Shown here: piece by piece, positions 1 to 64,000 of the stretch
Layout of the letters: each line of letters opens with the position of its first letter
Numbering within the stretch: position 1 is the stretch's first letter
NCBI GenBank assembly: GCA_963823555.1
Contig: CAWGMA010000002.1
Span: 640,001-704,000, forward strand
Direction of reading: 5' to 3'
DNA: 64,000 nucleotides
From: Candidatus Eiseniibacteriota bacterium
GTDB lineage: Bacteria > Eisenbacteria > RBG-16-71-46 > CAVPCR01
Position numbers and translations under genes: made by a program
The notes under the pieces: generated by a model
What the model saw: the letters and a program-made list of their open reading frames with translations, nothing else
Told to the model about the DNA's origin: nothing
The model's database searches: none

Positions 1-1
1 C

Positions 2-139
2 CCGGCGCACGAGGTGGTCAAGATCGACTACCACCTGCCCGGATGTCCGCCGAGCGCTGAGACCCTGTGGCGGGCGCTCACGGCCTTGCTCGGCGGCGAA
101 GCGGTCGAGCTGCCCTACGAGCTCATCAAGTACGACTGA
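2..139 (+). CDS. hoxY: C-terminal end of NAD(P)-reducing [NiFe] hydrogenase small subunit (partial)
   Basis: Frame 2 reads PAHEVVKIDYHLPGCPPSAETLWRAL...ELIKYD*; the GCPP motif sits directly upstream of the large subunit. Confidence 0.85.
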   Translation, partial: PAHEVVKIDYHLPGCPPSAETLWRALTALLGGEAVELPYELIKYD

Positions 140-147
140 GGTGTGCG

Positions 148-1596
148 ATGACCACGAACGCGAAGAACCGTGTCGTCATCGAACCCCTGACGCGCGTCGA
201 GGGGCACGGTAAGGTCACGATCCTCCTCGACGAGGCCGGGCGCGTCGCGCAGGCGCGGCTCCACATCGTCGAGTTCCGCGGCTTCGAGCGCTTCATCCAG
301 GGGCGGCCCTACTGGGAGATGCCGGTGGCGGTGCAGCGCCTTTGCGGCATCTGTCCGGTGAGTCATCACCTGTGCGCGGCCAAGGCCGTCGACCGCCTGG
401 TGGGCGGTGAGCAGCTCACGCCGACCGCCGAGAAGATGCGCCGGTTGATGCACTACGGGCAGATGTTGCAGTCCCATGCCCTGCACTTCTTCTACCTGGC
501 CTCACCCGATCTCCTCTTCGGCTTCGGCTCCGACCCCGCCTTCCGCAACGTGATCGGCGTCGCCGCGAAGCACCCCGAGCTCGCCCGCCAGGGCATCCTG
601 ATGCGCCGGTACGGACAGGAGATCATCCAGGCGACTGCGGGTAAGAAGATCCACGGCACCGGCGCCATCCCAGGCGGTATCAACAAGAACCTGTCGACCG
701 CGGAGCGGGACGCGCTCTGCGCCGGCCTCGAGCCGATGCCGGCCTGGGCGCGCGACCGCGGTCGAGCTGGCGCGCGAGTACACGCTCTGCTCATCTGCGA
801 GATGCTCGGCGAATTGCGGCTCTTCCCCTCGAACCACCTCTCGCTCGTGCGTGCTGACGGCGCGATGGACCTCTACGACGGCGGCCTGCGGGCGGTCGAT
901 CGCCGAGGGCAACATCGATCTTCGATCACGTGGAGCCGCAGCATTATCTCGACCACATCGCCGAGGAAGTGCGGCCCTGGTCCTACATGAAGTTCCCGTT
1001 CCTCAAGGCTCTGGGCGCGGAGAACGGATGGTACCGGGTCGGCCCGCTGGCGCGGGTCAGCGCCTGCGACTTCATCGACACGCCCGAGGCCGAGGCCGAA
1101 CGGCAGGAGTTCAAGCGTGCGTTTCGGCGGCAAGCCGAGCCCGCTCACCATGGCTTACCACTGGGCGCGGATGATCGAGCTCCTGCACGCGGTCGAGAAG
1201 ATCGAGGAGCTGCTCCACGATCCGGATCTGCAGGGCAACGATCTGGTGGTCGAGCGGAGAGCGGCGGCAGCGAGGCAGTGGCCGTCATCGAGGCACCGCG
1301 CGGGACGCTCTTCCATCACTACCGGGTGGACGAGAACGACCAGGTGACGATGGCGAACCTCATCGTCTCGACGACCAGCAACAACGAACCGATGAATCGC
1401 GCGGTGGCAAGCGTGGCCCGGCGGTATCCTGGATGGCCGGCAGATCACCGAGGGGCTGCTGAACCACGTCGAGGTGGCGATCCGGGCCTACGATCCCTGT
1501 CTCTCCTGCGCCACGCACGCCCTCGGGCAGATGCCCTTGGTAGTCGAGCTCGTCGACGCCGAGGGCAGGATCGTCGACCGGAGGACGAAGGATTGA
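148..1596 (+). CDS. hoxH: Group 3d-type [NiFe] hydrogenase large subunit (several apparent frameshifts)
   Basis: TRVEGHG, L1 motif [22 protein letters not shown]2 motif DPCLSCATH plus C-terminal extension; pieces lie in different frames. Confidence 0.92.
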
Positions 1597-2078
1597 CGGC
1601 ACGGGTGCTGGTATACGGCTACGGCAACCCGGGCCGTGGTGACGACGGGCTCGGGCCGGCTCTGGTCCGAGAGCTGTGTGGTCACGAAATCGGAGACCGG
1701 GTGACGATGGAATCCGGGCTACCAGCTCGGGATCGAGGATGCCGCCCTCGTCGCCGAGCACGACGTCGTCGTCTTCGCCGACGCGGATCGCGGGATTCGG
1801 GCCCCTTTCGCGCTGCGCCGCCTCGAGCCGCGGTGCCGTGCGGAGTTCTCGACCCATGCGTTGGCGCCCGAGACCGTTCTCTCGCTCGCGCAGGAGCACT
1901 TCGGTGGTCCGACCGCGGGGTTCGTCCTGGGGATCCGGGGCTACGAGTTCAGCGAGTTCGGCGAGGAGCTGTCGCCGCCGAGCCCGGCGACAACCTGGTC
2001 GGCGCCGTCGACTTCATGACCGGCGCCTTGCGGAGCGGCGTGTTCGCCGGTGACGCCGCCGTCGACCAGGAGAGGTGA
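1593..2078 (+). CDS. hoxW: Hydrogenase maturation protease (frameshifted)
   Basis: [46 protein letters not shown]; start overlaps the hoxH stop. Confidence 0.85.
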
Positions 2079-2083
2079 TCGCG

Positions 2084-2462
2084 ATGTCCGAGGGAAAGCC
2101 GATCGTCCTGTTCGTGGACGATGATCCCGACTATCGCGAGGTCGTGCGCACACTGCTCGAGACCAACGGCTACGAGATGATCGAGGCGGCAAGCGGCGAG
2201 GAGGGGGTCGAGCTCTACAAGAAGAGGAGACCCGACCTCGTGATCGTCGACCTGATGATGGAGGAGGTCGACACCGGTACGAGCTTCGTCAAGGAGCTCC
2301 GCCTGCTGGGCAACGACCGCGCCGATCTTCATGCTGAGCTCGGTGGGGGAGAACCTGAGCCTGACCGTGGACCCGGTGGCGCTGGGCCTCGCCGGCGTGT
2401 TCCAGAAGCCGATCGACAGCGCTACCCTGCTCGGTGTGCTGAAGGCGCGTCTGGGCCGCTAA
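2084..2462 (+). CDS. Single-domain response regulator (frameshift near 2320)
   Basis: VLFVDDDPD...PDLVIVDLMM...FQKP receiver motifs. Confidence 0.85.
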
Positions 2463-2513
2463 CGGGGGAAGATCGGCTCATCGGGTCGCGCTCGGTCCGG
2501 GTGGATCCCGGCC

Positions 2514-3904
2514 CTACGCCTCGAGCGCCGGCAGCTCGACGAAGAAGGTGCTTCCCTTCCCGGGCTCGCTCTCGACCCCGACCCTCCCGCCATGGGCCTC
2601 GACGATCCGCTGCACGATCGAGAGGCCCAGGCCGCTGCCCTTGGCTCCACCCGCGCTGCCCTCCCTTGTGCGGAAGGCGCACGAACTCCTGGAAGAGCCG
2701 GGCCTGGTCCTCCCTGGCGATGCCGTTCCCGTTGTCGCTGACCTCGACGCGTACCATCGGCTCCCGGTACAGGAGGCGAACCACGATGTGTCCGCCCTCC
2801 GGCGTGTACTTGATGGCGTTCGTGATGTAGTTGACGATCGCCTCTTGCAGGAGGCGCTCGTGCCCCAGCACCTGGGGCGCCGGGCGGAGATCTCGAGCTC
2901 CAGCCGGTGATGGCGAGCCTCGGCCATGTCCCTGTAATTCTCGACCAGGCGCGTGATCACCCGGAACAGATCGACCTTGGCGAACTGCGAGTTGATGAGG
3001 TCGGTCTCGAGCAGCGACAGGGTCTGGATGTTGATCATGAAATCGGTGAGATCGCCGAGCCGTTTCAGGCTGCGATCGAGCCAGTCGCGCTGCTTCTCGG
3101 TGATCGCTCCCGCCGCGCCCTCGCGCATGTTCTCGAGCAGCATGCTGACGGCGCCGACCGGGGCTCTGAGGTTGTGAGCCGCAATGTGAAGGAAGTCCTT
3201 GCGCTGCTGGGACAGCCGGCGCAGTTCCTCGTTGGCGAGGAGGATCCGCCGCTCCACGCTCCGCAGGGATCCCGTGAGTCCGAGCAGCAGGAACACGCTG
3301 GTCGAGAACAGCATGCCGTAGACCGCGACGAGCGTGAGCGCGTAGATGCCGGTGAGGGGTCCTTCCGGGCGGCGGCGCCGACGAGCAGCGGAGGGGTTGC
3401 CAGTCCCGACCACTCGACGACAACGAGCAACACGAAGAGGGAATAGGCGACCGCCGAGAGCGCGATCGCCGCCCGGCGGGAGAGCAGGATCGAGCTCACC
3501 ATCACGTGGAGCAGATAGAAGGTAGCGAACGGGGAACGGCCGCCCCCGACGAGCCACACCGCGACGGTCAGCGCCAGGAAATCGAGAATCACGGCGCCAT
3601 AGGTCACTGCCAGGAGGCGTCGCGAAACCCACCACACTTCGGGATCCCGGTACCGGCGGAAGAAGGCCCAGGCCGCACTGTTGTAGAGCGCGATGCAGAC
3701 GGCCAGGAGCACGAAGGCGTTCACATCGAACCGCTGCATGCGGAGCGCGTAACGGGCGAAGATCGATGCGAACAGGATGCCGACGGCGACCCGGGTGCGG
3801 ACCCGCGTGTAAATGTAGAAGTTCCGCCCGATGATCGCGCTGTGATCGGGGAATGCGGTCCCCGGCGCCGGGACCATCCCGGATGGGTCGGATTGTTTCA
3901 TCAT
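2514..3904 (-). CDS. Membrane sensor histidine kinase (frameshifted)
   Basis: N-terminal multi-TM region, H-box AAHNLRAP, N-box [31 protein letters not shown] across three frames. Confidence 0.88.
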
Positions 3905-4099
3905 GTCGGGATGAGAATAGCAGCAAGCCCGGAGCGGGGGAATGCCGGATCCGTGGGACATCTTCCCGCCCGTCGTTACTGCAGCAGCAGCATCCTCCGC
4001 TGCGTCACCTCACCGCCCGCCCGCAGGCGATACCCCGGCTCACCCAGGCCATCCACAGTTCGTAGCCGTCCGGAATCTCACGCACCTCCATGTCCTCGA

Positions 4100-4816
4100 T
4101 CAATCGGCTGCCCGGCCGCCAAGCCGCGCGATCGCAGCGCGCGTGCCGCCGGGATCGTTAGTCAGGACCGCATCCACATCCATCTCGATGTAGCGCGGCA
4201 GCCGCCGGTTGAGATCCGGGTCGAGCGGACAGACGAGCTGCCCGCGCCGGTGGGCGAGGCGCACGTAGAAGGGATTCAGCTTGAGGAGCGTCCAGTAGGG
4301 CCCGAGAAGCTCGGTCGGCTGAGTCGGCAGCGGGTTGTGGATGGAGATATGACCGGTCGGGCACCCCGGGGCCACCGCCTTGAGCTGCTTCACGCGCTCG
4401 AGCTGGAACGAGATGGCGAAGACAGACCGCGCCCCGATGCGCTCGGCGATCGCTCCCGCCAGAGCTTGCGCCGCATCCGCGGTGGCGAATCGCGGATCCT
4501 TGAGCTCGAGGGCGAGGAGGATGCGCGGCGACATCCCGGCGAGGACCTCGGCGAGGGTCGGGATCCGCTCGTCGGGAAAGCGGTCGGCGAAGCGCGAGCG
4601 CACGCGCAGCGCCTGGATCTCGGCGAGCGTGACCGCGCTCACCGGCCGCGGATCGCCGGTCATGCGCTCGAGCGTCGCATCGTGATGGCAGACGAGGTGG
4701 CCGTCGGCCGTGAACCAGAGATCGGTCTCGATGATGTCGGCCCCGGCCTCGACCGCAAGCTGGAACGCGGCGGGCGTGTTCTCCGGCGCATGGTCGGAGT
4801 CGCCGCGATGGGCCAT
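4100..4816 (-). CDS. Glycerophosphodiester phosphodiesterase family protein (start may be slightly upstream)
   Basis: AHRG...PENT...IETD...HD.TLERMT...ELK...TNDP motifs. Confidence 0.9.
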   Translation of the reverse strand: MAHRGDSDHAPENTPAAFQLAVEAGADIIETDLWFTADGHLVCHHDATLERMTGDPRPVSAVTLAEIQALRVRSRFADRFPDERIPTLAEVLAGMSPRILLALELKDPRFATADAAQALAGAIAERIGARSVFAISFQLERVKQLKAVAPGCPTGHISIHNPLPTQPTELLGPYWTLLKLNPFYVRLAHRRGQLVCPLDPDLNRRLPRYIEMDVDAVLTNDPGGTRAAIARLGGRAAD

Positions 4817-5121
4817 GACGTAGGGCCGCGGGCGGCCGGCGAGGGGATTGGGCTCGGTTCGGATCGGGGTCTCCCGGGTTCGGGTGACGGCGGCAGCCCG
4901 GCAAGGCTAGCCGATGCCCGCCCCGGCCGCCAGGAGTCGCGCGCGGGGGTTTGACAGCGATTTGACGACCAGTCACCGGCAGGCGGGATCGGAATCAAGG
5001 ATGGGGGATTCCGGCCCGCGTCGGGTGGGGCGAGGGCCCCGCCGGGGGGCGCCGGGCCGGGACTTCTCCATCCGGGCGACCCCGTCGGGCGCCGCTCGAG
5101 GCATCACCGAGGAGGGAGAGG

Positions 5122-5829
5122 ATGATCACGCTCAGACCGGCCGCCGAGCGGGGCGGCGCCGACCACGGCTGGCTCGACACCCGCCACACCTTCTCCTTCG
5201 CCGACTACCATGACCCGTCGCACAGGGGTTTTCGCGGGCTCCGCGTCATCAACGAGGACCGTGTCAAGCCCGGCACCGGTTTCGGCACGCATCCGCATCG
5301 CGACATGGAGATCATCACCTATCTCCTCTCGGGAGCGCTCGAGCACAAGGACTCGATGGGGAACGGATCGATCATCCGCCCGGGTGAGGTGCAGCGCATG
5401 AGCGCGGGCACCGGGGTCCTGCACAGCGAGTTCAACCCGTCGCCCACCGATCCCGTGCATTTCCTCCAGATCTGGATCCTGCCGGCGAAGAAGGGGATCA
5501 CACCGGGCTACGAGCAGAAGGCCTTTCCATCGTCGGAGCGGGAAGGAAAGCTGCGGCTCATCGCTGCCCGCGACGGCCATGCCGGCGCGATCACGATCAA
5601 TGCCGACGCCGCCGTCCATGCCTCGCTCCTTGGTTCCGGCGCCGAGGTGCGGCACGAGCTCGCGAACGGACGTCACACCTGGGTGCATGTGGCCCGTGGT
5701 GCCATCGAGCTCAATGGAGTGGCCATGGGCGCCGGGGATGGAGCGGCGATCTCGGATGAGACCACTCTCGTGCTGGCCGGGAGGGATGGCGAGACGCCGG
5801 CCGAGGTTCTGGTCTTCGATCTGGCCTAG
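5122..5829 (+). CDS. Pirin family protein (YhhW-like)
   Basis: HGWL..RHTFSFA.Y, GFGTHPHRDMEIITY, MSAGTGVLHSE, LQIWI. Confidence 0.95.
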   Translation: MITLRPAAERGGADHGWLDTRHTFSFADYHDPSHRGFRGLRVINEDRVKPGTGFGTHPHRDMEIITYLLSGALEHKDSMGNGSIIRPGEVQRMSAGTGVLHSEFNPSPTDPVHFLQIWILPAKKGITPGYEQKAFPSSEREGKLRLIAARDGHAGAITINADAAVHASLLGSGAEVRHELANGRHTWVHVARGAIELNGVAMGAGDGAAISDETTLVLAGRDGETPAEVLVFDLA

Positions 5830-5945
5830 CGATCGGCCGGCTCCGGCGTCGCCTCAGCTGTGGACAGCGAAGGCTTGTCTGTTCGTGTTTTGCCTGCCAT
5901 CCTATCCTCTCCACGGACGTTCTGCCCCCACGCCGGAGAGGATCC

Positions 5946-8900
5946 ATGCCCAGCCCCATGCTCCACGCCATGCTTCGCGCGGCCACCATGACCGCCATGG
6001 CCGCTGTCGTGCTCGCCGCCCCCGCCCCGGCCGCGGATCGGGATTTCGCCGCCATGGGTCCCGACCAGACGATCGCGGCCTTTCGGGTCGAATGCCTCTA
6101 CGACAACGAGGCCGGAATGGTCATGGGGGCTCGACTCCGCCACGGGCCGAGCGGCATGGTCCTCGACTGCCTCCGCATCCAGTCGGTACCGCAGGCCTTC
6201 ATGTACGTGAACACGCCGCCCTCCTCCGATCGCGGTGAGCCCCACACCTGCGAGCACCTGCTCCTCGGCAAGGGCGTGCGGGGACGCGCCGTGGCCTCGC
6301 TCGAGGAGATGTCGCTCGGCACGAGCTCGGCCTTCACCATGCGGCTTCGTACCTGCTACCACTTCCACACCGCGGCCGGCGCCGAGACCTTCTACGATCT
6401 CCTCGAGGCCAAGCTCGCTGCTCTCGTCCATCCCGATTTCACCGACGAGGAGATCCGGCGCGAGGTCTGCAACATGGGTGTCGCCGTCGACCCGTCGACC
6501 GGGGACGTCCACCTCGAGGAGAAGGGAACCGTCTACAACGAGATGGTCTCGAGCTTCGAGCGCCCGTGGAGCCCTCTCATGCGCCAGCTGGAGCCGCTTC
6601 TCTACGGTGCGCGCCATCCGCTCGCGCTCTCCTCGGGGGGCTTTCCCGATTCGATCCGCACCATGGTCCCCGGGCACATGCGGGAATTCCTCGCCGACAC
6701 GCATCGCCTGTCGAACATGGGCATGATCGTGACCATCCCGGACGAGATCGCCCTCGACGATTGCCTCGAGCGCCTGAGCGCGATCCTCGCCCGGGTGGAA
6801 CCGGAGGCCCGCCCCGGAGCCGATCCGGCCACGGCCTACGATCGCCTGCCGTCCGCGAGGCCCGCCGCGCCGGGCGCGGTGCGCGTCGCCGAGTTCCCGC
6901 ACCCGAATCCGAACGAGCCGGGGATGATCCTTCTCGGCTGGGCGCCGCGGCTCGATCTCGACCTCGGGGAGGCCCTTCTCCTCGACCTTCTCGTGGGCAA
7001 CCTGGCCGGCGGCGAGACCTCCGATCTCTATCGCCGGTTCGTCGACTCGCAGACCCGGGGCATGGACACCGGGGCCACGGAGATCTTGAGCTGGACCACC
7101 GCATACCCGGGGCACCCCTTCTTCATCGGTCTCGGCAATGTCCGCCCCGATGTGATGACACCCGAGAAGATCGAGGCGGTGCGGGAGGTCATCCTCGGTG
7201 AGCTGGCGCGGGTGGCCGACTTCGCCGATGGATCCCCAGAGCTTCGCGCCTACAACCAGCGGGCGCTAGGCCGCCTCATCGAGAGTCGCCGTTCCCTCCG
7301 CAAGTTCTTGAACTCACCACCCGGTTTCGGCGCCCGCAATCTCGGTGCCGCCTGGATGGAGCATCTCGACCACCTGGCCACGGCCGGCGGCGCTCGCCGT
7401 TCGCTGGCCATGCAGGAGCCATTCTCGGCCGTCGAGCAGCTGATCGCGTCTGATCGCAACTTCTGGCGGGAGCGCATCGCGGCCTGGCAGCTCGTGACGC
7501 GAACGCCGGCGGCGGTCGCCGTCAAGCCCAACCCGGAGATCCTGGCCCGCTCGGAGGCCGCTCGTGCCGACCGCATCGCCCGCTTCACCGCCGATCTCGA
7601 GCGCCGCTACGGAGTCGAGAGTCCCGAGGCGGCGATCGCGCACTTCCGGGAGGAGTATGATGCGGCCACCGCCGAGATCGACGCTGCGGCCGCGGACACC
7701 GCGCTGCCGCGCTTCATCGATCAGCCTCCGCTCACCCTCGATGACCTCCTGCGCTACGAGGTCGGGGAATTCCCCGGCGCGGATGGCGCCCCGCTCGTGA
7801 CCTCGATCTTCGAGAACCTGAGCGGAGCCACGATCGGCATGGCGTTCCGTCTCGACGTGGTGCCGGAGTCGCTTCTCGTCTACGTGCCGGCGCTGCCCAC
7901 GCTCCTGGCCGATGTCGGGGTGATCCAGGATGGGAAACCCCTGACCTACGACGCGATGAAGGAGGCGATCCGCCGGGAGATCCTCGAGCTCACCACCTAC
8001 TTCACGTCGGACCAGCGCACGGGACGCACCGAGCTCGCCCTGAGGGCCGGAGGGACGGATATCGGCGAGACCGAGCGCGCGCTCGGATGGATGGGGGAGG
8101 CCCTGTTCGCGCCCGACTGGCGGGTCGAGAACCTGCCGCGGCTTCGTGACGTGGTGGACGGTGCGCTGGCCCGGGCCCGCGACCGCATGCACGAGTGGGA
8201 GGAGATGTGGGTGCGGGAGCCCTCCGACGGCTACCGCCAGCAGGACGATCCGCTCTTCCTCCACGCGCAGTGCTTCCTCACCCAGGAGCATGCGCTGCAC
8301 CGGCTGCGCTGGCTTCTCAAGGACCCGGGCGCCGCCGAGGAGCTCGCCGCGACCAGGGGATTTCTGATGGATGTCGCGGATTTCGGCGAGATGAGCGATC
8401 GCGCCGGGCTTGTGGCCCTGGCCACGGCACTCGCCGACAGCGCGGCCGGCGTCGATCTGTCTCCGGCGGCGGGCCGGCTGGTCACGGCGGCGGCGGCGCT
8501 CCCCGTCGCGAGCCGGGAGGCGATCGCGGCGGCGGCACGGGATCTCAGGCAGAGCCTCCCTGCGCTTCCCGAGGAGACCCTGGCGCAGGACTGGAGCTAT
8601 CTCTGCGCGCAGATGGCGGCGGACCTCGCCGTACCACCGGCAACGGCATTGGCGGCGCTCGCCCAGGTCAGGAACCTCATCCTGCGCGCGGACAACCTGC
8701 GGGGTTTCCTGGTGGCGAGCACGAGGACGGCCGCCGAGCTCGAGCCCAGCATGGCGGCCCTGGCCGCCCGTCTGGGCCGCGAACCGGCGGTGCGGCAGAC
8801 CTACGGCGCGCAGCCCCGGGTCGCTCTCCGTGCCGGCGACCGCATCCCGGAGCTGGCCGTGGCCGGGGAGAAGGGCGGCCCGCCTCCGACCACGGTCGGA

Positions 8901-9608
8901 CTCCTGAATGAGAGCACGCGGAACGGGGTCGTGATGAACAGCGCCCCGGCGCCGAGCTACTTCGAGACCGACCGCGCCTCGCTCCTCAACTTTCTGGCCT
9001 CGCGACTCTATGCCGGCGGCGGCGCCCACAGTCTCTTCATGCGCACCTGGGGCGCCGGGCTCGCCTACTCGAACGGGGTGGGCTCGAGCGAGAGCCAGGG
9101 GCGGATCATGTACTACGCCGAGCGCTGTCCCGATCTCGCCCAGACCGTTCGCTTCGTGGTGGATGAGCTTGAGAACGCGCCCGCCGACACGTCGCTTGCC
9201 GAGTACTCGCTGGCGCAGGCTTTCTCCTCCGATCGCGGTGCTCAGCGCTACGAGCAGCGAGGCGAGGCGATGGCGGCCGACTTGACCGACGGCGTGACAC
9301 CCGAGGTCGTGCGCGATTTCCGCACCGCGCTCCTCGATCTCCGCTCCGACCCCGATCTCTACGGCGAGTTGCGGGCGCGAATGGAGTCCGTCTACGGGAA
9401 GGTGTTGCCCGGGGTGGGGGAGGCCGGAGTGCCCGCGCCGGGCGCCGGGCAGTCCTTCATCATCGGGCCGGAGAAGCAGTTCCAGTCGTATGACGGATAC
9501 CTGAAGGGAGTCGCGGGGGAGACGGTCCGCCTCTACCGTCTCTATCCCCGCGACTTCTGGATCACGCGTCCACAGACAGGCAACGCGCACCCAAGAACGA
9601 GAATCTGA
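5946..9608 (+). CDS. Large M16 (inverzincin) metallopeptidase-like protein with probable signal peptide
   Basis: HxxEH (HTCEH), downstream KGTVYNEM as in PreP/M16C enzymes, GLAY near the C-terminus; N-terminal AVVLAAPAPA-A signal-like segment. Confidence 0.75.
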   Translation: MPSPMLHAMLRAATMTAMAAVVLAAPAPAADRDFAAMGPDQTIAAFRVECLYDNEAGMVMGARLRHGPSGMVLDCLRIQSVPQAFMYVNTPPSSDRGEPHTCEHLLLGKGVRGRAVASLEEMSLGTSSAFTMRLRTCYHFHTAAGAETFYDLLEAKLAALVHPDFTDEEIRREVCNMGVAVDPSTGDVHLEEKGTVYNEMVSSFERPWSPLMRQLEPLLYGARHPLALSSGGFPDSIRTMVPGHMREFLADTHRLSNMGMIVTIPDEIALDDCLERLSAILARVEPEARPGADPATAYDRLPSARPAAPGAVRVAEFPHPNPNEPGMILLGWAPRLDLDLGEALLLDLLVGNLAGGETSDLYRRFVDSQTRGMDTGATEILSWTTAYPGHPFFIGLGNVRPDVMTPEKIEAVREVILGELARVADFADGSPELRAYNQRALGRLIESRRSLRKFLNSPPGFGARNLGAAWMEHLDHLATAGGARRSLAMQEPFSAVEQLIASDRNFWRERIAAWQLVTRTPAAVAVKPNPEILARSEAARADRIARFTADLERRYGVESPEAAIAHFREEYDAATAEIDAAAADTALPRFIDQPPLTLDDLLRYEVGEFPGADGAPLVTSIFENLSGATIGMAFRLDVVPESLLVYVPALPTLLADVGVIQDGKPLTYDAMKEAIRREILELTTYFTSDQRTGRTELALRAGGTDIGETERALGWMGEALFAPDWRVENLPRLRDVVDGALARARDRMHEWEEMWVREPSDGYRQQDDPLFLHAQCFLTQEHALHRLRWLLKDPGAAEELAATRGFLMDVADFGEMSDRAGLVALATALADSAAGVDLSPAAGRLVTAAAALPVASREAIAAAARDLRQSLPALPEETLAQDWSYLCAQMAADLAVPPATALAALAQVRNLILRADNLRGFLVASTRTAAELEPSMAALAARLGREPAVRQTYGAQPRVALRAGDRIPELAVAGEKGGPPPTTVGLLNESTRNGVVMNSAPAPSYFETDRASLLNFLASRLYAGGGAHSLFMRTWGAGLAYSNGVGSSESQGRIMYYAERCPDLAQTVRFVVDELENAPADTSLAEYSLAQAFSSDRGAQRYEQRGEAMAADLTDGVTPEVVRDFRTALLDLRSDPDLYGELRARMESVYGKVLPGVGEAGVPAPGAGQSFIIGPEKQFQSYDGYLKGVAGETVRLYRLYPRDFWITRPQTGNAHPRTRI

Positions 9609-9651
9609 TGGCGCTTGCCGGCTGCGCCGGCTGCCGGTCCCGGCTGCTTCG

Positions 9652-10332
9652 TCAGGCCGTCACCTTCTTCTGCGCCTCGAGCACCGCGGCCAGGAAGCGG
9701 GATTCTCCCTGCGCGCCGAGGAGCTCGACCCGGTCGTTGATCACGATCTTCGGCACCCCGGAGATGTCGTAGCGCCGCACGAGATCAGGGAACTCGCTCG
9801 CTTCGACCACATCCGCCGTCACTCGCTCGCTCTCGATCGCGAACTGATGAGCCAGGCGCGCCGCGCCCGGGCAGTGCGGTCAGGTGGGGGTGACGAAGAC
9901 CTGGATGTGGACGTCCTCCTTGAGTCCGGCAAGTGTCTCCCGGGTCTCCGGAGTGAGGGTGGTCGTCCCGCTGGAGACCTCGACCAGGTCCTGGACCAGG
10001 CTTGCGAACTCGTAGCCGCTGGGGATTCCGATGTAGCGCACCCGCCCCTTGGCCGCTCCCTTGAGCGTGAAGGCCGGAATGTGGTCGATGCCCTCGGCCC
10101 GGGCCGCGGCCTCGTCGGCCACGAAGTCCCGTACCTCGAGCTGGATCGAGTCGGAGAGCGATGCCACCTCGGTCAGGAGCTCGCGCGTCTCCTTGCAGGT
10201 CATGCACTCCTGGATCGGCAGGATGATCTTGGATTCGCGTTGCGTGTAGAGCTCGATCGTGACCGGTGCGGTCAGGTTCTTGTCAAAGTGGTCCTTGAGG
10301 AGCTGGGTCTCCCGGGTCGGGATCAGGTTCAT
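9652..10332 (-). CDS. Selenocysteine-containing protein-disulfide oxidoreductase (two-thioredoxin-fold PDO/AhpF-N-like; CMTC + UPHC)
   Basis: ORF stops at TGA 9880-9882 in VFVTPT-TGA-PHC, but the frame continues with PDO-like sequence (EASEFPDL...SGVPKIVIND...GAQGE) to TGA at 9652-9654; also GIPSGYEF. Confidence 0.9.
9852..9870 (-). promoter_or_regulatory. Candidate bacterial SECIS hairpin
   Basis: CCGGGCGC-GGC-GCGCCUGG stem-loop begins 10 nt after the in-frame UGA and has a G-containing loop. Confidence 0.6.
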
Positions 10333-10445
10333 GGTTCTCTCCCTCCACCTGGTGAGAGCCAGGATGCCGGATGGAGGGTTCAGGCGGGGAGCGGGTCCGC
10401 CGACTTCAGCTAGAGCACGCTCCCGCCGGAGATTGCGCGTTCGCC

Positions 10446-11123
10446 CTACCGGTAGAGAGCCTTCACCGAGCCCCAGCTCGTCGGATCGACGGAGATGGGC
10501 GAGCAGAGGTTGACCGGCGAGGCACTGTTCCTCGGCGCCGCGGTTCCGGGCAAGAAATCGGCCGCGTTGTCATCGGTGTCCGTGCAACCCTCGTTGAGAC
10601 GGAAGCCGGCGTTCGTGTTGGAGAGCACCGGGCACGCGCCCGCGCCTTCGAAGCAGTTCGCGCTGCCGTAGCCCACCAGATCCACATAGCCCGGCGGGCA
10701 GGCGCCCGAAAGGGCGGTCGCGGACTGCACCAGCGCGACCTTCCCGCTCGTGGCCGACAAGGAGATCGTGCCGGAGGCGTCCGGCGTCGGGAGCGGCGTA
10801 GTTCCGCCGGCACCCTGGGCTTCCTGCACCAGATAGTACCCACCCGCGGGGATGGTCCCGCCCAGCAGCGTCACCTGCCACGTGCTTCCCGCGGACGAGG
10901 CGTACTGAACCGACCATCCAGAGACGTTGATCGGAACGCCGCTCCTGTTGAACAGCTCGATGAAATCGCTCGTGTAGGTCGATCCGCTGTTGCCACCGCC
11001 GCCGTACACCTGGCTGATGACCAGGTCGCTCGTGGCAAGAACGGGGGCCGTGAAGAGGATCAGGAGACCGACGGCAAGAAGAGAGGCCGAAATCCCAGGA
11101 GACCGCATGTAGAAACGGCGCAT
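10446..11123 (-). CDS. Secreted lamin-tail-domain protein with C-terminal TSWGSVKALYR tag
   Basis: Signal peptide, LVISQVYGGGGNSG...DFIELFN...GWSVQYAS LTD pattern, DTDDNAADF. Confidence 0.85.
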   Translation of the reverse strand: MRRFYMRSPGISASLLAVGLLILFTAPVLATSDLVISQVYGGGGNSGSTYTSDFIELFNRSGVPINVSGWSVQYASSAGSTWQVTLLGGTIPAGGYYLVQEAQGAGGTTPLPTPDASGTISLSATSGKVALVQSATALSGACPPGYVDLVGYGSANCFEGAGACPVLSNTNAGFRLNEGCTDTDDNAADFLPGTAAPRNSASPVNLCSPISVDPTSWGSVKALYR

Positions 11124-11619
11124 GGAAACCTCCCGCCGGGGGCCCACGAGGGCGCGGCTGATGGATGCTCTGGCATGAAGTGAAGGCGCCCGAGACGGGT
11201 CTCCGGAGGTCAGGAGGCCGGGAAACACTCCTCCTCTCCTCCTGGACGGCCACGGTGAGAGGTTGACCTTCGAGCATTCCGGGTATCTGCATAGGGAAGA
11301 GTTGGGTGTACAGGGACACTCTTCACCGGCTCGCAACCCTCACGGCCGGTCCCGAAACGCCGGGAAAGCATAGTCAAATCGAGCAGGACTATCAATGGCA
11401 AAGCCAAGAACTGCATACCACGAAGACCCATCGAAGGAACGATCAGCTACTCTGAGTTCGTCAATGGCTTGTACCCGTTGTTGGACAATGCCCACGGGTT
11501 GTATCAAATGGATGTGATCTCGGCATACCTGGGCCGGCGGTTTGGTTCACGCATCTCGGCGCCGCCGGCCAGGTTGCTCACGAGAAGGTCGAGCCGTGGG
11601 TTCAGGCCGGCCGGGATCC

Positions 11620-11790
11620 GGTGCTGCCGTCATCCGTCGAGCGGAAGATCCCCGGCGCGGCGCCCACCGCGATCAGGTCTCCGCCGGCAAGGACCAGCAG
11701 GTCCTCGAGATCGGTGGTGAATGCCGGGAACTGGTCGATGAGCATCCAGCTCGCACCACCGTCGGTGGCGCGGATCGTGGCGCCGCGGCA
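11620..11790 (-). pseudogene. Fragment of a BNR/Asp-box (YCF48-like) repeat protein
   Basis: Reads CRGATIRATDGGASWML...IAVGAAPGIFRSTDDGST with no start or intact end. Confidence 0.55.
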
Positions 11791-11921
11791 TTCACCTCGG
11801 CAACAGGATCGACCACCGAGCGCGCCGCCGAGATTCGGTGGCCCAGTTCACCGTGCAGGTTCTCGGGTCAGATCTACAGCACGCACACCGGGCTGGCCTG
11901 CGATCCCGCCCGATCGCTCGC

Positions 11922-13637
11922 CTATCTCAGCCTGAGGAACTTGATCGCCCCCGGAGCCGATCCATCTCCGCCGAGCCTGGCGAAGTACACACCGGCCGGT
12001 ACCGCCGTGCCGGGCGTCCACACCCATCGTCCCCCGCTCCCCGTGAGCCGATCGACGAGGCGACCTTGCGCGTCGTAGATCTCGAGGATGCGCGGGCCGG
12101 CGCCGGCGAGCGCGAACTCAGCCGCCCAGCGCACGGGGTTCGGGCTCACCACGAGCTGGTCCATGGCGGGAGGTGCCTCGCCCGCGGCCACGTCGGTGGC
12201 ACAGCCGACGGCGAGGGCGCCGATCAACCCGCAGCCCGGTGGGGAGTGGGCGGGTGCACAGGGAGATGCCGGGGCGAGCGCGAAGTCCCCGACCTCCGGC
12301 TCGCAGAAGTCAGGGTCGAGTGAGAAATTCCCGTTCGCTCCGCCCTGGCCTGCGATGCAATCGTCCCAGTCTCCGCCTGCATTGGCGAAGATATCGGTGC
12401 AGGACACGACCGCGGAGCTTACAGCGGAGCAGCGGATGGCGGCGCCCTCCGTGCTCGAGCTGATGATCGAGTTGCTCACGGTCAAGTACGATGGGATCGA
12501 GTTGCCATCCCGACCGACCATGATCCCCGAGCTGTTTCCGGCCATCGTGCAGTGGTCGACCGTCGCCATGGTGTCGTAGAGCTGGAGCGCGCCACCGAAG
12601 GCGGATTCGTTGCCCGTGAACACGCATTCCTCGATCCTCTGCTCGCCGTTGGCGGCGCGACATCCGCCGCCCTCGTCGGCCGCCGAGTTGCCGGTGAAGA
12701 GGCACCGCCGCACGACCATGCTGGGGCCGGCTGAGAGCTCGAGTCCGCCGCCGAACCGAGCCGAGTTCGCGATGAACTCGCAGTCCTCCACGGAGACGGA
12801 GCCCTGGAGGATCCCCGCGCCGCCGTTGTGGGCGACGTTCTCTCGGAAGATGCAGCGGCGGATGGTGACGACCGTGAAGTAGCCCGTGAAGATCGCACCG
12901 GCGATCGTGTCCGAGGTGTTGCCGGTGAAGGTGCATTCCTCGATGAGCGGGTCGGCATGGTCCATGGCCAGGAGCGCTCCGGCAGCGGCCGAGTGGATCT
13001 GGTGCAGGTAGAACACCTGGTTGTTCTCGAAGTGACATCGCAGGAACATCGGTGTTGATGGTGCGTAGCAGGCAACGGCGCCCCCGGCGGCCTGCTGTCC
13101 CTGGACCACGTTGTCGAGGAAGGTGCAGTCCTCGAATCGAGCCGAGGAGCTGATGCAGGCGACGGCGCCGCCGCCGCCGTTGGTCCGGTTCTCGGCGCGG
13201 TTGGAACGGAACACGCAGTCGCGAAAGGTGGGCGCGGAGACGACGAGCAGGGCGCCGCCGCCGGCCCCGTTCAGGCTCAGCGTCCGCGAGTCGCCCCCCT
13301 GGATCGTGAAGCCGGCGATCGTGGTCGCCGCTCCGACCATGAGCAGATTGAACACGCGCCCCGGGAGTCCGCCCTGGCCGAGGGCGGCGTCGATCGTGGT
13401 CGCGCCCGCGCCCTGCTCGGAGACGATGATGCGGTTCTGGCCGTCGAAGTGGAGATCGCGGTTTCCGGGGCCCCAGTAGGTGCCGGGAGCGACGAGGACC
13501 GTGTCGAGCTCCGAGGCGGCGTCGATCCCGGCCTGGATGGTGGGCTGGTCGGCGGGGACGCGTATCGTTGCCGCGGGTGATGTGGTGGCAAAGGCCAGGA
13601 GGAGACCAAGGGCCAGACCGAACCTGCGCAGAAGCAC
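11922..13637 (-). CDS. Secreted right-handed beta-helix (pectin-lyase-like) protein with short FlgD/T9SS-like C-terminal domain
   Basis: GTG start after AAGGAGG; signal peptide; IRVPADQPTIQAGID...VAPGTY; GGA(I/V)/FxxN repeats; PNP...IYDAQGRLV...GVYFARL tail. Confidence 0.85.
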   Translation of the reverse strand: MLLRRFGLALGLLLAFATTSPAATIRVPADQPTIQAGIDAASELDTVLVAPGTYWGPGNRDLHFDGQNRIIVSEQGAGATTIDAALGQGGLPGRVFNLLMVGAATTIAGFTIQGGDSRTLSLNGAGGGALLVVSAPTFRDCVFRSNRAENRTNGGGGAVACISSSARFEDCTFLDNVVQGQQAAGGAVACYAPSTPMFLRCHFENNQVFYLHQIHSAAAGALLAMDHADPLIEECTFTGNTSDTIAGAIFTGYFTVVTIRRCIFRENVAHNGGAGILQGSVSVEDCEFIANSARFGGGLELSAGPSMVVRRCLFTGNSAADEGGGCRAANGEQRIEECVFTGNESAFGGALQLYDTMATVDHCTMAGNSSGIMVGRDGNSIPSYLTVSNSIISSSTEGAAIRCSAVSSAVVSCTDIFANAGGDWDDCIAGQGGANGNFSLDPDFCEPEVGDFALAPASPCAPAHSPPGCGLIGALAVGCATDVAAGEAPPAMDQLVVSPNPVRWAAEFALAGAGPRILEIYDAQGRLVDRLTGSGGRWVWTPGTAVPAGVYFARLGGDGSAPGAIKFLRLR

Positions 13638-13793
13638 GGGAGGACCCTCCTTGAGCGGCGGCGGGAGTAGAGACGCCTCCATTGTATCACTCGCCTGAGA
13701 TGGCCCCATGCTCATGTGCACGCTGGCGAGCCCGCCGTGCCGCCGCGCCGCGGCCGGGAGGGGAAGCCGATCATGGTCGCTGGCGGCGGCGAA

Positions 13794-13858
13794 CAGCGGA
13801 AACAAGGCTCCTTGGATGTTTCAGCGGAAACACGTTTCCGGGTGTTCCAGCGGAAACA
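13794..13858. promoter_or_regulatory. Three CAGCGGAAACA repeats forming overlapping palindromes (candidate operator array)
   Basis: Copies at 13794, 13822 and 13848; TGTTTC-AGCG-GAAACA and GGAAAC-AC-GTTTCC dyads upstream of the beta-helix gene. Confidence 0.45.
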
Positions 13859-14015
13859 GGAGGGCAATCCCGGTGGTTGGTCGCGGCCCCGCCGCAGGTG
13901 GTCGGGCCACCCGCTCGTATCGCCAGGGTACCCGCAAGTGCAGGGGTGCGGGTTGCAGATGCGGAATCGTGGTCCGGGTCTACCGGTGCGTGGGTCCGCG
14001 GCGCCAGGCGGCCTC

Positions 14016-14138
14016 GGACATCATCCTCCGCCTCCCGTGAATTCACTCGCGAGATCGACGACTTTCGCAGGATGACATCCGTCGGTGCCTCAGGTTCCGC
14101 CACCAGGACGGGGCGCCGAGATTCGCTGGATCAGTTCA
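14016..14138 (+). mobile_element. Diverged right end of the 381-bp MITE family
   Basis: ggacatcatcctccgcctcccg...ggggcgccgagattcgctggatcagttca matches the right end of 28852-29232. Confidence 0.7.
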
Positions 14139-14246
14139 CCATCGGTGCGGGGGACGAAGAGCCCATCGGGGAGGAGGCAGTGAACGTGGGGGTGGAGGTT
14201 GAGGGCGCCGCCGAAGCGCTGGACGAAGGTGACCGCTCCCGACTGC
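14136..14246 (-). mobile_element. Fragment of ISCR/IS91-type transposase (HUH region)
   Basis: Near-identical to 62509-62619; QSGAVTFVQRFGGALNLHPHVHCLLPDG. Confidence 0.85.
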
Positions 14247-14310
14247 GTTGGCAGCGCGATTGTATTTTCGGACACTACTCCCTACAGAGCTTTCGGGACG
14301 GACAAGTTAC

Positions 14311-16218
14311 TCATGACGATCCTTCGGCTCCGCCGCCGAATTCGCGACGCAGCGACTCCGCATCCCAGGCGGCATCGCGCACGCTGGCGGCTTCCTCGAA
14401 TTGCTCGCTGGCGAGCAAACGCTCTAGCTCGGCGATCATCTCGCGGGCGCGACTGAAGTAGGCGCCCTGGTCGTGGCGCATGGCGGCGAGTTCGCGCAGA
14501 TGCTCCTCGTCGCGGCGTCGGAACAGATCGGCGGCGCGGCGCGCCTGGAGGCCGCGGAGACCGAGAGCACGGAGCGCGTCCACCCCGAGCTGTAGCGAGC
14601 TGTCGAGGGTTTGACGGTATACCTTCTCGACGCCGGCCTCCAGCAGTTCATAGGCATGCACGCGGCCGGTGGCGCGCGCCAGGATCTGTAGGTGCGGGTG
14701 GTGCTGGCGGACAACGCGCACCAAGCGCGAGACCGCCTCGGGATCCTCCAGCGCGATCACGAGCAGCCGGGCCTCGGCCGCGCCCGCCACGCGCAGTAGA
14801 TCGGTGCGCGTGGCATCGCCGTAGTAGACCTTCAGGCCCAGCTTGCGCAGGATCTCCACGCGGTCGCTGTCGTTGTCGAGAACAGTACAGCCCACGCCGT
14901 TGGCCCACAGCAGACGTCCCACCACGTTTCCAAAGTCACCGAAGCCGGCGATGAGCACTGGATTGTGCTGTGGCGCGACGTCGCTCTCGCGATCGTCCAC
15001 CTCGTGGGTGCCGACGTGCGGTTGCAGCACGCGCTCCTGGAAGAGCAGCAGCAGCGGCGTCAGGGCCATGCTCAGCGCCACGACGGCTATCAGGGGCGAG
15101 GCAACGTCTGCCGGCACTACATTGCTCTGGACCGCAAAGGAGAAGAGCACGAAGGCGAACTCGCCACCCTGGGCCAGCGCGAAGGCGAAGAGCAGGTTCT
15201 GGTCGAGGCTCATGCGGAAGAGGTGGCCGAGGACAAACAGCACCACGAACTTCACCAGCAGCAGCGCCCCGACCAGTGCGGCGATCTCTCCCGGCCGCTC
15301 GGCGATGAGGGCGAAGTCGATGGACGCGCCGACAGCGATGAAGAACACGCCGAGGAGCAACCCCTTGAACGGTTCGATGTCGCTCTCGAGCTCGTGGCGA
15401 TACTCGCTGTTGGCGAGCACGACCCCGGCGAGGAAAGTGCCCAGAGCCGGGCTCAGCCCGACCTCGCGCATCAGCAAGGCGATGCCCACGACCAGCAGCA
15501 AGGACGCAGCGGTGAACACCTCGTGGAGGCGAGCCCGCGCGATGAAGCGCAGCGCGGGTCGCACCAGGAAGCGACCGGCGATCACGATCAGGGCGACGGC
15601 GGCGAGCACTGCCAGGGTCTGTCCCCAGGCCGGGAACCCCGCCACCCAGGTGATGGCTTGCGCATGGTGGTCATCGGTGTGATCGCCCGCCGAGGGCAGC
15701 GTTGCCAGCAACGGGAGCAGCGCCAGCAGCGGGATGACGGCAACGTCCTGACAGAGCAGTACCGCAAAGGCGCCCTGCCCACCGTCGGTCTGCAGCTGTC
15801 GCTTCTCGGCGAGGGTCTGCAGCACGATGGCCGTGGAAGACAGCGCCAGGCAGAAGCCGACTGCCACGGCGACCTGCCAGACGAGTCCCGCCGCCAAGCC
15901 GATGCCGGCGACGGCGGCAGCGGTGACCAGGATCTGCAGTCCGCCAAGCCCGAGAATCGGCGTCCGCAGCCGCCAGAGTAGCTGCGGTTGCAACTCGAGG
16001 CCGATGACAAAGAGCATGAGCACGACGCCGAACTCGGCGAAGTGCATGACGTCCTGTCCCTCCGCGCCCACCAGGCCAAGCGCGAACGGACCGATAGCAA
16101 TGCCGCCTAGCAGGTAGCCGAGCACCGAACCGAGACCGAGTCGCTTCGCCAAGGGCACGGCGATCACGGCCGTGGCCAGGTACACGAACGCGGAGACGAA
16201 GAGATCCTGCGCCGCCAT
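14311..16218 (-). CDS. kefC: Glutathione-regulated K+ efflux CPA2 antiporter KefC/KefB-like
   Basis: LGLGSVLGYL, FAEFGVV, HELESDIEPFKGLLLG, QGGEFAFV, TrkA-N domain IAGFGDFG...YYGDATR. Confidence 0.92.
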   Translation of the reverse strand: MAAQDLFVSAFVYLATAVIAVPLAKRLGLGSVLGYLLGGIAIGPFALGLVGAEGQDVMHFAEFGVVLMLFVIGLELQPQLLWRLRTPILGLGGLQILVTAAAVAGIGLAAGLVWQVAVAVGFCLALSSTAIVLQTLAEKRQLQTDGGQGAFAVLLCQDVAVIPLLALLPLLATLPSAGDHTDDHHAQAITWVAGFPAWGQTLAVLAAVALIVIAGRFLVRPALRFIARARLHEVFTAASLLLVVGIALLMREVGLSPALGTFLAGVVLANSEYRHELESDIEPFKGLLLGVFFIAVGASIDFALIAERPGEIAALVGALLLVKFVVLFVLGHLFRMSLDQNLLFAFALAQGGEFAFVLFSFAVQSNVVPADVASPLIAVVALSMALTPLLLLFQERVLQPHVGTHEVDDRESDVAPQHNPVLIAGFGDFGNVVGRLLWANGVGCTVLDNDSDRVEILRKLGLKVYYGDATRTDLLRVAGAAEARLLVIALEDPEAVSRLVRVVRQHHPHLQILARATGRVHAYELLEAGVEKVYRQTLDSSLQLGVDALRALGLRGLQARRAADLFRRRDEEHLRELAAMRHDQGAYFSRAREMIAELERLLASEQFEEAASVRDAAWDAESLRREFGGGAEGSS

Positions 16219-16220
16219 CG

Positions 16221-16844
16221 TCAGGCCTTCTCGCGCGGGCGCAGGGCACGCTTTAGATCCACGTTGAGGCGTGGCGATGCGGAGACAGCCGCGATGTCCA
16301 CGCGGTCCTCCTGCAGAGCCTCCAGCACCTCCCGGTAGTCGCGGACGTGTCGGGCAATGGCCTCGTCGTCCATCGCGTGGGTGCCGTGCACAACGAACGG
16401 CGGCAGGAATTCCATCCCGCAGAGGCGCGCAGTCTGCTCCAGCGGCGCAAGCAACTGGCGAACGGTGAGGCGATTGGATCCTTGGGCACAGTAGGCCTCC
16501 TCGCGGCCGCCAGTGGTCACCACCTGGAGCCAGCGCTTGCCGCGCAGCGCGGTGCCCTGCGCGCCATAGGCCCAGCCGTGCTCAAGCACGAGGTCCTGCC
16601 ACTCCTTCACGATCGACGGCGTGCTGTACCAGTAGAATGGGTGCTGGCAAACGAAGACATCGTGGGCTAGCAACAGCTCCTGCTCGCGCCGCACGTCGAT
16701 GTCAAGGCGCGGATACATCTCGTAGAGATCGTGGAGGTGAACGTCGGGCAACTCCCGAGGCGCGGCAAGCAGGCGGCTGTTCACGCGCGATCGCTGCAGG
16801 GCGGGGTGCGCGAAGAGCACGAGCACGCGACGCCGCGCCATCAC
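16221..16844 (-). CDS. kefF: KefF/KefG-like NAD(P)H oxidoreductase (flavodoxin-2 fold)
   Basis: FAHP..SRVN, DLYEMYP, QHPFYWYSTP..KEWQD.VL..GWAYG; directly upstream of kefC. Confidence 0.9.
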   Translation of the reverse strand: MMARRRVLVLFAHPALQRSRVNSRLLAAPRELPDVHLHDLYEMYPRLDIDVRREQELLLAHDVFVCQHPFYWYSTPSIVKEWQDLVLEHGWAYGAQGTALRGKRWLQVVTTGGREEAYCAQGSNRLTVRQLLAPLEQTARLCGMEFLPPFVVHGTHAMDDEAIARHVRDYREVLEALQEDRVDIAAVSASPRLNVDLKRALRPREKA

Positions 16845-16924
16845 GAGTCCCCCGATTGGATGCGCGTCAGCGTAGTGCCCTCATGGGGGAATGTACGCAG
16901 CATATCGTGCAGGGTGGTCTCCAC

Positions 16925-17012
16925 TGTTTCGTGTTGTCTCCTGTCAACCTCAATGGGACCAAGTCGAGGTCTTGGATCAAGGGCCACTCTCATAGTGTAC
17001 TATATGCTGAAC
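16925..17012. repeat. ~80-bp motif shared with 21101-21176 (probable IS terminal remnant)
   Basis: tgtttcgtgt...tgtca(a/g)cctcaatgggaccaagtc...cact...tata(t/g)gctgaac present at both sites. Confidence 0.6.
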
Positions 17013-17114
17013 TCGCGCGGTCGGGTCGTATCGAGCATCCGACGAGGCGAGCCGATGCGCGACAGCTGCCCATCAGGCAGCGCGATCGGCTCCTGCGCAT
17101 AGCGAGTTCGTGTT

Positions 17115-17324
17115 TTGGGGATGGAGCAGATCATTACCGCGCCGCGTAGTCCCTGGCAGAACCCGTACGTCGAGCGGCTGATCGGCACCCTCCGCCGCGA
17201 GTGCCTCGACCACGTCATCGTGATGAACAAACGGCACCTGATAGGCATTCTCCGGAGCTACTTCCGCTACTACCACGGCTGGCGCACGCACCTGGCTCTC
17301 GACATGGACGCTCCGGAGGGGTGA
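17115..17324 (+). mobile_element. Integrase-core (rve, IS3/IS481-like) transposase fragment
   Basis: TAPRSPWQNPYVERLIGTLRRECLDH...YY...RTHLALD.DAP. Confidence 0.85.
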
Positions 17325-17387
17325 AGTGGACCATCCACTTCAGCGGACCGCCCGGACCCGTGGTTCCCCCTATGAGCGCCAACAACA

Positions 17388-17508
17388 CCGGGGACAGCGC
17401 AGGGCGTCGAGGTGGAACACCCGGCAGAGCAGCTGGGCCCAGGGCAGTGCGCGGCGGCGGCGTGGCAAGGTGGTGGGTGCGGGCGCCGCAAGCGGCGCGG
17501 TCGGAGTG
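17388..17508 (-). mobile_element. Fragment of ISCR/IS91-type transposase C-terminal region
   Basis: RRRALPWAQLLCRVFHLDALRCPRC, matching ~61748-61869. Confidence 0.8.
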
Positions 17509-17890
17509 GACTGTCTCCTTCTCGGCCCGGATGTCCCAGTTGATGAGATGCGTCTCCTCGGCAAAGAGGTATCCGCAGAGGTAGCGGATCATGGCCGCCG
17601 AACCACCACCATTGTTGCGAAGATCGAGAATGACCGCGCGGCTGTTGCCAAGAAAGTTCACGGCTGCCGTGGCGGCCGCGAATGCGTCATCGCCATGGGC
17701 GAACCGGTCGAAGCGGAGATAGTCGATCCCTCAGGGAAGGATCTCGGCTTTCACAAGACCGTAGTTGCCAGCACGCAGGATCTTCTCGCGCGCTCGACCT
17801 CGGCCGGATCCGCCTTCTGCTCGGCCGCCTGCAGCTCGCCCGGACGTGCGAACTGCGCGGGGGCGGGTCGGACCTGCATGAGAATGGCGA
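17508..17890 (-). pseudogene. S41 (IRBP-like) peptidase fragment with nonsense codon
   Basis: NYGLVKAEILP*GIDYLRFDRF...ILDLRNNGGGS; truncated by the transposase fragment. Confidence 0.75.
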
Positions 17891-18158
17891 GGATCGTCAA
17901 GCCGGCACACGGGCCAGCCACGGGCGGGATGCCGTGGATAGGAAGCGCATGGAACCTCCTCGTGGTTCAGGATCTCGCGGCCGGGCCCGGGTCCTTCTTC
18001 CAGGTACACTCCCCGCGCTGCGCGCGTTGCAGGACTCCCCGCCACAAATCGCTTCTGCCCAGCCAGCCTCATTGCCAGGAGAGCGCCAGGGGCTCAAGAC
18101 GGAAGGGGCGGCCCCTCAACCGGAAGCCGCCCCTCCAGGAACCAGCAGTTCAGACGGA

Positions 18159-18971
18159 CTACTGACTCATCAGATTCTTGATCGATCCCCAGGTCGCCGC
18201 TTCGACCGGGGTGGCTCCCCGCGGGAGTTCGATCACCGTCCCGTCCACCAGAGCCGCAAACAGGCCGAACCCGTACGGGGCGCCCGGCGTCAGATAGCCC
18301 GAGGCGAAGACCACCGCGGCGCCACCGCCGAGACCCGATAGATCCGCCAGGAACGCGGCCACTACGTTACCGGGCATGCCCGCGGGGGTGACCAAGAGCG
18401 TATACATGCTGGGCGGCACCGAGATGTAGTCCATCGAGAATTGCTTGAAGGCCAGATTCTCGAACAGTGGACCGACACCCTCGGCCAGCACATCGACAGA
18501 GGGCGCATCTGGCGCACCGTGGAAAGCGAGGATATCCACGTTGCCGCCCGTGCCCATGGTGCGCAGCATCGGGAAGATCTCGAGATTGAACTCGGTCGAA
18601 ATTCCCTCGGGGTTCATGGGCAGACTGGGATCGAGAACGCCCGAAGCCATGACTACGTACTTCTCGCCAGCCGCGAGTATCACGGGGAAGGTGGCGAGGA
18701 TATCTCCAGGTCCCGTGCTGTTTCCAGGAGCCACGCCGATGTTCAGCATCACGTCGGCCTCCAGAGTCACGAGGCCAGTGGCGGTCCGGAAAGCGAAGTT
18801 GTCGATGGCGAGGCCGTCATTGATATAGATGTCCACTTCAGCCGCCAGGGGATCGGGCGAATTGTGAATGACCTGGACATCCGCCGTCTGCGCAGAGGCC
18901 ATGCTCACCACCAGGAGCATTCCCAACGCGGACAGGGCCAGAGCACGATGGGTATTCATAAGAGCAGTCAT
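18159..18971 (-). CDS. Secreted DUF4397-like protein with C-terminal ATWGSIK tag
   Basis: Signal peptide; VQVIHNSPD..VDIY and FHGAPDAPSVDV repeats; ends ATPVEAATWGSIKNLMSQ. Confidence 0.8.
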   Translation of the reverse strand: MTALMNTHRALALSALGMLLVVSMASAQTADVQVIHNSPDPLAAEVDIYINDGLAIDNFAFRTATGLVTLEADVMLNIGVAPGNSTGPGDILATFPVILAAGEKYVVMASGVLDPSLPMNPEGISTEFNLEIFPMLRTMGTGGNVDILAFHGAPDAPSVDVLAEGVGPLFENLAFKQFSMDYISVPPSMYTLLVTPAGMPGNVVAAFLADLSGLGGGAAVVFASGYLTPGAPYGFGLFAALVDGTVIELPRGATPVEAATWGSIKNLMSQ

Positions 18972-19441
18972 AGGATTCGCCTCCTCTCAATCATCGGTGT
19001 TGGGCCTGGACGAAGAACGCGACCCGAGCGGCGCGCTCTCAAACCTAGGATGGGAGGCAGGCGCGGGAGTTTCAGTTTGTCGATGTTAATTCTTAGTCAA
19101 GAGCCCATCCAGACATCTATGACTACGCGGCGCCGGTGCCGCCGAGCTGGGACTTCTGGGACGAGGAGGTCGTGGCCGAGCAGGGCCTCGGCATCTTGCC
19201 GACCCTCGGGGTGAGCGCCGAGTTCTATTCTAGCTCTGTCGAAGAGGGGAGCTTCTCACCGGCACCTGATCATTACTTGCCCCGAGCCGCTGGCCGAGCC
19301 ATTCTTATGGGTGAGGATCCTGGCTCAACGGCAGCCGGGAAGCGCCTCGGTTCCCAGCCGGGGCAAGCCGCGGTGCATGCAATCAGCCCTGCCCGGACCA
19401 TGCGAGTCCCGGAGCGGGTCGGGCAGCGGTCGGAGGTCGGG

Positions 19442-21022
19442 ATGCGCACCTCATGCCGCCGTCTTCTCGCCTGGAAGGTACGTTCCCCATCTCTTCCTCT
19501 ACTGCTCGCCGTCGTCGCCGCGGCGTCCATTCCTGTCATGGGTCTCGTGAACCTCTGCATGCCACCGCTGGCAAGTGCAGCCGTCATTCATGTTCCAATC
19601 GACTATCCGACGATATCCGATGCCCTGGGTTCCCTCCAGTTTGCATGGGGGGATACCATCCTGGTGGCTCCTGGCACGTACTACGAGTCGTTGGAAATCC
19701 CCTTTGGTGTCACGCTGCTTGGAAGTGGCGGTCCCCAGGTGACTGTGCTGCACCACGACACGAGAGCTATAACGTGCGAGCAACCCCTGCTAGGCGTTCC
19801 GTTCATCCTTGTTGGATTCACGATACGTGACGCAACTGATACTGCCCTGTCTTGCGGGTTGCATGACCAAGGTGATATCGAGATCAGAGATTGCCGGTTT
19901 GTTGGTAACACGGGGCTTGAGGGTGGTGCGATGACGATCGCCTTTATGGGGTCATCTACTGGTTCAATCCACGTCAGCGACTGCATCTTCGAGGACAATA
20001 CGGCACTCGATTGGGGTGCAGGAATTGCGATTGGAGGTGACGGCATCACCGGCATCATCGAAAACAACCGGTTCACCAGAAACGCAGCCCTCAAGGGAGC
20101 TGCGATCGGCACCAGGGCGATCAATCGTGAGGAATCGCCACCTCCACTGGTCATCAGAGACAACGCATTCATCGAGAATCAGGCAACTGCAGAGGGCGGA
20201 GCGGTAGTGATCATTGGTGGCCGACTGCTGGAGATTTCTGGGAACCTGTTCTCCGACAATTCGGCCGGCACGCATGGTGGTGCAATGGCCCTATTGGGCG
20301 GTGATGCCAGCATTACCGTTCGCGATAACATCGTCCTGCGCAGCGTGGCTGGCCAGATTGGCGGAGGTCTTGCCCTGCTGAATTCCGGAAGCAGTGCCGA
20401 GCAGAACACAATCGATGGCTGCTCAGGCCTTCGCGGGGGCGGCATAGCAGTCTACCAGCCAATGGGTGTCGCTCTGTTCAACAACCTTGTGACCAACTCA
20501 GGGATCGGAAGTGGGATTAGATATGAAGGACCAGGAGGCGGATTCGCCACCGGTTGTAATGACTCTTGGGGTAACGCCGGAGAGGACTTCGAGGGCTTCC
20601 TGCCTTCGAGCGACGACCTTTCTTTGGATCCGCAGTACTGTGCTCCAGAAGTGGAGGACTATGCCCTCAGGGCGACATCGCCATGCGCTCCGCCGCAAGC
20701 CCCTCCTGGATGCGGCCTGATCGGCGCACTGCCCGTGGGGTGTGGAATCACTAGTGTTCCGGAGGCAGGGGCGCCGACGACTCAGTTCTTGACGGTGGCG
20801 CCGAATCCCGCTTGGGGTCGACTCCAGTTCTATCCGGTGTCGCCGATGTCGATGGTGCTCAACATCATCGATTCGCAAGGGCGCATCGTACATCGGATCA
20901 AGCCGATCAACGGGCATTGGGAGTGGTTGCCTGGGCAATCTGTTCCGACTGGGGTCTACTTCGCGCTTCCGGAAGGGGGCGGTCAACAACCAGCACCTGT
21001 CAAGTTCGTCTATCTTCGTTGA
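19442..21022 (+). CDS. Secreted right-handed beta-helix protein with short FlgD/T9SS-like tail (paralog of 11922-13637)
   Basis: ATG after GGAGG; VIHVPIDYPTISDA...VAPGTY; GGA/FxxN repeats; SLDPQYC...SPCAP..PPGCGLIGALPVGC; PNP...DSQGRIV...GVYFA. Confidence 0.85.
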   Translation: MRTSCRRLLAWKVRSPSLPLLLAVVAAASIPVMGLVNLCMPPLASAAVIHVPIDYPTISDALGSLQFAWGDTILVAPGTYYESLEIPFGVTLLGSGGPQVTVLHHDTRAITCEQPLLGVPFILVGFTIRDATDTALSCGLHDQGDIEIRDCRFVGNTGLEGGAMTIAFMGSSTGSIHVSDCIFEDNTALDWGAGIAIGGDGITGIIENNRFTRNAALKGAAIGTRAINREESPPPLVIRDNAFIENQATAEGGAVVIIGGRLLEISGNLFSDNSAGTHGGAMALLGGDASITVRDNIVLRSVAGQIGGGLALLNSGSSAEQNTIDGCSGLRGGGIAVYQPMGVALFNNLVTNSGIGSGIRYEGPGGGFATGCNDSWGNAGEDFEGFLPSSDDLSLDPQYCAPEVEDYALRATSPCAPPQAPPGCGLIGALPVGCGITSVPEAGAPTTQFLTVAPNPAWGRLQFYPVSPMSMVLNIIDSQGRIVHRIKPINGHWEWLPGQSVPTGVYFALPEGGGQQPAPVKFVYLR

Positions 21023-21100
21023 ACAGGCCGGCTCGGAGCACAACACTACGGAGGTGTACGATGAGGAGAGCATTCCAAAGAGCCGGGTCAACTTCAGGCG
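20950..21100 (+). repeat. ~150-bp direct repeat (gene 3' end plus downstream), copy 1
   Basis: Near-identical to 32396-32546. Confidence 0.9.
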
Positions 21101-21176
21101 TGTTTCGTGTCAGCCTCAATGGGACCAAGTCAAGGCCTGAATTAAGAGACACTTCTACACTATTATAGGCTGAACC
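21101..21176. repeat. Second copy of the ~80-bp IS-end-like motif
   Basis: See 16925-17012. Confidence 0.6.
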
Positions 21177-21239
21177 CAGGGGGTGAGCCATGGCCTATGA
21201 ACCCGGTCCCGAAGCCGTCGCTCGCGACGTGTACGTGGT

Positions 21240-21439
21240 GCGCCGACGATCATCCCGACGCACTGCCAGATCTCAGGGTACCTGGGCAGCTCCATGCCCG
21301 CCCAGCGGAAAGGAGCGAGCGGCGCGATCACCACGATCGCTCCCCACATGATGTTGTAGGCGGCGGCGAGATAGAGAACGAGCCGCATCCAGCTCGGGGT
21401 GGTGGTTGGGTCAGGCGGCTGCAAGGTGCTCTCCGGCAT
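21240..21439 (-). pseudogene. Truncated membrane protein N-terminus (domain often linked to AhpC/SelL-related redox proteins)
   Basis: WMRLVLYLAAAYNIMWGAIVVIAP...FRWAGME.PRYPEIWQCVGMIVG then an abrupt break; family link is from recall. Confidence 0.5.
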
Positions 21440-21500
21440 CTGTGCGGTATCTGCGCGGCATCCGTCCGGCAACCGTGCGGTATCTGCGCGGCATCTGCGC
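21435..21500. repeat. Six degenerate 11-bp tandem units (consensus GGCATCTGCGC)
   Basis: ggcatctgtgc ggtatctgcgc ggcatccgtcc ggcaaccgtgc ggtatctgcgc ggcatctgcgc. Confidence 0.8.
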
Positions 21501-21514
21501 GGTGCCTGGAATCG

Positions 21515-22283
21515 CTAGCGCGATCGCAGGGTCGCGAGGCCGCCGTCGACCCCGAAGACCTGCCCCGATACCCAGTCGTTGTCGGGGTCGAGGAGCCAGG
21601 CCATGAGCGAGGCGACGTCCGCCGGCCGGCCGATTCGCCCGAGCGCGTGCATCCCCTCCGATGTCTTGCGACTGGCTTCGCTCCGTGTGATCCGCTCGGT
21701 GAGAGGAGTCTCCACCTGCCCGGGCGCCACGGCGTTGACGCGGATGCGCCGTCCCGCGTAGGTGGCGGCCGCCGACAACGCGAGGCCCTGAACACCGGCC
21801 TTGGCGGCGGCGATCGCCTCGTGATTGGCGATACCGATGCGGGCCGCCGCGGTGGAGACGAGGACGATCGAGCCGCCGCTCGGCATCATGGCGCGAGCCG
21901 CGGCACGCACGACGGCGAAGGCCGAGCCCAGGTTGGTGCGGAGGGTCGCCTCCCACTCGGCGTCGGTGGTGAGGTGCGCCGGCTTGAGCAGCAGCGAGCC
22001 GACGCAGTTGGCGACGCCGTCGAGTCGTCCGTGGTGGTTGACCGCGTCCTCGATGCAGCGATCGACTTCTTCGCCGCGCGCGGCGTCGAGGACGAATGAA
22101 TGCGCACCTAGCTCGCTCGCAAGCGACTCGACCTTCGCCGCGTCGCGACTGGCCACGACGAGACGCGCTCCGCGCGCTCAGGCGGCGGCAGAGCTCCGAT
22201 CCGATCCCGCCGGTGGCGCCGAAGACGACGTGGGCCGGATTCGTCGGGATCTGTTCGGTCGTCTCCGATTCGCTGGTCGACAT
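21515..22283 (-). CDS. Short-chain dehydrogenase/reductase (frameshift near 22165)
   Basis: FGATGGIG, NCVGS, AIAAAKAG, IRVNAVAPG, GQVFGVDGG. Confidence 0.88.
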
Positions 22284-22430
22284 GCCCTCGATCTCCCACT
22301 GTCCTGGCTGCTGAAGACTCCACGCGACTTGCTACTAGTAGTAGCCGGGCGAGGGGCGAGAGATTCCGGATCTGGAAGGTAGTCCAACGCCTCTAAGTAG
22401 CAACAACACTTGAGACAGAGGAGTCGTCCG

Positions 22431-22925
22431 ATGAGACCAGTACCGAAAAAGCCCAGGGCCGGCCAGGAGTCGGTCTGGGACTATCCTCGACCACCGCGGC
22501 TCGAGCGGGTTGGAAGGCGCGTTCGCGTCGTATTCAACGGGACCGTGATCGCCGACACGACCAGGGCATGGCGTGTGCTCGAAACCAGCCACCCGCCTGT
22601 CTACTACATCCCACCCGAAGATCTGAGGCGCGAGCACCTGGTTCCGGGTCGGCGCGCCTCGTTTTGCGAGTGGAAGGGCGGGGCCTCCTACGTCTCGGTG
22701 CGAGTGGGCGATCGTGCCGCCGAGTCGGCCGGTTGGACCTATCCCGAGCCGACGACGGCCTTTGCGCCGATCAAGGACCACGTCGCCTTCTACGCAGGGC
22801 CGATGGACGAGTGCAGGGTGGGTGAAGAAGTGGTCCGACCGCAGCCGGGCGGCTTCTACGGTGGTTGGGTGACCGACGACGTGGTCGGGCCGTTCAAGGG
22901 CGAGCCCGGAACCGAGGGCTGGTAG
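22431..22925 (+). CDS. DUF427 domain protein
   Basis: ESVWDYPRPP, RVLETSHPPVYYIP, SFCEWKG, GFYGGW..GPFKG. Confidence 0.88.
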   Translation: MRPVPKKPRAGQESVWDYPRPPRLERVGRRVRVVFNGTVIADTTRAWRVLETSHPPVYYIPPEDLRREHLVPGRRASFCEWKGGASYVSVRVGDRAAESAGWTYPEPTTAFAPIKDHVAFYAGPMDECRVGEEVVRPQPGGFYGGWVTDDVVGPFKGEPGTEGW

Positions 22926-22953
22926 GCTCCTGATCGAGACACGGGGGGAACCC

Positions 22954-24015
22954 ATGGACCCGAGGCGAGAGCTCGATTCCTGCATAGTAGTCGGTGCCGG
23001 CATTGCCGGATTGTTGGCGGCGCGAACGCTCGTCGATCGCGGCTTCGAAGTCCTTGTCCTGGACAAGGCGCGGGGCGTCGGCGGGCGGATGGCGACGCGG
23101 TGGTTCGAACCGGCGGCCGGCGCTGCGGAGGTCGGGCGAGCCGTGTGGGATCATGGTGCGCAGTTCTTCACCGCGCGTGACGGTGCCTTCAAGGCATGGG
23201 TTGATGAGTGGCTGGAGGCCGGCGTGGCGCGGGTCTGGGCCGATGGCTTCGCGGGCGGCAAGCGTCTCGAGTCGTCCGACGGACACCCGCGCTATCGAGG
23301 CAGCGCCGGCATGTCGGAGATCCCGAAGCATCTGAGCCAAGGGATCGACGTGAGACTGAATGAGCGCGTGGCCTCCATCGATGAGGCCGAGGGGCGCTGG
23401 CGGGTTCGCGCCGATGACGGCGAGACCGAGCACCGCGCCGGAGCGCTCATCCTCACTCCGCCGGTGCCGCAGTCCCTGGCTCTCGTCGACGCCGGCGGCG
23501 TGCGGCTGCCGGAGGCGGTGCGTGGGTCGCTCGAGCGCATCACCTACGCGCCCTGCATCGCCCTTCTCGCACGGATCGACGGCGCGAGCCGGGTGCCCGA
23601 GCCGGGGGCAATGCGTCTCGACGGCGAGCCGATCGGCTGGATCGCGGACAACCGGAAGAAGGGGATCTCCCCCGAGGCGACGACCCTTACCGTTCACGCG
23701 GGTCCCGAGTTCAGCCAGGCTCACTGGGACTCGGCGTCGGATGAGGTTGCCCGCCTGCTTCTGGAAGCCGCTGCCGAGTGGATCGGAGGGGAGATCCTGT
23801 CGACGCAGGTGCACCGGTGGCGATACAGCCAGCCGGTCGACCTTCACCCCGAGCCCTGTCTCGTCTCCCCCGGTCCTCCACCGCTCGTCTTCGCCGGCGA
23901 CGCCTTCGGTGGGCCACGGGTCGAGGGCGCGGCGCTCTCGGGGCTGGCCGCCGCGGCGTGGCTGATCTCGCAAGCGGCGAGCGTTGGTTCACCGACGACG
24001 AGCGACCGGCGATGA
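22954..24015 (+). CDS. FAD-dependent oxidoreductase (renalase-like)
   Basis: GAGIAG, DKARGVGGRMATR, DHGAQFFT, HRWRYS, AGDAFGGPRVEGAALSG. Confidence 0.88.
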   Translation: MDPRRELDSCIVVGAGIAGLLAARTLVDRGFEVLVLDKARGVGGRMATRWFEPAAGAAEVGRAVWDHGAQFFTARDGAFKAWVDEWLEAGVARVWADGFAGGKRLESSDGHPRYRGSAGMSEIPKHLSQGIDVRLNERVASIDEAEGRWRVRADDGETEHRAGALILTPPVPQSLALVDAGGVRLPEAVRGSLERITYAPCIALLARIDGASRVPEPGAMRLDGEPIGWIADNRKKGISPEATTLTVHAGPEFSQAHWDSASDEVARLLLEAAAEWIGGEILSTQVHRWRYSQPVDLHPEPCLVSPGPPPLVFAGDAFGGPRVEGAALSGLAAAAWLISQAASVGSPTTSDRR

Positions 24016-24603
24016 GTCGCCCCGATGCCGACGTCATCATCATCGGTGCCGGGCTCGCCGGCCTTGGCTGCGCGCGGCGCCTGCAAGAGGCCGGCGTCTC
24101 GTTCCGGATCCTCGAGGCGACAAGCGGAGTCGGCGGACGGGTTCGCACCCACAGGTGGATGGATTCCGCCTGGATCGAGGGTTCCAGGTGCTGCTCACCG
24201 CCTATCCCGAGGCGCGCAGGTTCCTCGACTACGCCGCGCTCGATCTTCGTCCCTTCGTCCCCGGCGCCCTCGTCCGCCATGCGGGCGGCTTTCACCGCCT
24301 CGCCGACCCGTGGCGCCAGCCGCTCGCCGCGCTCGGAACGCTCTTCTCCCCGCTCGGCAGCCTCTCCGACAAGCTGCGGGTCGCCACCCTCCGCCGGCGG
24401 GTGCTCGCCGGCACGCTCGCCGACCTCGCCGCCCGCCCCGAGCGGTCGACCCGCGACGCGCTCGAAGCTCACGGCTTCTCCGAGGCGATGATCGAGCGCT
24501 TCTTCCGTCCGTTCTTCTCCGGCGTGTTCCTCGAGCGCGAGCTCGACACGTCGAGTCGGACGTTCGAGTTCATCTTCCGCATGTTCTCCGAGGGAGACAC
24601 GGC
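24012..24603 (+). pseudogene. FAD-dependent (amine oxidase/phytoene desaturase-like) oxidoreductase, 3' half missing
   Basis: GAGLAG, GGRVRT, DGFRLDRGFQVLLTAYPE, FFRPFFSGVFL...FRMFSEGD then a break. Confidence 0.8.
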
Positions 24604-25212
24604 GCAACACCCGCGCGGAGTCTTCCGCATGCATGTGGGCGTAGGCGTTGTTACCCATCCCCGGGTAGATCGGACGCCCACGTCTCACCTGCTCGAAGAT
24701 CAGGTCCCGCGCTCCGTAGACGTGGGGTAGTCGTATGGCGGCGAACGGCATGCCGGCCGCCGCCGCCATCCGCTCGAGCTGCTCCTCGCTCTCGCGCTTG
24801 GCTCGACCGTAACCCATGGTCGAGGTCGCCGGCGTCTCCCGGTCGATCGGGCGCGATTGCGTGTCGTAGACGAGGAGGCTGCTCGAGTAGACGAACCGCT
24901 CGACGCCGGCGTCGGCAGCGGCGCGCATCAGAGCGACCGAACCGTCGACGATCGTCGGCCGCAGGAGCTCGTAGTCCTCGAAGGCCGCGCGCGCGCCGAG
25001 ATGAAAGATGGTGTCGATGCCATCGACGGCGCGCCGCAAGCTCTCCGCGCTCTCGAGATCCCCCTGCATCACCTCGACCTTGTCGAGGGGAGGAGCGCGC
25101 CGCGCAGCGGACGGCGCACCATCGCGCGGGGTCGTAGTCCTTTCTCGACGAGGAGGCGCACGACCTCGAGGCCGATGAAGCCTGTCGCGCCGGTGACCAG
25201 TACTCGTTCCAC
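24604..25212 (-). pseudogene. NAD-dependent epimerase/dehydratase, 3' end missing (also frameshifted)
   Basis: VLVTGATGFIG, FVYSSS, YGRAK, IRLPHVYG, HMHAEDSAR then a break. Confidence 0.8.
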
Positions 25213-25293
25213 GGTGGGCGTCTCCTCTCCGGGCTGTCGCAGGCGCCGCCGTTGCCGCGAGCGCCTGCGGCCGCGCCGACGGTAGCGCCGGCG

Positions 25294-27627
25294 CTAACCG
25301 AGCTCCAGATCGAATTCGGGCGGGCCGACGGTGACGATGCCGAGGTAGCCGTCGACGGTGACGAGCTCGCCGTCGTCGAGCAGCTGGGTGGCATCGTGGA
25401 CACCATTGACGCAGGGGATCCCGAGCTCGCGAGCGATGATCGCACCGTGGATCAGCATGCCTCCGCGTCGCTCGACGATCGCCCGGGCCAGCGGCACCAG
25501 GTGCGTGATCGTGGGTTGAATGGCATCGCAGACGAGGACGTCTCCTTGCCGGAACCGTCCCATATCCTCGAGGTGCCGGAGGCAGCGGACGCGACCGGTG
25601 GCGACCCCGGGCGCCGCCGGCTGGCCGATCAGCTGCCTCGGTGTCTCGCCGCGATCGACGGGGGCGGATCCGCCTTCGACACCGGACCTGGCGACCGGCG
25701 GTGCCTCGATCTCGACCCGCTCGCCGCGCTCGCCGCGCGAATCGCGCAGGGCGTGCGCGATCCGGGCGATGGTCGAGGCGTCGGGCCCCGGCTCTCCGAT
25801 CAGCCGGCCGGCGGCCCTGAGCCGCCCCGCCGCCAGATCGAGGGCGCGCAGGAGCTGGCTCTCGATGCGGCCGACCAGCAGGTTGTCGTCGTCCCTGAGC
25901 TTCCAACTCAGGCGACCGGTCTCGATGACCTCCATCGCCTCGCCGTGGCGCTCGGGGCCGACCGCGTCGAACAGACGTCGCTCGAGATCCGCGGGGTCGT
26001 GACCCGCGACCGCTCCGTCATCGGCCTGGCGCGTACTGCCCACGTCCTCGGATCCACGAGTCAGTTCGAGAATGATCCTGACGAGCGGGCCCGCGTCGTC
26101 GGCGAGGCGGCGATGCTCGTGGGCGACGTCGAAGAAGCGCTCGCTCAGCTCTTCGAACCTGGCGGCCCACTGGTCGGCGCCGCCGCCGCCGCGAATCGAC
26201 TCCCGCACATCCGGCCACGGCAGCGGGCCGGCGCCTCGGGCCTCGACCAGCCGGCCGAGCGCCGCGCGCAGCTCAACGTGGTCCCGGAGGCTCTCCGCCA
26301 GCCCTCGCAACGCCCGGTTCCGCTGGCTGGCCATCAGCGTCTGGTCCCGGAGCAGGCCCACGAACGCGTAGGGGTCATCGGGGCGAACGGCGTCGTTGAA
26401 GTAGAGCGCCAGCCGCCGGACGCCGTGCGCGAACGGGATGAACTCGTCCCAGTAGATCTTCTTCCAGCGCTCGAAAGATTCGAGCCTCTCCTCGAGGGCG
26501 TCGGCGAGCTCGCGATCGCTCGACCGCTCGAGCTTGGCATCGGCCAGGCGCCGTCCCTCCGCCCGCAGCTCCGGGATCAGCTCGTCGGCGACGCGCCGGC
26601 GAAGACGACGGAGGCGCTCGTCGCCCGGGCGCAGGGTCAGGTACCAATCGCGTGGATCATCGGGGTCGGGGGCGCGTGTGGTGATCGGGCGGGATTGTAG
26701 GATCGTCAGCGCCTCGGCGCGCCCGGTCCATTCCATGTCCGGATCCCAGCGGAAGAGCTCCTCGACCGAGAAGAGCGCGGTCAGGATGGCATCGAGATCA
26801 CGGGTCTCGAGGAGAGGCTCGGCGTCGGAATCGGCGCCGTGCTCGCCCGCGGCCTCGCTTTCGCCATCGCCGGCCGCCAAGCGTGCGCCGGGCCTCCAGC
26901 TCACGACGCGCCTCGATTGGCGATCGATCTGCCAGTGATCGGGATCCACCAGCCCGTCGACCAGGAGGCTGCAGGGACCGGGCACCGCCTCGATGATCGC
27001 CTGCTCGGCGCCGGGGCTGCGAGGATCGCGACCGAACGCGACGCCCGACCGATCGGCGAGCACCATCTCCTGAACCAGCACGGCCATGCGACTGTGGGCC
27101 GGGTCCAGGTCGAGCTCGCGGCGGTAGAGGAGGGCCGCGTCCGACCAGAGGGAGGCCCAGACCAGCCGGATGGCATCGGCGAGCGCCGCGTCTCCGGAGA
27201 CCCCGGTCACCGACTCGTGCAAGCCGGCGAAGGATCGGCCGGCCGAGTCCTCGCCGGGAGCCGACGATCGGACCGCGAGCGACGCCGGCGCGCCAAGCGA
27301 TCTCCGCGCCTCGGTGATCGCCCGCGTGAGCTCGAGCGAGAGCGGGTGACCGAGGAAGAGGGAGCGAATGCGTAACGCCGCGTCCCAGATCTCCTCCCAG
27401 CGCATCTCGTCCAGCGACTTGCGACCGAGCTCCATGCGAATGGCGCCGTCGATCCCATGGCCGGCGGCGAAGGACTCGTAGGCGTGCACGGTGATCGCGA
27501 ACCCGGGCGGCACGCGAAAACCGGCGGCGGCGAGACGCGCGGTCGAGGATGCCTTGCCGCCGACGATCGCTTCCTCTCCGCACCTCGAGTCCGACAGCGG
27601 CACTACGAGGGGTCGGACGGAATCCAC
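25294..27627 (-). CDS. PEP/pyruvate-binding (ATP-grasp) + PEP-utiliser His-swivel enzyme (RPH/PEPS-like phosphotransferase)
   Basis: VGGKA, VPPGF, AVRSSAPGEDS..SFAG, MAVLVQEM, DMEW, ILQSRPITT, GGMLIHGAIIARELGIP; no PEP-binding C-terminal barrel. Confidence 0.88.
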   Translation of the reverse strand: MDSVRPLVVPLSDSRCGEEAIVGGKASSTARLAAAGFRVPPGFAITVHAYESFAAGHGIDGAIRMELGRKSLDEMRWEEIWDAALRIRSLFLGHPLSLELTRAITEARRSLGAPASLAVRSSAPGEDSAGRSFAGLHESVTGVSGDAALADAIRLVWASLWSDAALLYRRELDLDPAHSRMAVLVQEMVLADRSGVAFGRDPRSPGAEQAIIEAVPGPCSLLVDGLVDPDHWQIDRQSRRVVSWRPGARLAAGDGESEAAGEHGADSDAEPLLETRDLDAILTALFSVEELFRWDPDMEWTGRAEALTILQSRPITTRAPDPDDPRDWYLTLRPGDERLRRLRRRVADELIPELRAEGRRLADAKLERSSDRELADALEERLESFERWKKIYWDEFIPFAHGVRRLALYFNDAVRPDDPYAFVGLLRDQTLMASQRNRALRGLAESLRDHVELRAALGRLVEARGAGPLPWPDVRESIRGGGGADQWAARFEELSERFFDVAHEHRRLADDAGPLVRIILELTRGSEDVGSTRQADDGAVAGHDPADLERRLFDAVGPERHGEAMEVIETGRLSWKLRDDDNLLVGRIESQLLRALDLAAGRLRAAGRLIGEPGPDASTIARIAHALRDSRGERGERVEIEAPPVARSGVEGGSAPVDRGETPRQLIGQPAAPGVATGRVRCLRHLEDMGRFRQGDVLVCDAIQPTITHLVPLARAIVERRGGMLIHGAIIARELGIPCVNGVHDATQLLDDGELVTVDGYLGIVTVGPPEFDLELG

Positions 27628-28124
27628 TGGCGGACCTCCTGGAATCGGTGGACGTGGAGGTAGCGGATGACGTCGACGCGGAAGAGGGCGCAGGAGGGTG
27701 CGGCGACGAACGACTCGAGATACGGGTGGCGACGGATCAGCAGCTCGGCCCACCGATCATGATCGCCGCGGTCACGCGAGGTCTCCTGGACTCGACCGGT
27801 CACCGTGACCGCCTCGATCTCCATCAGCTCTCCCGAGCGATCGGGCCGATTGTCGATCAGGAGAGCGACATGATCGCACTCGGTGAGAAGGCGATACTTC
27901 CGCGTCGCGGTCGGTGTGGCGAAAACCGCGTGCCTCATGTCATCGGTGAAGGCGAAGGCCACGAGCGATCCGTAGGGCTGTCCCTCGCCCTGCGTGCAGA
28001 GCACGGCATAGGGTTGGCCTCGCACCAGACCACGGATCCGATCGCGAAGCGGCGGCTCCGGGCCGGCCGCGCCTGTGGGGTGCGGCGCTTCAGACTCGAA
28101 CAGCGGCTCGTCGGGTTGGGGCAT
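27603..28124 (-). CDS. Pyridoxamine 5'-phosphate oxidase-like (split-barrel) protein
   Basis: YAVLCT...PYGSLVAF...FATP.ATRKY...VALLIDNR...AVTVTG. Confidence 0.8.
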   Translation of the reverse strand: MPQPDEPLFESEAPHPTGAAGPEPPLRDRIRGLVRGQPYAVLCTQGEGQPYGSLVAFAFTDDMRHAVFATPTATRKYRLLTECDHVALLIDNRPDRSGELMEIEAVTVTGRVQETSRDRGDHDRWAELLIRRHPYLESFVAAPSCALFRVDVIRYLHVHRFQEVRQWIPSDPS

Positions 28125-28187
28125 GAGCAGAGGCTCCGTGGGTTGAAGGGCTGGTGTTTTGCCCGAGGCGATGCGCGGCCGCCGATT

Positions 28188-28766
28188 CTACTCCTCCCGC
28201 AGCGCGGCGATGATCCGTTCCGGATCGGCGTGGTCGCCGGCCTCGCGGCTCACCTGGGCGAAGACGACACGGCCGCCCGGCCGGATGACGAAGCACCCTC
28301 CCTGCTGCCAGGGGTCCCCCTGGATATCCTGCTGGCGCTTGCCGGCGCGCCAGGCGCGCCAGGCGTGGCGCAGGGTCCGGAATCCGACCGAGCTCGCGAC
28401 GCCGCGCCGGAGGCCGGCAGCGGCATAGGCGCGGAGCTCCGGGTCGGCGAAGAGCGGGTGCTCGACTCGCTCCGAATCACGGAAGTCGGCCGCATGCTCC
28501 GGGCTCCCGTTGCCGACGACGACCAGCTCGGCGCCCAGGCGGCGGATCTCGGGTAGTGAGTCACGCAACTGCGCGACCTGCTCGCGGCAGAAGAGTCACC
28601 CGAAGTGGCGGACGAAGGCGAGCACCACGGTCCGGTCCCGCCAGAGATCACCGAGCCTCTGGCGCCTGCCGTCAGGATCGAGCACCTCGATCTCCTCGAG
28701 TCGCTCGGCGGCGCGAGCGTCGTCATGCGTGCCGGTGCTCATGTTCATGCCCCTGCCCATGCTCAT
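28188..28766 (-). CDS. Selenocysteine-containing peroxiredoxin-like (AhpC-TSA_2/PRXL2-type) protein, ULFC motif
   Basis: The two ORF-track pieces join in frame through TGA 28596-28598: VVLAFVRHFG-U-LFCREQVAQLR; downstream LFADPE..AY, GDPWQQGGCFVI, GDH; AGAGG RBS. Confidence 0.9.
28569..28590 (-). promoter_or_regulatory. Candidate bacterial SECIS hairpin
   Basis: CUG-C-CGCGA-GCAGG-UCGCG-CAG; the inner stem starts 10 nt after UGA, the same offset as at 9870. Confidence 0.6.
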
Positions 28767-28851
28767 GCTTCCTCTCTGCTCTCCCGGTCGTTGGTCTGTT
28801 TCTCGAAGAGGTAGTGCGAGACCATCCACTCCTCTCCGTGTCGAAATCCCT

Positions 28852-29232
28852 TGTACTAGTCCAGCGATTCTCGGCCCGAACTCCCTGCCGCTATCCAGTT
28901 TCAAGCGTTGATCTTACGGCTCTTGTTCGGCCCTTCAGCCCCTGAATTCAGGAGGACCCACCTGGAGGCTTCTGGCACCCCCTGCGCTCGTACCCCCCTC
29001 GGCGCGGGTGAGGGTCCACCCGTCGCGGCCAGCGACATGGCCTGGAACAGGGCGGAGCGGACGTACCGCGTGCAGCTTGTCGGCAGGGCGACGGTGTGTG
29101 ACACGCGAGTGGACATCATCCTGCGCCTCCCGGAATTCAACCGCGAGATCGTTCACTCGCACAGGATAACATCCGCTCTCGCAACACGTTCAGCCGCGGG
29201 GGCGGGGCGCCGAGAATCGCTGGATCAGTACA
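28852..29232. mobile_element. 381-bp MITE, copy 1
   Basis: Terminal IRs TGTACTAGTCCAGCGATTCTCGGC / GCCGAGAATCGCTGGATCAGTACA; near-identical copy of equal length at 55917-56297. Confidence 0.88.
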
Positions 29233-29350
29233 CCGGGGTCGTATCTCATCCCGTGGAGATACGTGTCCCATCCCGGGGTTTCGATCGTTCAGGTCTGCAG
29301 CGCCGGCCAGATCGACAGGCGGCCCACCGATCCCGCCCGTGCCCTCCCTG

Positions 29351-32116
29351 TCAGCGGATCCAGACGACAGGCTTGCTGGTGTTGAACTGCGGAGCGTCCA
29401 CTCTCACGAAGTAGACGCCTGCGACCAGCGCTCGGCCAGCCTGATCCCTGCCGTCCCAGGCGAACTGGTGTCGGCCTGCAAGCAGCACTCCGCCCATCAG
29501 ATCCCGCACTTTTCGGCCAGACACGTCGTAGATGCCGGCATCGACTCTCCCCTCCGCAGGAAGATCGAGGACGATCGCCGCTGCGCCGCGAGCGGGATTC
29601 GGGAAGACCGACAGGAAAGTGCCACCAACCGGCAGGGCTTCCGCCACACCGGAGGGCATCGTCACCGTCAGAATGGCCGCGTAGCTGGTCTCGCTGCCAC
29701 AGGGGTTCGATACCACGCAGTCGTAGGCGCCGGAGTCGGCCGCCGCTACCTGCTGGATCGTCAGATCCCGAGTCGCCGCACCGAAGATCGTCGATCCATG
29801 ACCCGTCGCCCCGTCTTCCAGGGGAATGCCGTTTCGGCGCCAAGAGAAGGCCAAGTCCCAGTATCCATTGGCGGGATAGACCGAGAAGCTTGCATTCTCA
29901 CCCTCGCCAACAGTTTGTGGGAAGGGATGGACGGCGATCCAGGGTACCCCCGTCGTCAGGAAGCGTGCCGCGCCGAGGGTTGGGATGTTCACGCTCCCGA
30001 CCGACGTGAAGTCCCCACCCACGAACAGTTCCCCGTGGTAGGCCGCAACCGCGCGGGCCGTCGCGTCCACACCGCCATCCACTATGACCCAGGCTCCATC
30101 CTCGAACCGGGCGACCGACCCGGGGAAATCTCCGGTGGCGTAAAGGAATCCGCCCTCCGACTTGAGTGCGAAAACGGTTCCGGGAAGACCTGTCCCGACG
30201 GCGACCCAATCCCCCCCGCTGAAGCGCGCGACGTGGTTGAGCGGCGTGCCGGAGCCGGATGCGGCGAAAGCTCCGCCGGCGTACGTGGAGCCGCTATGCC
30301 GCTCGATGGCATAGACCGCGCCGTTGAGACCGCTACCCAGGGGGGACCAGGGAGTATCGGGGAGATCCAGGCGGTCTATCCAGGATGCGATGCACAGGGC
30401 CGAAGTGCCGTTGGCCGAAGTGAAGAGACCACCGGCCAGCATCACGCTCGTCGTGGCGTTCAACGAGTACCCCTTGAGGGAGAAGACGGCACCGTTGATT
30501 CCGGTCCCCATGGCTTCCCAGACCGACCCGTTCCACCGGGCGACGTGCAGGAGTGGATTTGGTCCCGAGCGCGTGAATCCTCCGCCGGCGACCGTTGTGC
30601 CTGCAAAGCGGCCGAGCGCGAGGACGTCGCCGTTGAACCCATCTCCGAGCGCTGACCACCCGGTCAAGAGGATGTCGTCCGATTCGGTCCACTGGGCCAC
30701 GCGCATGGCGCTCACTCCCCCGGCCGTAGTGAACTGACCACCGACGACCAGAACGTTCCTCTGGGGGGGACTGGTAATCGTATAGCCGGTGAGGGCCATG
30801 ACGGGGGCGTTCGTACCCGTTTCAAGAGGAAGGAGCTGCTGCCCGTCCCAAGCGGCGATGTGAGACGACTCGCCTTCCGGGAAGTACTGCGAGAACGAAC
30901 CGGCAAGCCCGACCCGGTTTCCATAGACGGCGAGGGCATTGACGCTCACGGGAGCGCTGCTGTCGTTCCAGGAGGTGCCGTTCCAGCGGGCGAGGTTCCG
31001 CACCGGGATGTTGAATGTGCCGCCGGCAAACAGCTCTCCGCGGTACTCCGCCATCGTGTAGACTGCCTCGCCGTTCGCCACACCGGCGCCGATGCCGCCC
31101 CCCAGCGCCTGCCACCCGCTGACGTCCCAGCGAGCCACCCGGCGGATCATCGCGGTCGTGCCTCCCGCATGGAACTCCCCTCCCGCGTGAAGGTAGCCAT
31201 CATAGCTGGTGAGGGAGTACACGGGCGCGCCAAGCGAGCAGGGGTTCCCGCAGTCCATCGTCAGCCAGCGAGTCCCATCCCAGAGGATGCACCACTTCTG
31301 CGGAACCCCCTGGTTGTCGATGTGCGCGAATGCCCCACCCACGGCCAGCATCCCGTTGTACACATGAAGCGCGTAGACGTCGTCGTCGAGACCGCCGTCC
31401 CCATCGGCGACCGAACTCCATGAGGAGCCGCTCCACTTGGCGAGAAACGGCATGCTCTCGAGACCGCCGTTCTGGAAATCCCCGCCGGCGTAGAGGTAGC
31501 TGCCATACGCGGCCAGCGCGTAGACGGGCCCGTCCAGAGAGCTCCCGAAGCTGACCCAAGTCGAGCTGGGGGCATCCCAACGCCGCGTGTTGTTGTTGAA
31601 GTTGCCCCCCGCGTAGAGCTGTCCGTTGTAGGTCGCAAGGGCATAGACGGAGGACCCTCCCAGCATCCCATTGCCCATCGGAGACCAGTACAGATCGTTG
31701 TAACGCGCCACAAACCTCGCTTGGACGCCTCCTGCGCTGGTGAACGAGCCGGCGGCAACGAGGATCCCTTCATGGATGGCCAAGGCGCGAATGGGGCCGT
31801 CCACTCCTCCCGCCAGGTCCCGCCAGACAGTTCCGTCCCATGACGCGACGTTGCTCACTTGGACTCCCCCGATGCTTGTGAACTCGCCACCGACGATGAG
31901 AAGCTCCTGGCGAGGACCGGCGCCGTCGGGATCCCACACAATCGATGCGTTGATCGGACCGTTGGGTGAGGTCACCCCCCCCGTGAAGGGCCCGGCACGC
32001 CACTCTGGACAGACGCCGATGGCGGATGAAGTCGAGATGGCGAGGAAGAACGCGACAAGACCGAGAAGAAGACGAAGTCGGGTCTTCGGCAGATCCGGAG
32101 CCAGCTCCGCATACAT
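29351..32116 (-). CDS. Secreted beta-propeller repeat protein with Ig domain and FlgD/T9SS-like tail
   Basis: ATG after GGAGG; repeats of LxxGGxF...ARWxGxxW..GxGxxGxVxAL; Ig motif WRRNG...DSGAYDCVVSN; PNP...WDGRD..G...GVYFVR. Confidence 0.85.
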   Translation of the reverse strand: MYAELAPDLPKTRLRLLLGLVAFFLAISTSSAIGVCPEWRAGPFTGGVTSPNGPINASIVWDPDGAGPRQELLIVGGEFTSIGGVQVSNVASWDGTVWRDLAGGVDGPIRALAIHEGILVAAGSFTSAGGVQARFVARYNDLYWSPMGNGMLGGSSVYALATYNGQLYAGGNFNNNTRRWDAPSSTWVSFGSSLDGPVYALAAYGSYLYAGGDFQNGGLESMPFLAKWSGSSWSSVADGDGGLDDDVYALHVYNGMLAVGGAFAHIDNQGVPQKWCILWDGTRWLTMDCGNPCSLGAPVYSLTSYDGYLHAGGEFHAGGTTAMIRRVARWDVSGWQALGGGIGAGVANGEAVYTMAEYRGELFAGGTFNIPVRNLARWNGTSWNDSSAPVSVNALAVYGNRVGLAGSFSQYFPEGESSHIAAWDGQQLLPLETGTNAPVMALTGYTITSPPQRNVLVVGGQFTTAGGVSAMRVAQWTESDDILLTGWSALGDGFNGDVLALGRFAGTTVAGGGFTRSGPNPLLHVARWNGSVWEAMGTGINGAVFSLKGYSLNATTSVMLAGGLFTSANGTSALCIASWIDRLDLPDTPWSPLGSGLNGAVYAIERHSGSTYAGGAFAASGSGTPLNHVARFSGGDWVAVGTGLPGTVFALKSEGGFLYATGDFPGSVARFEDGAWVIVDGGVDATARAVAAYHGELFVGGDFTSVGSVNIPTLGAARFLTTGVPWIAVHPFPQTVGEGENASFSVYPANGYWDLAFSWRRNGIPLEDGATGHGSTIFGAATRDLTIQQVAAADSGAYDCVVSNPCGSETSYAAILTVTMPSGVAEALPVGGTFLSVFPNPARGAAAIVLDLPAEGRVDAGIYDVSGRKVRDLMGGVLLAGRHQFAWDGRDQAGRALVAGVYFVRVDAPQFNTSKPVVWIR

Positions 32117-32395
32117 GAGGGACCTCCAGGCTTGCTCTCCTTGCGGCGAGAAGAGGAGGCCATATCGATTCGTTTGGTCGCGGCGTGGGCTGTCACAGTC
32201 GCTGTGGAGCAGGGCACGCGAGCGAGGCACGCCCCTGGGTCATTCCGGGCCGGACGGCCGCCCGTGAACGGATGGAGCCTCGGGATCAACGCAGGAGTAT
32301 GGTCGAAGTCGCGTCGTTTGTCTAGACCGGATCGGCCGTATCGGACGCGATCGCCCCGCGCCTGGGAGGACCGAGGTCCTCGATGCTTACCTCTT

Positions 32396-32546
32396 TGGGG
32401 TCTACTTCGCGCTTCCGGAAGGGGGCGGTCAACAACCAGCACCTGTCAAGTTCGTCTATCTTCGTTGAACAGGCCGGCTCGGAGCACAACACTACGGAGG
32501 TGTACGATGAGGAGAGCATTCTAGAGAGCCGGGTCAACTTCAGGCG
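32396..32546 (+). repeat. ~150-bp direct repeat, copy 2 (orphan tail of the beta-helix gene)
   Basis: Near-identical to 20950-21100. Confidence 0.9.
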
Positions 32547-32759
32547 CTCCTTGTTGCCGTCATTTGCATTGCACCGCAGGCGATACCAGGGGAGAATCCT
32601 CTCGTCGATCTTCCACTTCATGCCAAGCAATCGAGCTTCGAGTCGTGCAATGGCTACCTGCCACTCGACTGCTACAACAACCGCCCCACGGATCAGGGCC
32701 TGCGATGGAGTTCGGTGGCCGGCCCGACCTCGACACCCGCTCCCTGATTCTCTAGGCAC

Positions 32760-33090
32760 TCACCTGGCCATGATCACGCGCCTCGATGCCGACCCGTCCG
32801 CCCAGGTGAGCCGGGCGACATAGAGGTCTCCTGCGACGATACGGCCCTTGTCATCTCGACGATCCCAGATCACCGCGTTCGGCCCCGCCGCATCCATGAG
32901 CCTGCGCACGCACCGTCCGGCCACTTCGTAGATCCTGAGCTGTGCCTCCAACCTGTACGGCAGATCGAATCCGAGCCGGACCGTACCCCAGGTTGGATTG
33001 GGCTCTGCCGTAAGCAGAGCAAGACCCTGCAGCCCAGGTGAGGCAGTGGCCGGCACTGCCGTCGTCACCTCGCACTGCGTGGGCCCGATC
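32760..33090 (-). pseudogene. Orphan FlgD/T9SS-like C-terminal domain fragment
   Basis: TTAVP...EPNPTWG...RIYEVAGRCVRRL...WDRRDDKG...LYVARL with no recognisable N-terminal part. Confidence 0.65.
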
Positions 33091-33268
33091 ACGACGTCGC
33101 GGGGGGGACCCGGGGGCCTGGGGAATCGGTACCGGAGGCGAACAGGCATCGTGCCGAAGCCGGAAGCGAGTGGGCAGCAGAAGAAAGCACGGCCGCGCCC
33201 TCCAAAGCGATCGGTGACTTCGCGCCGCGCGACGCATTGCCCACCATTCGAGCTGTCTCCTCCCTTGG

Positions 33269-34231
33269 TTACCTTCGCCAGTCGGTGTGACTGACCTTGC
33301 GGCTGATCAGATCGATCGCGCCGGTGGCAAAGGTGTATGAATAAGTCAACCGGTGCGGGACGGGTCCTTCGAAGACGATCTTGGCGTTGTCCGGCGAGAA
33401 GATCGGCCACATCCCGTAAGTGACAAACTCGGGGGTTTGCCCGGGCTCGCTGATATCCAGCGTGTAGATCTGAGGGTCGCCTCCGTTGACATTATCCCAG
33501 AAGAAGTAGGCGATCGTATCGACCCCCTGGCGTGCCCAGCTGCCGCTGACGAACCTCCCCTCCGTTTCAGGAATGCTGAGGACAGACGTTCGGACTCCGG
33601 TCGCTCGATCGATGACCTGGAGCGTAGAAGACCCGACCCATGTCGACGAATCGAACACCAGCTGCGTGCCGTCGGAGTTCCACTCGGGACGGCTGATGGC
33701 GGCGTCAGAAGTCTGATAGAGGATCTCACCCGCACCACCCGAGGCGGGAAAGATCCAGAGCGTCCAGGTCCAGTCCTCTGAGTTGATACAAGAAATCTCA
33801 TCGCCAGCAGGCGACCAGCGAGGTTCGTTGCACTTCCTGCCACATGCAGAGTGGGGAACAATCAGGTGGTTGTTCGACCCATCCCTGTTCACCACCCATA
33901 AGCCAGTATAGTGCTCCATGTAGACGAGTTGAGTGCCATCCGGGGACCAGGATGCCTGTCCAATGATCTGGCCTCCTTCGCTCAAGACGACGGGGGTCAC
34001 ATTCGATCCATCTGCATCCATGATGACAATGTCGCCTCGGTACATCCCGGCGATTTCGGGATTGGCCGGCGGCGGTGGTGGCGGCTTCGCCCCGTCGTAG
34101 GCTGGTTTTCCATCAGGCGAGTTGACCAAGCCGGGCCCCGATCCGTCCTGACATCCCACCAGGACCACGAAACAGAGACTTACGATGAGCAAGGGCCATG
34201 AGCCCCAGTGGATTCGAGACAAGCGTCCCAT
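33269..34231 (-). CDS. Lipoprotein with TolB/PD40-like repeats
   Basis: Lipobox LVGC; SWSPDG, RWSPAG, EWNSDG and FSPDN repeats. Confidence 0.8.
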   Translation of the reverse strand: MGRLSRIHWGSWPLLIVSLCFVVLVGCQDGSGPGLVNSPDGKPAYDGAKPPPPPPANPEIAGMYRGDIVIMDADGSNVTPVVLSEGGQIIGQASWSPDGTQLVYMEHYTGLWVVNRDGSNNHLIVPHSACGRKCNEPRWSPAGDEISCINSEDWTWTLWIFPASGGAGEILYQTSDAAISRPEWNSDGTQLVFDSSTWVGSSTLQVIDRATGVRTSVLSIPETEGRFVSGSWARQGVDTIAYFFWDNVNGGDPQIYTLDISEPGQTPEFVTYGMWPIFSPDNAKIVFEGPVPHRLTYSYTFATGAIDLISRKVSHTDWRR

Positions 34232-34565
34232 GACACGGTCCTCCTTGCTTCGAGCGCGGCCTAAACCGCATCCGGCTGGAGCGAAACAGGTCCAGCAAGC
34301 GCGGCTCGCGCAGTCGCGGTCGCATCATGAGGCTCAACTCTCACAGAACTCTGAAAAAGGTGGACTGTGCGCCAGCTCGTATCCTAATTTGCACAATGAC
34401 AACGAACTAGGGGGGGGTGTCGAGTGCTCGACCGCGACCGGACGAGCTGCCAACGTGGTATCATCGAAGGCGTCCGGAGGCTCGCCGGCGAGGGCCCCCG
34501 AGCTGCTCCGGGCCACGATCGATCGGGCAAGCCAGAGACAGCGTCTGCGGGAGGTTCGCAATCCC

Positions 34566-34716
34566 ATGGCCGTGTGCTGCCGCATCGAGCTTTTCGGCGG
34601 TCTCCGAATCGTGCGCGGAGAGTCCACGCTCACCCGCTTTCCGACGCACAAGACCGCCGCACTCCTTGCCTATCTCGCCTATCACAGCGACCGCGCGCAT
34701 CCCCGTGAGAGTCTGG
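34566..34716 (+). pseudogene. N-terminal fragment of a SARP/BTAD-type transcriptional regulator
   Basis: RIELFGGLRI...KTAALLAYLAY...HPRESL, cut exactly at the 216-bp element. Confidence 0.75.
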
Positions 34717-34932
34717 GCGCATAGGATCTTTCATCGGCCCTTTGGCCTGACCTCAGGTGTAGGACGGGGGATTGGGGAAGGGAAGGAGCGTGTCGGGGGG
34801 AAGCGGAGGGGCCCATGGCGCCGCGATGGCACGGCGGGGCGATGGCATCGGCCCATTGCTGAGCGCGGCGCGCGGCTAGGGCACGGAGGTCCCCCACCAC
34901 TCCGGCGGGATGCGCGGAGCGTCGCGGGGTTC
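34717..34932 (-). mobile_element. 216-bp ISCR/IS91-type oriIS mini-element, copy 1
   Basis: Matches the region downstream of the transposase (61207-61433); minus strand runs GAAC...GAAAGATCCTATGCGC; same ends as 52934-53149. Confidence 0.8.
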
Positions 34933-35186
34933 GCTCAGGCGGTCGATCCCGGAGCGCGTGCTCGCCGAGGCGGCTGCGCCCGAACCCGCGGTTGCAACGG
35001 CCACGGCTTGCCAGGCATCGCCGTGCCATGACCGATCCTGGACCCACCGAACCCGCTCCCCTCAGCCTGATGGCGACGAAGCCAACCGCCACCTGCGCCA
35101 AAGTGCCCACCACTACTCGCCAGTCCTTCGGACCGCCCTCCTACCTTCGCCTTTGGCTACGAACCGCAGTAGAATTGAGGGTGGCT

Positions 35187-35576
35187 ATGGGACGTCAGCA
35201 TTCACAACCTGCCGGAGCAGCGAGCGCCGGCGGAGCCCAGGTCGACTACGACCACATCGTCACCGGCACCACCGGCTTTCCCGGTGGCAGCGTCCTCGAG
35301 GCGATCCTGCCCGAGGTCGAGGGCCGCGTGTTCGTGATCGGCTGCTCTGCCCCAGAGCGCCCGCCCGCCGAGCGTCTGTCCTCGATCACCCGCCGGGCCG
35401 TAGGTGCCGATCGCATCGTGCCGATCGTCGGCACCGACAACCTGGCCGCCGCGCATGGGGAAGAGTTCGTCGAGTCGGTCGCGGCCATCGACGGCGCGGT
35501 GTCACGAACGCTGTTCCACCGTTACTTCCGCCGCCGGCCGAGCGCGGAGGTGCGCAATGGCCGCGTGCGCTACTGA
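35187..35576 (+). CDS. Hypothetical protein (start uncertain)
   Basis: GC3-biased ORF overlapping the start of the next gene. Confidence 0.45.
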   Translation: MGRQHSQPAGAASAGGAQVDYDHIVTGTTGFPGGSVLEAILPEVEGRVFVIGCSAPERPPAERLSSITRRAVGADRIVPIVGTDNLAAAHGEEFVESVAAIDGAVSRTLFHRYFRRRPSAEVRNGRVRY

Positions 35577-36780
35577 GCGCCCCGCAGCGCGTGAAGGGCC
35601 AGGGCGCGCGCTCGCCGCGCCGGGCACCGTACGCGATGTGGCGCTACTCGCGCTGCTCGCGCTCTGGGTGGGCGGGGCCGGGCCGGCGCGAGCCGGCACG
35701 GCGCTTGAGTGGCGCGGCGAGGCGTCCGCGATGGGCATCTTCGGTGACCGCGAACAGGTGACGCCCGGGGTGCGGCTGCGCTACGTGCCCGAGGCGCTGG
35801 TGACTTGGAAGGCCCGGCCGGGGCTGTCGTTCGACGCGGATGCGGCCGGCGAGTTGCAGGCGGAAACACGCTGGCCGCGCGATGCACCGGTCGAGACCGA
35901 CACCGATGCGTCGTTCTACCGGCTGTGGGCGAGCGTGGCGGGGTCGGCGACCGAGGTGCGCGCGGGCCTGCAGCAGGTCGACTTCGGCTCGGCCACGCTG
36001 CTGCGGCCGCTGATGTGGTTCGACACCCTCGATCCACGCGACCCGCTCAAGGCGACCGCGGGAGTGTGGGGGGTACGTTGGCGCCAGTCGCTGCCGTACG
36101 GCGCTGGGTTGTGGGCGTGGGGCCTACTCGGCAACGACGAGCGCCGCGGCTGGGACCTGCTGCCCTCGTCCGGCGACGAGCCCGAGGCCGGAGCGCGGTT
36201 GCAGGTTCCCGTGCCTCGTGGCGAGGTCGCCGGCGCCTACCATCACCGCACCGCGGAGTTCGCGCTCCCCGGCACGCCGGGCGCGCCGCCGATGTCGCAG
36301 GAGATCGCCGAGGACCGCTTCGGCTTCGACGCGCGGTGGGACGTCGGCATCGGCGCGTGGCTGGAGGGCTCCTGGACGGACCTGCGCGACACGCCGCTGT
36401 CCGGCGGCTGGCAGAGCGCGCTGTGCGCGGGCGGGGACTACACGTTTGGCGTGCTCGACGGCCTCACAGTCGCCCTCGAGCACATGCGCCTCGACGCTTC
36501 AGACGACCCGCTCGCGCGCGGCACGGGTCGCGACCTGACCGCGTTCTCGGTATTCCTGCGCCTCGGCGTGCTCGACACGGTGCGCGGGTTCGGGTTCAAG
36601 GACTGGGAGACCGGCGCGGACAGTCAGGTGATCGAGGTGCGGCGCACGTGGGACCACTGGAGCGTGCACCTTCTCGGATTCCGCGGCGGCGACGCGCTGG
36701 GCGCATTCGGCCCGGACGGGGCGTTCCCCGCCGGCAATGGGGGGCAGCTGATGCTGGTCTACCAACACGGGACGGAGTAG
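35557..36780 (+). CDS. Probable outer-membrane beta-barrel protein
   Basis: GGAGG RBS, signal peptide, RAGLQQVDFGSATLLRPLMWFD..DPRDP, alternating beta-strand pattern. Confidence 0.7.
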   Translation: MAACATERPAAREGPGRALAAPGTVRDVALLALLALWVGGAGPARAGTALEWRGEASAMGIFGDREQVTPGVRLRYVPEALVTWKARPGLSFDADAAGELQAETRWPRDAPVETDTDASFYRLWASVAGSATEVRAGLQQVDFGSATLLRPLMWFDTLDPRDPLKATAGVWGVRWRQSLPYGAGLWAWGLLGNDERRGWDLLPSSGDEPEAGARLQVPVPRGEVAGAYHHRTAEFALPGTPGAPPMSQEIAEDRFGFDARWDVGIGAWLEGSWTDLRDTPLSGGWQSALCAGGDYTFGVLDGLTVALEHMRLDASDDPLARGTGRDLTAFSVFLRLGVLDTVRGFGFKDWETGADSQVIEVRRTWDHWSVHLLGFRGGDALGAFGPDGAFPAGNGGQLMLVYQHGTE

Positions 36781-36782
36781 CG

Positions 36783-37529
36783 ATGACGGGAACTGAAGTG
36801 CGCCACGGCAGGTCGGACGGGCAGCCCGTCATCCGCACTCGTGACCTGGTCAAGACCTACCCGATGGGCGGTGAGACGCTCACCGCGCTCGACCGCGTCA
36901 GTCTCGACGTGGCGCGCGGCGAGTTCGCCGGGCTCGTGGGGCCGAGCGGTTCGGGCAAGACCACACTGCTCAACATCGTCGGCTCGCTCGACGTGCCCAC
37001 CTCGGGCAGCGCGCACGTACTGGAGCGCGACATCGGTGCGCTCGCAGAGAGCGAGGCGTCGGCGCTACGCAATCGATACATCGGGTTCGTGTTCCAGACC
37101 TTCAACCTGCTGCCGGCGTACACGGTGGCCGAGAACGTCGAGTTCCCGCTGCTGTTGCTGCGGGTGGCAGCCGCCGAGCGGCGTGCACGGGTGACGCGAG
37201 CGCTCGAGCTGGTGGAGCTCGCGGACCGCGGCGGGTCGCGCCCGCACCAGCTGTCGGGGGGCCAGAGCCAGCGCGTCGCGATCGCGCGCGCCATCGTCAA
37301 GGAACCCGAGTTGGTGCTCGCGGACGAGCCAACCGCCAACCTCGACGTGCGCAACTCCCACAACGTCATCCAGATCATGGAACGACTGAACCGTTCGCTC
37401 GGGACCACGTTTCTGTTCTCGACCCACGACGAGAAGGTCATCCGCTACCTGCGCCGCGTCATCACGCTCGCTGACGGGCGTGTGGAACGCGATGAGCGCC
37501 GCGAACCGCCGACTGGAGGCGGGGCATGA
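36783..37529 (+). CDS. ABC ATP-binding protein (LolD/MacB-type)
   Basis: [44 protein letters not shown]. Confidence 0.95.
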
Positions 37530-38719
37530 TGCTGCTCGGGCTCGCGCTGCGCAACCTGCGTGCCGCCGGCACGCGCACCGTGCTCAACGTGGTGGTGTTG
37601 TCGCTGGTGTTCGTGACCATCGTCGCCGCCCAGGGCTTGCTGGCGGGCATGAACCGCCAGATGACACGCGCCAGCCTCGAGGTCGAGTACGGCGGAGGGC
37701 AGTTCTGGAACGAGGCCTGGGACCCGTTCGACCCGCTCACGCTCGAGCGCGCGCACGGTTCGCCCGGCGTGGCGCTCGGCGCGCTCGAGGCCGACGGGCG
37801 CGCCGCGCCGGTGCTGGTGCTGTCGGGCGCGCTGTACCGCGAGGGCCGCATGCGCCCGGTGCTGCTCAAGGGCGTGCCGCCCCACCAGCGCGCGGTGGCG
37901 TTGCCGACCGCGGTGCTCGACGGCGACGCCGCGCGGCGCGCGACAGCCGAGGGCGCGATCCCCCTGCTGGTGGGAACTCGCATGGCGCGCACCGTGGGCC
38001 TCGCCGAGGGCGACGCGGTGGTGTTGCAGTGGCGCGACCGCGCGGGTGCTTTCGACGCGCGTGAGGGCCGCGTCGTCGCCATCATGAACACGCCGGTTCA
38101 GCGTGTGGACGTGGGACAGGTCTGGATGCCGCTCGCGACTCTGCGCGCGCTCTCCGGGATGGAGGGCGAAGCCACGCTGGTCACGCTCGCGGCCGGCATG
38201 CGACCGCCGCCACCACCGCCCGGCTGGGCTTTCCACGACACCGGCGAACTGCTGGCCGACGTGCACCGGGTCGTGCGGGGCAAGGCGATCGGCTCGTGGT
38301 TCGTTTACTCGCTCCTGCTGATGCTCGGCCTTCTCGCCATCTTCGACACCCAGGTCCTTTCGATCTTCCACCGCCGGAAGGAGATCGGCACGCTGATGGC
38401 GCTCGGCATGACACGCCGCCAGGTGGTAACGTTGTTCACGCTCGAGGGTGCGCTGCATGGGCTGTTCGCGGCTCTCGCCGGCGCGGCGTGGGCCACGCCG
38501 CTGCTGGCGTGGTTCGCGCATTCCGGCTGGAAGGTCACGGCCTCGACCGACCGCTACGGGTTCGCGCTCGGCGACCGCATCTACCCGCTGTACGGCGCGG
38601 GCCTGGTGTTCACGACCATCCTCGTGGTGCTGGCGGCAACCACGGTGGTGGCGTGGCTGCCGGCGCGGCGCATCGCGCGCCTGCGGCCCACCGAGGCGCT
38701 GCGCGGGAGGCTCGGGTGA
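37526..38719 (+). CDS. FtsX/LolCE-like ABC permease
   Basis: 1 TM + periplasmic domain + 3 TM; RRKEIGTLMALG, LRPTEALR. Confidence 0.9.
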   Translation: MMLLGLALRNLRAAGTRTVLNVVVLSLVFVTIVAAQGLLAGMNRQMTRASLEVEYGGGQFWNEAWDPFDPLTLERAHGSPGVALGALEADGRAAPVLVLSGALYREGRMRPVLLKGVPPHQRAVALPTAVLDGDAARRATAEGAIPLLVGTRMARTVGLAEGDAVVLQWRDRAGAFDAREGRVVAIMNTPVQRVDVGQVWMPLATLRALSGMEGEATLVTLAAGMRPPPPPPGWAFHDTGELLADVHRVVRGKAIGSWFVYSLLLMLGLLAIFDTQVLSIFHRRKEIGTLMALGMTRRQVVTLFTLEGALHGLFAALAGAAWATPLLAWFAHSGWKVTASTDRYGFALGDRIYPLYGAGLVFTTILVVLAATTVVAWLPARRIARLRPTEALRGRLG

Positions 38720-40059
38720 TCCGCTTCCTGCTCATGGGCCTGTTACGCGACCCGGCGCGCAGCCGCTTCCCGGTCGCCATCGTGCTGTTCGGCGTGGCGC
38801 TCACCGTTGTGCTGGTCAGCTGGGTGTCGGGCATCTCGAGCGACCTGGTGCGGACCAACGCGGCCTACGAGACCGGCCACCTCAAGGTGGTGTCGCGCGC
38901 CTACGCGCGCGAGTCCGACATGGCTCCCAACGACCTCGCGCTGCTGGGAGCGAGCGCGCTGCTCGACTCGCTGCGCGCGGCCGCACCGGGGTGGACGTGG
39001 ACCCCGCGCATCCGTATCGCCGGCCTGCTCGATGTGCCTGACGCCGCGGGGGAAACCCGCGCCCAGGCGCCCGTGCGCGGCCTCGGGCTGGCGCTCGCCG
39101 GGGAGGGCGCGCCCGAGCACGACCTGCTCGAGCTACGGCGCCTGCTGGCGCGCGGGCGGCTGCCCGCGGAGGCCGGCGAGATGCTGGCCACGGATGCGCT
39201 CGCGCGCCAGCTGGGGCTCGCGCCCGGTGACGTCGCCACGCTGGTGTCCTCGACCATGGACGGGAGCCTGACGACCTGGAACCTGCGCCTCGCCGGCACC
39301 GTGCGCTTTGGCATCGCCGCGCTCGACCGCGGCACTGTTCTCATCGACATCGCCGACGCGCGCGCGGCGCTCGACATGGACGATGCAGCGGGGGAGATCG
39401 TGGGCTTCGCACCGGGCGGCCTGTACGACGATGCGCGCGCGCGCCGCGTCGCGGAAGACCTGCGCGAGGCGGGCCTCGCGGGGGCGCCCGACGCCGCCGC
39501 TGCCGGCGATGACGCGGGCGCGGCGGGCGAGTTCGCGACCGACGAGTTCGTGACCGACGAGTTCGCGCCAGTGGTCCTGACGCTGCGCGAACAGGCGGGC
39601 CTGGGCCAGGTACTGGACCTGGCGTCCGCGGTCTCGGCGGCGCTGGTCGGTCTGTTCCTGGTGGTGATGTCGATCGTGCTGTGGAACTCCGGGCTGATCG
39701 CCGGGGTGCGGCGCTACGGGGAGATCGGGCTGCGGCTCGCGCTCGGCGAGGCGCGCCGCCACATCTACGGTGCGATGCTCGCGGAGTCCTTCATGGTGGG
39801 CGTGATCGGGTCGCTGGCGGGCACCGTGCTGGGACTGGCGATTTCGTACCGGCTCGAGGCGGTCGGTCTCGACCTCGGCTCGGTGTTGCGTCACTCCGAC
39901 ATGGTGGCCTCGAGCGTCATGCGCGCCCGCGTCACGCCCGCGTCGTGGGTCATCGGCTTCCTGCCCGGCGTCGGGGCGACGCTGCTGGGCACCGCCATCG
40001 CCTGGACCGGGGTGTTCCGCCGCCGCACCTCCCAACTGACGAAGGAGTTCGAGGCATGA
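38716..40059 (+). CDS. FtsX/LolCE-like ABC permease
   Basis: Same topology; RRYGEIGLRLALG. Confidence 0.9.
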   Translation: MIRFLLMGLLRDPARSRFPVAIVLFGVALTVVLVSWVSGISSDLVRTNAAYETGHLKVVSRAYARESDMAPNDLALLGASALLDSLRAAAPGWTWTPRIRIAGLLDVPDAAGETRAQAPVRGLGLALAGEGAPEHDLLELRRLLARGRLPAEAGEMLATDALARQLGLAPGDVATLVSSTMDGSLTTWNLRLAGTVRFGIAALDRGTVLIDIADARAALDMDDAAGEIVGFAPGGLYDDARARRVAEDLREAGLAGAPDAAAAGDDAGAAGEFATDEFVTDEFAPVVLTLREQAGLGQVLDLASAVSAALVGLFLVVMSIVLWNSGLIAGVRRYGEIGLRLALGEARRHIYGAMLAESFMVGVIGSLAGTVLGLAISYRLEAVGLDLGSVLRHSDMVASSVMRARVTPASWVIGFLPGVGATLLGTAIAWTGVFRRRTSQLTKEFEA

Positions 40060-40907
40060 TGCCGGATCGCCGCCCATCCCGCCGCCCCGAGGCCGCTCCC
40101 GGCGCGTCGGCGCTGCTCGTGCTGTTCCTCGCCGCCGTTCCCGCGCCACCGGTGCGCGCCGAGATGCCATCCGGCGACGATGTATTGCGGCGCGTGGACG
40201 CCAACATCGGCTCAGACACCAAGGCCACGCTCGCGACCATGATCATCCATGGCCGCCGCGGCAACCGCGAGGTCGGTATGCGGTCGTGGATCCAGGGCAT
40301 GGAGCGTTCGTTCACCGATTACCTGTCGCCGGCGCGCGAGCGTGGCACCCGCATGCTCAAGCTCAACGACATGCTGTGGACCTACAGCCCCGCGACCGAC
40401 CGTACCCTCCAGATCTCGGGCCACCTGCTGCGCAACGCGGTGCTCGGCTCGGACCTGTCGTACGAGGACCTGATGGAGGACCCGCGACTTCTCAACCTCT
40501 ACACCGCGACGGTTACCGACAGCGCGACCGTCGACGGCCGCGCGTGCTGGGTGCTCGATCTCCGTGCGCGCGACTCCAGCGTGGCCTACCCGTCGCGGCG
40601 CATCCACGTGGACCAGGAGCGCGGCGTGGTACTGCGCGAGGAGCGCTTCGCAAAGAGCGGTCGGCTGCTCAAGACGACCGAGGTGCGAGAGGTGGTGGCG
40701 ATGGGCGGACGCTGGGTGCCGACGCGGATGGTGTTCCGCGATGCCAACCGCGACGGTGGCGGCACCGAGTTCCTGGTCCACAGCATTGAGTTCGACGTGC
40801 GCATCCCGGAATCCCTATTCACCAAGGCCGCGCTGCGCCGCGGCGGGGAGGTTGACGCACCGGCACCGGCACCTGCTCCTGCTCCCACGCCTGTGCCCGC
40901 GCCCTGA
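40056..40907 (+). CDS. LolA-like outer-membrane lipoprotein-sorting protein
   Basis: SPARERGTRMLK...LWTYSP...LGSDLSYED...SGRLLKT...IPESLFTKAAL; Pro/Ala-rich tail. Confidence 0.85.
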   Translation: MMPDRRPSRRPEAAPGASALLVLFLAAVPAPPVRAEMPSGDDVLRRVDANIGSDTKATLATMIIHGRRGNREVGMRSWIQGMERSFTDYLSPARERGTRMLKLNDMLWTYSPATDRTLQISGHLLRNAVLGSDLSYEDLMEDPRLLNLYTATVTDSATVDGRACWVLDLRARDSSVAYPSRRIHVDQERGVVLREERFAKSGRLLKTTEVREVVAMGGRWVPTRMVFRDANRDGGGTEFLVHSIEFDVRIPESLFTKAALRRGGEVDAPAPAPAPAPTPVPAP

Positions 40908-40913
40908 GACCCC

Positions 40914-43433
40914 ATGCCCAACTTCGTCCCACTCCACTCACGGCGCGCCACCGATGCTGCGCTCACCGGCGGCAAGGCCGCCAGCCTCGCCAAGCTGATC
41001 CGTGCGGGCTTTCCTGTGCCAGCCGGCGTGGTGGTCACGACCGAGGCGTTCCGCCGCCTCAGACGATCCTGCGGCCTGCGACTTCCGGCGGCCGGCGCGC
41101 CGCTGACCGCCGAGGCTCTCGCCGAGGCCCGCGAGCGCATGATCCACGGGGCATGGCCGGACGGATTCGAACGCCGGCTGCTCGACCACACGCGTGCACT
41201 GCGCAGGCCCCTCGCTGTGCGGTCGTCCATGCGCGCTGAGGATGGCCTCGTCGCGTCGTGGGCCGGGCAACTTATTTCGCTGCTCGACGTGGCCGACGAC
41301 GCCGAACTGCTGCGGGCCGTGCGCCAGTGCTTCGCGTCGTGTTTCGGTGAGGACGCCGCCACCTACGCCCACCGGGCCGCGGGAGCCCCGGCCGCCGACC
41401 CGCTCGGCGATGTTGCAGCAGCGGTGCTCGTGCAGGAGATGGCGACGGCCACGGTGACCGGCGTCGCGTTCAGCGCAGACCCGCACAGCGGGCGGAAGTG
41501 CGTGGTGATCGAAGCCGCCGCGGGAGGCTCTGGGAGAGCCGTGGGGGGACGGGTCGTGCCCGACCGGTTCGTGGTGGATGAGCGCGGCGTGCTCGAGGAG
41601 TCTCGGCCAGCCCGGGCGGGCGCCCCGCTGCTCCCCGAGGCGCCGGTGCGGACACTCGCTGCGCTGGCTCGTGACTGCGAGCGATTTGCCGGCGAGCCGC
41701 AGGACATCGAGTGGGCATTGGACGGCGATCGCGCGACGCTGCTTCAGGCGCGACCCATCACCACTCTCAGCGGACAACACGTCTACTCGAACCGCCTCCT
41801 TCGCGAGTGGACGCCGGGACTCGTGGCCCCGCTCCTATGGTCTACTAACAGCCTCGGCATGACGCGCACCGTGTTCCACCGCGTGTTCACCAGCCTCATC
41901 GGCGAAAGTGACTTCGACTACAGCACGATCATTCGCCGCATCCACTCGCGGCTCTACGCCGACATGACGCTCATCGGCGGCCTGCTCGAACGCGCCGGGT
42001 TCCCCGCCAACACGTTCGAATGGATGCTGCGTGGCGACAAGGCGCGCTTCCGACCGCCCCGCATGACACCCCGTCTCGTACGCTCGGCCCTGCGCTTCTG
42101 CGTGTTCGCCTGGCGGAATGGGCGCCTCGATCACGAGGTCGAGAGGTTCATCGAGGAGCATGCCCGGCACACCGCACGCCTCCAGGACGTGGACTGGCCG
42201 GTCGCGGGAAACGAGGTGCTCGCATCCACCAGCCGCGATCTGCAGACGCTACATGGCCGCACGCAGTGGTATGCGTGGGTCAGCGCCCTCAACCTGCACA
42301 TCCGCGCCCGCATCCTGGGTCGCATGATCCGACGCCACGCACCCCACGTCGACGTCAAGGACCTTCTGCTCGGTCTGCGTGATGAAGCGGGTGCCAGCCC
42401 GGAGCGCGCGCTCGAACAGGTCGCGCGCGGGGCCGTCGGGCTCGACACCGCAACGCACCTGGCCATGCTGGCCGGCGACGACGACGCCATGCGGGCGCGG
42501 CTCGCCAAGGAAGTGAGCGGCCCGGCGCTCATGCGCGAGGTGGATCGACTGCTCGAACGCTTCGGCCACTTGAGCGCCAACGGCACGGACTTCACGCGGC
42601 CCACCTGGTCCGAGCAACGAGGCCAAGTATGGGTCGCGATCGCGCGCGCGCTACAATCCGGCGGGTCCGTCCAACGCGCTGGCAAATCCAAGCGGGCCGA
42701 TGCGGCGGATCGGGTCCGTGCGGGCTTCGGCCCGGTGAAGCGGCTGGTGTTCGAGCGGCTTCTGCGCTCGACGTCCCGGTGGATGCGCCTGCGCGAGCGT
42801 ACGAGTCTGCTCATGTCGAGGGACGCGGCTGAAATGCGGCGCGTGTTTCTCGAGCAGGGTCGGCGACTCGCGGTCGCCGGGGCCCTCGACGAAGCCCCCG
42901 ACGTCTTCATGCTGATGCTCGATGAGCTACACGAAGCGACCGGGGGTGAGCGGCCCCCCGCGGCGACCCGGGCGCTCGCGCGCCAGCGGCGGCGCGAGAT
43001 GGAGGAGGACGCTCTGATCGAACCCGAAGACACGCTGGCGGGCGAGCAGAGCGAGCGGGTGGTTCCGGCACCGGCAGCAGATCTCGAGTATCTGGTCGGG
43101 ATCCCGGCGAGTCCCGGGGTGCGGCACCTCACCGCGCGCCTCGTTCGGGACCCCACCGCGGTTCGCGGCGTGCTCACGGTGGACGACGCGCTCGTGACGC
43201 CGTTCACCGACGCCGGCTGGACGCTGCTGTTCGCCGAGGTCGGCGCAGTCGTCTCCGAGACCGGAGGCCAGCTTTGCCATGCGGCGATCGTCGCGCGCGA
43301 GTACGGGCTTCCCGCGGTGGTAAGCGTAAGGGATGCGCTGTCGCGCATCCGCGAGGGCCAGCGCATCGTCGTCGATGGCGGTGCAGGGCGGGTTTACCTT
43401 CACGATGGTGATGAAAGGGAAAGCGGCACATGA
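40914..43433 (+). CDS. PEP/pyruvate-binding + PEP-utiliser His-swivel enzyme (RPH/PEPS-like)
   Basis: GGKAASL, AVRSS.RAEDG..SWAG, VLVQEM, QDIEW, LLQARPITT, TDAGW, GGQLCHAAIVAREYGLP. Confidence 0.88.
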   Translation: MPNFVPLHSRRATDAALTGGKAASLAKLIRAGFPVPAGVVVTTEAFRRLRRSCGLRLPAAGAPLTAEALAEARERMIHGAWPDGFERRLLDHTRALRRPLAVRSSMRAEDGLVASWAGQLISLLDVADDAELLRAVRQCFASCFGEDAATYAHRAAGAPAADPLGDVAAAVLVQEMATATVTGVAFSADPHSGRKCVVIEAAAGGSGRAVGGRVVPDRFVVDERGVLEESRPARAGAPLLPEAPVRTLAALARDCERFAGEPQDIEWALDGDRATLLQARPITTLSGQHVYSNRLLREWTPGLVAPLLWSTNSLGMTRTVFHRVFTSLIGESDFDYSTIIRRIHSRLYADMTLIGGLLERAGFPANTFEWMLRGDKARFRPPRMTPRLVRSALRFCVFAWRNGRLDHEVERFIEEHARHTARLQDVDWPVAGNEVLASTSRDLQTLHGRTQWYAWVSALNLHIRARILGRMIRRHAPHVDVKDLLLGLRDEAGASPERALEQVARGAVGLDTATHLAMLAGDDDAMRARLAKEVSGPALMREVDRLLERFGHLSANGTDFTRPTWSEQRGQVWVAIARALQSGGSVQRAGKSKRADAADRVRAGFGPVKRLVFERLLRSTSRWMRLRERTSLLMSRDAAEMRRVFLEQGRRLAVAGALDEAPDVFMLMLDELHEATGGERPPAATRALARQRRREMEEDALIEPEDTLAGEQSERVVPAPAADLEYLVGIPASPGVRHLTARLVRDPTAVRGVLTVDDALVTPFTDAGWTLLFAEVGAVVSETGGQLCHAAIVAREYGLPAVVSVRDALSRIREGQRIVVDGGAGRVYLHDGDERESGT

Positions 43434-44239
43434 CACCGCATGTCCCGCTGGCGGTGCTCGCCGGCTACCTGCTGGGTTCGATCTCGACGGCCCGCCTTGT
43501 CACGCGCCTCGCCGCGCCCGGCGCGCGCGCGCGGCAAGGCACCACTCTCCGGCTGGAGGGCAGCGAGCACACAATGAAGCTGCGGACTGTGAGCGCCACG
43601 TCGGTCTCGCTTCAGATCGGACCTCGGTACGGGTTTCTCACCTACGTGCTCGACTTGCTGAAGATCGCGCTGCCGATGCTGCTCGTGCGCCACCTGTTCC
43701 CGGACCGCACGCTCTACCTCTGGTGTGGTGCCGCCGGCATGCTGGGCCACGTGTGGCCGGTTTGGCACGGATTCCGCGGTGGGCGCGGGATCTCGGTGGC
43801 CTACGGTGGCCTGCTCGTGATCGACCCCATCGGTGTCATCGTCACATCGCTTGCCGGCATGCTTCTCGGGCTCGTGGTCGTGCGCGACGTCATCGTAGCC
43901 TACATGGGTGGTGTCCTGCTCATCGTGCCGTGGGTGTGGCTGCGCACGCACGACGAAGCGGTGATCATGTGGGCGGTGTTCGTCAACATCGTCTTTTCCA
44001 TCGCCATGGTGCCGGAGATCCGCCAGTGGGTCCGGATTCGGCGCCAGGACAAGTGGAATGACACGGCAGAGGTCATGCAGCTATCGGGTATGCTGCGCGG
44101 GATCTTGCGGATGGGCATTGCGTTGCGCCTGGTGAAACGGCGCGACGTGCGCGCGCCAGCGCTCATGACCGAGCCGGGCAAAGAGAGAAGCGCGGAGGCC
44201 GGCGCGCGCCGAGACCCCGGCGAAGCTCCACATCGCTGA
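43430..44239 (+). CDS. Divergent PlsY-like (glycerol-3-phosphate acyltransferase family) membrane protein
   Basis: GYLLGSI, LDLLK, GHVWPVWHGFRGGRG; the canonical GxGNxGxTN and HxxN motifs are not present. Confidence 0.75.
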   Translation: MTPHVPLAVLAGYLLGSISTARLVTRLAAPGARARQGTTLRLEGSEHTMKLRTVSATSVSLQIGPRYGFLTYVLDLLKIALPMLLVRHLFPDRTLYLWCGAAGMLGHVWPVWHGFRGGRGISVAYGGLLVIDPIGVIVTSLAGMLLGLVVVRDVIVAYMGGVLLIVPWVWLRTHDEAVIMWAVFVNIVFSIAMVPEIRQWVRIRRQDKWNDTAEVMQLSGMLRGILRMGIALRLVKRRDVRAPALMTEPGKERSAEAGARRDPGEAPHR

Positions 44240-44373
44240 GGGTCTCGCTGGCGGCCGTACCGCAGGGCAGTCACGATCGACGCGTGGCCATGCGATCGCC
44301 GGCGGCTCCTTCGCTTCGTCGCTTGCCGCCCGCGTGCCTCCGAGTGCCGGAGAAGCTCCGGCTAGCGTCGCCC

Positions 44374-45010
44374 TGTTGCTCCCGAAAACCCATCTTACGG
44401 GGCAGAGGTCGAGTCGGGAGGCGGCCGGGAACACGGCGAGGGTCCGCGCGGCGCGGCTGTCGGGTGAACGAGGCAACAGAGGTAAGGGCCGGCTGGGTTG
44501 GGAACGTCGGCGTCCCCGTCATCCTGTGGCTGGCACGGGATAGATGGTCTGCGAGACGGGGTGGCTTCGTCGCTCGTCAGGCGGCTCGTCGCTCGTAATG
44601 GTGATGCAACCCGCTAACCTCGACGATCTCGACGACCGCGCCGGCTGTGTGCGGTTGAACCGAGCGGTGCTCAGGCGCAAAGGACATGGAACCTCACGGT
44701 CGGTACGACGAAGAAGTCGATGGCGACCGTGTCGGCCAGATGGTTCTTGAGGAACGCCTTCCAAGTTGGCGAGGACGGCTCTCGGGGTCGGACCATGTAC
44801 CGCTCGACGGTGGACTTCGCGACAGCGATGCCGATCTTGCGGAGTTCGCCGAGGACTCTGGGCTCGCCCCAGAGCGGGTTCGCGGAAGACATCCTTCGAA
44901 TGAGTTCGCGGACTTCCTTCGTGACCGCCGGGTGTCCAGGCCTGCCGGACTGGGAAAGTCTGCGCCAGTGATCGCGGAACCGACGCCTCTGCCAGGCGAT
45001 CACCGTCGAA
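44374..45010 (-). mobile_element. Remnant of an rve-family IS with internal deletion and right end
   Basis: WQRRRFRDHWRR...ANPLWGEPRVLGEL...IDFFVVPT joined to C-terminal GLHHHYERRAA*; 44374-44592 repeated at 47907-48125; end TGTTGCTCCCGAAAACCC. Confidence 0.85.
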
Positions 45011-45237
45011 CGAGGAGATCGCGCGTCTCGGTGACCTGGTACGCGCTACAGTCGGTTGCCCGATCGAGGTGATCGTGGACGGCGGCCCCTCGCGGCGGCT
45101 TCTCGAGCCCGGAGGCGCCGGCTCAAACAGCAGTACGCGAACAGGCGCCGGGTGAAAGGCACAACCACGCATCTGCCGCGGTCGAGGTCGTCCCGCCGCT
45201 ACGCTCATCCCGGTCAGCAGTCATCCCGGGTCAGCAG

Positions 45238-47601
45238 TCAGCGAGTCAAGACCATCCGGCCGGTCTCGCTCCGCTCAAGCGCCTCGAACCGATAGAAGTA
45301 GGTGCCGCTCTTCACTTCGTGTCCGAGAGCGTCACGCGCATCCCAGCTCACGACGTGGGAACCTGAGGGCATTTCCTCGTACACCAGCTTGCGGACGAGT
45401 CTGCCGGTCACATCGAAGATGTCGAGCCGCACCCTGCCCGGATTCTCGAGCGAGAAGGAGAGTGCCGTCGATGACCCGAAGGGATTGGGGACGCTCTTGA
45501 CCAACCGCGGCGCAGCGGATGGGGTTTCGGCATCATCCACGGCGACCGGACCCTGGTCGGGCACGGTGAGCACGGCGATGCCCCGGCTGGCGCAGGCCAG
45601 CCAGATCTCGTAGCCGCCGGGGACCGCCCGCACCTCGGCGTCGTAGATCTGCGCGTGCGGCAGTCCCTGGTCGCGGGTGATCGCTCCGAACTCGATCCCG
45701 TCGAACCAGACGAGCGACGGCTCGACGCCCTGGCTGTTGAAGTTCGTGAACCAGACGAGTCCGTCGGGAGACACGGCGAGCGGCGTGACCTGGTCGTCCG
45801 GGAAGGTCGGAGTTGCTTGGTGCCACCACTGGTGCGTGCCGGTGTTCGCGTCGAGGCGGAAGAGACCCTCGGTGCTCCCCACCCAGGCGATGCCCCGGGA
45901 GCCGCGGCGACCGTCGGTGAGCACATCGTGCATCGGGTTGAGCTCGGGGAAGTCGGCGTTCTCGCGCGAGAAGCGGTAGTTGCCGTCGGTGCGCACCACC
46001 TCGAGGTTGGCGCACGCCCAGACGGTGCCGGGACGATCCGGATCCCGGACCGACGTTCGCGCCCCAGCCCGCGATCGGCACCGTCGTGGAAGCCGGTCCC
46101 GTCGTGGTAGCGGAGGCTGAAGTAGTTCCCCATCGTCCAGAGGCGGCCCTCCGAGTCCTCGACCAGTCCGTCGGACGAGGAGCCCTCCTCGAGGGTCGAT
46201 GTAGCCCGCAGCCGTCCCACTCGCGGATGCCGTTGAACATCGGGTTGAAGGCGACGTTGCCCGATCGATTCGCGGTAGGTGATCGCGTCGGCGTTGTCGG
46301 TCGGGAAGGGCCAGTCCTCGCCCGAGCCCGTAGGTCAGGACGTTGTGGTTGTGCCAGCGCTCGCCGTCGAAGACGCCGATGCCGCCGACGCCCGGGCCCG
46401 CGTTGTCGGTGACCCAGACGTCGCCGTTCGGCGCGAAGGCGATGTCGCGGAGGAAGTTGTCCATCTGCCCGGTGTTCGTGATGCGGTAGCGCTGCCAGAA
46501 GCCGGTCTCGGCGTCGCGCCGGGCGGCGCCGCCGTTGCCGGAGACCCAGACGTTGCCCGCGCTGTCCATGTCGATGGCGTAGGTGAAGCCGCCGGCGCGC
46601 CAGCTGCCGAGGTTCGACCAGCCGGCGCCGTCGAAGTGCCAGGCCTCGCTGTTGCCGCCGATGAGGAGGACCTCGCCGTCGCCGAAGGCCCGGAACGGCA
46701 TCGAAGGCATAGAACGGCGAACGGACGGCTGGGCGGCGCCACCCAGGTTCCGTCGGGCCGCCGGTACTCGAGCGAGTAGCCCTGTCCCGGCGTGACGAAG
46801 CGGAGCATCCAGCAGTTGCCCACGTCGTCGCAGGCGTCGTCGTGAGGGATGGCCTCGATCTCGCCCGGGCACGTCGTCGTTCGGCAGCACGGTGAACAGG
46901 TCGGTGTCGCTGTCGTAGCGCGCGATGCCGAAGGCGTCGTCGATCCAGACGAGGTAGCCGCCGCCCGGCTTCGGCTGGACGCGCCGCACTGCTGGTCGCG
47001 GTCCACCCGGGCCAGCCGTTGGCGTTCGAGCCGTAGCCCCAGACCGTCCAGGTGTCCGTGCTCGGGACGTAGCGGGCGAGGCCGCCGCCGTTGCCGTAGC
47101 AGGCGAACCAGACCGATCCGTCGGGCGCCACGCTCACGTCCATCGTGCGCCCGCCGGGCATCGGGGAGTTGCACGGCGTCGTAGCGAACGAGCGAGCTCG
47201 GGCCCGACGGCGGGATCGAAGTAGAGCGCGCCGCGCCAGGTGCCCATCCAGAGCGCGCCGTCGGCGTCGGGCGCGATGTCGCTGATGCGGGCGGCGCCGG
47301 TGTTCTCCGGATCGCCGATGACCGGGTAGTCGACGTTGGAGAAGTTCTCCCAGCGGTTCTCGGCTGCGATGAATCGGGAGAAGCCGCCCTCCTCGAAGAA
47401 CGGGTCGTAGCAGCCGATGTAGGGCGTGCCGTCGGGGGCGATCCAGAGGGCGTCGCTGTAGTCGCCCATGACGCCGGTGTTGCCCGGACGGTAGTACTTC
47501 CAGGAGTACGACTGCGGAGGGTCGGCGGAGGAGTGACCCGTGATGGCGACCAGGAGGGGCAGAACCATCAGCCACGACGACCAAGCACCACGTTCGAACA
47601 T
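45238..47601 (-). CDS. Secreted Reg_prop-like beta-propeller protein with FlgD/T9SS-like tail (multiple frameshifts)
   Basis: Signal peptide; DxxGxxW repeats (DADGALW, APDGSVW, DSAGNVW, SPDGLVW); GLPH; PNPF...FDVTGRLV...WDARD..G....SGTYFYR. Confidence 0.8.
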
Positions 47602-47906
47602 TGATAGCCTCCCGTTCTGAACAGGTTGATGCCGGCTCGGAGGCGGCTCGGTCGCAGATACGCCTCGACCTCCGCACTTCATCATGAACAATAGACAAGG
47701 AGCCCCGAGCCTTTGATACGAGGTTGAGCGGATAAGACTCAGAACCCGCGGTGGTGGCCGCGATTTGTTGGCACGGCTGTCCTGTGGCCACTGGATCACA
47801 GGTGACCTCCCCGACCCCGCAATCCATTCTAGAATAACAGCATAGCACGTTCCGGGCGGAGGATCAGCCGGAAGGTGATCTGCGGCTCGCCAGGGATGAC
47901 GGGGCT

Positions 47907-48395
47907 TGTTGCTCCCGAAAACCCATCTTGCGGGGCAGAGGTCGAGTCGGGAGGCGGCCGGGAACACGGCGAGGGTCCGCGCGGCGCGGCTGTCGGGTGA
48001 ACGAGGCAACAGAGGTAAGGGCCGGCTGGGTTGGGAACGTCGGCGTCCCCGTCATCCTGTGGCTGGCACGGGATAGATGGTCTGCGAGACGGGGTGGCTT
48101 CGTCGCTCGTCAGGCGGCTCGTCGCGGGCGCTTGGCCGATCGCTGGTAGACGGCCAGCTGGTGCCGCAGGGCCAGAATCTCGAGCTGCATCGAGGCACGG
48201 GAGCGGAAGGCGTTGACAATACAGGCGTATATGGCGACGAGGACGGCGTTCATGGTTCGTGGTCGGCTCCGGCGCTGGCGAAAGGCGCGGAGTGTACCAC
48301 GGGGCCTGGCCGGGCCCCTCGGCGGGTGCGAGGCGGTGCGCCGGTGGGATGACAAGGTGAGGCGGGGCAACGACTACGAGTTCTCGGGAGCCACA
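47907..48395 (-). mobile_element. 489-bp mini-IS (internally deleted rve-family element with both ends)
   Basis: IRs TGTTGCTCCCGAAAACCC / reverse complement TGTGGCTCCCGAGAACTC; transposase N-terminus (LEILALRHQLAV) fused directly to RRAA*. Confidence 0.8.
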
Positions 48396-48445
48396 AGACG
48401 CGGGGACCTACCAGGCTCTAGGGAGCGAGAAGATCGAACCCCGCC

Positions 48446-48830
48446 TCATCAAACGGGCCTTCCAGGCTGACGGAACGCCGATCCCCTCGGGCGCCGACGT
48501 CCCCGCCGGCGTAACCGTGAAGTTCCTCTTCTACATCAACAACCCGGGGGACGCGATCCTCGACGTCAGCGCCGGGGACGTGCTCGATCCCGCCGCGTTC
48601 CAGTACCTGCCGGCGACGATCAAGGTCGACGCCTCGGTCGACGTCTGCGCCGATCCGGACTGCACTGCCGCGGAAGAATCCGCTATCTTCGCCGCGGTCG
48701 ATGGCGCTGGGACGCTGACCGATGCGGTCGACGGCGACGTCGCCAGCTTCGACGCCGCGACGAACACGATCGATTTCGGGGACCAGGACCGCCCCAACGC
48801 CACGCTCGACCTGGCTGCCGACGCGGCTCC
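48446..48830 (+). pseudogene. Fragment of an acidic secreted beta-sandwich-like protein
   Basis: LIKRAFQADGTPIPSG...VKFLFYINN...LTDAVDGDVAS...NATLDL; lacks both termini. Confidence 0.5.
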
Positions 48831-49030
48831 AACTGGGGCGGGCAGAAAGGTCGAAACAGCGTTGCGTGACAGCTGGGGCGGGCCCCGTCCCGGAGCCGAG
48901 GGTCCGGCCGCCCGCCCCGGAGGGGCCCCCGGGCCCCCCGGCCGGTAGCCGAACGGCCCATCGCGGCCGGGGCCAGCAGCGGCTATCCTCCCTCGTGCAT
49001 TCCGCCCCCACCTGTCGGAAGGAACTGATC

Positions 49031-51351
49031 ATGCCTCCATTCGTTCGCGTGCTCGCCTCGCTCAAGCTGACGACCGCGCTGCTGATCCTGCTCGCCATCG
49101 TCCTGTCGGTCGGCACCATCCTCGAGTCGCTGCGTGGCACTGCAGCCGCCCGGGCCGTCTACTACGCGCCGTGGTTCTTCGCGCTGCAGGGCGTGTTCGC
49201 GCTCAACGTCACGGCCGCGCTCTGGGCACGCTGGCCGCGCAACCGCTGGCGCATCGGATTCCTGATCACGCACACCTCGATGCTGCTCATCCTCGCGGGC
49301 GCCGTGGTGACCGCGTGGAAGGGCGTAGACGGACAGCTCGGCCTGTGGGAGGGCGAGAGCTCGAACCAGTTCCTGCGCCTCGTGGACGGCCACGAGTCGG
49401 CCACTCCGATTCCGTTCACCGTCCGTCTCGACGACTTCCAGATGGACGTCTATCCCGGCACGCAGCGCGCCTCGATGTACCGGAGCCGCATCACGGTGCT
49501 GGACGGCGGGCGCGCGATCCCGGCCGTGATCGAGATGAACAAGCCGTTCACGCACGGCGGCTACCGCTTCTTCCAGTCCAGCTACCAGTTCAGCGAGGGC
49601 CGCGAGATGTCCGTGCTCTCGGTCGCGAGGGACCCGGGGCAGGACATCGTCTTCTGGGGGTACTACTTGCTCGTCGGCGGCATGCTGGTGGTGATGGTCA
49701 CGCGCATCTTCCAGCACCGTGCCGCCGTGAAGCTGCGCACCGCGCCGGCCGGCGCGCCGGTTGCGAGGCTGCACATCGTGGTGCTCGCCGCCGCGCTCGG
49801 TGCGGCGGCTCTGGCCGGCGGCCCGCCGGCCGCCGGGGCGGCGCAGCTGCCATCCGCCGACGCCCTGCCGGCGCTCAAGCAGTTGCCCGTCCAGTACGAC
49901 GGCCGCGAGATGCCGTTCGACACGCAGGCGCGCGACGCCGTGCTGCAGGTGACCGGCCAGCGGCGCTGGAAGGGCATGGACCCCGTGGCGATGGTGATGG
50001 GCTGGTCGCTCGACCCGGAGGGCTGGATGCGCGAACCGATCGTGAAGATCGACCCGCTCATCGCGACCACCGTCGGCCTGCCCGCGAACACGCGGCACAC
50101 GAGCTACCAGAAGCTGCTCTCCAGTCAGCGGCTGCTCGCGCTCATGGGTCCGGCGCTCGAGCGTGCCAGCCACCGCCACGACCCCGAGCCCGGGGACAAG
50201 GACCTGCTCGAGTTCAACGAGCGCCTCACGGTCCTGCACGTGTTCCTGAACGGCGAGGCCATCCGCACCATGCCGGGCGAGAACCGCGTGGACCTCTGGC
50301 GCGCGCCGCCGTTCCCGAACTCGCTCGAGACGTGGACGAAGATGGAGGCGCAGGCGCGCGCGGGCGCGCCTACGTTCTACCCCACCCCGGCCGCGATCCA
50401 GCGTGAGCTGCTCTACAACGCGGTGGACTTTCCGCGCATCGCCTGGTGGCTGCTGCTGCCCGCCGCGCTCGCCGCCGGCATGACGCTCGAGCGCGACCGC
50501 TGGCGGCTGCGCTGGCTGGTCGCCGCCGGCATGGTCGCCGGCTTCGCGGTGATGACCTGGGGCATCGCGACGCGCTGGCAGGTCGCGCGGGCGCATCCCG
50601 GCCTCGAACATGTACGAGTCGATGCTCTTCCTCGGCTGGGGCGTCGGGCTCTTCGGCGGTGATCTCGCTGCTCGCTGCGCAACCGCATGCTGATCTTCAA
50701 CGCCGCCGCGATGTCGGCGCTCGCCATGCTGCTGCGTCGACCGCCTGCCGATCGACCCGTTCATCCACCCGATGCCGCCGGTGCTCTCCGGCACGCCGTG
50801 GCTCGCGATCCACGTGCCGATCATCATGGTGAGCTACTCGACGTTCGCGATCGCCACGTTCCTCGCCCACCTCGTCCGGTCGGGCGTCGCGGCTCTTCGC
50901 GCCCCGGCGCGCGGCCGAGCTGGCGACGAACGTGGAACGAGCTCGCTCTACTGGTACATGCACGTCGGCTCGATCCTGCTCATCGCCGGCATCCTGACCG
51001 GCTCGATCTGGGCCGCCTCGTCGTGGGGCCGCTACTGGGGCTGGGACCCGAAGGAGGTCTGGTCGCTGGTCGCGTTCCTCGCCTACATGGCGATCCTGCA
51101 CGCGCGCATCGACGGCCAGATCGGCTCGTTCGGCGTCGCGCGTGGTCGCATCGTCGCCTTCTGGACGATCCTGATGACCTACCTCGGGCGTGAACTACGT
51201 CCTCGGCTCGGGGCTGCACTCCTACGGCTTCGGCAGCGGCAACCTCCTCAACACCATGATGGTCGTCGCGCTGCTCGAGGCCGGCTTCATCGTCGCGGCC
51301 TGGCGCGCCGGGAGCACGAAGGCCGTGCCCGCGGCGCCGGCGAGGGCGTAG
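49031..51351 (+). CDS. ccsBA: Fused ResB/CcsB-CcsA cytochrome c synthase (system II; frameshifted at the 3' end)
   Basis: ResB-like N-terminus (LASLKL, GFLITH, MNKP..GGYRFFQSSY, RDPG); NMYES, WLAIHV, WWD motif WGRYWGWDPKEVW, GLHSY. Confidence 0.88.
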
Positions 51352-51444
51352 CGCGCGACCGGTGCGGACGCTGACGGGCCCCTGACGGCGGGCGCCCGAG
51401 AAGCGCTCTAGCTTCAACCCCGCGGAAAGGTGGTCAATGTGAAG

Positions 51445-52404
51445 ATGCGGACTCTGCTCGAATCTCAGTTCCTGCCGATGCTCGCCGCCGGCTTGCTGCT
51501 GGCTGCCTTGGCCCACGCGCAGGATGGCCCCTGCCAAACCGCGTCCAGGTTCGGCCCCGATGATCAGATCGGGAACGTCAGGCACGTTACGCCGGCCAAG
51601 ACGCTCTCCGCGTCGAAACTGATCACCGCGGGAAAGTCCTACCGGCTCGGCATCGAGACCAACAAGGACACGCCCGCATACGGCACGCGGAGATTCAGCA
51701 TTACCGTGCTGCAACCGGACCAGGCCGGCGGCGTCGGTATGGGGCCGACCAAGACCACCTACAACGACGACATCATCACGGGCTGGGTCGGCATCGGTTC
51801 GCAGATCGACGGGTTGGGGCATGTCGGCATCGACAATGTCTATTTCAACTGCAACAGGGCGGCCGACTTCGTGCGCCCGGACGGCCTGACCAAGCTCGGT
51901 GTCGAGAACATCCCGGCGATTGTGACCCGGGGCGTTCTTCTCGACATCGCCGGGTATCTTGGCACCGACATCGTGAAGGAGGGCACCGCGATCAACCGGG
52001 CTGAGATCGAGGGGGCGATGAAGCGGCAGAGCATCAAGGCAATCGAGAAAGGTGATGTCGTGCTCTTTCACACGGGATGGATGCAGCTCCTCGGAAAGGA
52101 CAACGAGCGCTTCATCTCCGTTGGCCCAGGCCTCGGGCGCGATGGCTCACGATACCTCGCCTCTTTGGAGGTGGCGGCGGTCGGCATCGACACGCCGAGC
52201 TTCGAGGTGATCCCCTTCGAGAACGGCGCCGGCGTATACGAGGTCCACCAGATCCTGCTGGCGATGAACGGCGTCTACCTGCTCGAGAGCATGAATACAG
52301 CCGAGCTTGCACGCGACAAGGCGTGGGAGTTCTTCTTCACGCTTGGAACGCCGCGGATAACCGGTGGCGTGCAGGCGATCGTCAATCCGATAGCCATCAA
52401 GTAG
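51445..52404 (+). CDS. Secreted cyclase-family (kynurenine formamidase-like) metal hydrolase
   Basis: FGPDDQIG, GSQIDGLGH, TRGVLLD, GDVVLFHTGW, VHQILL..NG..LLE, NPIAI. Confidence 0.88.
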   Translation: MRTLLESQFLPMLAAGLLLAALAHAQDGPCQTASRFGPDDQIGNVRHVTPAKTLSASKLITAGKSYRLGIETNKDTPAYGTRRFSITVLQPDQAGGVGMGPTKTTYNDDIITGWVGIGSQIDGLGHVGIDNVYFNCNRAADFVRPDGLTKLGVENIPAIVTRGVLLDIAGYLGTDIVKEGTAINRAEIEGAMKRQSIKAIEKGDVVLFHTGWMQLLGKDNERFISVGPGLGRDGSRYLASLEVAAVGIDTPSFEVIPFENGAGVYEVHQILLAMNGVYLLESMNTAELARDKAWEFFFTLGTPRITGGVQAIVNPIAIK

Positions 52405-52532
52405 CCGCGAAGCAAGTCCGGTGGGTTCGGCGATCCAGTTGATCCGGGCTAGTCGACTCGACGAGATCTATCGCGGCCTGGGGTGGGCGGCGCCTCCTCC
52501 AGACCAGGACGCCGGTTGCCGATAACGTCCTC

Positions 52533-53296
52533 ATGGCCGGCGTCGTTCTGGTAGCTGCCTTCGTCCTTCCCCTGGGGCTTGCCCTGTGGTCGCACCGCGT
52601 CGCCCTGCGCGAGCGGCCCCCCTCGTACTTCGCCTTCATGCAGCGTAGCCAGTGGGTGGGTCTGGTCTCCGCCCTCCTCTGGCTCCCGCCGGCGTTCCGG
52701 CTCCTCTTGCCGGCAGTTCACGCGGGGTTGGGCGACAACGCCCCCTGGCTCAGGTGGGGGGTGGCCATGGGAGTCCTGGCGGGTCCACTCGTCGTTTCCC
52801 TCGCCACGCTCGCCGCTCTCGGCTTCGATGTCGCGCGCCGGGCGGGGCTCACTGATTGGACCTGGCGCGAGGCGCGCCGCGATGCCCTGCTCCTTCTCGC
52901 CGGCACGCTGCTCCCGCTCACGATAGGCGCCGAGCGCATAGGATCTTTCATCGGCCCTTTGGCCTGACCTCAAGTATAGGACGGGGGATTGGGGAAGGGG
53001 AGGAGCGTGTCGGGGGGGAGCGGAGGGGCCCATGGCGCCGCGATGGCACGGCGGGGCGATGGCATCGGCCCATTGCTGAGCGCGGCGCGCGGCTAGGGCA
53101 CGGAGGTCCCCCACCACTCCGGCGGGATGCGCGGAGCGTCGCGGGGTTCTGGGGAATGGTCCTGTTCTGGGGATTCGTATGGCCGTGGCTCCTGATCGCC
53201 GTCCATCGCCGCCCCCTCAGGCGGCTGGTCGAGCGCATCATCGGTGAGGTCGATGCTGCGGGCGTTCCGGCGGGGTCGCCGCACCGAGCTGCCTGA
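52533..53296 (+). pseudogene. Multi-TM membrane protein interrupted by the 216-bp element
   Basis: Removing 52935-53149 (or 52934-53145) restores one frame: LLPLTIGAE-(F)WGMVLFWGFVWPWLL. Confidence 0.65.
52934..53149 (-). mobile_element. 216-bp ISCR/IS91-type oriIS mini-element, copy 2
   Basis: Same length and ends as 34717-34932 with few substitutions; no target duplication. Confidence 0.8.
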
Positions 53297-54254
53297 GCCT
53301 GCCGTGCCCGTCCGTTCCGTGCTCGGGCCGGCGCTCAGGTCCGCCCTCGTCTTCGCCGACGAGGCGACGTCCATCGTCCTGACGCAGTCCCTCTACGTTT
53401 TCCACTTCCCGGTCGCCGCCGGCGGCAGGATGTTCGCGCGAGCGGCCGGCCGGCGCGGGGCGCTCCCCGCTCCGGCCGAGCGCGGGCTCTACGAGCTCGC
53501 GGCCGACGGCTCGAACGCGGTACGGCGGATCGGCCCGCTGATGGGCGACGGATCGGCGGGCGATCTCTTCGTCAACGCGACCGGGACCCGCATCGGCTAC
53601 GTCAGCGGAATGGACCGGCGCCAGTTCATCTTCCTCCACGATGTTACGACCGGGACGCTTCTCCATCAGATCGATGTCACCGAGATGTTTCTGGACTGCT
53701 ACGCCACGAGCGTCGGCTGGGTCCCGGGACGCGAGCGGCTCTACTTCTCGCTCGACACCGGGGATGCCGACCTCACCTCGGAGGAATCGTACGACCGGGT
53801 GGGGACGTACTTGATGGACGAAGACGGCAGCCATCTCGAGCGACTTGCTGTGTTGCCGCTCGACGACGGATCGCCGCCGCTCCTGGCGGCACGGGCGATC
53901 GGAGTGCTGCCGAGCGGCGAGTATCTCTTCGAAACGATGCAGCCCGCGAGCGGGGAGGAGCGCGAGCGCCATCCGTTCCGCTTCTCCCTGATCCGGGCGC
54001 GGGCGGACATGGGAGAGGGCACGGACGTGAGCTTCACCCCGGCGGCCACGTTGTATACCGGGATCCAGGTCGCATACTCGCTTTCCTCCTCAGGACGGTA
54101 CGTCGCGGCGGCGAGCCTCCCGCTGTCCGGCCGGGCCGACTCGTGCGACGTGTGGCTCAAGGACCTGGACCGCGGCGAGGAGCGGATCGTCGTGTCCATC
54201 CCGACGGCGGGCTTGCCGGGACCGTTCCTGGGGCTTGCCGGTTGGTTCGAGTAG
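53244..54254 (+). CDS. Hypothetical protein, possible beta-propeller (start uncertain)
   Basis: Long GC3-biased ORF; LAADGS, MDEDGS, LSSSGRY, VWLKDL patterns. Confidence 0.55.
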   Translation: MRSMLRAFRRGRRTELPEPAVPVRSVLGPALRSALVFADEATSIVLTQSLYVFHFPVAAGGRMFARAAGRRGALPAPAERGLYELAADGSNAVRRIGPLMGDGSAGDLFVNATGTRIGYVSGMDRRQFIFLHDVTTGTLLHQIDVTEMFLDCYATSVGWVPGRERLYFSLDTGDADLTSEESYDRVGTYLMDEDGSHLERLAVLPLDDGSPPLLAARAIGVLPSGEYLFETMQPASGEERERHPFRFSLIRARADMGEGTDVSFTPAATLYTGIQVAYSLSSSGRYVAAASLPLSGRADSCDVWLKDLDRGEERIVVSIPTAGLPGPFLGLAGWFE

Positions 54255-54272
54255 CCGCTGCTCCACGCCTCG

Positions 54273-54362
54273 CTTCAGGAGGCGGAGAACTTCGCTTGCT
54301 TCGGCGGCCAGTACCGGGAGTACATGGCGCGCACTCGCCGGTTCATCCCATTCGTTGTATGA
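54273..54362 (+). pseudogene. C-terminal fragment of an isoprenylcysteine carboxyl methyltransferase-family protein
   Basis: LQEAENFACFGGQYREYMARTRRFIPFVV*. Confidence 0.6.
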
Positions 54363-54396
54363 TGTACATGGGTGCGCGCGCGGGGATGGTGGGACC

Positions 54397-54990
54397 ATGC
54401 ACGTCTACATAGTCTTCGCTCATCCGAGCCACAAGTCCTTCAGCAAGAGCGTGCTCGCCGCCTTCACCCGGGGTCTCGAGGAAGCGAGGCACAGCTACGA
54501 AGTCGCCGACCTCTACGCGATCGGCTTTCAGTCGGAGATGGATGAAGCGCAGTACCTCCGAGAGACCTCCGGAAGCCCGGATCTGCCGGTGCCCCGAGAC
54601 GTCGAGCGCGAGCAGGCCAGGATCAACGGCGCCGGTGGGCTGGTCTTCATCTATCCGGTGTGGTGGAGCGATTGTCCGGCGAAGCTCAAGGGGTGGTTCG
54701 ACCGGGTCTTCACCTGCGGGTACGCCTACCTCTATGATGCGACCGGGACTCGCCGCACCAGGATGAGCATCGAGAAGGCACTTGTCGTGTGCTCGGCGGG
54801 CCACACGGCGGAGCACCTGGAGGAGACCGGCATCGCGGACAGCATGCGGCGCATCATGCTGAACGACCGCCTGCTCGGGGTCGGCGTCAAGGAAGCCCAC
54901 ATGGAGATCCTCGGCGGCATGATGCCGCTCGACGACACGCACCGCGAGCGGAATCTGCGGAGAGCCTACGAGCTGGGCAGGGGGTTCTGA
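54397..54990 (+). CDS. NAD(P)H-dependent oxidoreductase (flavodoxin-2 fold)
   Basis: FAHP..SF, DLY..GF, YPVWWSDCPAKLKGWFDRV. Confidence 0.9.
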   Translation: MHVYIVFAHPSHKSFSKSVLAAFTRGLEEARHSYEVADLYAIGFQSEMDEAQYLRETSGSPDLPVPRDVEREQARINGAGGLVFIYPVWWSDCPAKLKGWFDRVFTCGYAYLYDATGTRRTRMSIEKALVVCSAGHTAEHLEETGIADSMRRIMLNDRLLGVGVKEAHMEILGGMMPLDDTHRERNLRRAYELGRGF

Positions 54991-55085
54991 GGGTTCGTCG
55001 CGGCACCGGAGGCGCCGGCGGAGAGCGCGTGCCGCGCACATTGCCGGCTGGCAGCACGCCCGCCGAGCGACGGAGGCGATTCGAG

Positions 55086-55472
55086 TTGGCCATTCTGGTG
55101 GTGCGGTTGGGCAGCCCGCGGACACGCGATGAGGGCCTGCGCCTGGGGACGGTGCGCCGCCCGCCGCGCGGCGTGCCGAAGGCGGAGTACGCGTCCCGGA
55201 ACTTCTACGATGTGTGGGTGCCGGAGCTCGCGCCCTCGGAGGGCTTGCTCAAGGAGGCGCTCGGAGCTTCCGACGAGCGCGCATGGCGGAGCTTCGTGCG
55301 GCGATACCGCGCCGAGATGAAGCGCCCCGAGGCCACGCGCCTCCTCGCACTCCTGGCCGCGCTCTCCCGCCAGACCAACCTCTCGGTGGGCTGCTACTGC
55401 GCGGACGAGGAGCGCTGCCACCGTTCCGTCCTCAGGTCGCTGTTGCAGGAGCATGGGGCCGACCTGGCTTGA
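55086..55472 (+). CDS. DUF488 family protein
   Basis: VRRPPRGVPK, W.PELAPS, F.RRYRAEM, GCYC.DE.RCHRS.L. Confidence 0.85.
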   Translation: MAILVVRLGSPRTRDEGLRLGTVRRPPRGVPKAEYASRNFYDVWVPELAPSEGLLKEALGASDERAWRSFVRRYRAEMKRPEATRLLALLAALSRQTNLSVGCYCADEERCHRSVLRSLLQEHGADLA

Positions 55473-55492
55473 TGGAGGTCGGCGCGGCGGTG

Positions 55493-55909
55493 ATGCAGTT
55501 GAAGGGACCCATAAGAGCTCTGCTGATCATCTTGGGCACCCTATGTGTGGTGCTGGGACTGCTGGGCATGCTCTTGCCGCTGCTGCCCACCACTCCCTTC
55601 CTGCTGCTGGCAGCTATCTGCTATGCTCGTAGCTCAGAGAGGTTCTATCGCTGGCTGATAGCCAATCGCTGGTGTGGAGCGTACATCAGGAACTTCCGAG
55701 AAGGCAGACACATACCAGTCAAGCAGAGGGCACTCACCATCCTGTTGCTTTGGCTGACAGTCGGCTCTACGGCGTGGTTGGCGATTCCACATTGGTGGCT
55801 GGTGTTGATTCTGCTTGGCGTTGCCATCGGAGTCACCACCTATCTGTTGAGACTGTGGCCATTCAGACCGAAACCACAACCTCGCCCATCGCTGACGGAG
55901 TTCGAGTAG
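55493..55909 (+). CDS. YbaN/DUF454 family membrane protein
   Basis: LPLLPTTPFLLLAAICYARSS.RF..WL. Confidence 0.9.
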   Translation: MQLKGPIRALLIILGTLCVVLGLLGMLLPLLPTTPFLLLAAICYARSSERFYRWLIANRWCGAYIRNFREGRHIPVKQRALTILLLWLTVGSTAWLAIPHWWLVLILLGVAIGVTTYLLRLWPFRPKPQPRPSLTEFE

Positions 55910-55916
55910 GAGTCAC

Positions 55917-56297
55917 TGTACTAGTCCAGCGATTCTCGGCCCGAACTCCCTGCCGCTATCCAGTTTCAAGCGTTGATCTTACGGCTCTTGTTCGGCCCTT
56001 CAGCCCCTGAATTCAGGAGGACCCACCTGGAGGCTTCTGGCACCCCCTGCGCTCGTACCCCCCTCGGCGCGGGTGAGGGTCCACCCGTCGCGGCCAGCGA
56101 CATGGCCTGGAACAGGGCGGAGCGGACGTACCGCGTCCAGCTTGTCGGCAGGGCGACGGTGTGTGACACGCGAGTGGACATCATCCTGCGCCTCCCGGAA
56201 TTCAATTGCGAGATCGTTCACGCGCAAAGGACAACATCCGCTCTCGCAACACATTCAGCCGCGGGGGCGGGGCGCCGAGAATCGCTGGATCAGTACA
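55917..56297. mobile_element. 381-bp MITE, copy 2
   Basis: Same IRs and length as 28852-29232 with a handful of substitutions. Confidence 0.88.
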
Positions 56298-56689
56298 GGG
56301 CAGGTGCCGCCGGCGAGCGCGGGCGGTTCTTCCGCACCCGCCGCGAGCAGGACTCTCTCCGGGAGCGAGGGAGTTTCGCGTCCCATCCGCCCATTTCGCG
56401 ACCCCATCTCGGGCCGCCAACGCGTACGGTTCGCTAACAAAGAGTCGCGCCCGCCGCGCGCGTACTCGCAACTCGGTGCCATTTCTCGCGTAACGCCGCG
56501 ACCCCGGCGGATCGCTCCACGGGGCCACACGTCAACCACGGGGTCGCTTGCAGCTCGCGACTCCGGACGTTGGCTCCCCACCTTGGACGGTGTGCGAACG
56601 ATTCTCGTTCTTCGAGCGCCCCGGTCATCCGGCCGGACATCCGCCTCCCCCCGCGGCCGAGAGCCCCCTCCATCCCGAGGCGACCAGGG

Positions 56690-56793
56690 AGATGGCATGG
56701 AGCAGGGCCGATCGGACGTGCTGCGTCCAGCTTCTCGGCAGCGCGACGCGGTGCGAGACGTGAGAGGACGTCATCCTGCGCTCCCGGTAATTC
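56690..56793 (+). repeat. Diverged relative of the MITE internal segment
   Basis: atggcatggagcagggccgatcggacg...gacgtcatcctgcg aligns with 56102-56203. Confidence 0.65.
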
Positions 56794-56849
56794 CGCTGCC
56801 GCTCTTCGCAGTGGACCCGCCGCCCGTGCCAAGGTAGAATCGGTTCCGC

Positions 56850-57326
56850 ATGGACTTCGGTGAAGCCAAACGAATCCTGGCCGCCTTCGAGCGAGAGGGA
56901 GTCCGTTACGTGCTCGTGGGCTCGATGGCCATGGCCGCGCAGGGGCTCATCCGAGCCACGCGGGACATGGACTTGTTCGTGGCTGCCGACCCGGAGAACA
57001 TCGCCCGTCTCCGCCGTGCGCTCAAGACGCTCTTCCCTGAGGATCCCAATGTGGACCTGATCACGGCAGAGGACCTCGGGGGAAGCTATCCCGCGATCGA
57101 GTACACACCACCTCATGGCCTCTACTCGCTCGACATCCTGACCCGGCTTGGCGAGGCGTTCCGGTTCGAGGACTTGGAGGCGGAGGCGATCGTCGTGGAG
57201 GGCATCACGATCCGGGTTGCCACGCCGCGCGCGCTTTACCGCATGAAGAGGGGGACGGCCCGCCCGCAGGACCGCATTGACGCCGCCGCTATCCGTGAAC
57301 GATTCGATCTCCCGGAGGATGCCTGA
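56850..57326 (+). CDS. Nucleotidyltransferase-fold protein (AbiEii/MNT-like)
   Basis: YVLVGSMAM..G..RATRDMDLFV...L..MK..T.RPQD..D. Confidence 0.8.
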   Translation: MDFGEAKRILAAFEREGVRYVLVGSMAMAAQGLIRATRDMDLFVAADPENIARLRRALKTLFPEDPNVDLITAEDLGGSYPAIEYTPPHGLYSLDILTRLGEAFRFEDLEAEAIVVEGITIRVATPRALYRMKRGTARPQDRIDAAAIRERFDLPEDA

Positions 57327-57637
57327 TGGGAGTGCGGCGATACCGATCCGTGGAGGATATGCCCGCGGGCTCTCCCCGCCGCCCGCTGGATCCCGAGAAC
57401 CTGGTGATTGCTTTCGGGCTCATGGATCTCGCGCACCGCATCGCCGCATTGTCATTCCCGCCCGGCATCAAGAAGTACCGCTCCCATGACGAAATGCTGC
57501 GCGCGCGCGAACGGTGGGCGGCGGCCGGGACCCACGGGTCACGCGACGGAGACGATTGCGGACTTCAAGGCCGCGGGGATCCGCACCTACATCCCCGAAC
57601 CCAAAACCCCCGGGGGCCGTCGCCTCTGGAAGGGTAA
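57326..57637 (+). CDS. Small partner protein of the nucleotidyltransferase (3' end replaced by IS sequence)
   Basis: TGATG-coupled start; internal repeat GVRRYRSVEDM / GIKKYRSHDEM. Confidence 0.55.
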   Translation: MGVRRYRSVEDMPAGSPRRPLDPENLVIAFGLMDLAHRIAALSFPPGIKKYRSHDEMLRARERWAAAGTHGSRDGDDCGLQGRGDPHLHPRTQNPRGPSPLEG

Positions 57638-57650
57638 ACCACCGGCCCCG
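57537..57650 (+). mobile_element. IS1182/IS5-like DDE transposase fragment
   Basis: HATETIADFKAAGIRTYIPEP...RRLWKGK resembles the segment after the ADKGY motif; family call tentative. Confidence 0.5.
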
Positions 57651-57694
57651 TAGTATCTGCCTGTGCCTCCCGAAAACTGTCTCCCTGTCTGTCC

Positions 57695-57821
57695 CTCCAC
57701 CCAGCAGCGTGGCGTACAGACTCTTGTCGTCCATGACCGGTCCTCCAGGGGGTACTCGCCCGCCCCGAAGGTAGCACCGGTCAGCTCAGCTCGTTTCGCC
57801 CACACGAAAGCCTGAAGAGCC
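57695..57821 (-). mobile_element. ISL3-family left end and transposase start
   Basis: Minus strand starts GGCTCTTCAGGC; GGAGG RBS then MDDKSLYATLLG. Confidence 0.7.
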
Positions 57822-58358
57822 GATATTTCATCGGGCTTTTGGCCTGACCTCAAGTGTAGGAGGGGGGATTGGGGAAGGGAAGGAGCGTGTCGGGGGGGAG
57901 CGGAGGGGCCCATGGCGCCGCGATGGCACGGCGGGGCGATGGCATCGGCCCATCATTGAGCGCGGCGTGCGGCAAGGGCACGGAGGTCTCCCATCACTCC
58001 GGCGGGATGCGCGGAGCGTCGCGGGGTTCGCTGCCGTTTTGGGGCGGGCCGGTGGTGGTGGCATGGCTTGCCCATAGCCCCGTCACCAGCGCGGGTGAGG
58101 TGTCACGACGGTGGCGGCCGGGCCGATGGAGACCGCGAGGCGGGGGGTGCCTCACCAACATCGTCCACGCGATCGTGGTCGAGCGGCGCTGCCTCATCCC
58201 ACATCTCAAGCGGGAGCTCGGTTGCCTCGGCTCGCGCCAGCGCTGGTGGCGCGGTGGGCAGGCGGAGATGGCGGAGGATCGAGGTCAGCACCTTGGGGTC
58301 GGAGATGAGGGCGAGGACGGCCATGGCGGAGGTGCAGCGGGGACAGCGCAGAGCGTCG
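57822..58358 (-). mobile_element. ISCR/IS91-type element 3' portion (transposase C-terminus + oriIS region, ori tip cut by ISL3)
   Basis: Near-identical to ~61227-61767; DALRCPRC..AMAVLALISDP.VL..ILRHL.LPT.PP. Confidence 0.88.
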
Positions 58359-58590
58359 GCGGGTGAGGGCGAGGGGGGGCGCGGGCCGCATAGCGAGCGA
58401 GCGGCAAGAGGCCGCCGAGGTCATCCCCATCGAACCACGTCAGCGCAGCCATGGGCGCTTCTACTGTGATCCGTCACGCCGGCGGGGGCTCGCCGTCGGC
58501 GATAGGCCCGTTGCCGATCCCGTTGATCGAGCCGGTCTTCCTCGCTTTGCTGGTGTCGGCGGTTCGCCTCGCGTCGCTGCCCGCACCGCG

Positions 58591-58678
58591 CTTGGACGCG
58601 CCGAAGGCGGCCACGAAGAACTCGACCGGGAGGCACTCGCCGGTCCTGGGATCGACCAGGTGGGGCTTCTGGCCGGCG
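58591..58678 (-). mobile_element. IS21-family IstA fragment
   Basis: AGQKPHLVDPRTGECLPVEFFVAAFGAS. Confidence 0.7.
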
Positions 58679-58758
58679 GTGAGCTGGGCCGGCTCCCAGG
58701 CCGGCCCAGGTTGCGGATCACAGCGGCGAGTCCAGTGCTCTCGTCACCCGTGGATTGC

Positions 58759-60669
58759 CTACTGGATCTTGATCAGCTTCCCGGTCATCTTCGGAGTTCC
58801 GGTCGGTCCGGTCACTCTATAGAAGTAGGTCCCCCGTGCCAGATCGCGCCCAGACGCGTCGCGCCCGTCCCATGGGAGCTCGAAAGACCCACTGGGGGCG
58901 AGGCTCTCGCTCAGCCGAGCCACCTGACGGCCTGCTACGTCGTAGACCCTGACCTCTACCCGACCACCGGCATCGGTATCGAGATGGAAGGCCGTGGCAC
59001 TGGAGAAGGGGTTCGGAGCCACGCTCACCATGAGCGTGCCTGCTACGGGGGGCGCCTCCGCCACTCCCGTCGTGCCTCCCGCACAGGCCCAGGCGGCGAT
59101 GTTGTTCGCGAGCAGGGTGTTGTCCGCATTGCCGATCAGCGAATTGGTGAGCATGTTGTGGTCACCGAGGACGAGGATGCGCCCGTCGGCGAGGAAGCCG
59201 GTTGCCGGCTCGAGAACGACCATGAAGTCGTTCCCGAACCCGTTGTTGCCGAGGAGGAGCGCGTCGGGACCATACGTGAAAGTGCACTCGGTGGCGTAGG
59301 CGTAGGAGCTGACCCCGTTCGTGATCGGATGGGCGGTGACCGGGGACCCGGATCCGCTGTGGCTGAGTGCCTGGTAGTTGGTCACCTGGTAGAAGGACGT
59401 GAACGACTCGTAGGCGGGCAGGGAGAGGATGTCGGCGGACACGATCAGGGTGCCGCCGGCCGCGATCCAGTTCTGGAGGGCGGTCTGTTCGGCGGGGGCG
59501 AGGGCGCCGGTCGACGTGCTGAGGAGCGAGGTGTAGAAGACGTCGACGGTGCTCAGGTAGGCCGGAGTCAGGGTCGGGGTCGGCGGCGCGGCGTAGCCAC
59601 CGTTGCTCGTGATGATGCTGCGTAGAGTCGAGTGAGCGCTGCCGGTGAGCGGACCGCTGGCGTAGTTGATGCGCGAGCCGTCGAAGCTGCCCCAGGCGCA
59701 GCTGGACGGCGGGGTGCAGGCCCAGGCGGCGATGTTGTTCGCGAGCAGGGTGTTGTCCGCATTGCCGATCAGCGAATTGGTGAGCATGTTGTGGTCACCG
59801 AGGACGAGGATGCGCCCGTCGGCGAGGAAGCCGGTTGCCGGCTCGAGAACGACCATGAAGTCGTTCCCGAACCCGTTGTTGCCGAGGAGGAGCGCGTCGG
59901 GACCATACGTGAAAGTGCACTCGGTGGCGTAGGCGTAGGAGCTGACCCCGTTCGTGATCGGATGGGCGGTGACCGGGGACCCGGATCCGCTGTGGCTGAG
60001 TGCCTGGTAGTTGGTCACCTGGTAGAAGGACGTGAACGACTCGTAGGCGGGCAGGGAGAGGATGTCGGCGGACACGATCAGGGTGCCGCCGGCCGCGATC
60101 CAGTTCTGGAGGGCGGTCTGTTCGGCGGGGGCGAGGGCGCCGGTCGACGTGCTGAGGAGCGAGGTGTAGAAGACGTCGACGGTGCTCAGGTAGGCCGGAG
60201 TCAGGGTCGGGGTCGGCGGCGCGATGGAGCCGCCGTTGCTCGTGATGATGCTGCGTAGAGTCGAGTGAGCGTTGCCGGTGAGCTGGCCGTCGGTGTAGTT
60301 GATGCGCGAGCCGTCGAAGCTGCCCCAGGCGCAGGTGAGATTGGCAAGGACATCGGGCGGATCGGTGACGAGCCCTGGTCCTCCGGCTGAGTCATCCCCG
60401 CCAGCCAGCGCGGCCGGCGTCTCGCTTTGTCCCACGTTTGGTGCCGCCGGCGGCGGTCCTCCGGCGGAGTCATCCCCGCCAACCAGCGCCGCCGACGTCT
60501 CGCTCGGTCCCACGTTTGGTGCCGCCGGCCGGCTCACCGCATCCTGGCCGACAACAACAGAGTTGGGCTCGAAGATGAGCGGACTGCCTGCGGCAGACTG
60601 GATCGCGAGCGTGACCCCGAGGGACATGCAGAGGATGAAGGACCAGAAAGTGCTGTGCTGATAACGCAT
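58759..60669 (-). CDS. Secreted protein with two tandem ~211-aa domains and FlgD/T9SS-like tail
   Basis: Signal peptide; duplicated CAWGSFD...NNIAAWAC domain (ALQNWIAAGGTL, GRILVLGD suggest a class-I GATase-like fold); PNPF...WDGRD.SG...GTYFYR. Confidence 0.85.
   Translation of the reverse strand: MRYQHSTFWSFILCMSLGVTLAIQSAAGSPLIFEPNSVVVGQDAVSRPAAPNVGPSETSAALVGGDDSAGGPPPAAPNVGQSETPAALAGGDDSAGGPGLVTDPPDVLANLTCAWGSFDGSRINYTDGQLTGNAHSTLRSIITSNGGSIAPPTPTLTPAYLSTVDVFYTSLLSTSTGALAPAEQTALQNWIAAGGTLIVSADILSLPAYESFTSFYQVTNYQALSHSGSGSPVTAHPITNGVSSYAYATECTFTYGPDALLLGNNGFGNDFMVVLEPATGFLADGRILVLGDHNMLTNSLIGNADNTLLANNIAAWACTPPSSCAWGSFDGSRINYASGPLTGSAHSTLRSIITSNGGYAAPPTPTLTPAYLSTVDVFYTSLLSTSTGALAPAEQTALQNWIAAGGTLIVSADILSLPAYESFTSFYQVTNYQALSHSGSGSPVTAHPITNGVSSYAYATECTFTYGPDALLLGNNGFGNDFMVVLEPATGFLADGRILVLGDHNMLTNSLIGNADNTLLANNIAAWACAGGTTGVAEAPPVAGTLMVSVAPNPFSSATAFHLDTDAGGRVEVRVYDVAGRQVARLSESLAPSGSFELPWDGRDASGRDLARGTYFYRVTGPTGTPKMTGKLIKIQ
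59084..60334. repeat. Intragenic tandem duplication, period 633 nt
   Basis: 59084-59701 vs 59717-60334; identical for about 500 nt, with differences clustered at one end. Confidence 0.95.
60378..60530. repeat. Two ~78-nt repeats in the N-terminal linker
   Basis: PAAPNVG(P/Q)SET(S/P)AAL(V/A)GGDDSAGGP x2. Confidence 0.85.
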
Positions 60670-60950
60670 GGTGAGCCTCCGCTGGCGCTAGTCGCAGTGC
60701 TGCCGAACGCAGAGTGCTCGGCCGAAGCTGCGCTGTGCGACCAGGACGACGTGATCCGCCGAGGTTGCCAGGTTACGAGAGACGCATCCTGTGCATTTCC
60801 CCAATGAAATGACAGGATCACATGGACAGCAATTCAGGTTCGGGTGCGAACCACAATCCATGTAATAGGCTAGCAGCGCTCAGCAGAAAACGCAACGCTC
60901 TTGACGAGTGCAGGCAGGCTCTCCGCGCGGGGGGGTGCTCAGGGGTAGAC

Positions 60951-61200
60951 GGGATAAGGGATAAGGGATAGGAATTTCCTTTCGTCAATAAGCCCGGGAG
61001 GAGGAGGAGAACGGGGAGCCAAGCCGCGCGCGCGACCGACCGGGAGGCGACCGCGGCGTGGCGTGACCGGCGACTGCGCGTCGTGGCCCGACGTTGCCGC
61101 GGGGTGGCCGCGGCCGCCGCACCGCGATGCGGCCCCGCCGACCGACACCCGATCCCGCAGGGCGCGCCTCTCCCCTTGCGCTGCCGATGGTGATCGGCAG
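60951..61200 (-). mobile_element. Second, different oriIS-like end with reiterated tip
   Basis: Minus strand GGAAATTCCTATCCC-TTATCCC-TTATCCC; GC-rich upstream region including GCAAGGGGAGAGGCGCGCCCTGC. Confidence 0.5.
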
Positions 61201-61206
61201 CAGCCG

Positions 61207-62620
61207 GCGCATAAGATATTTCATGAGATATTTCATCGGGCTTTTGGCCTGACCTCAAGTGTAGGAGGGGGGATTGGGGAAGGGAAGGACGGCGTTGGGC
61301 GGGGGCGTGGTGGGTGCATGGTGCGCGATGGCACGGCGGGGCGATGGCATCGGGCGTCGGTGGGCGCGGCGTACTGCGACCGCACGGAGTTGTCCCATCA
61401 CTCCGGCGGGATGCGCGGAGCGTCGCGGGGTTCGCTGCCGTTTTGGGGCGGGCCGGTGGTGGTGGCATGGCTTGCCCATAGCCCCGTCACCAGCGCGGGT
61501 GAGGTGTCACGACGGTGGCGGCCGGGCCGATGGAGACCGCGAGGCGGGGGGTGCCTCACCAACATCGTCCAGCGGATCAGTGTCGAGCGGCGCTGCCTCA
61601 TCCCACATCTCAAGCGGGAGCTCGGTTGCGTCGGCTCGCGCCAGCGCTGGTGGTGCGGTGGGCAGGCGGAGATGGCGGATGACCTGATCGAGGTCAGCAC
61701 CTTGGGGTCGGAGATGAGGGCAAGGACGGCCATGGCGGAGGTGCAGCGGGGACAGCGCAGGGCGTCGAGGTGGAACACGCGGCAGAGCAGCTGGGCCCAG
61801 GGGAGCGAGCGTCGACGGTGGGGCATGGTGGTGGCGGGCGCGGGCGCCGCAAGCGGCGCGGTCGGAGTGAGCTCGGCTTCGGGGTCACGGTGCGGCTGAT
61901 CGCTGGCGGGTGGGCCCGGCGTGAGCGCGAGCGGTGGTGGTGGCGGTGGTGGTAACCGCGGGCGCCAGCGCGAGCGGTTGGCGAAGGCACCGTGATAGCG
62001 GACGAGATGGCTGTAGGGGGCGGGGACCAGAGCGGCGAGTCGGCGCAGGAGATCGAGGGGCTCGAGTACGAGCGAGGTCGCACCCTGGGCGTGGGGCCAG
62101 GGCCGGCGCAGGTGGTAGACGATGCGACCGTCGCTGCGCCGTGCGAGACGCCCTTGGGCGAAGGGAGCGCGCAGGCCGTAGCGGCAGAGGCGCTCGAGGG
62201 CAAGCCGATCGCCGGCGGCGACGGCGTGGGCGGCGTGAAGGGAGAAGCCGGCAACCTTGGCGCAGAGCGGTTTGGGTTCGGGCTCCCGGTCTTCGGGAAG
62301 CGCGAGCTGGGGTGAGGGAAGGGGTGGTGCGACGGCGGCGGCGAGGTCGCTCTGGAGTGCGGCGGCGATCGCCTCGAGAAGCGCCGTGGTCTCGCTCTCG
62401 TCATCGGTCCGCCGCTCGATAACGGCGGTGAGGCGGCGGGCGATCTTGAGGGTGAGGGCCTCGATCTCGGCGGTGGTGGGTGTGGGGAGCGGTACGAAGT
62501 CGAGCGGGTCACCATCGGTGCGGGGGACGAAGAGCCCATCGGGGAGGAGGCAGTGAACGTGGGGGTGGAGGTTGAGGGCGCCGCCGAAGCGCTGGACGAA
62601 GGAGACCGCTCCCGACTGCC
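61207..62620 (-). mobile_element. ISCR/IS91-type rolling-circle element, 5'-truncated transposase (61507-62620, frameshift near 61680) plus oriIS region
   Basis: HUH motif HPHVH, GFSLHA, single-Tyr RLCRY, LVRYHG, WAQLL.RVF, CPRC; N-terminal Zn-binding part absent. Confidence 0.9.
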
Positions 62621-63079
62621 CGCCCGCGATCTGACAAGTCGTTGCGGGCTTGCACGATATGTACTCCATCGCAGGTGTGGCTGATCGTCTCGTCAGGCTC
62701 GGCGCACGGCCATTCAGTTAACTGCCCAGGCTGGAAACCGGTCTCAACCTCTCAGATTCTCACCGACGCGCAGACGGCTGTTTAACGGGCGGCCCGTCCG
62801 GGGAGCCAAGTACCCGACGTGCGAACTCGTCGCCATCCGGCCAACAGCAACCCCTGTCTCAGGTGAGTCCAGGGTCTTTGGGCCTTTGTCGCCTGTCGGC
62901 ACTTGAAGCGCGAGACGAGCGGATCAGGCCAGGCCTCCAGCGGCTGCGGCGAACTCTCCAGGAAGTCTGGCTCCGGCACAGGCCCTTCGAATTTTGGATT
63001 GTCAGGCGTGCATGAATGAGAGAACCTGTGTTTCAGCCATTTCCTTCGGAGCGCGAACATTCCAATGAATCGGGGATTC

Positions 63080-63850
63080 ATGGTGCGCAGTCGTATCGCT
63101 CATAGCCTAGGCGCAGCCTTCGGTTCCAGAACCTGTTGGTTGCTGGCGGCCGTGCTCGTAGTCCTCGGCCTCTGCTCGAGCCAGGCCCGGGCCCAACAGT
63201 TCAACTCCGACAACTGGTGGGTGCTTCCCTACGCCACCGGCGTGGGCGTCGCCACCCTGGGTGAGCACTACTCGACGATGTACCTGGGGTACGGCTTCCT
63301 CGACGGTTGGGAACTCGACATCGGGGCCTTCTTGTACAAAGCAGACGAAGGGAACACGACGGCCCACTACTCCACTACGGTCTATCTCAAGCGGCTCATT
63401 GTTCAGGACGATGCACGGACCAAAGGAGCGGCGGTCATGGCTGGAATCGGCCAGGCCCCGGGGTACCAGGAATCGGGGCAGCTGATCGGTGAATTCAAGA
63501 GCTACTGGGTCAGTGTTCCGGTGACCTTTCCGTTCTTCGACAACACTCTCTCGTGGGACCTCATGCCCGGCGGGACCTGGAACATCGACTACGGTTCACA
63601 AGAGGAGCACGCGGCTGCGTTCACCTGGTCCTCCCGCCTGGCCATCTACAAGGTCGTCCCGCAGTCGGCGATCGTGCTGGAGATTTTCGGAGCTGAGGGC
63701 GAAGCTGAGGCTGCCGTGCAATACAAAGCTGGCGTGCGTTGGGAGAGCAAGTACGTCGTCGCGGCGCTGACCTACGGCGACGGGCTCGAAGGCAACGAGG
63801 GCGGCGGACTCGAACTCGGATTCATGTTCCTCACGCCGCCGTTCAAGTGA
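63080..63850 (+). CDS. Hypothetical secreted/outer-membrane protein
   Basis: Signal peptide ending ARA-Q; aromatic-rich beta-strand pattern; ends TPPFK. Confidence 0.7.
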   Translation: MVRSRIAHSLGAAFGSRTCWLLAAVLVVLGLCSSQARAQQFNSDNWWVLPYATGVGVATLGEHYSTMYLGYGFLDGWELDIGAFLYKADEGNTTAHYSTTVYLKRLIVQDDARTKGAAVMAGIGQAPGYQESGQLIGEFKSYWVSVPVTFPFFDNTLSWDLMPGGTWNIDYGSQEEHAAAFTWSSRLAIYKVVPQSAIVLEIFGAEGEAEAAVQYKAGVRWESKYVVAALTYGDGLEGNEGGGLELGFMFLTPPFK

Positions 63851-63928
63851 GTCGGGGCGCTTGACACATGGGGGGACGGCGCATCCAAACGGTCCCAAGT
63901 CGGTAGCCCCCCCGCAGCGCGAATCAAC

Positions 63929-63958
63929 TTGACAACATTTACTCCCCTTGCCTATGCT
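63929..63958 (+). promoter_or_regulatory. Candidate sigma70 promoter
   Basis: TTGACA-18 nt-TATGCT in an AT-richer patch. Confidence 0.55.
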
Positions 63959-64000
63959 CTCCGTTCTGAAGGCAAAGCTCGCGCGGATCGCGTGGGTTGG

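What the first reader, a model, noticed from the sequence alone, without database searches (positions are those of the whole stretch)
10446..18971. Short C-terminal (T/S)WGS(V/I)K tag on unrelated secreted proteins: candidate sorting signal alternative to the FlgD/T9SS-like tail
Seen: two unrelated signal-peptide proteins end in the same motif. The LTD protein (10446-11123) ends PISVDPTSWGSVKALYR* and the DUF4397-like protein (18159-18971) ends ATPVEAATWGSIKNLMSQ*. The linker before the tag (xxV-D/E) resembles the linker before the long tails of other secreted proteins here (ATDVA, ITSVP, PSGVA, TTAVP, PVAVD, TTGVA). Inference: two interchangeable C-terminal modules are appended at one linker or cleavage motif, and the short tag may be read by a dedicated secretion or anchoring machinery. 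I cannot tell whether this tag has been formally described.
Basis: partly seen in the sequence, partly recalled or inferred. Interest (0 to 1): 0.72.

Follow-up and report, generated by a model that had tools for sequence, protein, structure and literature searches.

The report
Short export tag with lipoprotein reader
About 108 small exported proteins of this uncultured soil-type bacterium end in the same 16-residue tag, which is predicted to plug into a pocket of one conserved membrane lipoprotein encoded beside an unnamed, predicted very large outer-membrane pore, so the three likely form an undescribed protein-sorting route that runs beside type IX secretion.

Summary
Observation confirmed and far larger than the window. 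108 proteins from 66 unrelated families end in [AP]VExx[TS]WGx[IVL]KxxY/F; none also carries the long T9SS-type CTD (271 proteins); 80 of 86 score as exported; all are small (max 488 aa). Homologous domains swap tag for CTD at one junction (21 cases). The tag occurs in 153 of 153 Eisenbacteria (one as a WS variant) and 101 of 101 Krumholzibacteriota genomes searched. A reader was found outside the window: a conserved operon of a ~32-strand barrel (A), lipoprotein B, whose own WG-type end helix is part of its NTF2-like fold, and lipoprotein C, which usually lacks that helix. The window's tag docks into C in a complex prediction (0.92, best control 0.12), on conserved residues; changes at two contact residues accompany genome-wide WG-to-WS tag shifts in four lineages, though a second sample fits only partly. 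Best reading: helix-complementation tag read by C, likely handed to barrel A. Export and PorU cleavage are untested; Pro at the would-be cut site in 45 of 108 argues against shared cleavage. No Pfam, NCBIfam, PDB or paper match. This scan noted the tag before on other DNA and on this genome.

The parts
10446..11123 (-). Secreted lamin-tail-domain (LTD) protein, 225 aa, carrying the tag
10446..10496 (-). TWG tag of the LTD protein (linker ISVDP + helix TSWGSVKALYR + stop); this peptide was the one docked into lipoprotein C
18159..18971 (-). Secreted DUF4397 protein, 270 aa, carrying the tag; a homologue elsewhere in the genome (C2:167881-169842) carries the long CTD at the same junction
18159..18212 (-). 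TWG tag of the DUF4397 protein
11922..13637 (-). Comparison: beta-helix protein with the long T9SS type A-like CTD (TIGR04183 22.7 bits, cut-off 23); same beta-helix family carries the short tag elsewhere in the genome
19136..21022 (+). Comparison: second beta-helix ORF with a weak long CTD (TIGR04183 E 0.006); start not settled

Best explanation
The tag is a portable C-terminal signal on about 108 small exported proteins that is predicted to form a short helix plugging the pocket of a conserved NTF2-like lipoprotein (C), which likely works with its homologue B at a predicted ~32-strand outer-membrane barrel (A) and would hand the cargo to that barrel for export or display. Shown in sequence: the tag, its cargo class, its exclusion from CTD proteins, the A-B-C operon (this genome C2:173417-176930, about 463 kb before the window) and its conservation in two phyla, B's built-in WG-type end helix, and C's usual lack of it. 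Predicted: the NTF2-like fold, B's helix and cis tags filling the fold, the tag-C complex. Inferred: that C acts catalytically (one gene, ~108 clients) as a receptor at the barrel, that passage is through A, that the size limit (no cargo over 488 aa) reflects A's pore, and that the tag arose from B's end helix. Untested: whether the tag is cut, and on which side of the membrane C sits.
For: Tag-C complex: score 0.92 (runs 0.92, 0.89, 0.93), best of 3 controls 0.12; the mark was reached by 116 of 157 solved complexes and 2 of 215 mismatched pairs (roughly, own alignments used); runs agree in at least 97% of contacts, partner pLDDT 71-72. No solved relative of C or A by sequence, fold matches at 18% identity or less, so memory of a like complex is unlikely. 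Contact residues are more conserved than the rest (0.44 vs 0.32 over 24 diverse orthologues, p 0.002; V153, D76, D192, F70, E90 among the 15 most conserved). B and C are homologous (HHalign 99.3%); B's end helix has pLDDT 97 and reads T/S-W-G-x-L-R/K in 129 of 167 homologues parsed; a tagged C paralogue has its cis tag at pLDDT 94; tandem C-domain lipoproteins keep a tag after every repeat, including internal ones. First C after B is vacant in 26 of 33 loci. Covariation: in 55 genomes with 10 or more tags, the two columns of C that best track the share of WS-type tags are 72 and 76, the residues that touch the tag's Gly and Thr (top 2 of 41 columns; top 2 of 36 at genus level); all 8 genomes with 15% or more WS lack F72 or D76, in 4 places on the tree (3 forced by strong branches); G050 has 12 WS and 0 WG tags and V72/S76. 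Distribution: barrel in 123 of 153, B/C profile in 145 of 153 Eisenbacteria and 98 of 101 Krumholzibacteriota genomes; operon order kept in all 4 Krumholzibacteriota/Latescibacterota-titled loci fetched. Size split: median 236 aa vs 644 aa.
Against: All binding evidence is computed. The covariation holds only partly in 22 further genomes: 2 of 6 high-WS genomes have normal F72/D76 (G066, G064), the other 4 belong to a genus already counted, and G072 has S76 with 0 WS among 59 tags; the first sample was chosen partly after seeing WS counts. In 7 of 33 loci the operon's own C carries a full or degenerate helix in cis (more in genus g24), so its pocket is not always vacant. No genome that lacks the tag was found, so loss-together could not be tested. 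In one unnamed metagenome lineage B stands without A or C beside it (6 loci read), and B-like clusters occur in Bacteroidota, Rhodothermota and Ignavibacteriota, so B need not serve this route. Nothing ties cargo or C to barrel A except gene order. A complete T9SS core is present (SprA, PorV, PorU-like) and could be the real exit.
Confidence: 0.6

Rival explanations
1. Static tether: the tag binds lipoprotein C and its paralogues stoichiometrically and simply holds small enzymes, cohesins and binding proteins on the membrane (periplasmic face or surface); barrel A does something else, for example placing B and C.
For: Same binding evidence. C has paralogues, some in tandem arrays. A family of Cys-rich tagged proteins lies beside CTD peptidase genes and a protein with a dockerin-like end (dockerin/cohesin labels are by eye and from note e1-9942931, Pfam gave none), as an anchor would.
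Against: In this genome only one vacant C gene serves about 108 clients; the other three paralogues carry their own tags. A tether does not explain the size ceiling (0 of 86 over 488 aa against 143 of 236 CTD proteins with bodies over 480 aa) or the self-plugging helices on C in some lineages.
Confidence: 0.2
2. Minimal T9SS signal: the tag (perhaps through C as adaptor) enters the SprA translocon and is cut by a PorU-type sortase at the xAV-E linker like the long CTD.
For: Swap junction coincides with the CTD linker in 21 homologous pairs; SprA over cut-off, 6 PorV-family genes over cut-off and 21 peptidase C25 matches in this genome; SprA in 5 of 5 relatives tested; PorU cuts before a small residue followed by Ile (PMC11969387, passages read).
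Against: Even the shortest known CTDs are 43-55 aa with three beta-strands needed for PorV binding (PMC11969387, passages); the tag is 16 aa and helical. Pro sits at the would-be first position after the cut in 45 of 108. Tag number varies from 1 to 95 independently of CTD number (G018: 1 tag, 43 FlgD-type tails). The predicted reader lies in an operon apart from all T9SS genes.
Confidence: 0.13
3. Reader-free amphipathic helix that sticks to membrane lipid, LPS or peptidoglycan.
For: W, I/V and Y/F fall on one face with a basic end; predicted helix.
Against: Invariant Gly and Lys and near-invariant Thr/Ser point to a shaped site; genome-wide WG-to-WS shifts (G050 12 of 12) imply one reader per genome; confident docking into C.
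Confidence: 0.05

Closest known systems
T9SS type A C-terminal domain (TIGR04183 Por_Secre_tail; FlgD_ig PF13860-like here) with PorV, SprA and PorU
   Same: Portable C-terminal signal on Sec-exported, unrelated proteins; appended at the same junction; same genome holds 271 CTD proteins and the T9SS core.
   Different: 16-aa helix instead of a beta-sandwich; predicted reader is an NTF2-like lipoprotein, not a PorV barrel; cargo is small; cut site doubtful.
Short CTDs of Prevotella intermedia (PMC11969387, abstract and passages) and type B CTD / PorP-SprF shuttle pairs (PMC12618676, abstract and passages)
   Same: A second, shorter or separately read class of C-terminal signal beside type A.
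   Different: Those keep beta-strand motifs and bind barrel shuttles of the T9SS; no PorP-family gene was found here (control did not ring, so inconclusive).
Pilotin and secretin S-domain (PulS/OutS, AspS/EpsS; PMC6532946, passages; analogy taken from scan note e1-9579150)
   Same: A small lipoprotein binds a C-terminal helix that is unstructured on its own and brings its client to the outer membrane.
Sortase-type C-terminal tags (LPXTG, PEP-CTERM, MYXO-CTERM, GlyGly-CTERM; recalled, from no call)
   Same: Short conserved motif at the C-terminus of many unrelated exported proteins, with a basic last residue.
   Different: No transmembrane helix (0 of 86 tagged proteins); no transpeptidase found linked.

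Membership tests
T9SS type A CTD | Folded beta-strand domain of at least about 43 aa with motifs B, D, E | tested here: not met
   Tag is 16-18 aa, modelled as a helix; no TIGR04183 match on the two window proteins; 0 of 108 hit the own CTD profile; PMC11969387 passages
T9SS type A CTD | N-terminal signal peptide on the cargo | tested here: met
   80 of 86 by a lenient hydrophobicity heuristic, against 834 of 2,450 controls and 187 of 236 CTD proteins; SignalP not available
T9SS type A CTD | PorU cleavage site (small residue, then I/V) in the linker | tested here: inconclusive
   V in 90 of 108, but the residue before it is Ala 46, Pro 45, Gly 2; linker decays in orthologues
T9SS type A CTD | SprA, PorV, PorU present in the genome | tested here: met
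T9SS type A CTD | Binding to PorV | not tested
   The single complex job went to lipoprotein C
T9SS (complete) | GldM/PorM motor and PorP shuttles | tested here: inconclusive
   Not found in 21 genomes (GldM) or this genome (PorP), but the controls did not ring
Sortase-type CTERM tags | Transmembrane helix followed by basic residues | tested here: not met
   0 of 86 tagged proteins have a hydrophobic 19-mer after the signal peptide
Pilotin / S-domain | Lipoprotein that binds a C-terminal helix of its client | tested here: inconclusive
   Predicted only: 0.92 against control 0.12
Pilotin / S-domain | Client is a secretin | tested here: not met
   Clients are small soluble proteins of 66 families
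NTF2-like superfamily (lipoproteins B and C) | Cone-shaped alpha+beta fold | tested here: met
   B model: Z 14.2, rmsd 1.9, 116 aligned to 3rob_A, 9% identity; C paralogue model: Foldseek hits all NTF2/SnoaL-like, E about 1e-4
Named outer-membrane barrel families (barrel A) | Match to a curated model or solved structure | tested here: inconclusive
   No NCBIfam family shared by more than 1 of 38 members, no PDB sequence match, Pfam below cut-off; no fold model was made

The most novel reading that the evidence does not exclude
An undescribed outer-membrane protein export system of Eisenbacteria and Krumholzibacteriota: a single-chain ~32-strand barrel with two NTF2-like lipoproteins, whose substrates are chosen by helix complementation (the cargo's 10-residue end helix completes the fold of the receptor lipoprotein), dedicated to small folded proteins and lipoproteins while the T9SS takes the large ones.
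Probability: 0.45. Interest if true: 0.95.

Novelty: categorically new. Interest (0 to 1): 0.86.

Why it matters
Two whole uncultured phyla mark up to about 100 proteins per genome (2-3% of genes here) with a signal that no database names. A signal this short with a named, soluble, single-domain reader is directly testable without culturing the host (peptide plus purified lipoprotein), would be a new recognition principle for protein sorting, and points to an unnamed barrel nearly as large as the T9SS translocon. It also gives a compact tag-receptor pair of possible use in protein display.

Tried and rejected
1) G050 as a natural tag-less genome: it scored 0 with the WG pattern but carries 12 WS-type tags; the 'knock-out' comparison was dropped. 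2) Neighbours of tagged genes as readers: no enriched family other than other tagged or CTD genes; 80 loci of the one universally tagged LTD protein have only housekeeping neighbours; the LTD-barrel-barrel genes near it (C1:306284-310139) were seen in only 4 of 80 loci and were not pursued. 3) Tag in front of a CTD, as notes report for Poribacteria: 0 cases in this genome. 4) Database names for the tag, B, C or A: none in Pfam, NCBIfam, PDB. 5) Literature: searches (TWG + C-terminal motif + Poribacteria: 0; Eisenbacteria/Krumholzibacteria + type IX + C-terminal: 0; listings only, nothing relevant; TWG-CTERM, TWGxIK, WGxxK motif, TWG motif: 2 unrelated eukaryotic papers); the library lacks most subscription journals and supplements were not opened. 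6) A Bacteroidetes-type lipoprotein export signal on the tagged paralogues: acidic residues follow the Cys but do not match the published spacing cleanly (PMC5080379, passages); left open. 7) Taxa and fold of barrel A and C from the Atlas, and any Poribacteria or tag-free FCB genome, could not be obtained, so co-loss is untested. 8) The careful tree did not finish; the quick tree was used.

Full report
Observation. In the whole genome (4.62 Mb, 4 contigs, 92.5% complete), [TS]WGx[IVLM]K occurs 109 times in 73,644 stop-to-stop ORFs of six frames, and 104 of these lie 3-11 residues before the stop. The logo is [AP]-V88-E77-P-x-T90/S14-W-G-x-I77/V22-K-x-x-Y54/F30-(R). A score matrix gave 108 tagged ORFs, of which about three are duplicates or fragments at a contig overlap. 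The closest titled relatives of the conserved tagged protein are Ca. Eisenbacteria (78%).

Cargo. With my own gene caller and a lenient signal-peptide heuristic, 80 of 86 tagged genes of 100 aa or more look exported, against 834 of 2,450 other non-membrane genes and 187 of 236 long-tail genes; none has a later transmembrane segment. They fall in 66 families by single linkage. They are small: median 236 aa, maximum 488, against median 644 for long-tail proteins, and Cys-rich. An iterated profile of the long tail found 271 ORFs, none shared with the 108. 38 of 108 tagged bodies have a CTD-bearing homologue in the genome, and in 21 the alignment runs to the same junction, the window's DUF4397 protein among them. 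So the two modules are interchangeable in evolution. The long tail is a T9SS type A-like CTD: at least 150 TIGR04183 matches, SprA over cut-off, six PorV-family genes over cut-off, 21 peptidase C25 matches, one directly before a PorV gene.

The shared linker. A loose linker pattern was found in 148 of 216 CTD linkers (17% of control windows) and at a fixed place in 72 of 108 tags. But the residue before V is Gly or Ala in CTD linkers (63, 45; Pro 20) and Ala or Pro in tags (46, 45; Gly 2). PorU cuts before a small residue followed by Ile, and even short CTDs need three beta-strands (PMC11969387; abstract and passages read). Orthologues often lose the xVE. Shared cleavage is therefore doubtful.

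Spread. A DNA pattern for the tag hit 152 of 153 Eisenbacteria genomes (1-95 copies; reversed controls 0-2) and 101 of 101 genomes of the phylum of a Krumholzibacteriota-titled locus. The one miss, G050, looked tag-free but has 12 tags of the form [TS]W-S-x-[IL]K and none with Gly.

Three lipoprotein genes carry the tag after every domain, also internally. Their family has a tag-less member in an operon at C2:173417-176930, about 463 kb before the window: barrel A (663 aa, ends in Phe, about 32 amphipathic strands by periodicity in 38 orthologues), lipoprotein B (ends in a tag-like helix), lipoprotein C (stops right after the last strand). Among 57 homologues with a parsed lipobox, 29 start C-I/L-F and lack the tag, 18 lack that start and carry it, 10 have neither, none both. 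A is single-copy in 123 of 153 genomes by one protein query; the B/C profile hits 145 of 153 and 98 of 101; the order tatD-rsmA-A-B-C is kept in both phyla. B and C are homologous and NTF2-like. B's end helix is modelled at pLDDT 97 and reads T/S-W-G-x-L-R/K in 129 of 167 homologues that could be parsed; the family has 1,946 clusters at 50% identity, with look-alike clusters in Bacteroidota, Rhodothermota and Ignavibacteriota and no common Pfam family. A tagged C paralogue has its tag at pLDDT 94. The first C after B has no helix in 26 of 33 distinct loci (a few of these are frameshifted fragments), a degenerate one in 6 and a full tag in 1.

Binding test. Tag-less C (alignment of 66 rows, cut before any paralogue tag) with the last 32 residues of the window's LTD protein (45 rows, none from C paralogues) scored 0.92, best of 3 controls 0.12; the mark was reached by 116 of 157 solved complexes and 2 of 215 mismatched pairs, counts that hold only roughly with own alignments; runs agree in at least 97% of contacts; partner pLDDT 71-72. 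W packs on L141, V153 and D192, G on F70 and F72, T/S on D76, Y on residues 93-100; the linker also touches. Contact positions are more conserved than others (0.44 vs 0.32, p 0.002). No solved relative of C or A was found by sequence. The model supports binding; it does not show it.

Covariation. I aligned the operon's C from 61 genomes and dropped 6 with fewer than 10 tags. Of 41 variable columns, 72 and 76 best track the share of WS tags (p 1.5e-5 and 1.8e-3, kin uncorrected) and stay first at genus level (40 genera). All 41 genomes with F72 and D76 have under 15% WS; 8 of the other 14 have 15% or more, and the 6 that do not have L or I at 72 (a grouping made afterwards). The high-WS label needs 4 changes on a quick tree, 3 forced by strong branches. 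These genomes were picked partly after seeing WS counts. In 22 further genomes (of 23 tried) the fit is partial: of 6 high-WS genomes 4 have S72 but belong to a genus already counted and 2 have normal residues; of 16 low-WS genomes 9 are normal, 5 are that same genus at 9-14% WS, one has S76 with no WS tag, and one pick is doubtful.

Mechanism. Shown: tag, cargo class, exclusivity, swaps, operon, helix present in B and usually absent in C. Predicted: helix complementation of C by the tag (about 0.85 in my judgement). Inferred: one vacant C for about 108 clients, self-plugging helices on C in some lineages and a size ceiling fit a receptor that binds transiently and passes cargo to barrel A better than a fixed anchor (overall 0.6). 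Against: only gene order links A; B occurs alone elsewhere; no tag-free genome was available to test co-loss; the T9SS core is present; GldM and PorP searches were inconclusive.

Known systems. It works like a pilotin binding a secretin's C-terminal helix (PMC6532946, passages) and sits where T9SS CTDs sit (PMC11969387; PMC12618676, abstract and passages), but fails defining features of each and of sortase tags (recalled). Nine paper searches bearing on the tag or its parts found no description (for the cleavage site; listings only unless a paper is cited); most subscription journals are not held and no supplements were read. This scan noted the tag before in Poribacteria and other genomes (one note named a barrel operon as candidate reader before I found this one) and on this genome (seen after my own tests: one note reaches the same lipoprotein-barrel model and supplied the pilotin analogy, two favour the T9SS reading). 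These notes are not counted as evidence.

Verdict. Real, phylum-wide, undescribed in what I could search, with a specific and cheaply testable reader. Interest 0.86; categorically new as a tag-receptor pair, with the export step still inferred.

Noticed in passing
L023:12560-13189 (G000:C1:312559-313191): One small tagged LTD protein is conserved across Eisenbacteria and Krumholzibacteriota, is kept even in genomes with only 1-5 tags (5 of 5), and ends in the strict tag in 70 of 79 complete orthologues, with variants in the rest; it may be a core part or founding client of the system.
   Followed up: partly
L029:5360-8471 (G000:C1:1650359-1653470): Three tandem lipoprotein genes made of C-type domains, each domain followed by its own tag, also internally; up to three or four such repeats in other genomes (P0195, P0229).
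   Followed up: yes
L121:2683-4233 and 14379-15011 (G000:C1:332682-345010): A Cys-rich tagged family (8-10 members) sits beside peptidase C25 CTD genes and a protein with a dockerin-like end; no Pfam match.
   Followed up: no
L023:6285-10140 (G000:C1:306284-310139): LTD-LTD-FlgD-like protein followed by two barrel-like genes without Pfam match, syntenic in some relatives.
   Followed up: partly
G000:C1, peptidase C25 matches: At least 16 long peptidase C25 (gingipain/PorU-like) genes, six in one tandem array at C1:490795-519114.
   Followed up: no
window 9652-10332 (-): Two adjacent thioredoxin-like ORFs split after ...VFVTPT at a stop; the genome has a tRNA-Sec, so this may be one selenoprotein read through an in-frame stop (codon not checked).
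   Followed up: no
window 5946-9608 (+): 1,220-aa secreted protein with only a weak peptidase M16 match (E 0.012).
   Followed up: no
tagged proteome: Tagged proteins are Cys-rich (2.5% against 0.9% for CTD proteins and 0.8% for the rest), many with a Cys just before the linker.
   Followed up: no
L184-L190 (metagenome contigs): In an unnamed lineage lipoprotein B ends almost exactly like a cargo tag and stands before enolase with no barrel A or C nearby.
   Followed up: partly
G000:C2:715931-722523 and C4:565-8775: The end of contig C2 and the start of C4 repeat the same tagged genes, apparently an assembly overlap, so the count of 108 includes about three duplicates or fragments.
   Followed up: no

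What the first reader, a model, noticed from the sequence alone, without database searches (positions are those of the whole stretch)
34717..53149. 216-bp non-autonomous rolling-circle (ISCR/IS91-type) mini-element moving with precise ends
Seen: copies at 34717-34932 and 52934-53149 have the same length and ends, with no terminal IRs and no target duplication. They equal the segment between an internal GTTC and the oriIS-like tip of the transposase-bearing element at 61207-62620. Copy 2 interrupts a membrane-protein gene whose frame is restored on excision. Copy 1 truncates a SARP regulator and joins it to unrelated DNA. Known: IS91-family transposition terminates at GTTC/CTTG and leaves no duplication, and ISCR transposases have a single Tyr (RLCRY here). 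Inference: a cryptic terIS generates MITE-like mini-ISCRs that are mobilised in trans.
Basis: partly seen in the sequence, partly recalled or inferred. Interest (0 to 1): 0.7.

Follow-up and report, generated by a model that had tools for sequence, protein, structure and literature searches.

The report
Transposon origin-end stubs at DNA seams
The two 216-base repeats are the starting end of a rolling-circle-type jumping gene, and the one copy that could be tested joins pieces of two unrelated genes rather than splitting one gene, so they are likely short moved ends of a kind already seen in one plant-pathogenic bacterium.

Summary
The repeats are real: 98% identical, no inverted repeats, no duplication. 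They are the origin (oriIS) end of an ISCR-like element, stopping at its first internal GTTC. An intact-looking transposase lies on another contig.

The clean-insertion claim fails. Removing the 216 bases breaks the frame. In a same-genus genome the two halves belong to different genes on different contigs: a 686-aa M48 peptidase and a small membrane protein. Both flanks of copy 2 are 96-98% identical to that genome, against 71-83% for ordinary shared DNA, so they look acquired.

GTTC is not a family rule. Only these 2 of 17 element pieces end there, and 0 of 38 origin tips follow GTTC/CTTG. The true ends could be 214 and 219.

Best reading: a one-ended miniature like the 229-nt IS801 fragment (PMC3189936), left at seams by later rearrangement. 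This scan noted solo oriIS ends at seams in other genomes before. New member of a known kind; interest 0.3.

The parts
34717..34932 (-). Copy 1: oriIS end of the ISCR-like element. The tip is at the low coordinate, the transposase-sense strand is minus, and it ends at the first internal GTTC.
34933..34935 (.). GCT that also matches the long element, so the right end of copy 1 lies between 216 and 219.
   Evidence: no relative found to resolve it
34566..34716 (+). First 50 codons of a SARP/BTAD-type regulator, cut at the tip of copy 1.
   Evidence: 70% identical to a ~1,160-aa paralog with Trans_reg_C and BTAD
52934..53149 (-). Copy 2: the same oriIS end, at a seam between two genes.
48396..52932 (+). 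Left flank of copy 2: a block 96-97.5% identical to G001:C2:56090-51113 (ResB-like, cytochrome c assembly, cyclase, start of M48 gene).
52533..52932 (+). N-terminal 133 codons of a 686-aa M48 peptidase-family gene; the catalytic part is missing from this genome assembly.
52933..52933 (.). One A belonging to neither the element tip nor the flank as seen in G001, X2 or X5.
53148..55491 (+). Right flank of copy 2: a block 96-98% identical to G001:C1:215700-213134, another contig. It begins with the last 48 codons of a different membrane protein (open frame 199 aa in G001).
57822..58358 (-). Third copy, without the tip, running past GTTC to element position 551.
61207..62630 (-). Long copy with tip and Y2_Tnp part, cut on the far side and lacking the zinc-binding domain.
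60963..61205 (-). Origin-like end (GGGATAGGAATT) of a second IS91-family element that is multi-copy in G001; it abuts the 61207 tip.
14136..14246 (-). Internal fragment of the same transposase gene.
17386..17508 (-). Internal fragment of the same transposase gene.

Best explanation
The two 216-bp pieces are the origin end of an ISCR-like element, likely released once as a short one-ended transposition product stopping at an internal GTTC, and copy 2 joins fragments of two different genes. Shown: the element identity, the exact tip, the shared lineage of the two short copies, an intact-looking 564-aa transposase frame at G000:C4:25884-27575, and the hybrid flanks of copy 2. Inferred: the transposase nicks at the GCGCAT tip and peels one strand; termination at position 216 gives the short form; the enzyme comes in trans from the C4 copy or a sibling. 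Also inferred: the hybrid flanks arose afterwards, when copies at different sites recombined or when a copy re-started at its origin, read through GTTC and carried the neighbouring DNA to a new site. The pieces therefore work as portable joints in a patchwork island, not as clean MITE insertions.
For: Tip: it starts at the same base in 11 places in the genome with different left flanks. It resembles the end of an annotated plasmid IS91-family element (ACGTATAGGAAG) and the ISCR1 oriIS quoted in PMC13023784 (passage). Transposase: Zn_Tnp_IS91 plus Y2_Tnp, 38% identical to that plasmid protein with RLCRY shared. End: position 216 is the first of 4 GTTC in 2,000 nt, and only 1% of positions lie 0-4 nt after a GTTC. 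Two different right flanks are joined there, and 7 columns are private to the two short copies. Precedent: IS801 gives 229/360/679-nt right-end fragments bounded by a GAAC-like tetranucleotide (PMC3189936, passages); GTTC is the terIS cleavage site of IS801 and IS1294 (PMC13181058, passage). Seam: G001 and contigs in 3 of 4 laid runs (2 studies) leave the window at 52932 and enter it at 53148. Neither missing partner was found in G000. Long copies carry block-wise mixed alleles, as recombination would leave.
Against: Only 2 copies exist, and no clean filled-versus-empty pair was found for either. 15 of 17 pieces in the genome end elsewhere, and a second pair of ends (1416, 1417) coincides without GTTC. 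0 of 11, 0 of 19 and 0 of 8 tips follow GTTC/CTTG, whereas in IS91 proper the target and the terminal tetranucleotide are related (PMC13181058). The true ends could be 219 and 214. No special hairpin precedes position 216: 42% of 40-nt windows fold as well. The natural terIS of the element could not be defined. G001, the closest match to both flanks of copy 2, lacks this element. PMC3189936 itself concludes that most genomic IS801 fragments come from reorganisation.
Confidence: 0.55

Rival explanations
1. Ragged stumps. The pieces are leftovers of long copies cut back by deletion or illegitimate recombination, and the GTTC is a coincidence.
For: Far-side ends are scattered in G000 (76 to 1748) and in G003. 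Copy 2 has a 2-nt overlap with its flank and copy 1 a 3-nt extension. With about 16 ends and 1% target space, one end near a GTTC has roughly a 15% chance (my arithmetic). The 1416/1417 pair shows that ends can coincide without GTTC.
Against: Two different right flanks join within 5 nt of each other, at the first GTTC from the origin, on two copies that share private alleles. One truncation explains only one of those joints.
Confidence: 0.25
2. Stitching adaptor. The transposase-bound short end is joined directly to incoming foreign DNA fragments on both sides, building the island piece by piece.
For: Both flanks of copy 2 are mid-gene cuts from one sister lineage but from distant chromosomal loci. 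That lineage's representative has no copy of the element. Same-orientation arrays of exact tips with ragged far ends occur at G000:C4:19935-27575 and in G003.
Against: Other repeat families in the window show a similar bracket pattern (219-bp and 151-bp pairs), which points to general recombination. Only one of the two copies could be tested. There is no biochemical support.
Confidence: 0.1
3. Assembly chimera. The assembler joined DNA of co-occurring species through short repeats near a contig end.
For: The window lies about 22 kb from the end of C2, whose last 9.4 kb duplicate the start of C4 at 98.6%. An earlier scan note reports assembly frameshifts in this genome (unchecked). No laid contig spans the whole of copy 2 with both flanks.
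Against: Contigs of run X1 cross both joints of copy 2 without a mismatch (52886-53030: 48 nt of flank; 53134-53284: only 16 nt of element), and no X1 contig shows an alternative partner. X1 is at about 3-fold depth and may be the source sample, so it is not independent. The chimera would need further false joints at 48396 and 55491.
Confidence: 0.07
4. One reading: a precise 216-bp MITE-like element inserted cleanly into one membrane-protein gene.
For: Same length and same apparent ends, no duplication.
Against: The frame is not restored by a 216-nt excision. The halves are from two genes on two contigs. Three other runs show the same break points.
Confidence: 0.03

Closest known systems
Miniature right-end fragments of IS801 (229, 360, 679 nt), Pseudomonas syringae pv. 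phaseolicola; PMC3189936 (abstract and passages read)
   Same: An origin-end fragment of about the same size, without a transposase, bounded by GAAC (GTTC on the other strand), with no inverted repeats. Two genomic 229-nt copies are reported there.
   Different: IS801 miniatures were caught transposing and IS801 uses tetranucleotide targets. Here the parent is ISCR-like, shows no target tetranucleotide, movement is only inferred, and the tested copy sits at a seam, not in a clean site.
ISCR elements (ISCR1, ISCR2, ISCR8); PMC13393415 and PMC13023784 (passages); NCBIfam NF052416
   Same: HUH transposase with RLCRY, oriIS downstream of the gene, an ill-defined far end, and foreign DNA next to the origin end.
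   Different: The NF052416 score is 266 bits against a cut-off of 925, and identity to the best plasmid transposase is 38%. No integron or resistance context was shown.
IS91, IS1294 and one-ended transposition; PMC13181058 and PMC5737581 (passages)
   Same: No target duplication, two unlike ends, and read-through that can carry adjacent DNA.
   Different: They insert after CTTG/GTTC; 0 of 38 tips of this clade do. NF033538 scores 96.5 bits against a cut-off of 125.
Bacterial MITEs (definition in PMC3189936, passage)
   Same: Short, non-coding, dependent on a transposase in trans.
   Different: No terminal inverted repeats, no duplication, no internal deletion keeping both ends, only 2 copies.

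Membership tests
IS91/ISCR superfamily (parent element) | HUH rolling-circle transposase with Zn_Tnp_IS91 and Y2_Tnp domains | tested here: met
   both above the Pfam cut-off in the C4 copy
IS91/ISCR superfamily (parent element) | Exact oriIS tip downstream of the gene, with a subterminal palindrome | tested here: met
   same tip in 11 places; small hairpin at positions 18-33; like the plasmid element's end
IS91/ISCR superfamily (parent element) | No terminal inverted repeats, no target duplication | tested here: met
IS91 proper (IS91, IS801, IS1294) | Insertion after a CTTG/GTTC-type tetranucleotide | tested here: not met
   0 of 11 tips in G000, 0 of 19 in G003, 0 of 8 in other loci
IS91 proper (IS91, IS801, IS1294) | Defined terIS with palindrome and GTTC/CTCG cleavage site | tested here: inconclusive
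   only one copy reaches past the gene start; far ends in G003 vary
ISCR clade | Single catalytic Tyr (RxxxY where IS91 has YxxxY; this criterion is recalled, from no call) | tested here: met
   RLCRY aligned with RLCRY of the plasmid transposase
ISCR clade | Score above the NCBIfam ISCR clade Ia cut-off | tested here: not met
   266.5 against 925 bits
IS801-type one-ended miniature | Intact origin end plus a terIS-like tetranucleotide at the other end | tested here: inconclusive
   GTTC at 216 in both copies, but the ends may be 219 and 214
IS801-type one-ended miniature | Clean insertion into an otherwise intact target | tested here: not met
   copy 2 flanks are from two genes; copy 1 had no relative in 205 other genomes searched
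IS801-type one-ended miniature | Transposition shown in a trap assay | not testable with these tools
   needs bench work
MITE | Terminal inverted repeats of the parent at both ends | tested here: not met
   8 of 20 terminal bases match

The most novel reading that the evidence does not exclude
Short ISCR origin ends act as transposase-driven adaptors that ligate mid-gene fragments of other species' chromosomes into growing islands. This would be a bacterial counterpart of Helitron gene-fragment capture that needs no target tetranucleotide. Copy 2 would be a base-resolved example: both neighbours come from one sister lineage, from distant loci.
Probability: 0.12. Interest if true: 0.65.

Novelty: new member of a known kind. 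Interest (0 to 1): 0.3.

Why it matters
ISCR elements are thought to capture resistance genes, but their rolling-circle transposition is described as presumed (PMC13393415, passage). This genome offers a harmless test set: an intact-looking transposase, a 216-nt candidate minimal substrate, and one seam mapped to the base against a relative. It also shows that such repeats can look like clean insertions from sequence alone when they are rearrangement joints. With two copies and a published precedent, the finding itself is modest.

Tried and rejected
More copies of the short form: none found. Exact-pattern scans of metagenome contigs and genome contigs gave 0, and viral contigs gave 0. A tip pattern matched only G000 among 206 genomes of the phylum. 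The 216-mer gave only 4 weak 39-54 nt hits in 60 relatives and none in 156 loci of related transposases. These collections may leave out close records.

Empty site for copy 1: none in G001-G004, none in 205 other genomes, and none visible in the truncated table.

In-frame excision was tried with six boundary choices. The in-frame ones give a chimera of two genes and were rejected.

Folding of the whole piece is weaker than all 200 shuffles (z +1.99). No promoter-like or terminator-like site lies in 34600-35100. A hairpin signal before the ends was not found.

The ISCR review PMC1489542 is not held, so nothing is cited from it.
Full report
Observation. The two copies are there: 34717-34932 and 52934-53149, 216 nt each, 4 differences. 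There is no target duplication (1 and 0 nt) and no terminal inverted repeat (8 of 20 bases). A BLAST of the 216-mer against the 4.6-Mb genome gave 11 hits. Two stop at GTTC, seven run on past that point into a longer element, and two are shorter stubs.

Parent element. The longer element encodes an HUH transposase. The window copy is cut at 62630 and lacks the zinc-binding domain. One open frame with both Zn_Tnp_IS91 and Y2_Tnp lies at G000:C4:25884-27575 (564 aa). It is 38% identical to an annotated plasmid IS91-family transposase and shares RLCRY with it. Its best NCBIfam match is ISCR clade Ia, at 266 bits against a cut-off of 925. That IS91 proper has two tyrosines there is recalled, from no call. 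The tip GCGCAT(A/G)(A/G)GA lies downstream of the gene, resembles the end of the plasmid element and the ISCR1 oriIS quoted in PMC13023784, and recurs in G003 and in other loci. So the 216-mer is the oriIS end. An earlier scan note calls the host Eisenbacteria-like; I did not test this.

Copy 2 is not a clean insertion. Removing 52934-53149 gives a stop after 148 aa; only 215- or 212-nt removals read through. Contigs from 3 of 4 laid runs (X2, X3, X5; 2 studies) follow the left flank to 52932 and then leave, and join the right flank at 53148 from other DNA. One X2 contig goes on for 2,841 nt without reaching the right flank. The same-genus genome G001 settles it. The left half is the first 133 codons of a 686-aa M48 peptidase gene on its contig C2. 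The right half is the last 48 codons of another membrane protein on its contig C1. Neither missing partner was found in G000, which is 92.5% complete.

The flanks look acquired. Window 48396-52932 is 96-97.5% and 53148-55491 is 96-98% identical to G001. A 20-kb control stretch of G000 matches G001 at 71-78%, and the G001 neighbourhoods of both blocks match G000 contig C1 at 70-83%. Both blocks are therefore chromosomal DNA of a G001-like lineage, cut in mid-gene and joined by the 216-mer. The joints carry one unassigned A on the left and a shared TC on the right. G001 itself has no copy of the 216-mer. Contigs of run X1 cross both joints without mismatch, the right one with only 16 nt of element; X1 is shallow and may be the source sample.

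Copy 1. It cuts a SARP-type gene after 50 codons; a paralog is 70% identical there and about 1,160 aa long. No relative of either flank was found in 205 other genomes, so the empty site is untested. Its match to the long element runs 3 nt past GTTC.

Is GTTC a real end? For: position 216 is the first of 4 GTTC in 2,000 nt, and 1% of positions lie 0-4 nt after one. Two different right flanks meet there, and the two copies share 7 columns that none of the 7 long copies aligned has. Against: of 17 pieces that match the intact copy, the other 15 end elsewhere, some of them internal fragments, and another pair of ends (1416, 1417) coincides without GTTC. Far ends in G003 are also scattered. No tip follows GTTC or CTTG: 0 of 11 in G000, 0 of 19 in G003 (7 of them stutters of the tip itself) and 0 of 8 elsewhere. 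In IS91 proper the target is such a tetranucleotide (PMC13181058). No hairpin marks position 216. The ends may truly be 219 and 214. I rate the GTTC end as likely but unproven.

Mechanism. Shown: identity, exact tip, common descent of the short pair, a possible enzyme in trans, and hybrid flanks at copy 2. Inferred (0.55): early termination made a 216-nt one-ended product, and later recombination between copies, or renewed read-through from the origin, gave the hybrid flanks. Rivals: ragged stumps (0.25), direct stitching of foreign fragments (0.10), assembly chimera (0.07), clean MITE insertion (0.03).

Known work. PMC3189936 (abstract and passages) trapped 229-, 360- and 679-nt right-end fragments of IS801, 26% of its insertions, bounded by GAAC-like tetranucleotides. 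It concluded that most genomic fragments come from reorganisation and serve as recombination regions. PMC13181058, PMC5737581, PMC13023784 and PMC13393415 were read as passages only; no supplements were opened. Six literature searches listed no paper on short origin-end elements of the ISCR clade. I saw only listings and abstract starts for the other hits, the library lacks most subscription journals, and the main ISCR review is not held. This scan has noted solo oriIS ends at seams in other genomes (AI notes, unchecked). I met the IS801 paper before reading those notes.

Verdict. A real feature, half as described. It is a new member of a known kind: it works like an IS801-type one-ended miniature, but fails the target and clean-insertion tests, so it is not filed as IS91 proper or as a MITE. 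Interest 0.3. The bold reading, that ISCR origin ends stitch foreign gene fragments directly, has probability 0.12 and would deserve 0.65.

Noticed in passing
window 44374-44592 and 47907-48125: A 219-bp direct repeat (99.5%) starting TGTTG brackets a 3.3-kb block; the second copy runs on into DNA also found on C3. It looks like the end of another mobile element showing the same bracket pattern.
   Followed up: no
window 28852-29232 and 55917-56297: A 381-bp element in two copies (98%) with terminal inverted repeats TGTACT...AGTACA and relatives on C3; a conventional MITE candidate.
   Followed up: no
window 56298-56351: 54 nt, 98% identical to the anti-sigma-like gene that lies just beyond the intact transposase on C4; it may be a trace of read-through from that copy.
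   Followed up: no
window 43173-44247, 56571-57698, 60963-61205: More blocks 93-98.5% identical to scattered places in G001.
   Followed up: partly
G000:C4:19935, 23143, 25592: Three same-orientation tips in 6 kb; two copies are cut on the far side, the last is intact. The DNA between them has no match in G001, while synteny resumes after 27823.
   Followed up: partly
L204-L222 (G003); L043, L044 (G001); window 61207-61227: Tip stutters: GCGCAT repeated before 7 of 19 G003 tips, GGGATAA-type repeats at tips of the second element, and a short repeat inside the 61207 tip. They may record repeated initiation or insertion at the origin.
   Followed up: no
window 20950-21100 and 32396-32546; 21432-21508; 59084-60337; 60377-60529: A 151-bp repeat pair, an 11-bp tandem array, a 621-bp tandem duplication in a FlgD-Ig/DUF4350 gene, and a 75-bp pair.
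   Followed up: no
G000:C2 from 713,925 on, and G000:C4:1-9414: The end of contig C2 duplicates the start of C4 at 98.6%, so this part of the assembly is tangled.
   Followed up: no
G000:C4:110643 and C4:503600: Both element pieces lie beside a similar palindromic repeat that recalls an integron attC site (recalled pattern, from no call; sequences).
   Followed up: no
window 56850-57326: Weak Pfam match to aminoglycoside-2''-adenylyltransferase (E 2.4e-4), in a block 98.5% identical to G001.
   Followed up: no

Follow-up and report, generated by a model that had tools for sequence, protein, structure and literature searches.

PlsY is regarded as having one function and a glycerol-3-phosphate (G3P) pocket that hardly varies, and an ATP-dependent supply of acyl-phosphate to PlsY is provided by the fatty acid kinase FakAB. 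ATP-to-AMP chemistry can drive the formation of a high-energy product, and to our knowledge most dikinases resembling the rifampicin phosphotransferases (RPH) have no known substrate; ABC systems of the LolCDE/MacB type usually move their substrates outward. For the PlsX/PlsY pathway, the reference is the Aquifex PlsY (PDB 5XJ5-5XJ9): in the part of that work drawn on here (PMC5700162), the acyl-phosphate hole is given as His92, the backbone of residues 104-107 and Ala40/Thr41, and the G3P pocket as Ser35, Arg45, Lys104, Asn180, Ser142 and His177. For RPH (5FBS, 5HV1), the accessible part of the corresponding study names Lys22, Arg117, Thr136, Arg666, Glu667, Lys670 and His825 (PMC4844700).

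An operon whose parts are all of known folds, and whose two enzymes fall outside the families that define PlsY and RPH, lies in the window analysed here, a stretch of 64,000 nt (G000:C2:640001-704000) of the host genome, G000. The seven co-oriented genes named in the preliminary description were recovered as ORFs on the plus strand with the same limits: a predicted porin-like outer-membrane protein of 407 aa (35557-36780; no Pfam or NCBIfam match), a LolD/MacB-type ABC ATPase (36783-37529; PF00005, ABC_tran), two FtsX/MacB-type permeases, the first of them LolCE-like (37526-38719; PF02687 and weak PF12704) and the second at 38716-40059 (PF02687), a LolA-like protein that is a predicted periplasmic carrier (40056-40907; PF17131, LolA_like, E 2.4e-50), a dikinase of RPH/PigC architecture (40914-43433; PF01326, PPDK_N, and PF00391, PEP-utilizers) and a PlsY-fold membrane protein (43430-44239; PF02660, G3P_acyltransf, 75.8 bits). 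The overlapping or near-abutting junctions were likewise found, being from first to last a gap of 2 nt, ATGA, GTGA, ATGA, a gap of 6 nt and ATGA. GC content is 71% in the cassette, compared with 67% in the genome. A short ORF overlapping the operon start (35187-35576, +) has only a PRK07201 SDR match (E 0.0066) and does not significantly match the reductases found at related loci; it is a possible, weakly indicated remnant of a Rossmann-fold reductase. Just 5' of the operon, a truncated regulator N-terminus (34566-34724) shares 48-69% identity with three further copies elsewhere in the genome, and 3' of the cassette lies an integrase-like fragment at ~44.7-45.0 kb (44686-45003) with weak HTH matches (Pfam). 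Integrase and transposase fragments in the window (17103-17321, 44686-45003 and 61401-62717) flank several gene blocks, and a glycerophosphodiester phosphodiesterase gene is found at 4103-4906 on the minus strand.

The dikinase comprises an ATP-grasp domain, a substrate domain and a C-terminal phospho-His swivel domain (H789), and the absence of a PEP-binding barrel reported earlier is evident from Pfam, which assigns PPDK_N to residues 17-224, PEP-utilizers to residues 758-825 and no barrel family. PEP synthase and PPDK have a central His domain and a C-terminal barrel, a layout that differs from the C-terminal His domain seen here, and the score against PEP synthase TIGR01418 is 190 bits (cut-off 740). 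The three-domain order and the phosphotransfer residues are shared with RPH: mapped through a Streptomyces RPH (P0155), K21, R103, S122, E266, R627, E628 and H789 align with the RPH catalytic residues, all phosphotransfer residues are intact and Thr136 of RPH is replaced by Ser (S122). Across 60 full-length linked dikinases, Arg627 is present in 59, Glu628 in 57 and His789 in 59. The AF2 model (pLDDT 86.9) finds RPH structures as its best Foldseek matches, with TM scores kept low by domain motion. In contrast to RPH, however, the enzyme has a membrane partner and other residues in the substrate pocket (Lys670 is replaced by Ser631, and Gln336/337 are also not kept), and it scores far under the family cut-offs (NF041857, 244 bits with a cut-off of 999; NF000283, 146 bits with a cut-off of 1700). 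The same applies to the PigC/RedH families (246 bits with a cut-off of 1300; 284 bits with a cut-off of 1350): the prodiginine ligases PigC/RedH/HapC have this architecture and activate their substrate through a phospho-His before bond formation, whereas here bond formation is predicted to occur on the separate PlsY-fold protein. Grouping with the rifampicin phosphotransferases, which had been named as the outcome that would speak against a new pathway, was found neither in the scores nor in the two trees, in which named RPH are represented by two NCBI-named rows only. With FastTree (93 rows), the dikinase falls within a 44-row group without any named RPH, the linked groups being unresolved at the root; with IQ-TREE (35 rows; a quick, unrooted search without bootstrap), 17 linked and 7 fused dikinases separate from 11 other RPH-like rows with an SH-aLRT of 100. 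The window holds a second ATP-grasp and His-swivel dikinase without barrel (25294-27753, minus strand), which sits on a long separate branch, was omitted from the IQ-TREE analysis for this reason, and has SDR, flavin oxidoreductase, PNPOx-like and AhpC-like genes as neighbours.

The PlsY-like protein carries the GYLLGSI and FRGGRG motifs, and GxGNxGxTN and the C-terminal HxxN are absent both from it and from all 74 family rows, in agreement with the preliminary description. Its fold is that of PlsY (Foldseek probability of 1.0 to 5xj5-5xj8; AF2 model against 5xj5 with Z 23.5 and an rmsd of 2.6 Å over 196 aligned residues), and its score against TIGR00023 is 64.9 bits, below the cut-off of 137.2. 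Sites were compared in an alignment of the rows passing a start-motif filter, namely 74 of 84 family ORFs, 16 of 30 canonical copies from carrier genomes and 52 of 80 fusion domains. The acyl-phosphate hole shared with PlsY is retained as H107 (His92), G117-G118-R119-G120 (GGKG) and A56-T57 (Ala40/Thr41); within the family, His92 and Gly102/103/105 are present in 74/74 rows, Lys104 is Arg in 68/74 and the hydroxyl of Thr41 is kept in 61/74. The G3P clamp is what sets this protein apart from PlsY: Arg45, Ser142, His177 and Asn180 correspond to L61, Y158, M193 and E196, and each of Arg45, His177 and Asn180 occurs in 0/74 family rows and Ser142 in 1/74, compared with 16/16 canonical rows. Position 180 is Asp or Glu in 70/74 family rows and in 52/52 fusions, usually preceded by proline, and a C-terminal MxRG tail, additional to PlsY, is conserved in 56/74 PlsY-like rows. 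The non-fused proteins do not retain Asn37, a residue that contributes to catalysis in PlsY, though an insertion makes the alignment unsure in both the Ser35 and Asn37 columns. The protein had been described as a catalytically altered PlsY homologue: this stands for the acceptor site and not for the catalytic chemistry, because the role of His177 is to bind G3P and not to act as catalytic base in the portion of the Aquifex study used here (PMC5700162). From the same portion, the activity left in Aquifex PlsY mutants is 3.3% for N180D, 5.1% for H177M and 25% for K104R (PMC5700162); the PlsY-like protein is therefore unlikely to acylate G3P, short of its site being restored by the conserved MxRG tail.

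The distribution of the pair was followed in the best 80 of 115 confirmed genome matches to the PlsY-like protein, which cover 13 named phyla plus 12 records without phylum and include 37 Chloroflexota loci. A dikinase match is present in 75 of these best 80 loci, within 350 bp in 68 of them, and lies upstream in 59 and downstream in 16; two of the five loci without a match are cut by contig ends and three are real, with full flanks. Over 55 gene pairs, the identity matrices of dikinase and PlsY-like protein correlate with a Spearman coefficient of 0.67 (0.65 over cross-phylum pairs), with the proviso that kin are not independent. A lack of synteny in other genomes, the other outcome that would have told against the proposal, was not observed: the two enzymes are linked to each other and usually to an FtsX-type ABC system too, with an FtsX-type permease in 63 of the best 80 loci and many of the other 17 cut by contig ends. 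The complete five-gene module is found in 24/80 loci (13 upstream, 11 convergent downstream), and the Chloroflexota loci mostly carry a long fused FtsX permease in its place. Thus, of the transporter-enzyme operon as first proposed, the enzyme pair is a fixed unit, also found fused, while the transporter is exchangeable. Other neighbours in the best 80 of 115 are a PGAP1-like hydrolase (25/80), a PEMT/ICMT-like protein (10/80), DUF454 (7/80), chelatase-like and chlorophyllase/PETase-like proteins (6/80 each), a PucC-type MFS protein (5/80) and an NAD_binding_4 reductase (3/80); prodiginine genes were not seen among the clustered neighbours. The chelatase-like protein beside the cassettes (L083:3015-4235, L053, L054, L071, L072 and L075) is conserved, with an N-terminal hydrophobic stretch and weak Ferrochelatase/CbiX matches, and the PucC-type MFS gene occurs in five other loci. 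Two loci, L028 and L048, contain two PlsY-like genes per cassette, L028 also having plsX within 10 kb.

The transport module shares its ATPase, two FtsX permeases and LolA-fold protein with LolCDE-LolA/MacB-type ABC systems, from which it differs in the LolA_like family of the latter protein, in an extra porin-like gene and in permease scores of 45 and 19 bits against the LolCE family TIGR02212 (cut-off 362). LolA-like homologues of more than 40% identity occur in 30 of the best 80 of 115 loci, and no close one was found in G001, a genome of the same genus, where a contig end cuts the cassette. Homologues of the porin-like gene are present in 24 of the same 80 loci. The outer-membrane label given earlier to this first gene is likely to be correct, but its porin nature has no Pfam match behind it: in the Atlas it lies nearest to clusters that are either without a name or named as porins, and 41% of one such cluster carries DUF1302. 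The true start of this gene (35557-36780) may be ~25 codons further 3', ahead of a hydrophobic stretch that resembles a signal sequence. An analogy with uptake by AupA was dropped, AupA being FadL-like and not a DUF1302 protein in the part of the report consulted (PMC5989066).

Relatives of both enzymes also occur as one polypeptide. In P0145, PF02660 is fused to PF01326 and PF00391, and a scan with this protein gave 243 confirmed metagenome matches, the best 80 of which (L091-L170) were kept, most with near full-length coverage; the fused protein, of ~950 aa, is widespread. The loci are likely cyanobacterial, as we assume from the types of neighbour. Within the fusion PlsY domains, His92 is replaced by Arg and Lys104 by Ala in 52/52, just as position 180 is acidic in 52/52 (Asp in place of Asn180), and the first two exchanges could mean that the domain is a non-catalytic anchor. 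A GDSL hydrolase lies beside the fusion in 35 of the best 80 of 243 loci, and a nearby FtsX permease was not seen at a single one of these 80. A search among longer proteins with alignment A1, which is a weak test, found no fusion close to the operon's own subfamily. In the tree of PlsY domains, long branches meet, and a shared origin of the two PlsY-like groups is therefore not demonstrated by the tree.

In the 50 of 80 carrier genomes that were searched, a second PF02660 match at E <1e-30, which scores as canonical PlsY, was found in 43 and PlsX in 47; the cassette is therefore normally an accessory, and its PlsY-like protein, whose partner is the dikinase and not PlsX, usually comes in addition to a normal PlsY. 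The host genus departs from this: neither G000 (92.5% complete) nor G001 (85%) has a match to PlsX, canonical PlsY, GpsA or GPAT_C. In both genomes rpmF is directly followed by fabD (G000:C1:1934003-1933743, gap 80 bp; L243 in G001) and der by merR (G000:C1:1404678-1404523, gap 155 bp; L235 in G001), at which places G003 and G004 have plsX and plsY-gpsA; the losses in G000 and G001 count as one event. Both keep cdsA, CDP-alcohol transferases, lgt, fabD/G/F-acpP and one Cmk-fused PlsC. This fusion of cytidylate kinase to the sole PF01553 acyltransferase is seen at L090:1327-2697 (G000:C1) and L271 (G001), with the two parts in different frames in G003, G005 and G006; frameshifts seem to be present in this assembly, the ribosomal S1 gene of L090 being one instance. 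A full canonical PlsY is found in 37/40 class relatives and PlsX in 18/20, and among the 40 G001 is the one with a close PlsY-like gene; like G000, it is without canonical PlsY. G079, another carrier, is without plsX, plsY and gpsA and has six PF01553 matches and GlpK, G005 has no plsY or gpsA match and no cassette, and a GpsA match is absent in 20/50 carriers, 18 of them besides G000/G001 and mostly Chloroflexota. No gpsA or glpK match was found in G000; GlpD-like and GDPD genes could supply G3P. A second lipid operon is present in the host genus (G000:C1:2187229-2197545, L292:7230-17546; L294 in G001; in part in G002, L297) and encodes a fatty acyl reductase (PF07993 and PF03015), a 641-aa protein, a HAD phosphatase, a membrane protein, a zinc dehydrogenase, a LarA-like protein and a DAGK-family lipid kinase. 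The 641-aa protein has an HX4D-like motif (PTHQSxxDH) in 8/10 aligned rows and no Pfam or NCBIfam match, and is rare (41 relatives among 1.84 billion representatives). This operon is possibly an ether-lipid or acyl-DHAP route that could replace PlsX/PlsY and so could explain the losses in the host genus; G002, which has part of it, keeps plsX and plsY. At L223, a putative inositol-phosphate synthase adjoins a CDP-alcohol transferase, which suggests inositol lipids in the host.

With architecture, residue pattern, linkage, fusion and separation from RPH established, the explanation that we prefer, and to which we give an even chance of being right, is that the dikinase works with the PlsY-fold protein as a self-contained acyl-transfer unit with an acceptor other than G3P and a product moved by the ABC system; the pair would thus likely build a membrane lipid by an undescribed route. 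The dikinase would convert ATP to AMP and Pi via phospho-His789 and turn a lipophilic carboxylic acid into its acyl-phosphate, from which the PlsY paralogue would transfer the acyl group to the acceptor. With an acidic residue in the place of Asn180, this acceptor is likely to be a neutral alcohol or an amine. Removal of the lipid product from the inner membrane would fall to the FtsX/LolA/porin module, a direction that we infer from the family of the ABC system alone; where lipases lie nearby, they would either provide the acid or catalyse the reverse reaction. Neighbours of lipid type speak for this reading, namely the PGAP1-like hydrolase, the PEMT/ICMT-like protein and, beside the fusions, the GDSL hydrolase. 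Retention of the donor site, remodelling of the acceptor site, the fusion and ATP-to-AMP chemistry all fit the formation of an acyl-phosphate followed by non-G3P transfer. Such a supply would be like that of FakAB, whose fold is unrelated; a Dak2-DegV gene occurs in 3 of the best 80 of 115 loci, and no such match was found in G000. Against the pair reading stand the three full-flank loci with a PlsY-like gene and no dikinase, the fusions without His92 and the apparent loss of Asn37. Against a carboxylate as substrate stand the described reactions, with HapC and PigC phosphorylating a pyrrole aldehyde and RPH, in the part of the study drawn on, a hydroxyl (PMC4844700), and our literature search found no carboxylate precedent for RPH-type enzymes.

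This last point is answered better by a lipid-alcohol kinase acting in salvage, which we regard as possible though rather doubtful: the dikinase would phosphorylate the hydroxyl of a scavenged lipid (e.g. monoacylglycerol) that the PlsY fold only binds and presents, transporter and lipases would serve import, and lysophosphatidic acid or a comparable phosphomonoester would result. Import would run against the outward direction generally known for LolCDE/MacB-type systems. Lipase-like neighbours are common, but G000 has no match to the neighbouring lipase and possesses two DAGK-family kinases of its own. R627/E628 match Arg666/Glu667 of the hydroxyl-directed RPH, the scheme would circumvent GpsA, PlsX and PlsY at once, none of which is found at its locus in G000 or G001, and the active site of Aquifex PlsY accommodates monoacylglycerol according to the part of the work used (PMC5700162); however, the complete conservation of His92 and the phosphate hole (74/74 rows) exceeds what a passive binder needs. 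The gene losses also raise the question of a divergent PlsX/PlsY substitute, in which the dikinase would make acyl-phosphate and G3P would be acylated to lysophosphatidic acid via a rebuilt clamp (Arg119, Arg223). G000 and G001 keep cdsA, lgt and one plsC without canonical PlsY, plsX or gpsA, 37/40 class relatives have the canonical PlsY that G001, with its close PlsY-like gene, lacks, and G079 likewise has no plsX, plsY or gpsA. Even so, we hold this substitute to be very unlikely: the clamp residues are gone, with an acidic one at position 180, 43/50 carriers keep canonical PlsY, G000 is without gpsA and glpK, and the losses in G000/G001 are one event in genomes that both carry the reductase-HX4D-kinase operon, which could replace PlsX/PlsY, whilst G005 is without plsY and gpsA matches in the absence of a cassette and G079 has its six PF01553 matches and GlpK. 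Equally improbable in our judgement is detoxification and efflux, in which a lipophilic xenobiotic or a pigment, of rifamycin-like or tetrapyrrole type, would be inactivated by the dikinase, conjugated or anchored by the PlsY-like protein and exported by the ABC system. The RPH fold and the PucC-type MFS (5), chelatase-like (6), chlorophyllase/PETase-like (6) and DUF454 (7) neighbours among the best 80 of 115 loci point this way; the RPH score of 244 against 999, the loss of Lys670 and Gln336/337 and the separate branch point away from it. Tetrapyrrole-type neighbours are moreover rare, and close homologues were not found in G000 except for one DUF454 ~11 kb downstream: the chlorophyll/tetrapyrrole version ranks low because PucC, chelatase-like and chlorophyllase-like genes are each present in only 5-7/80 loci.

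A wider form of the preferred acyl-transfer reading, in which the pair would be a third acyl-phosphate route beside PlsX and FakAB and a G3P-independent entry to phosphatidic acid that allowed the host genus to lose plsX, plsY and gpsA, with a fused version of this chemistry in probable cyanobacteria, we consider unlikely. A literature search found no description of a dikinase-PlsY pairing or fusion within its incomplete coverage, which mostly lacks subscription papers. Our findings tie a whole branch of dikinases to a PlsY family in which the acceptor pocket has been rebuilt alike (Pro-Asp/Glu at 179-180), both as separate genes and as fusions. An orphan group of dikinases thereby becomes open to assay with two proteins, and the findings point towards a lipid or acyl conjugate that has not been described. 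For the host genus, in which the standard first steps of phospholipid synthesis are missing and the later ones are kept, the route to phosphatidic acid becomes a testable question, whichever operon is responsible.
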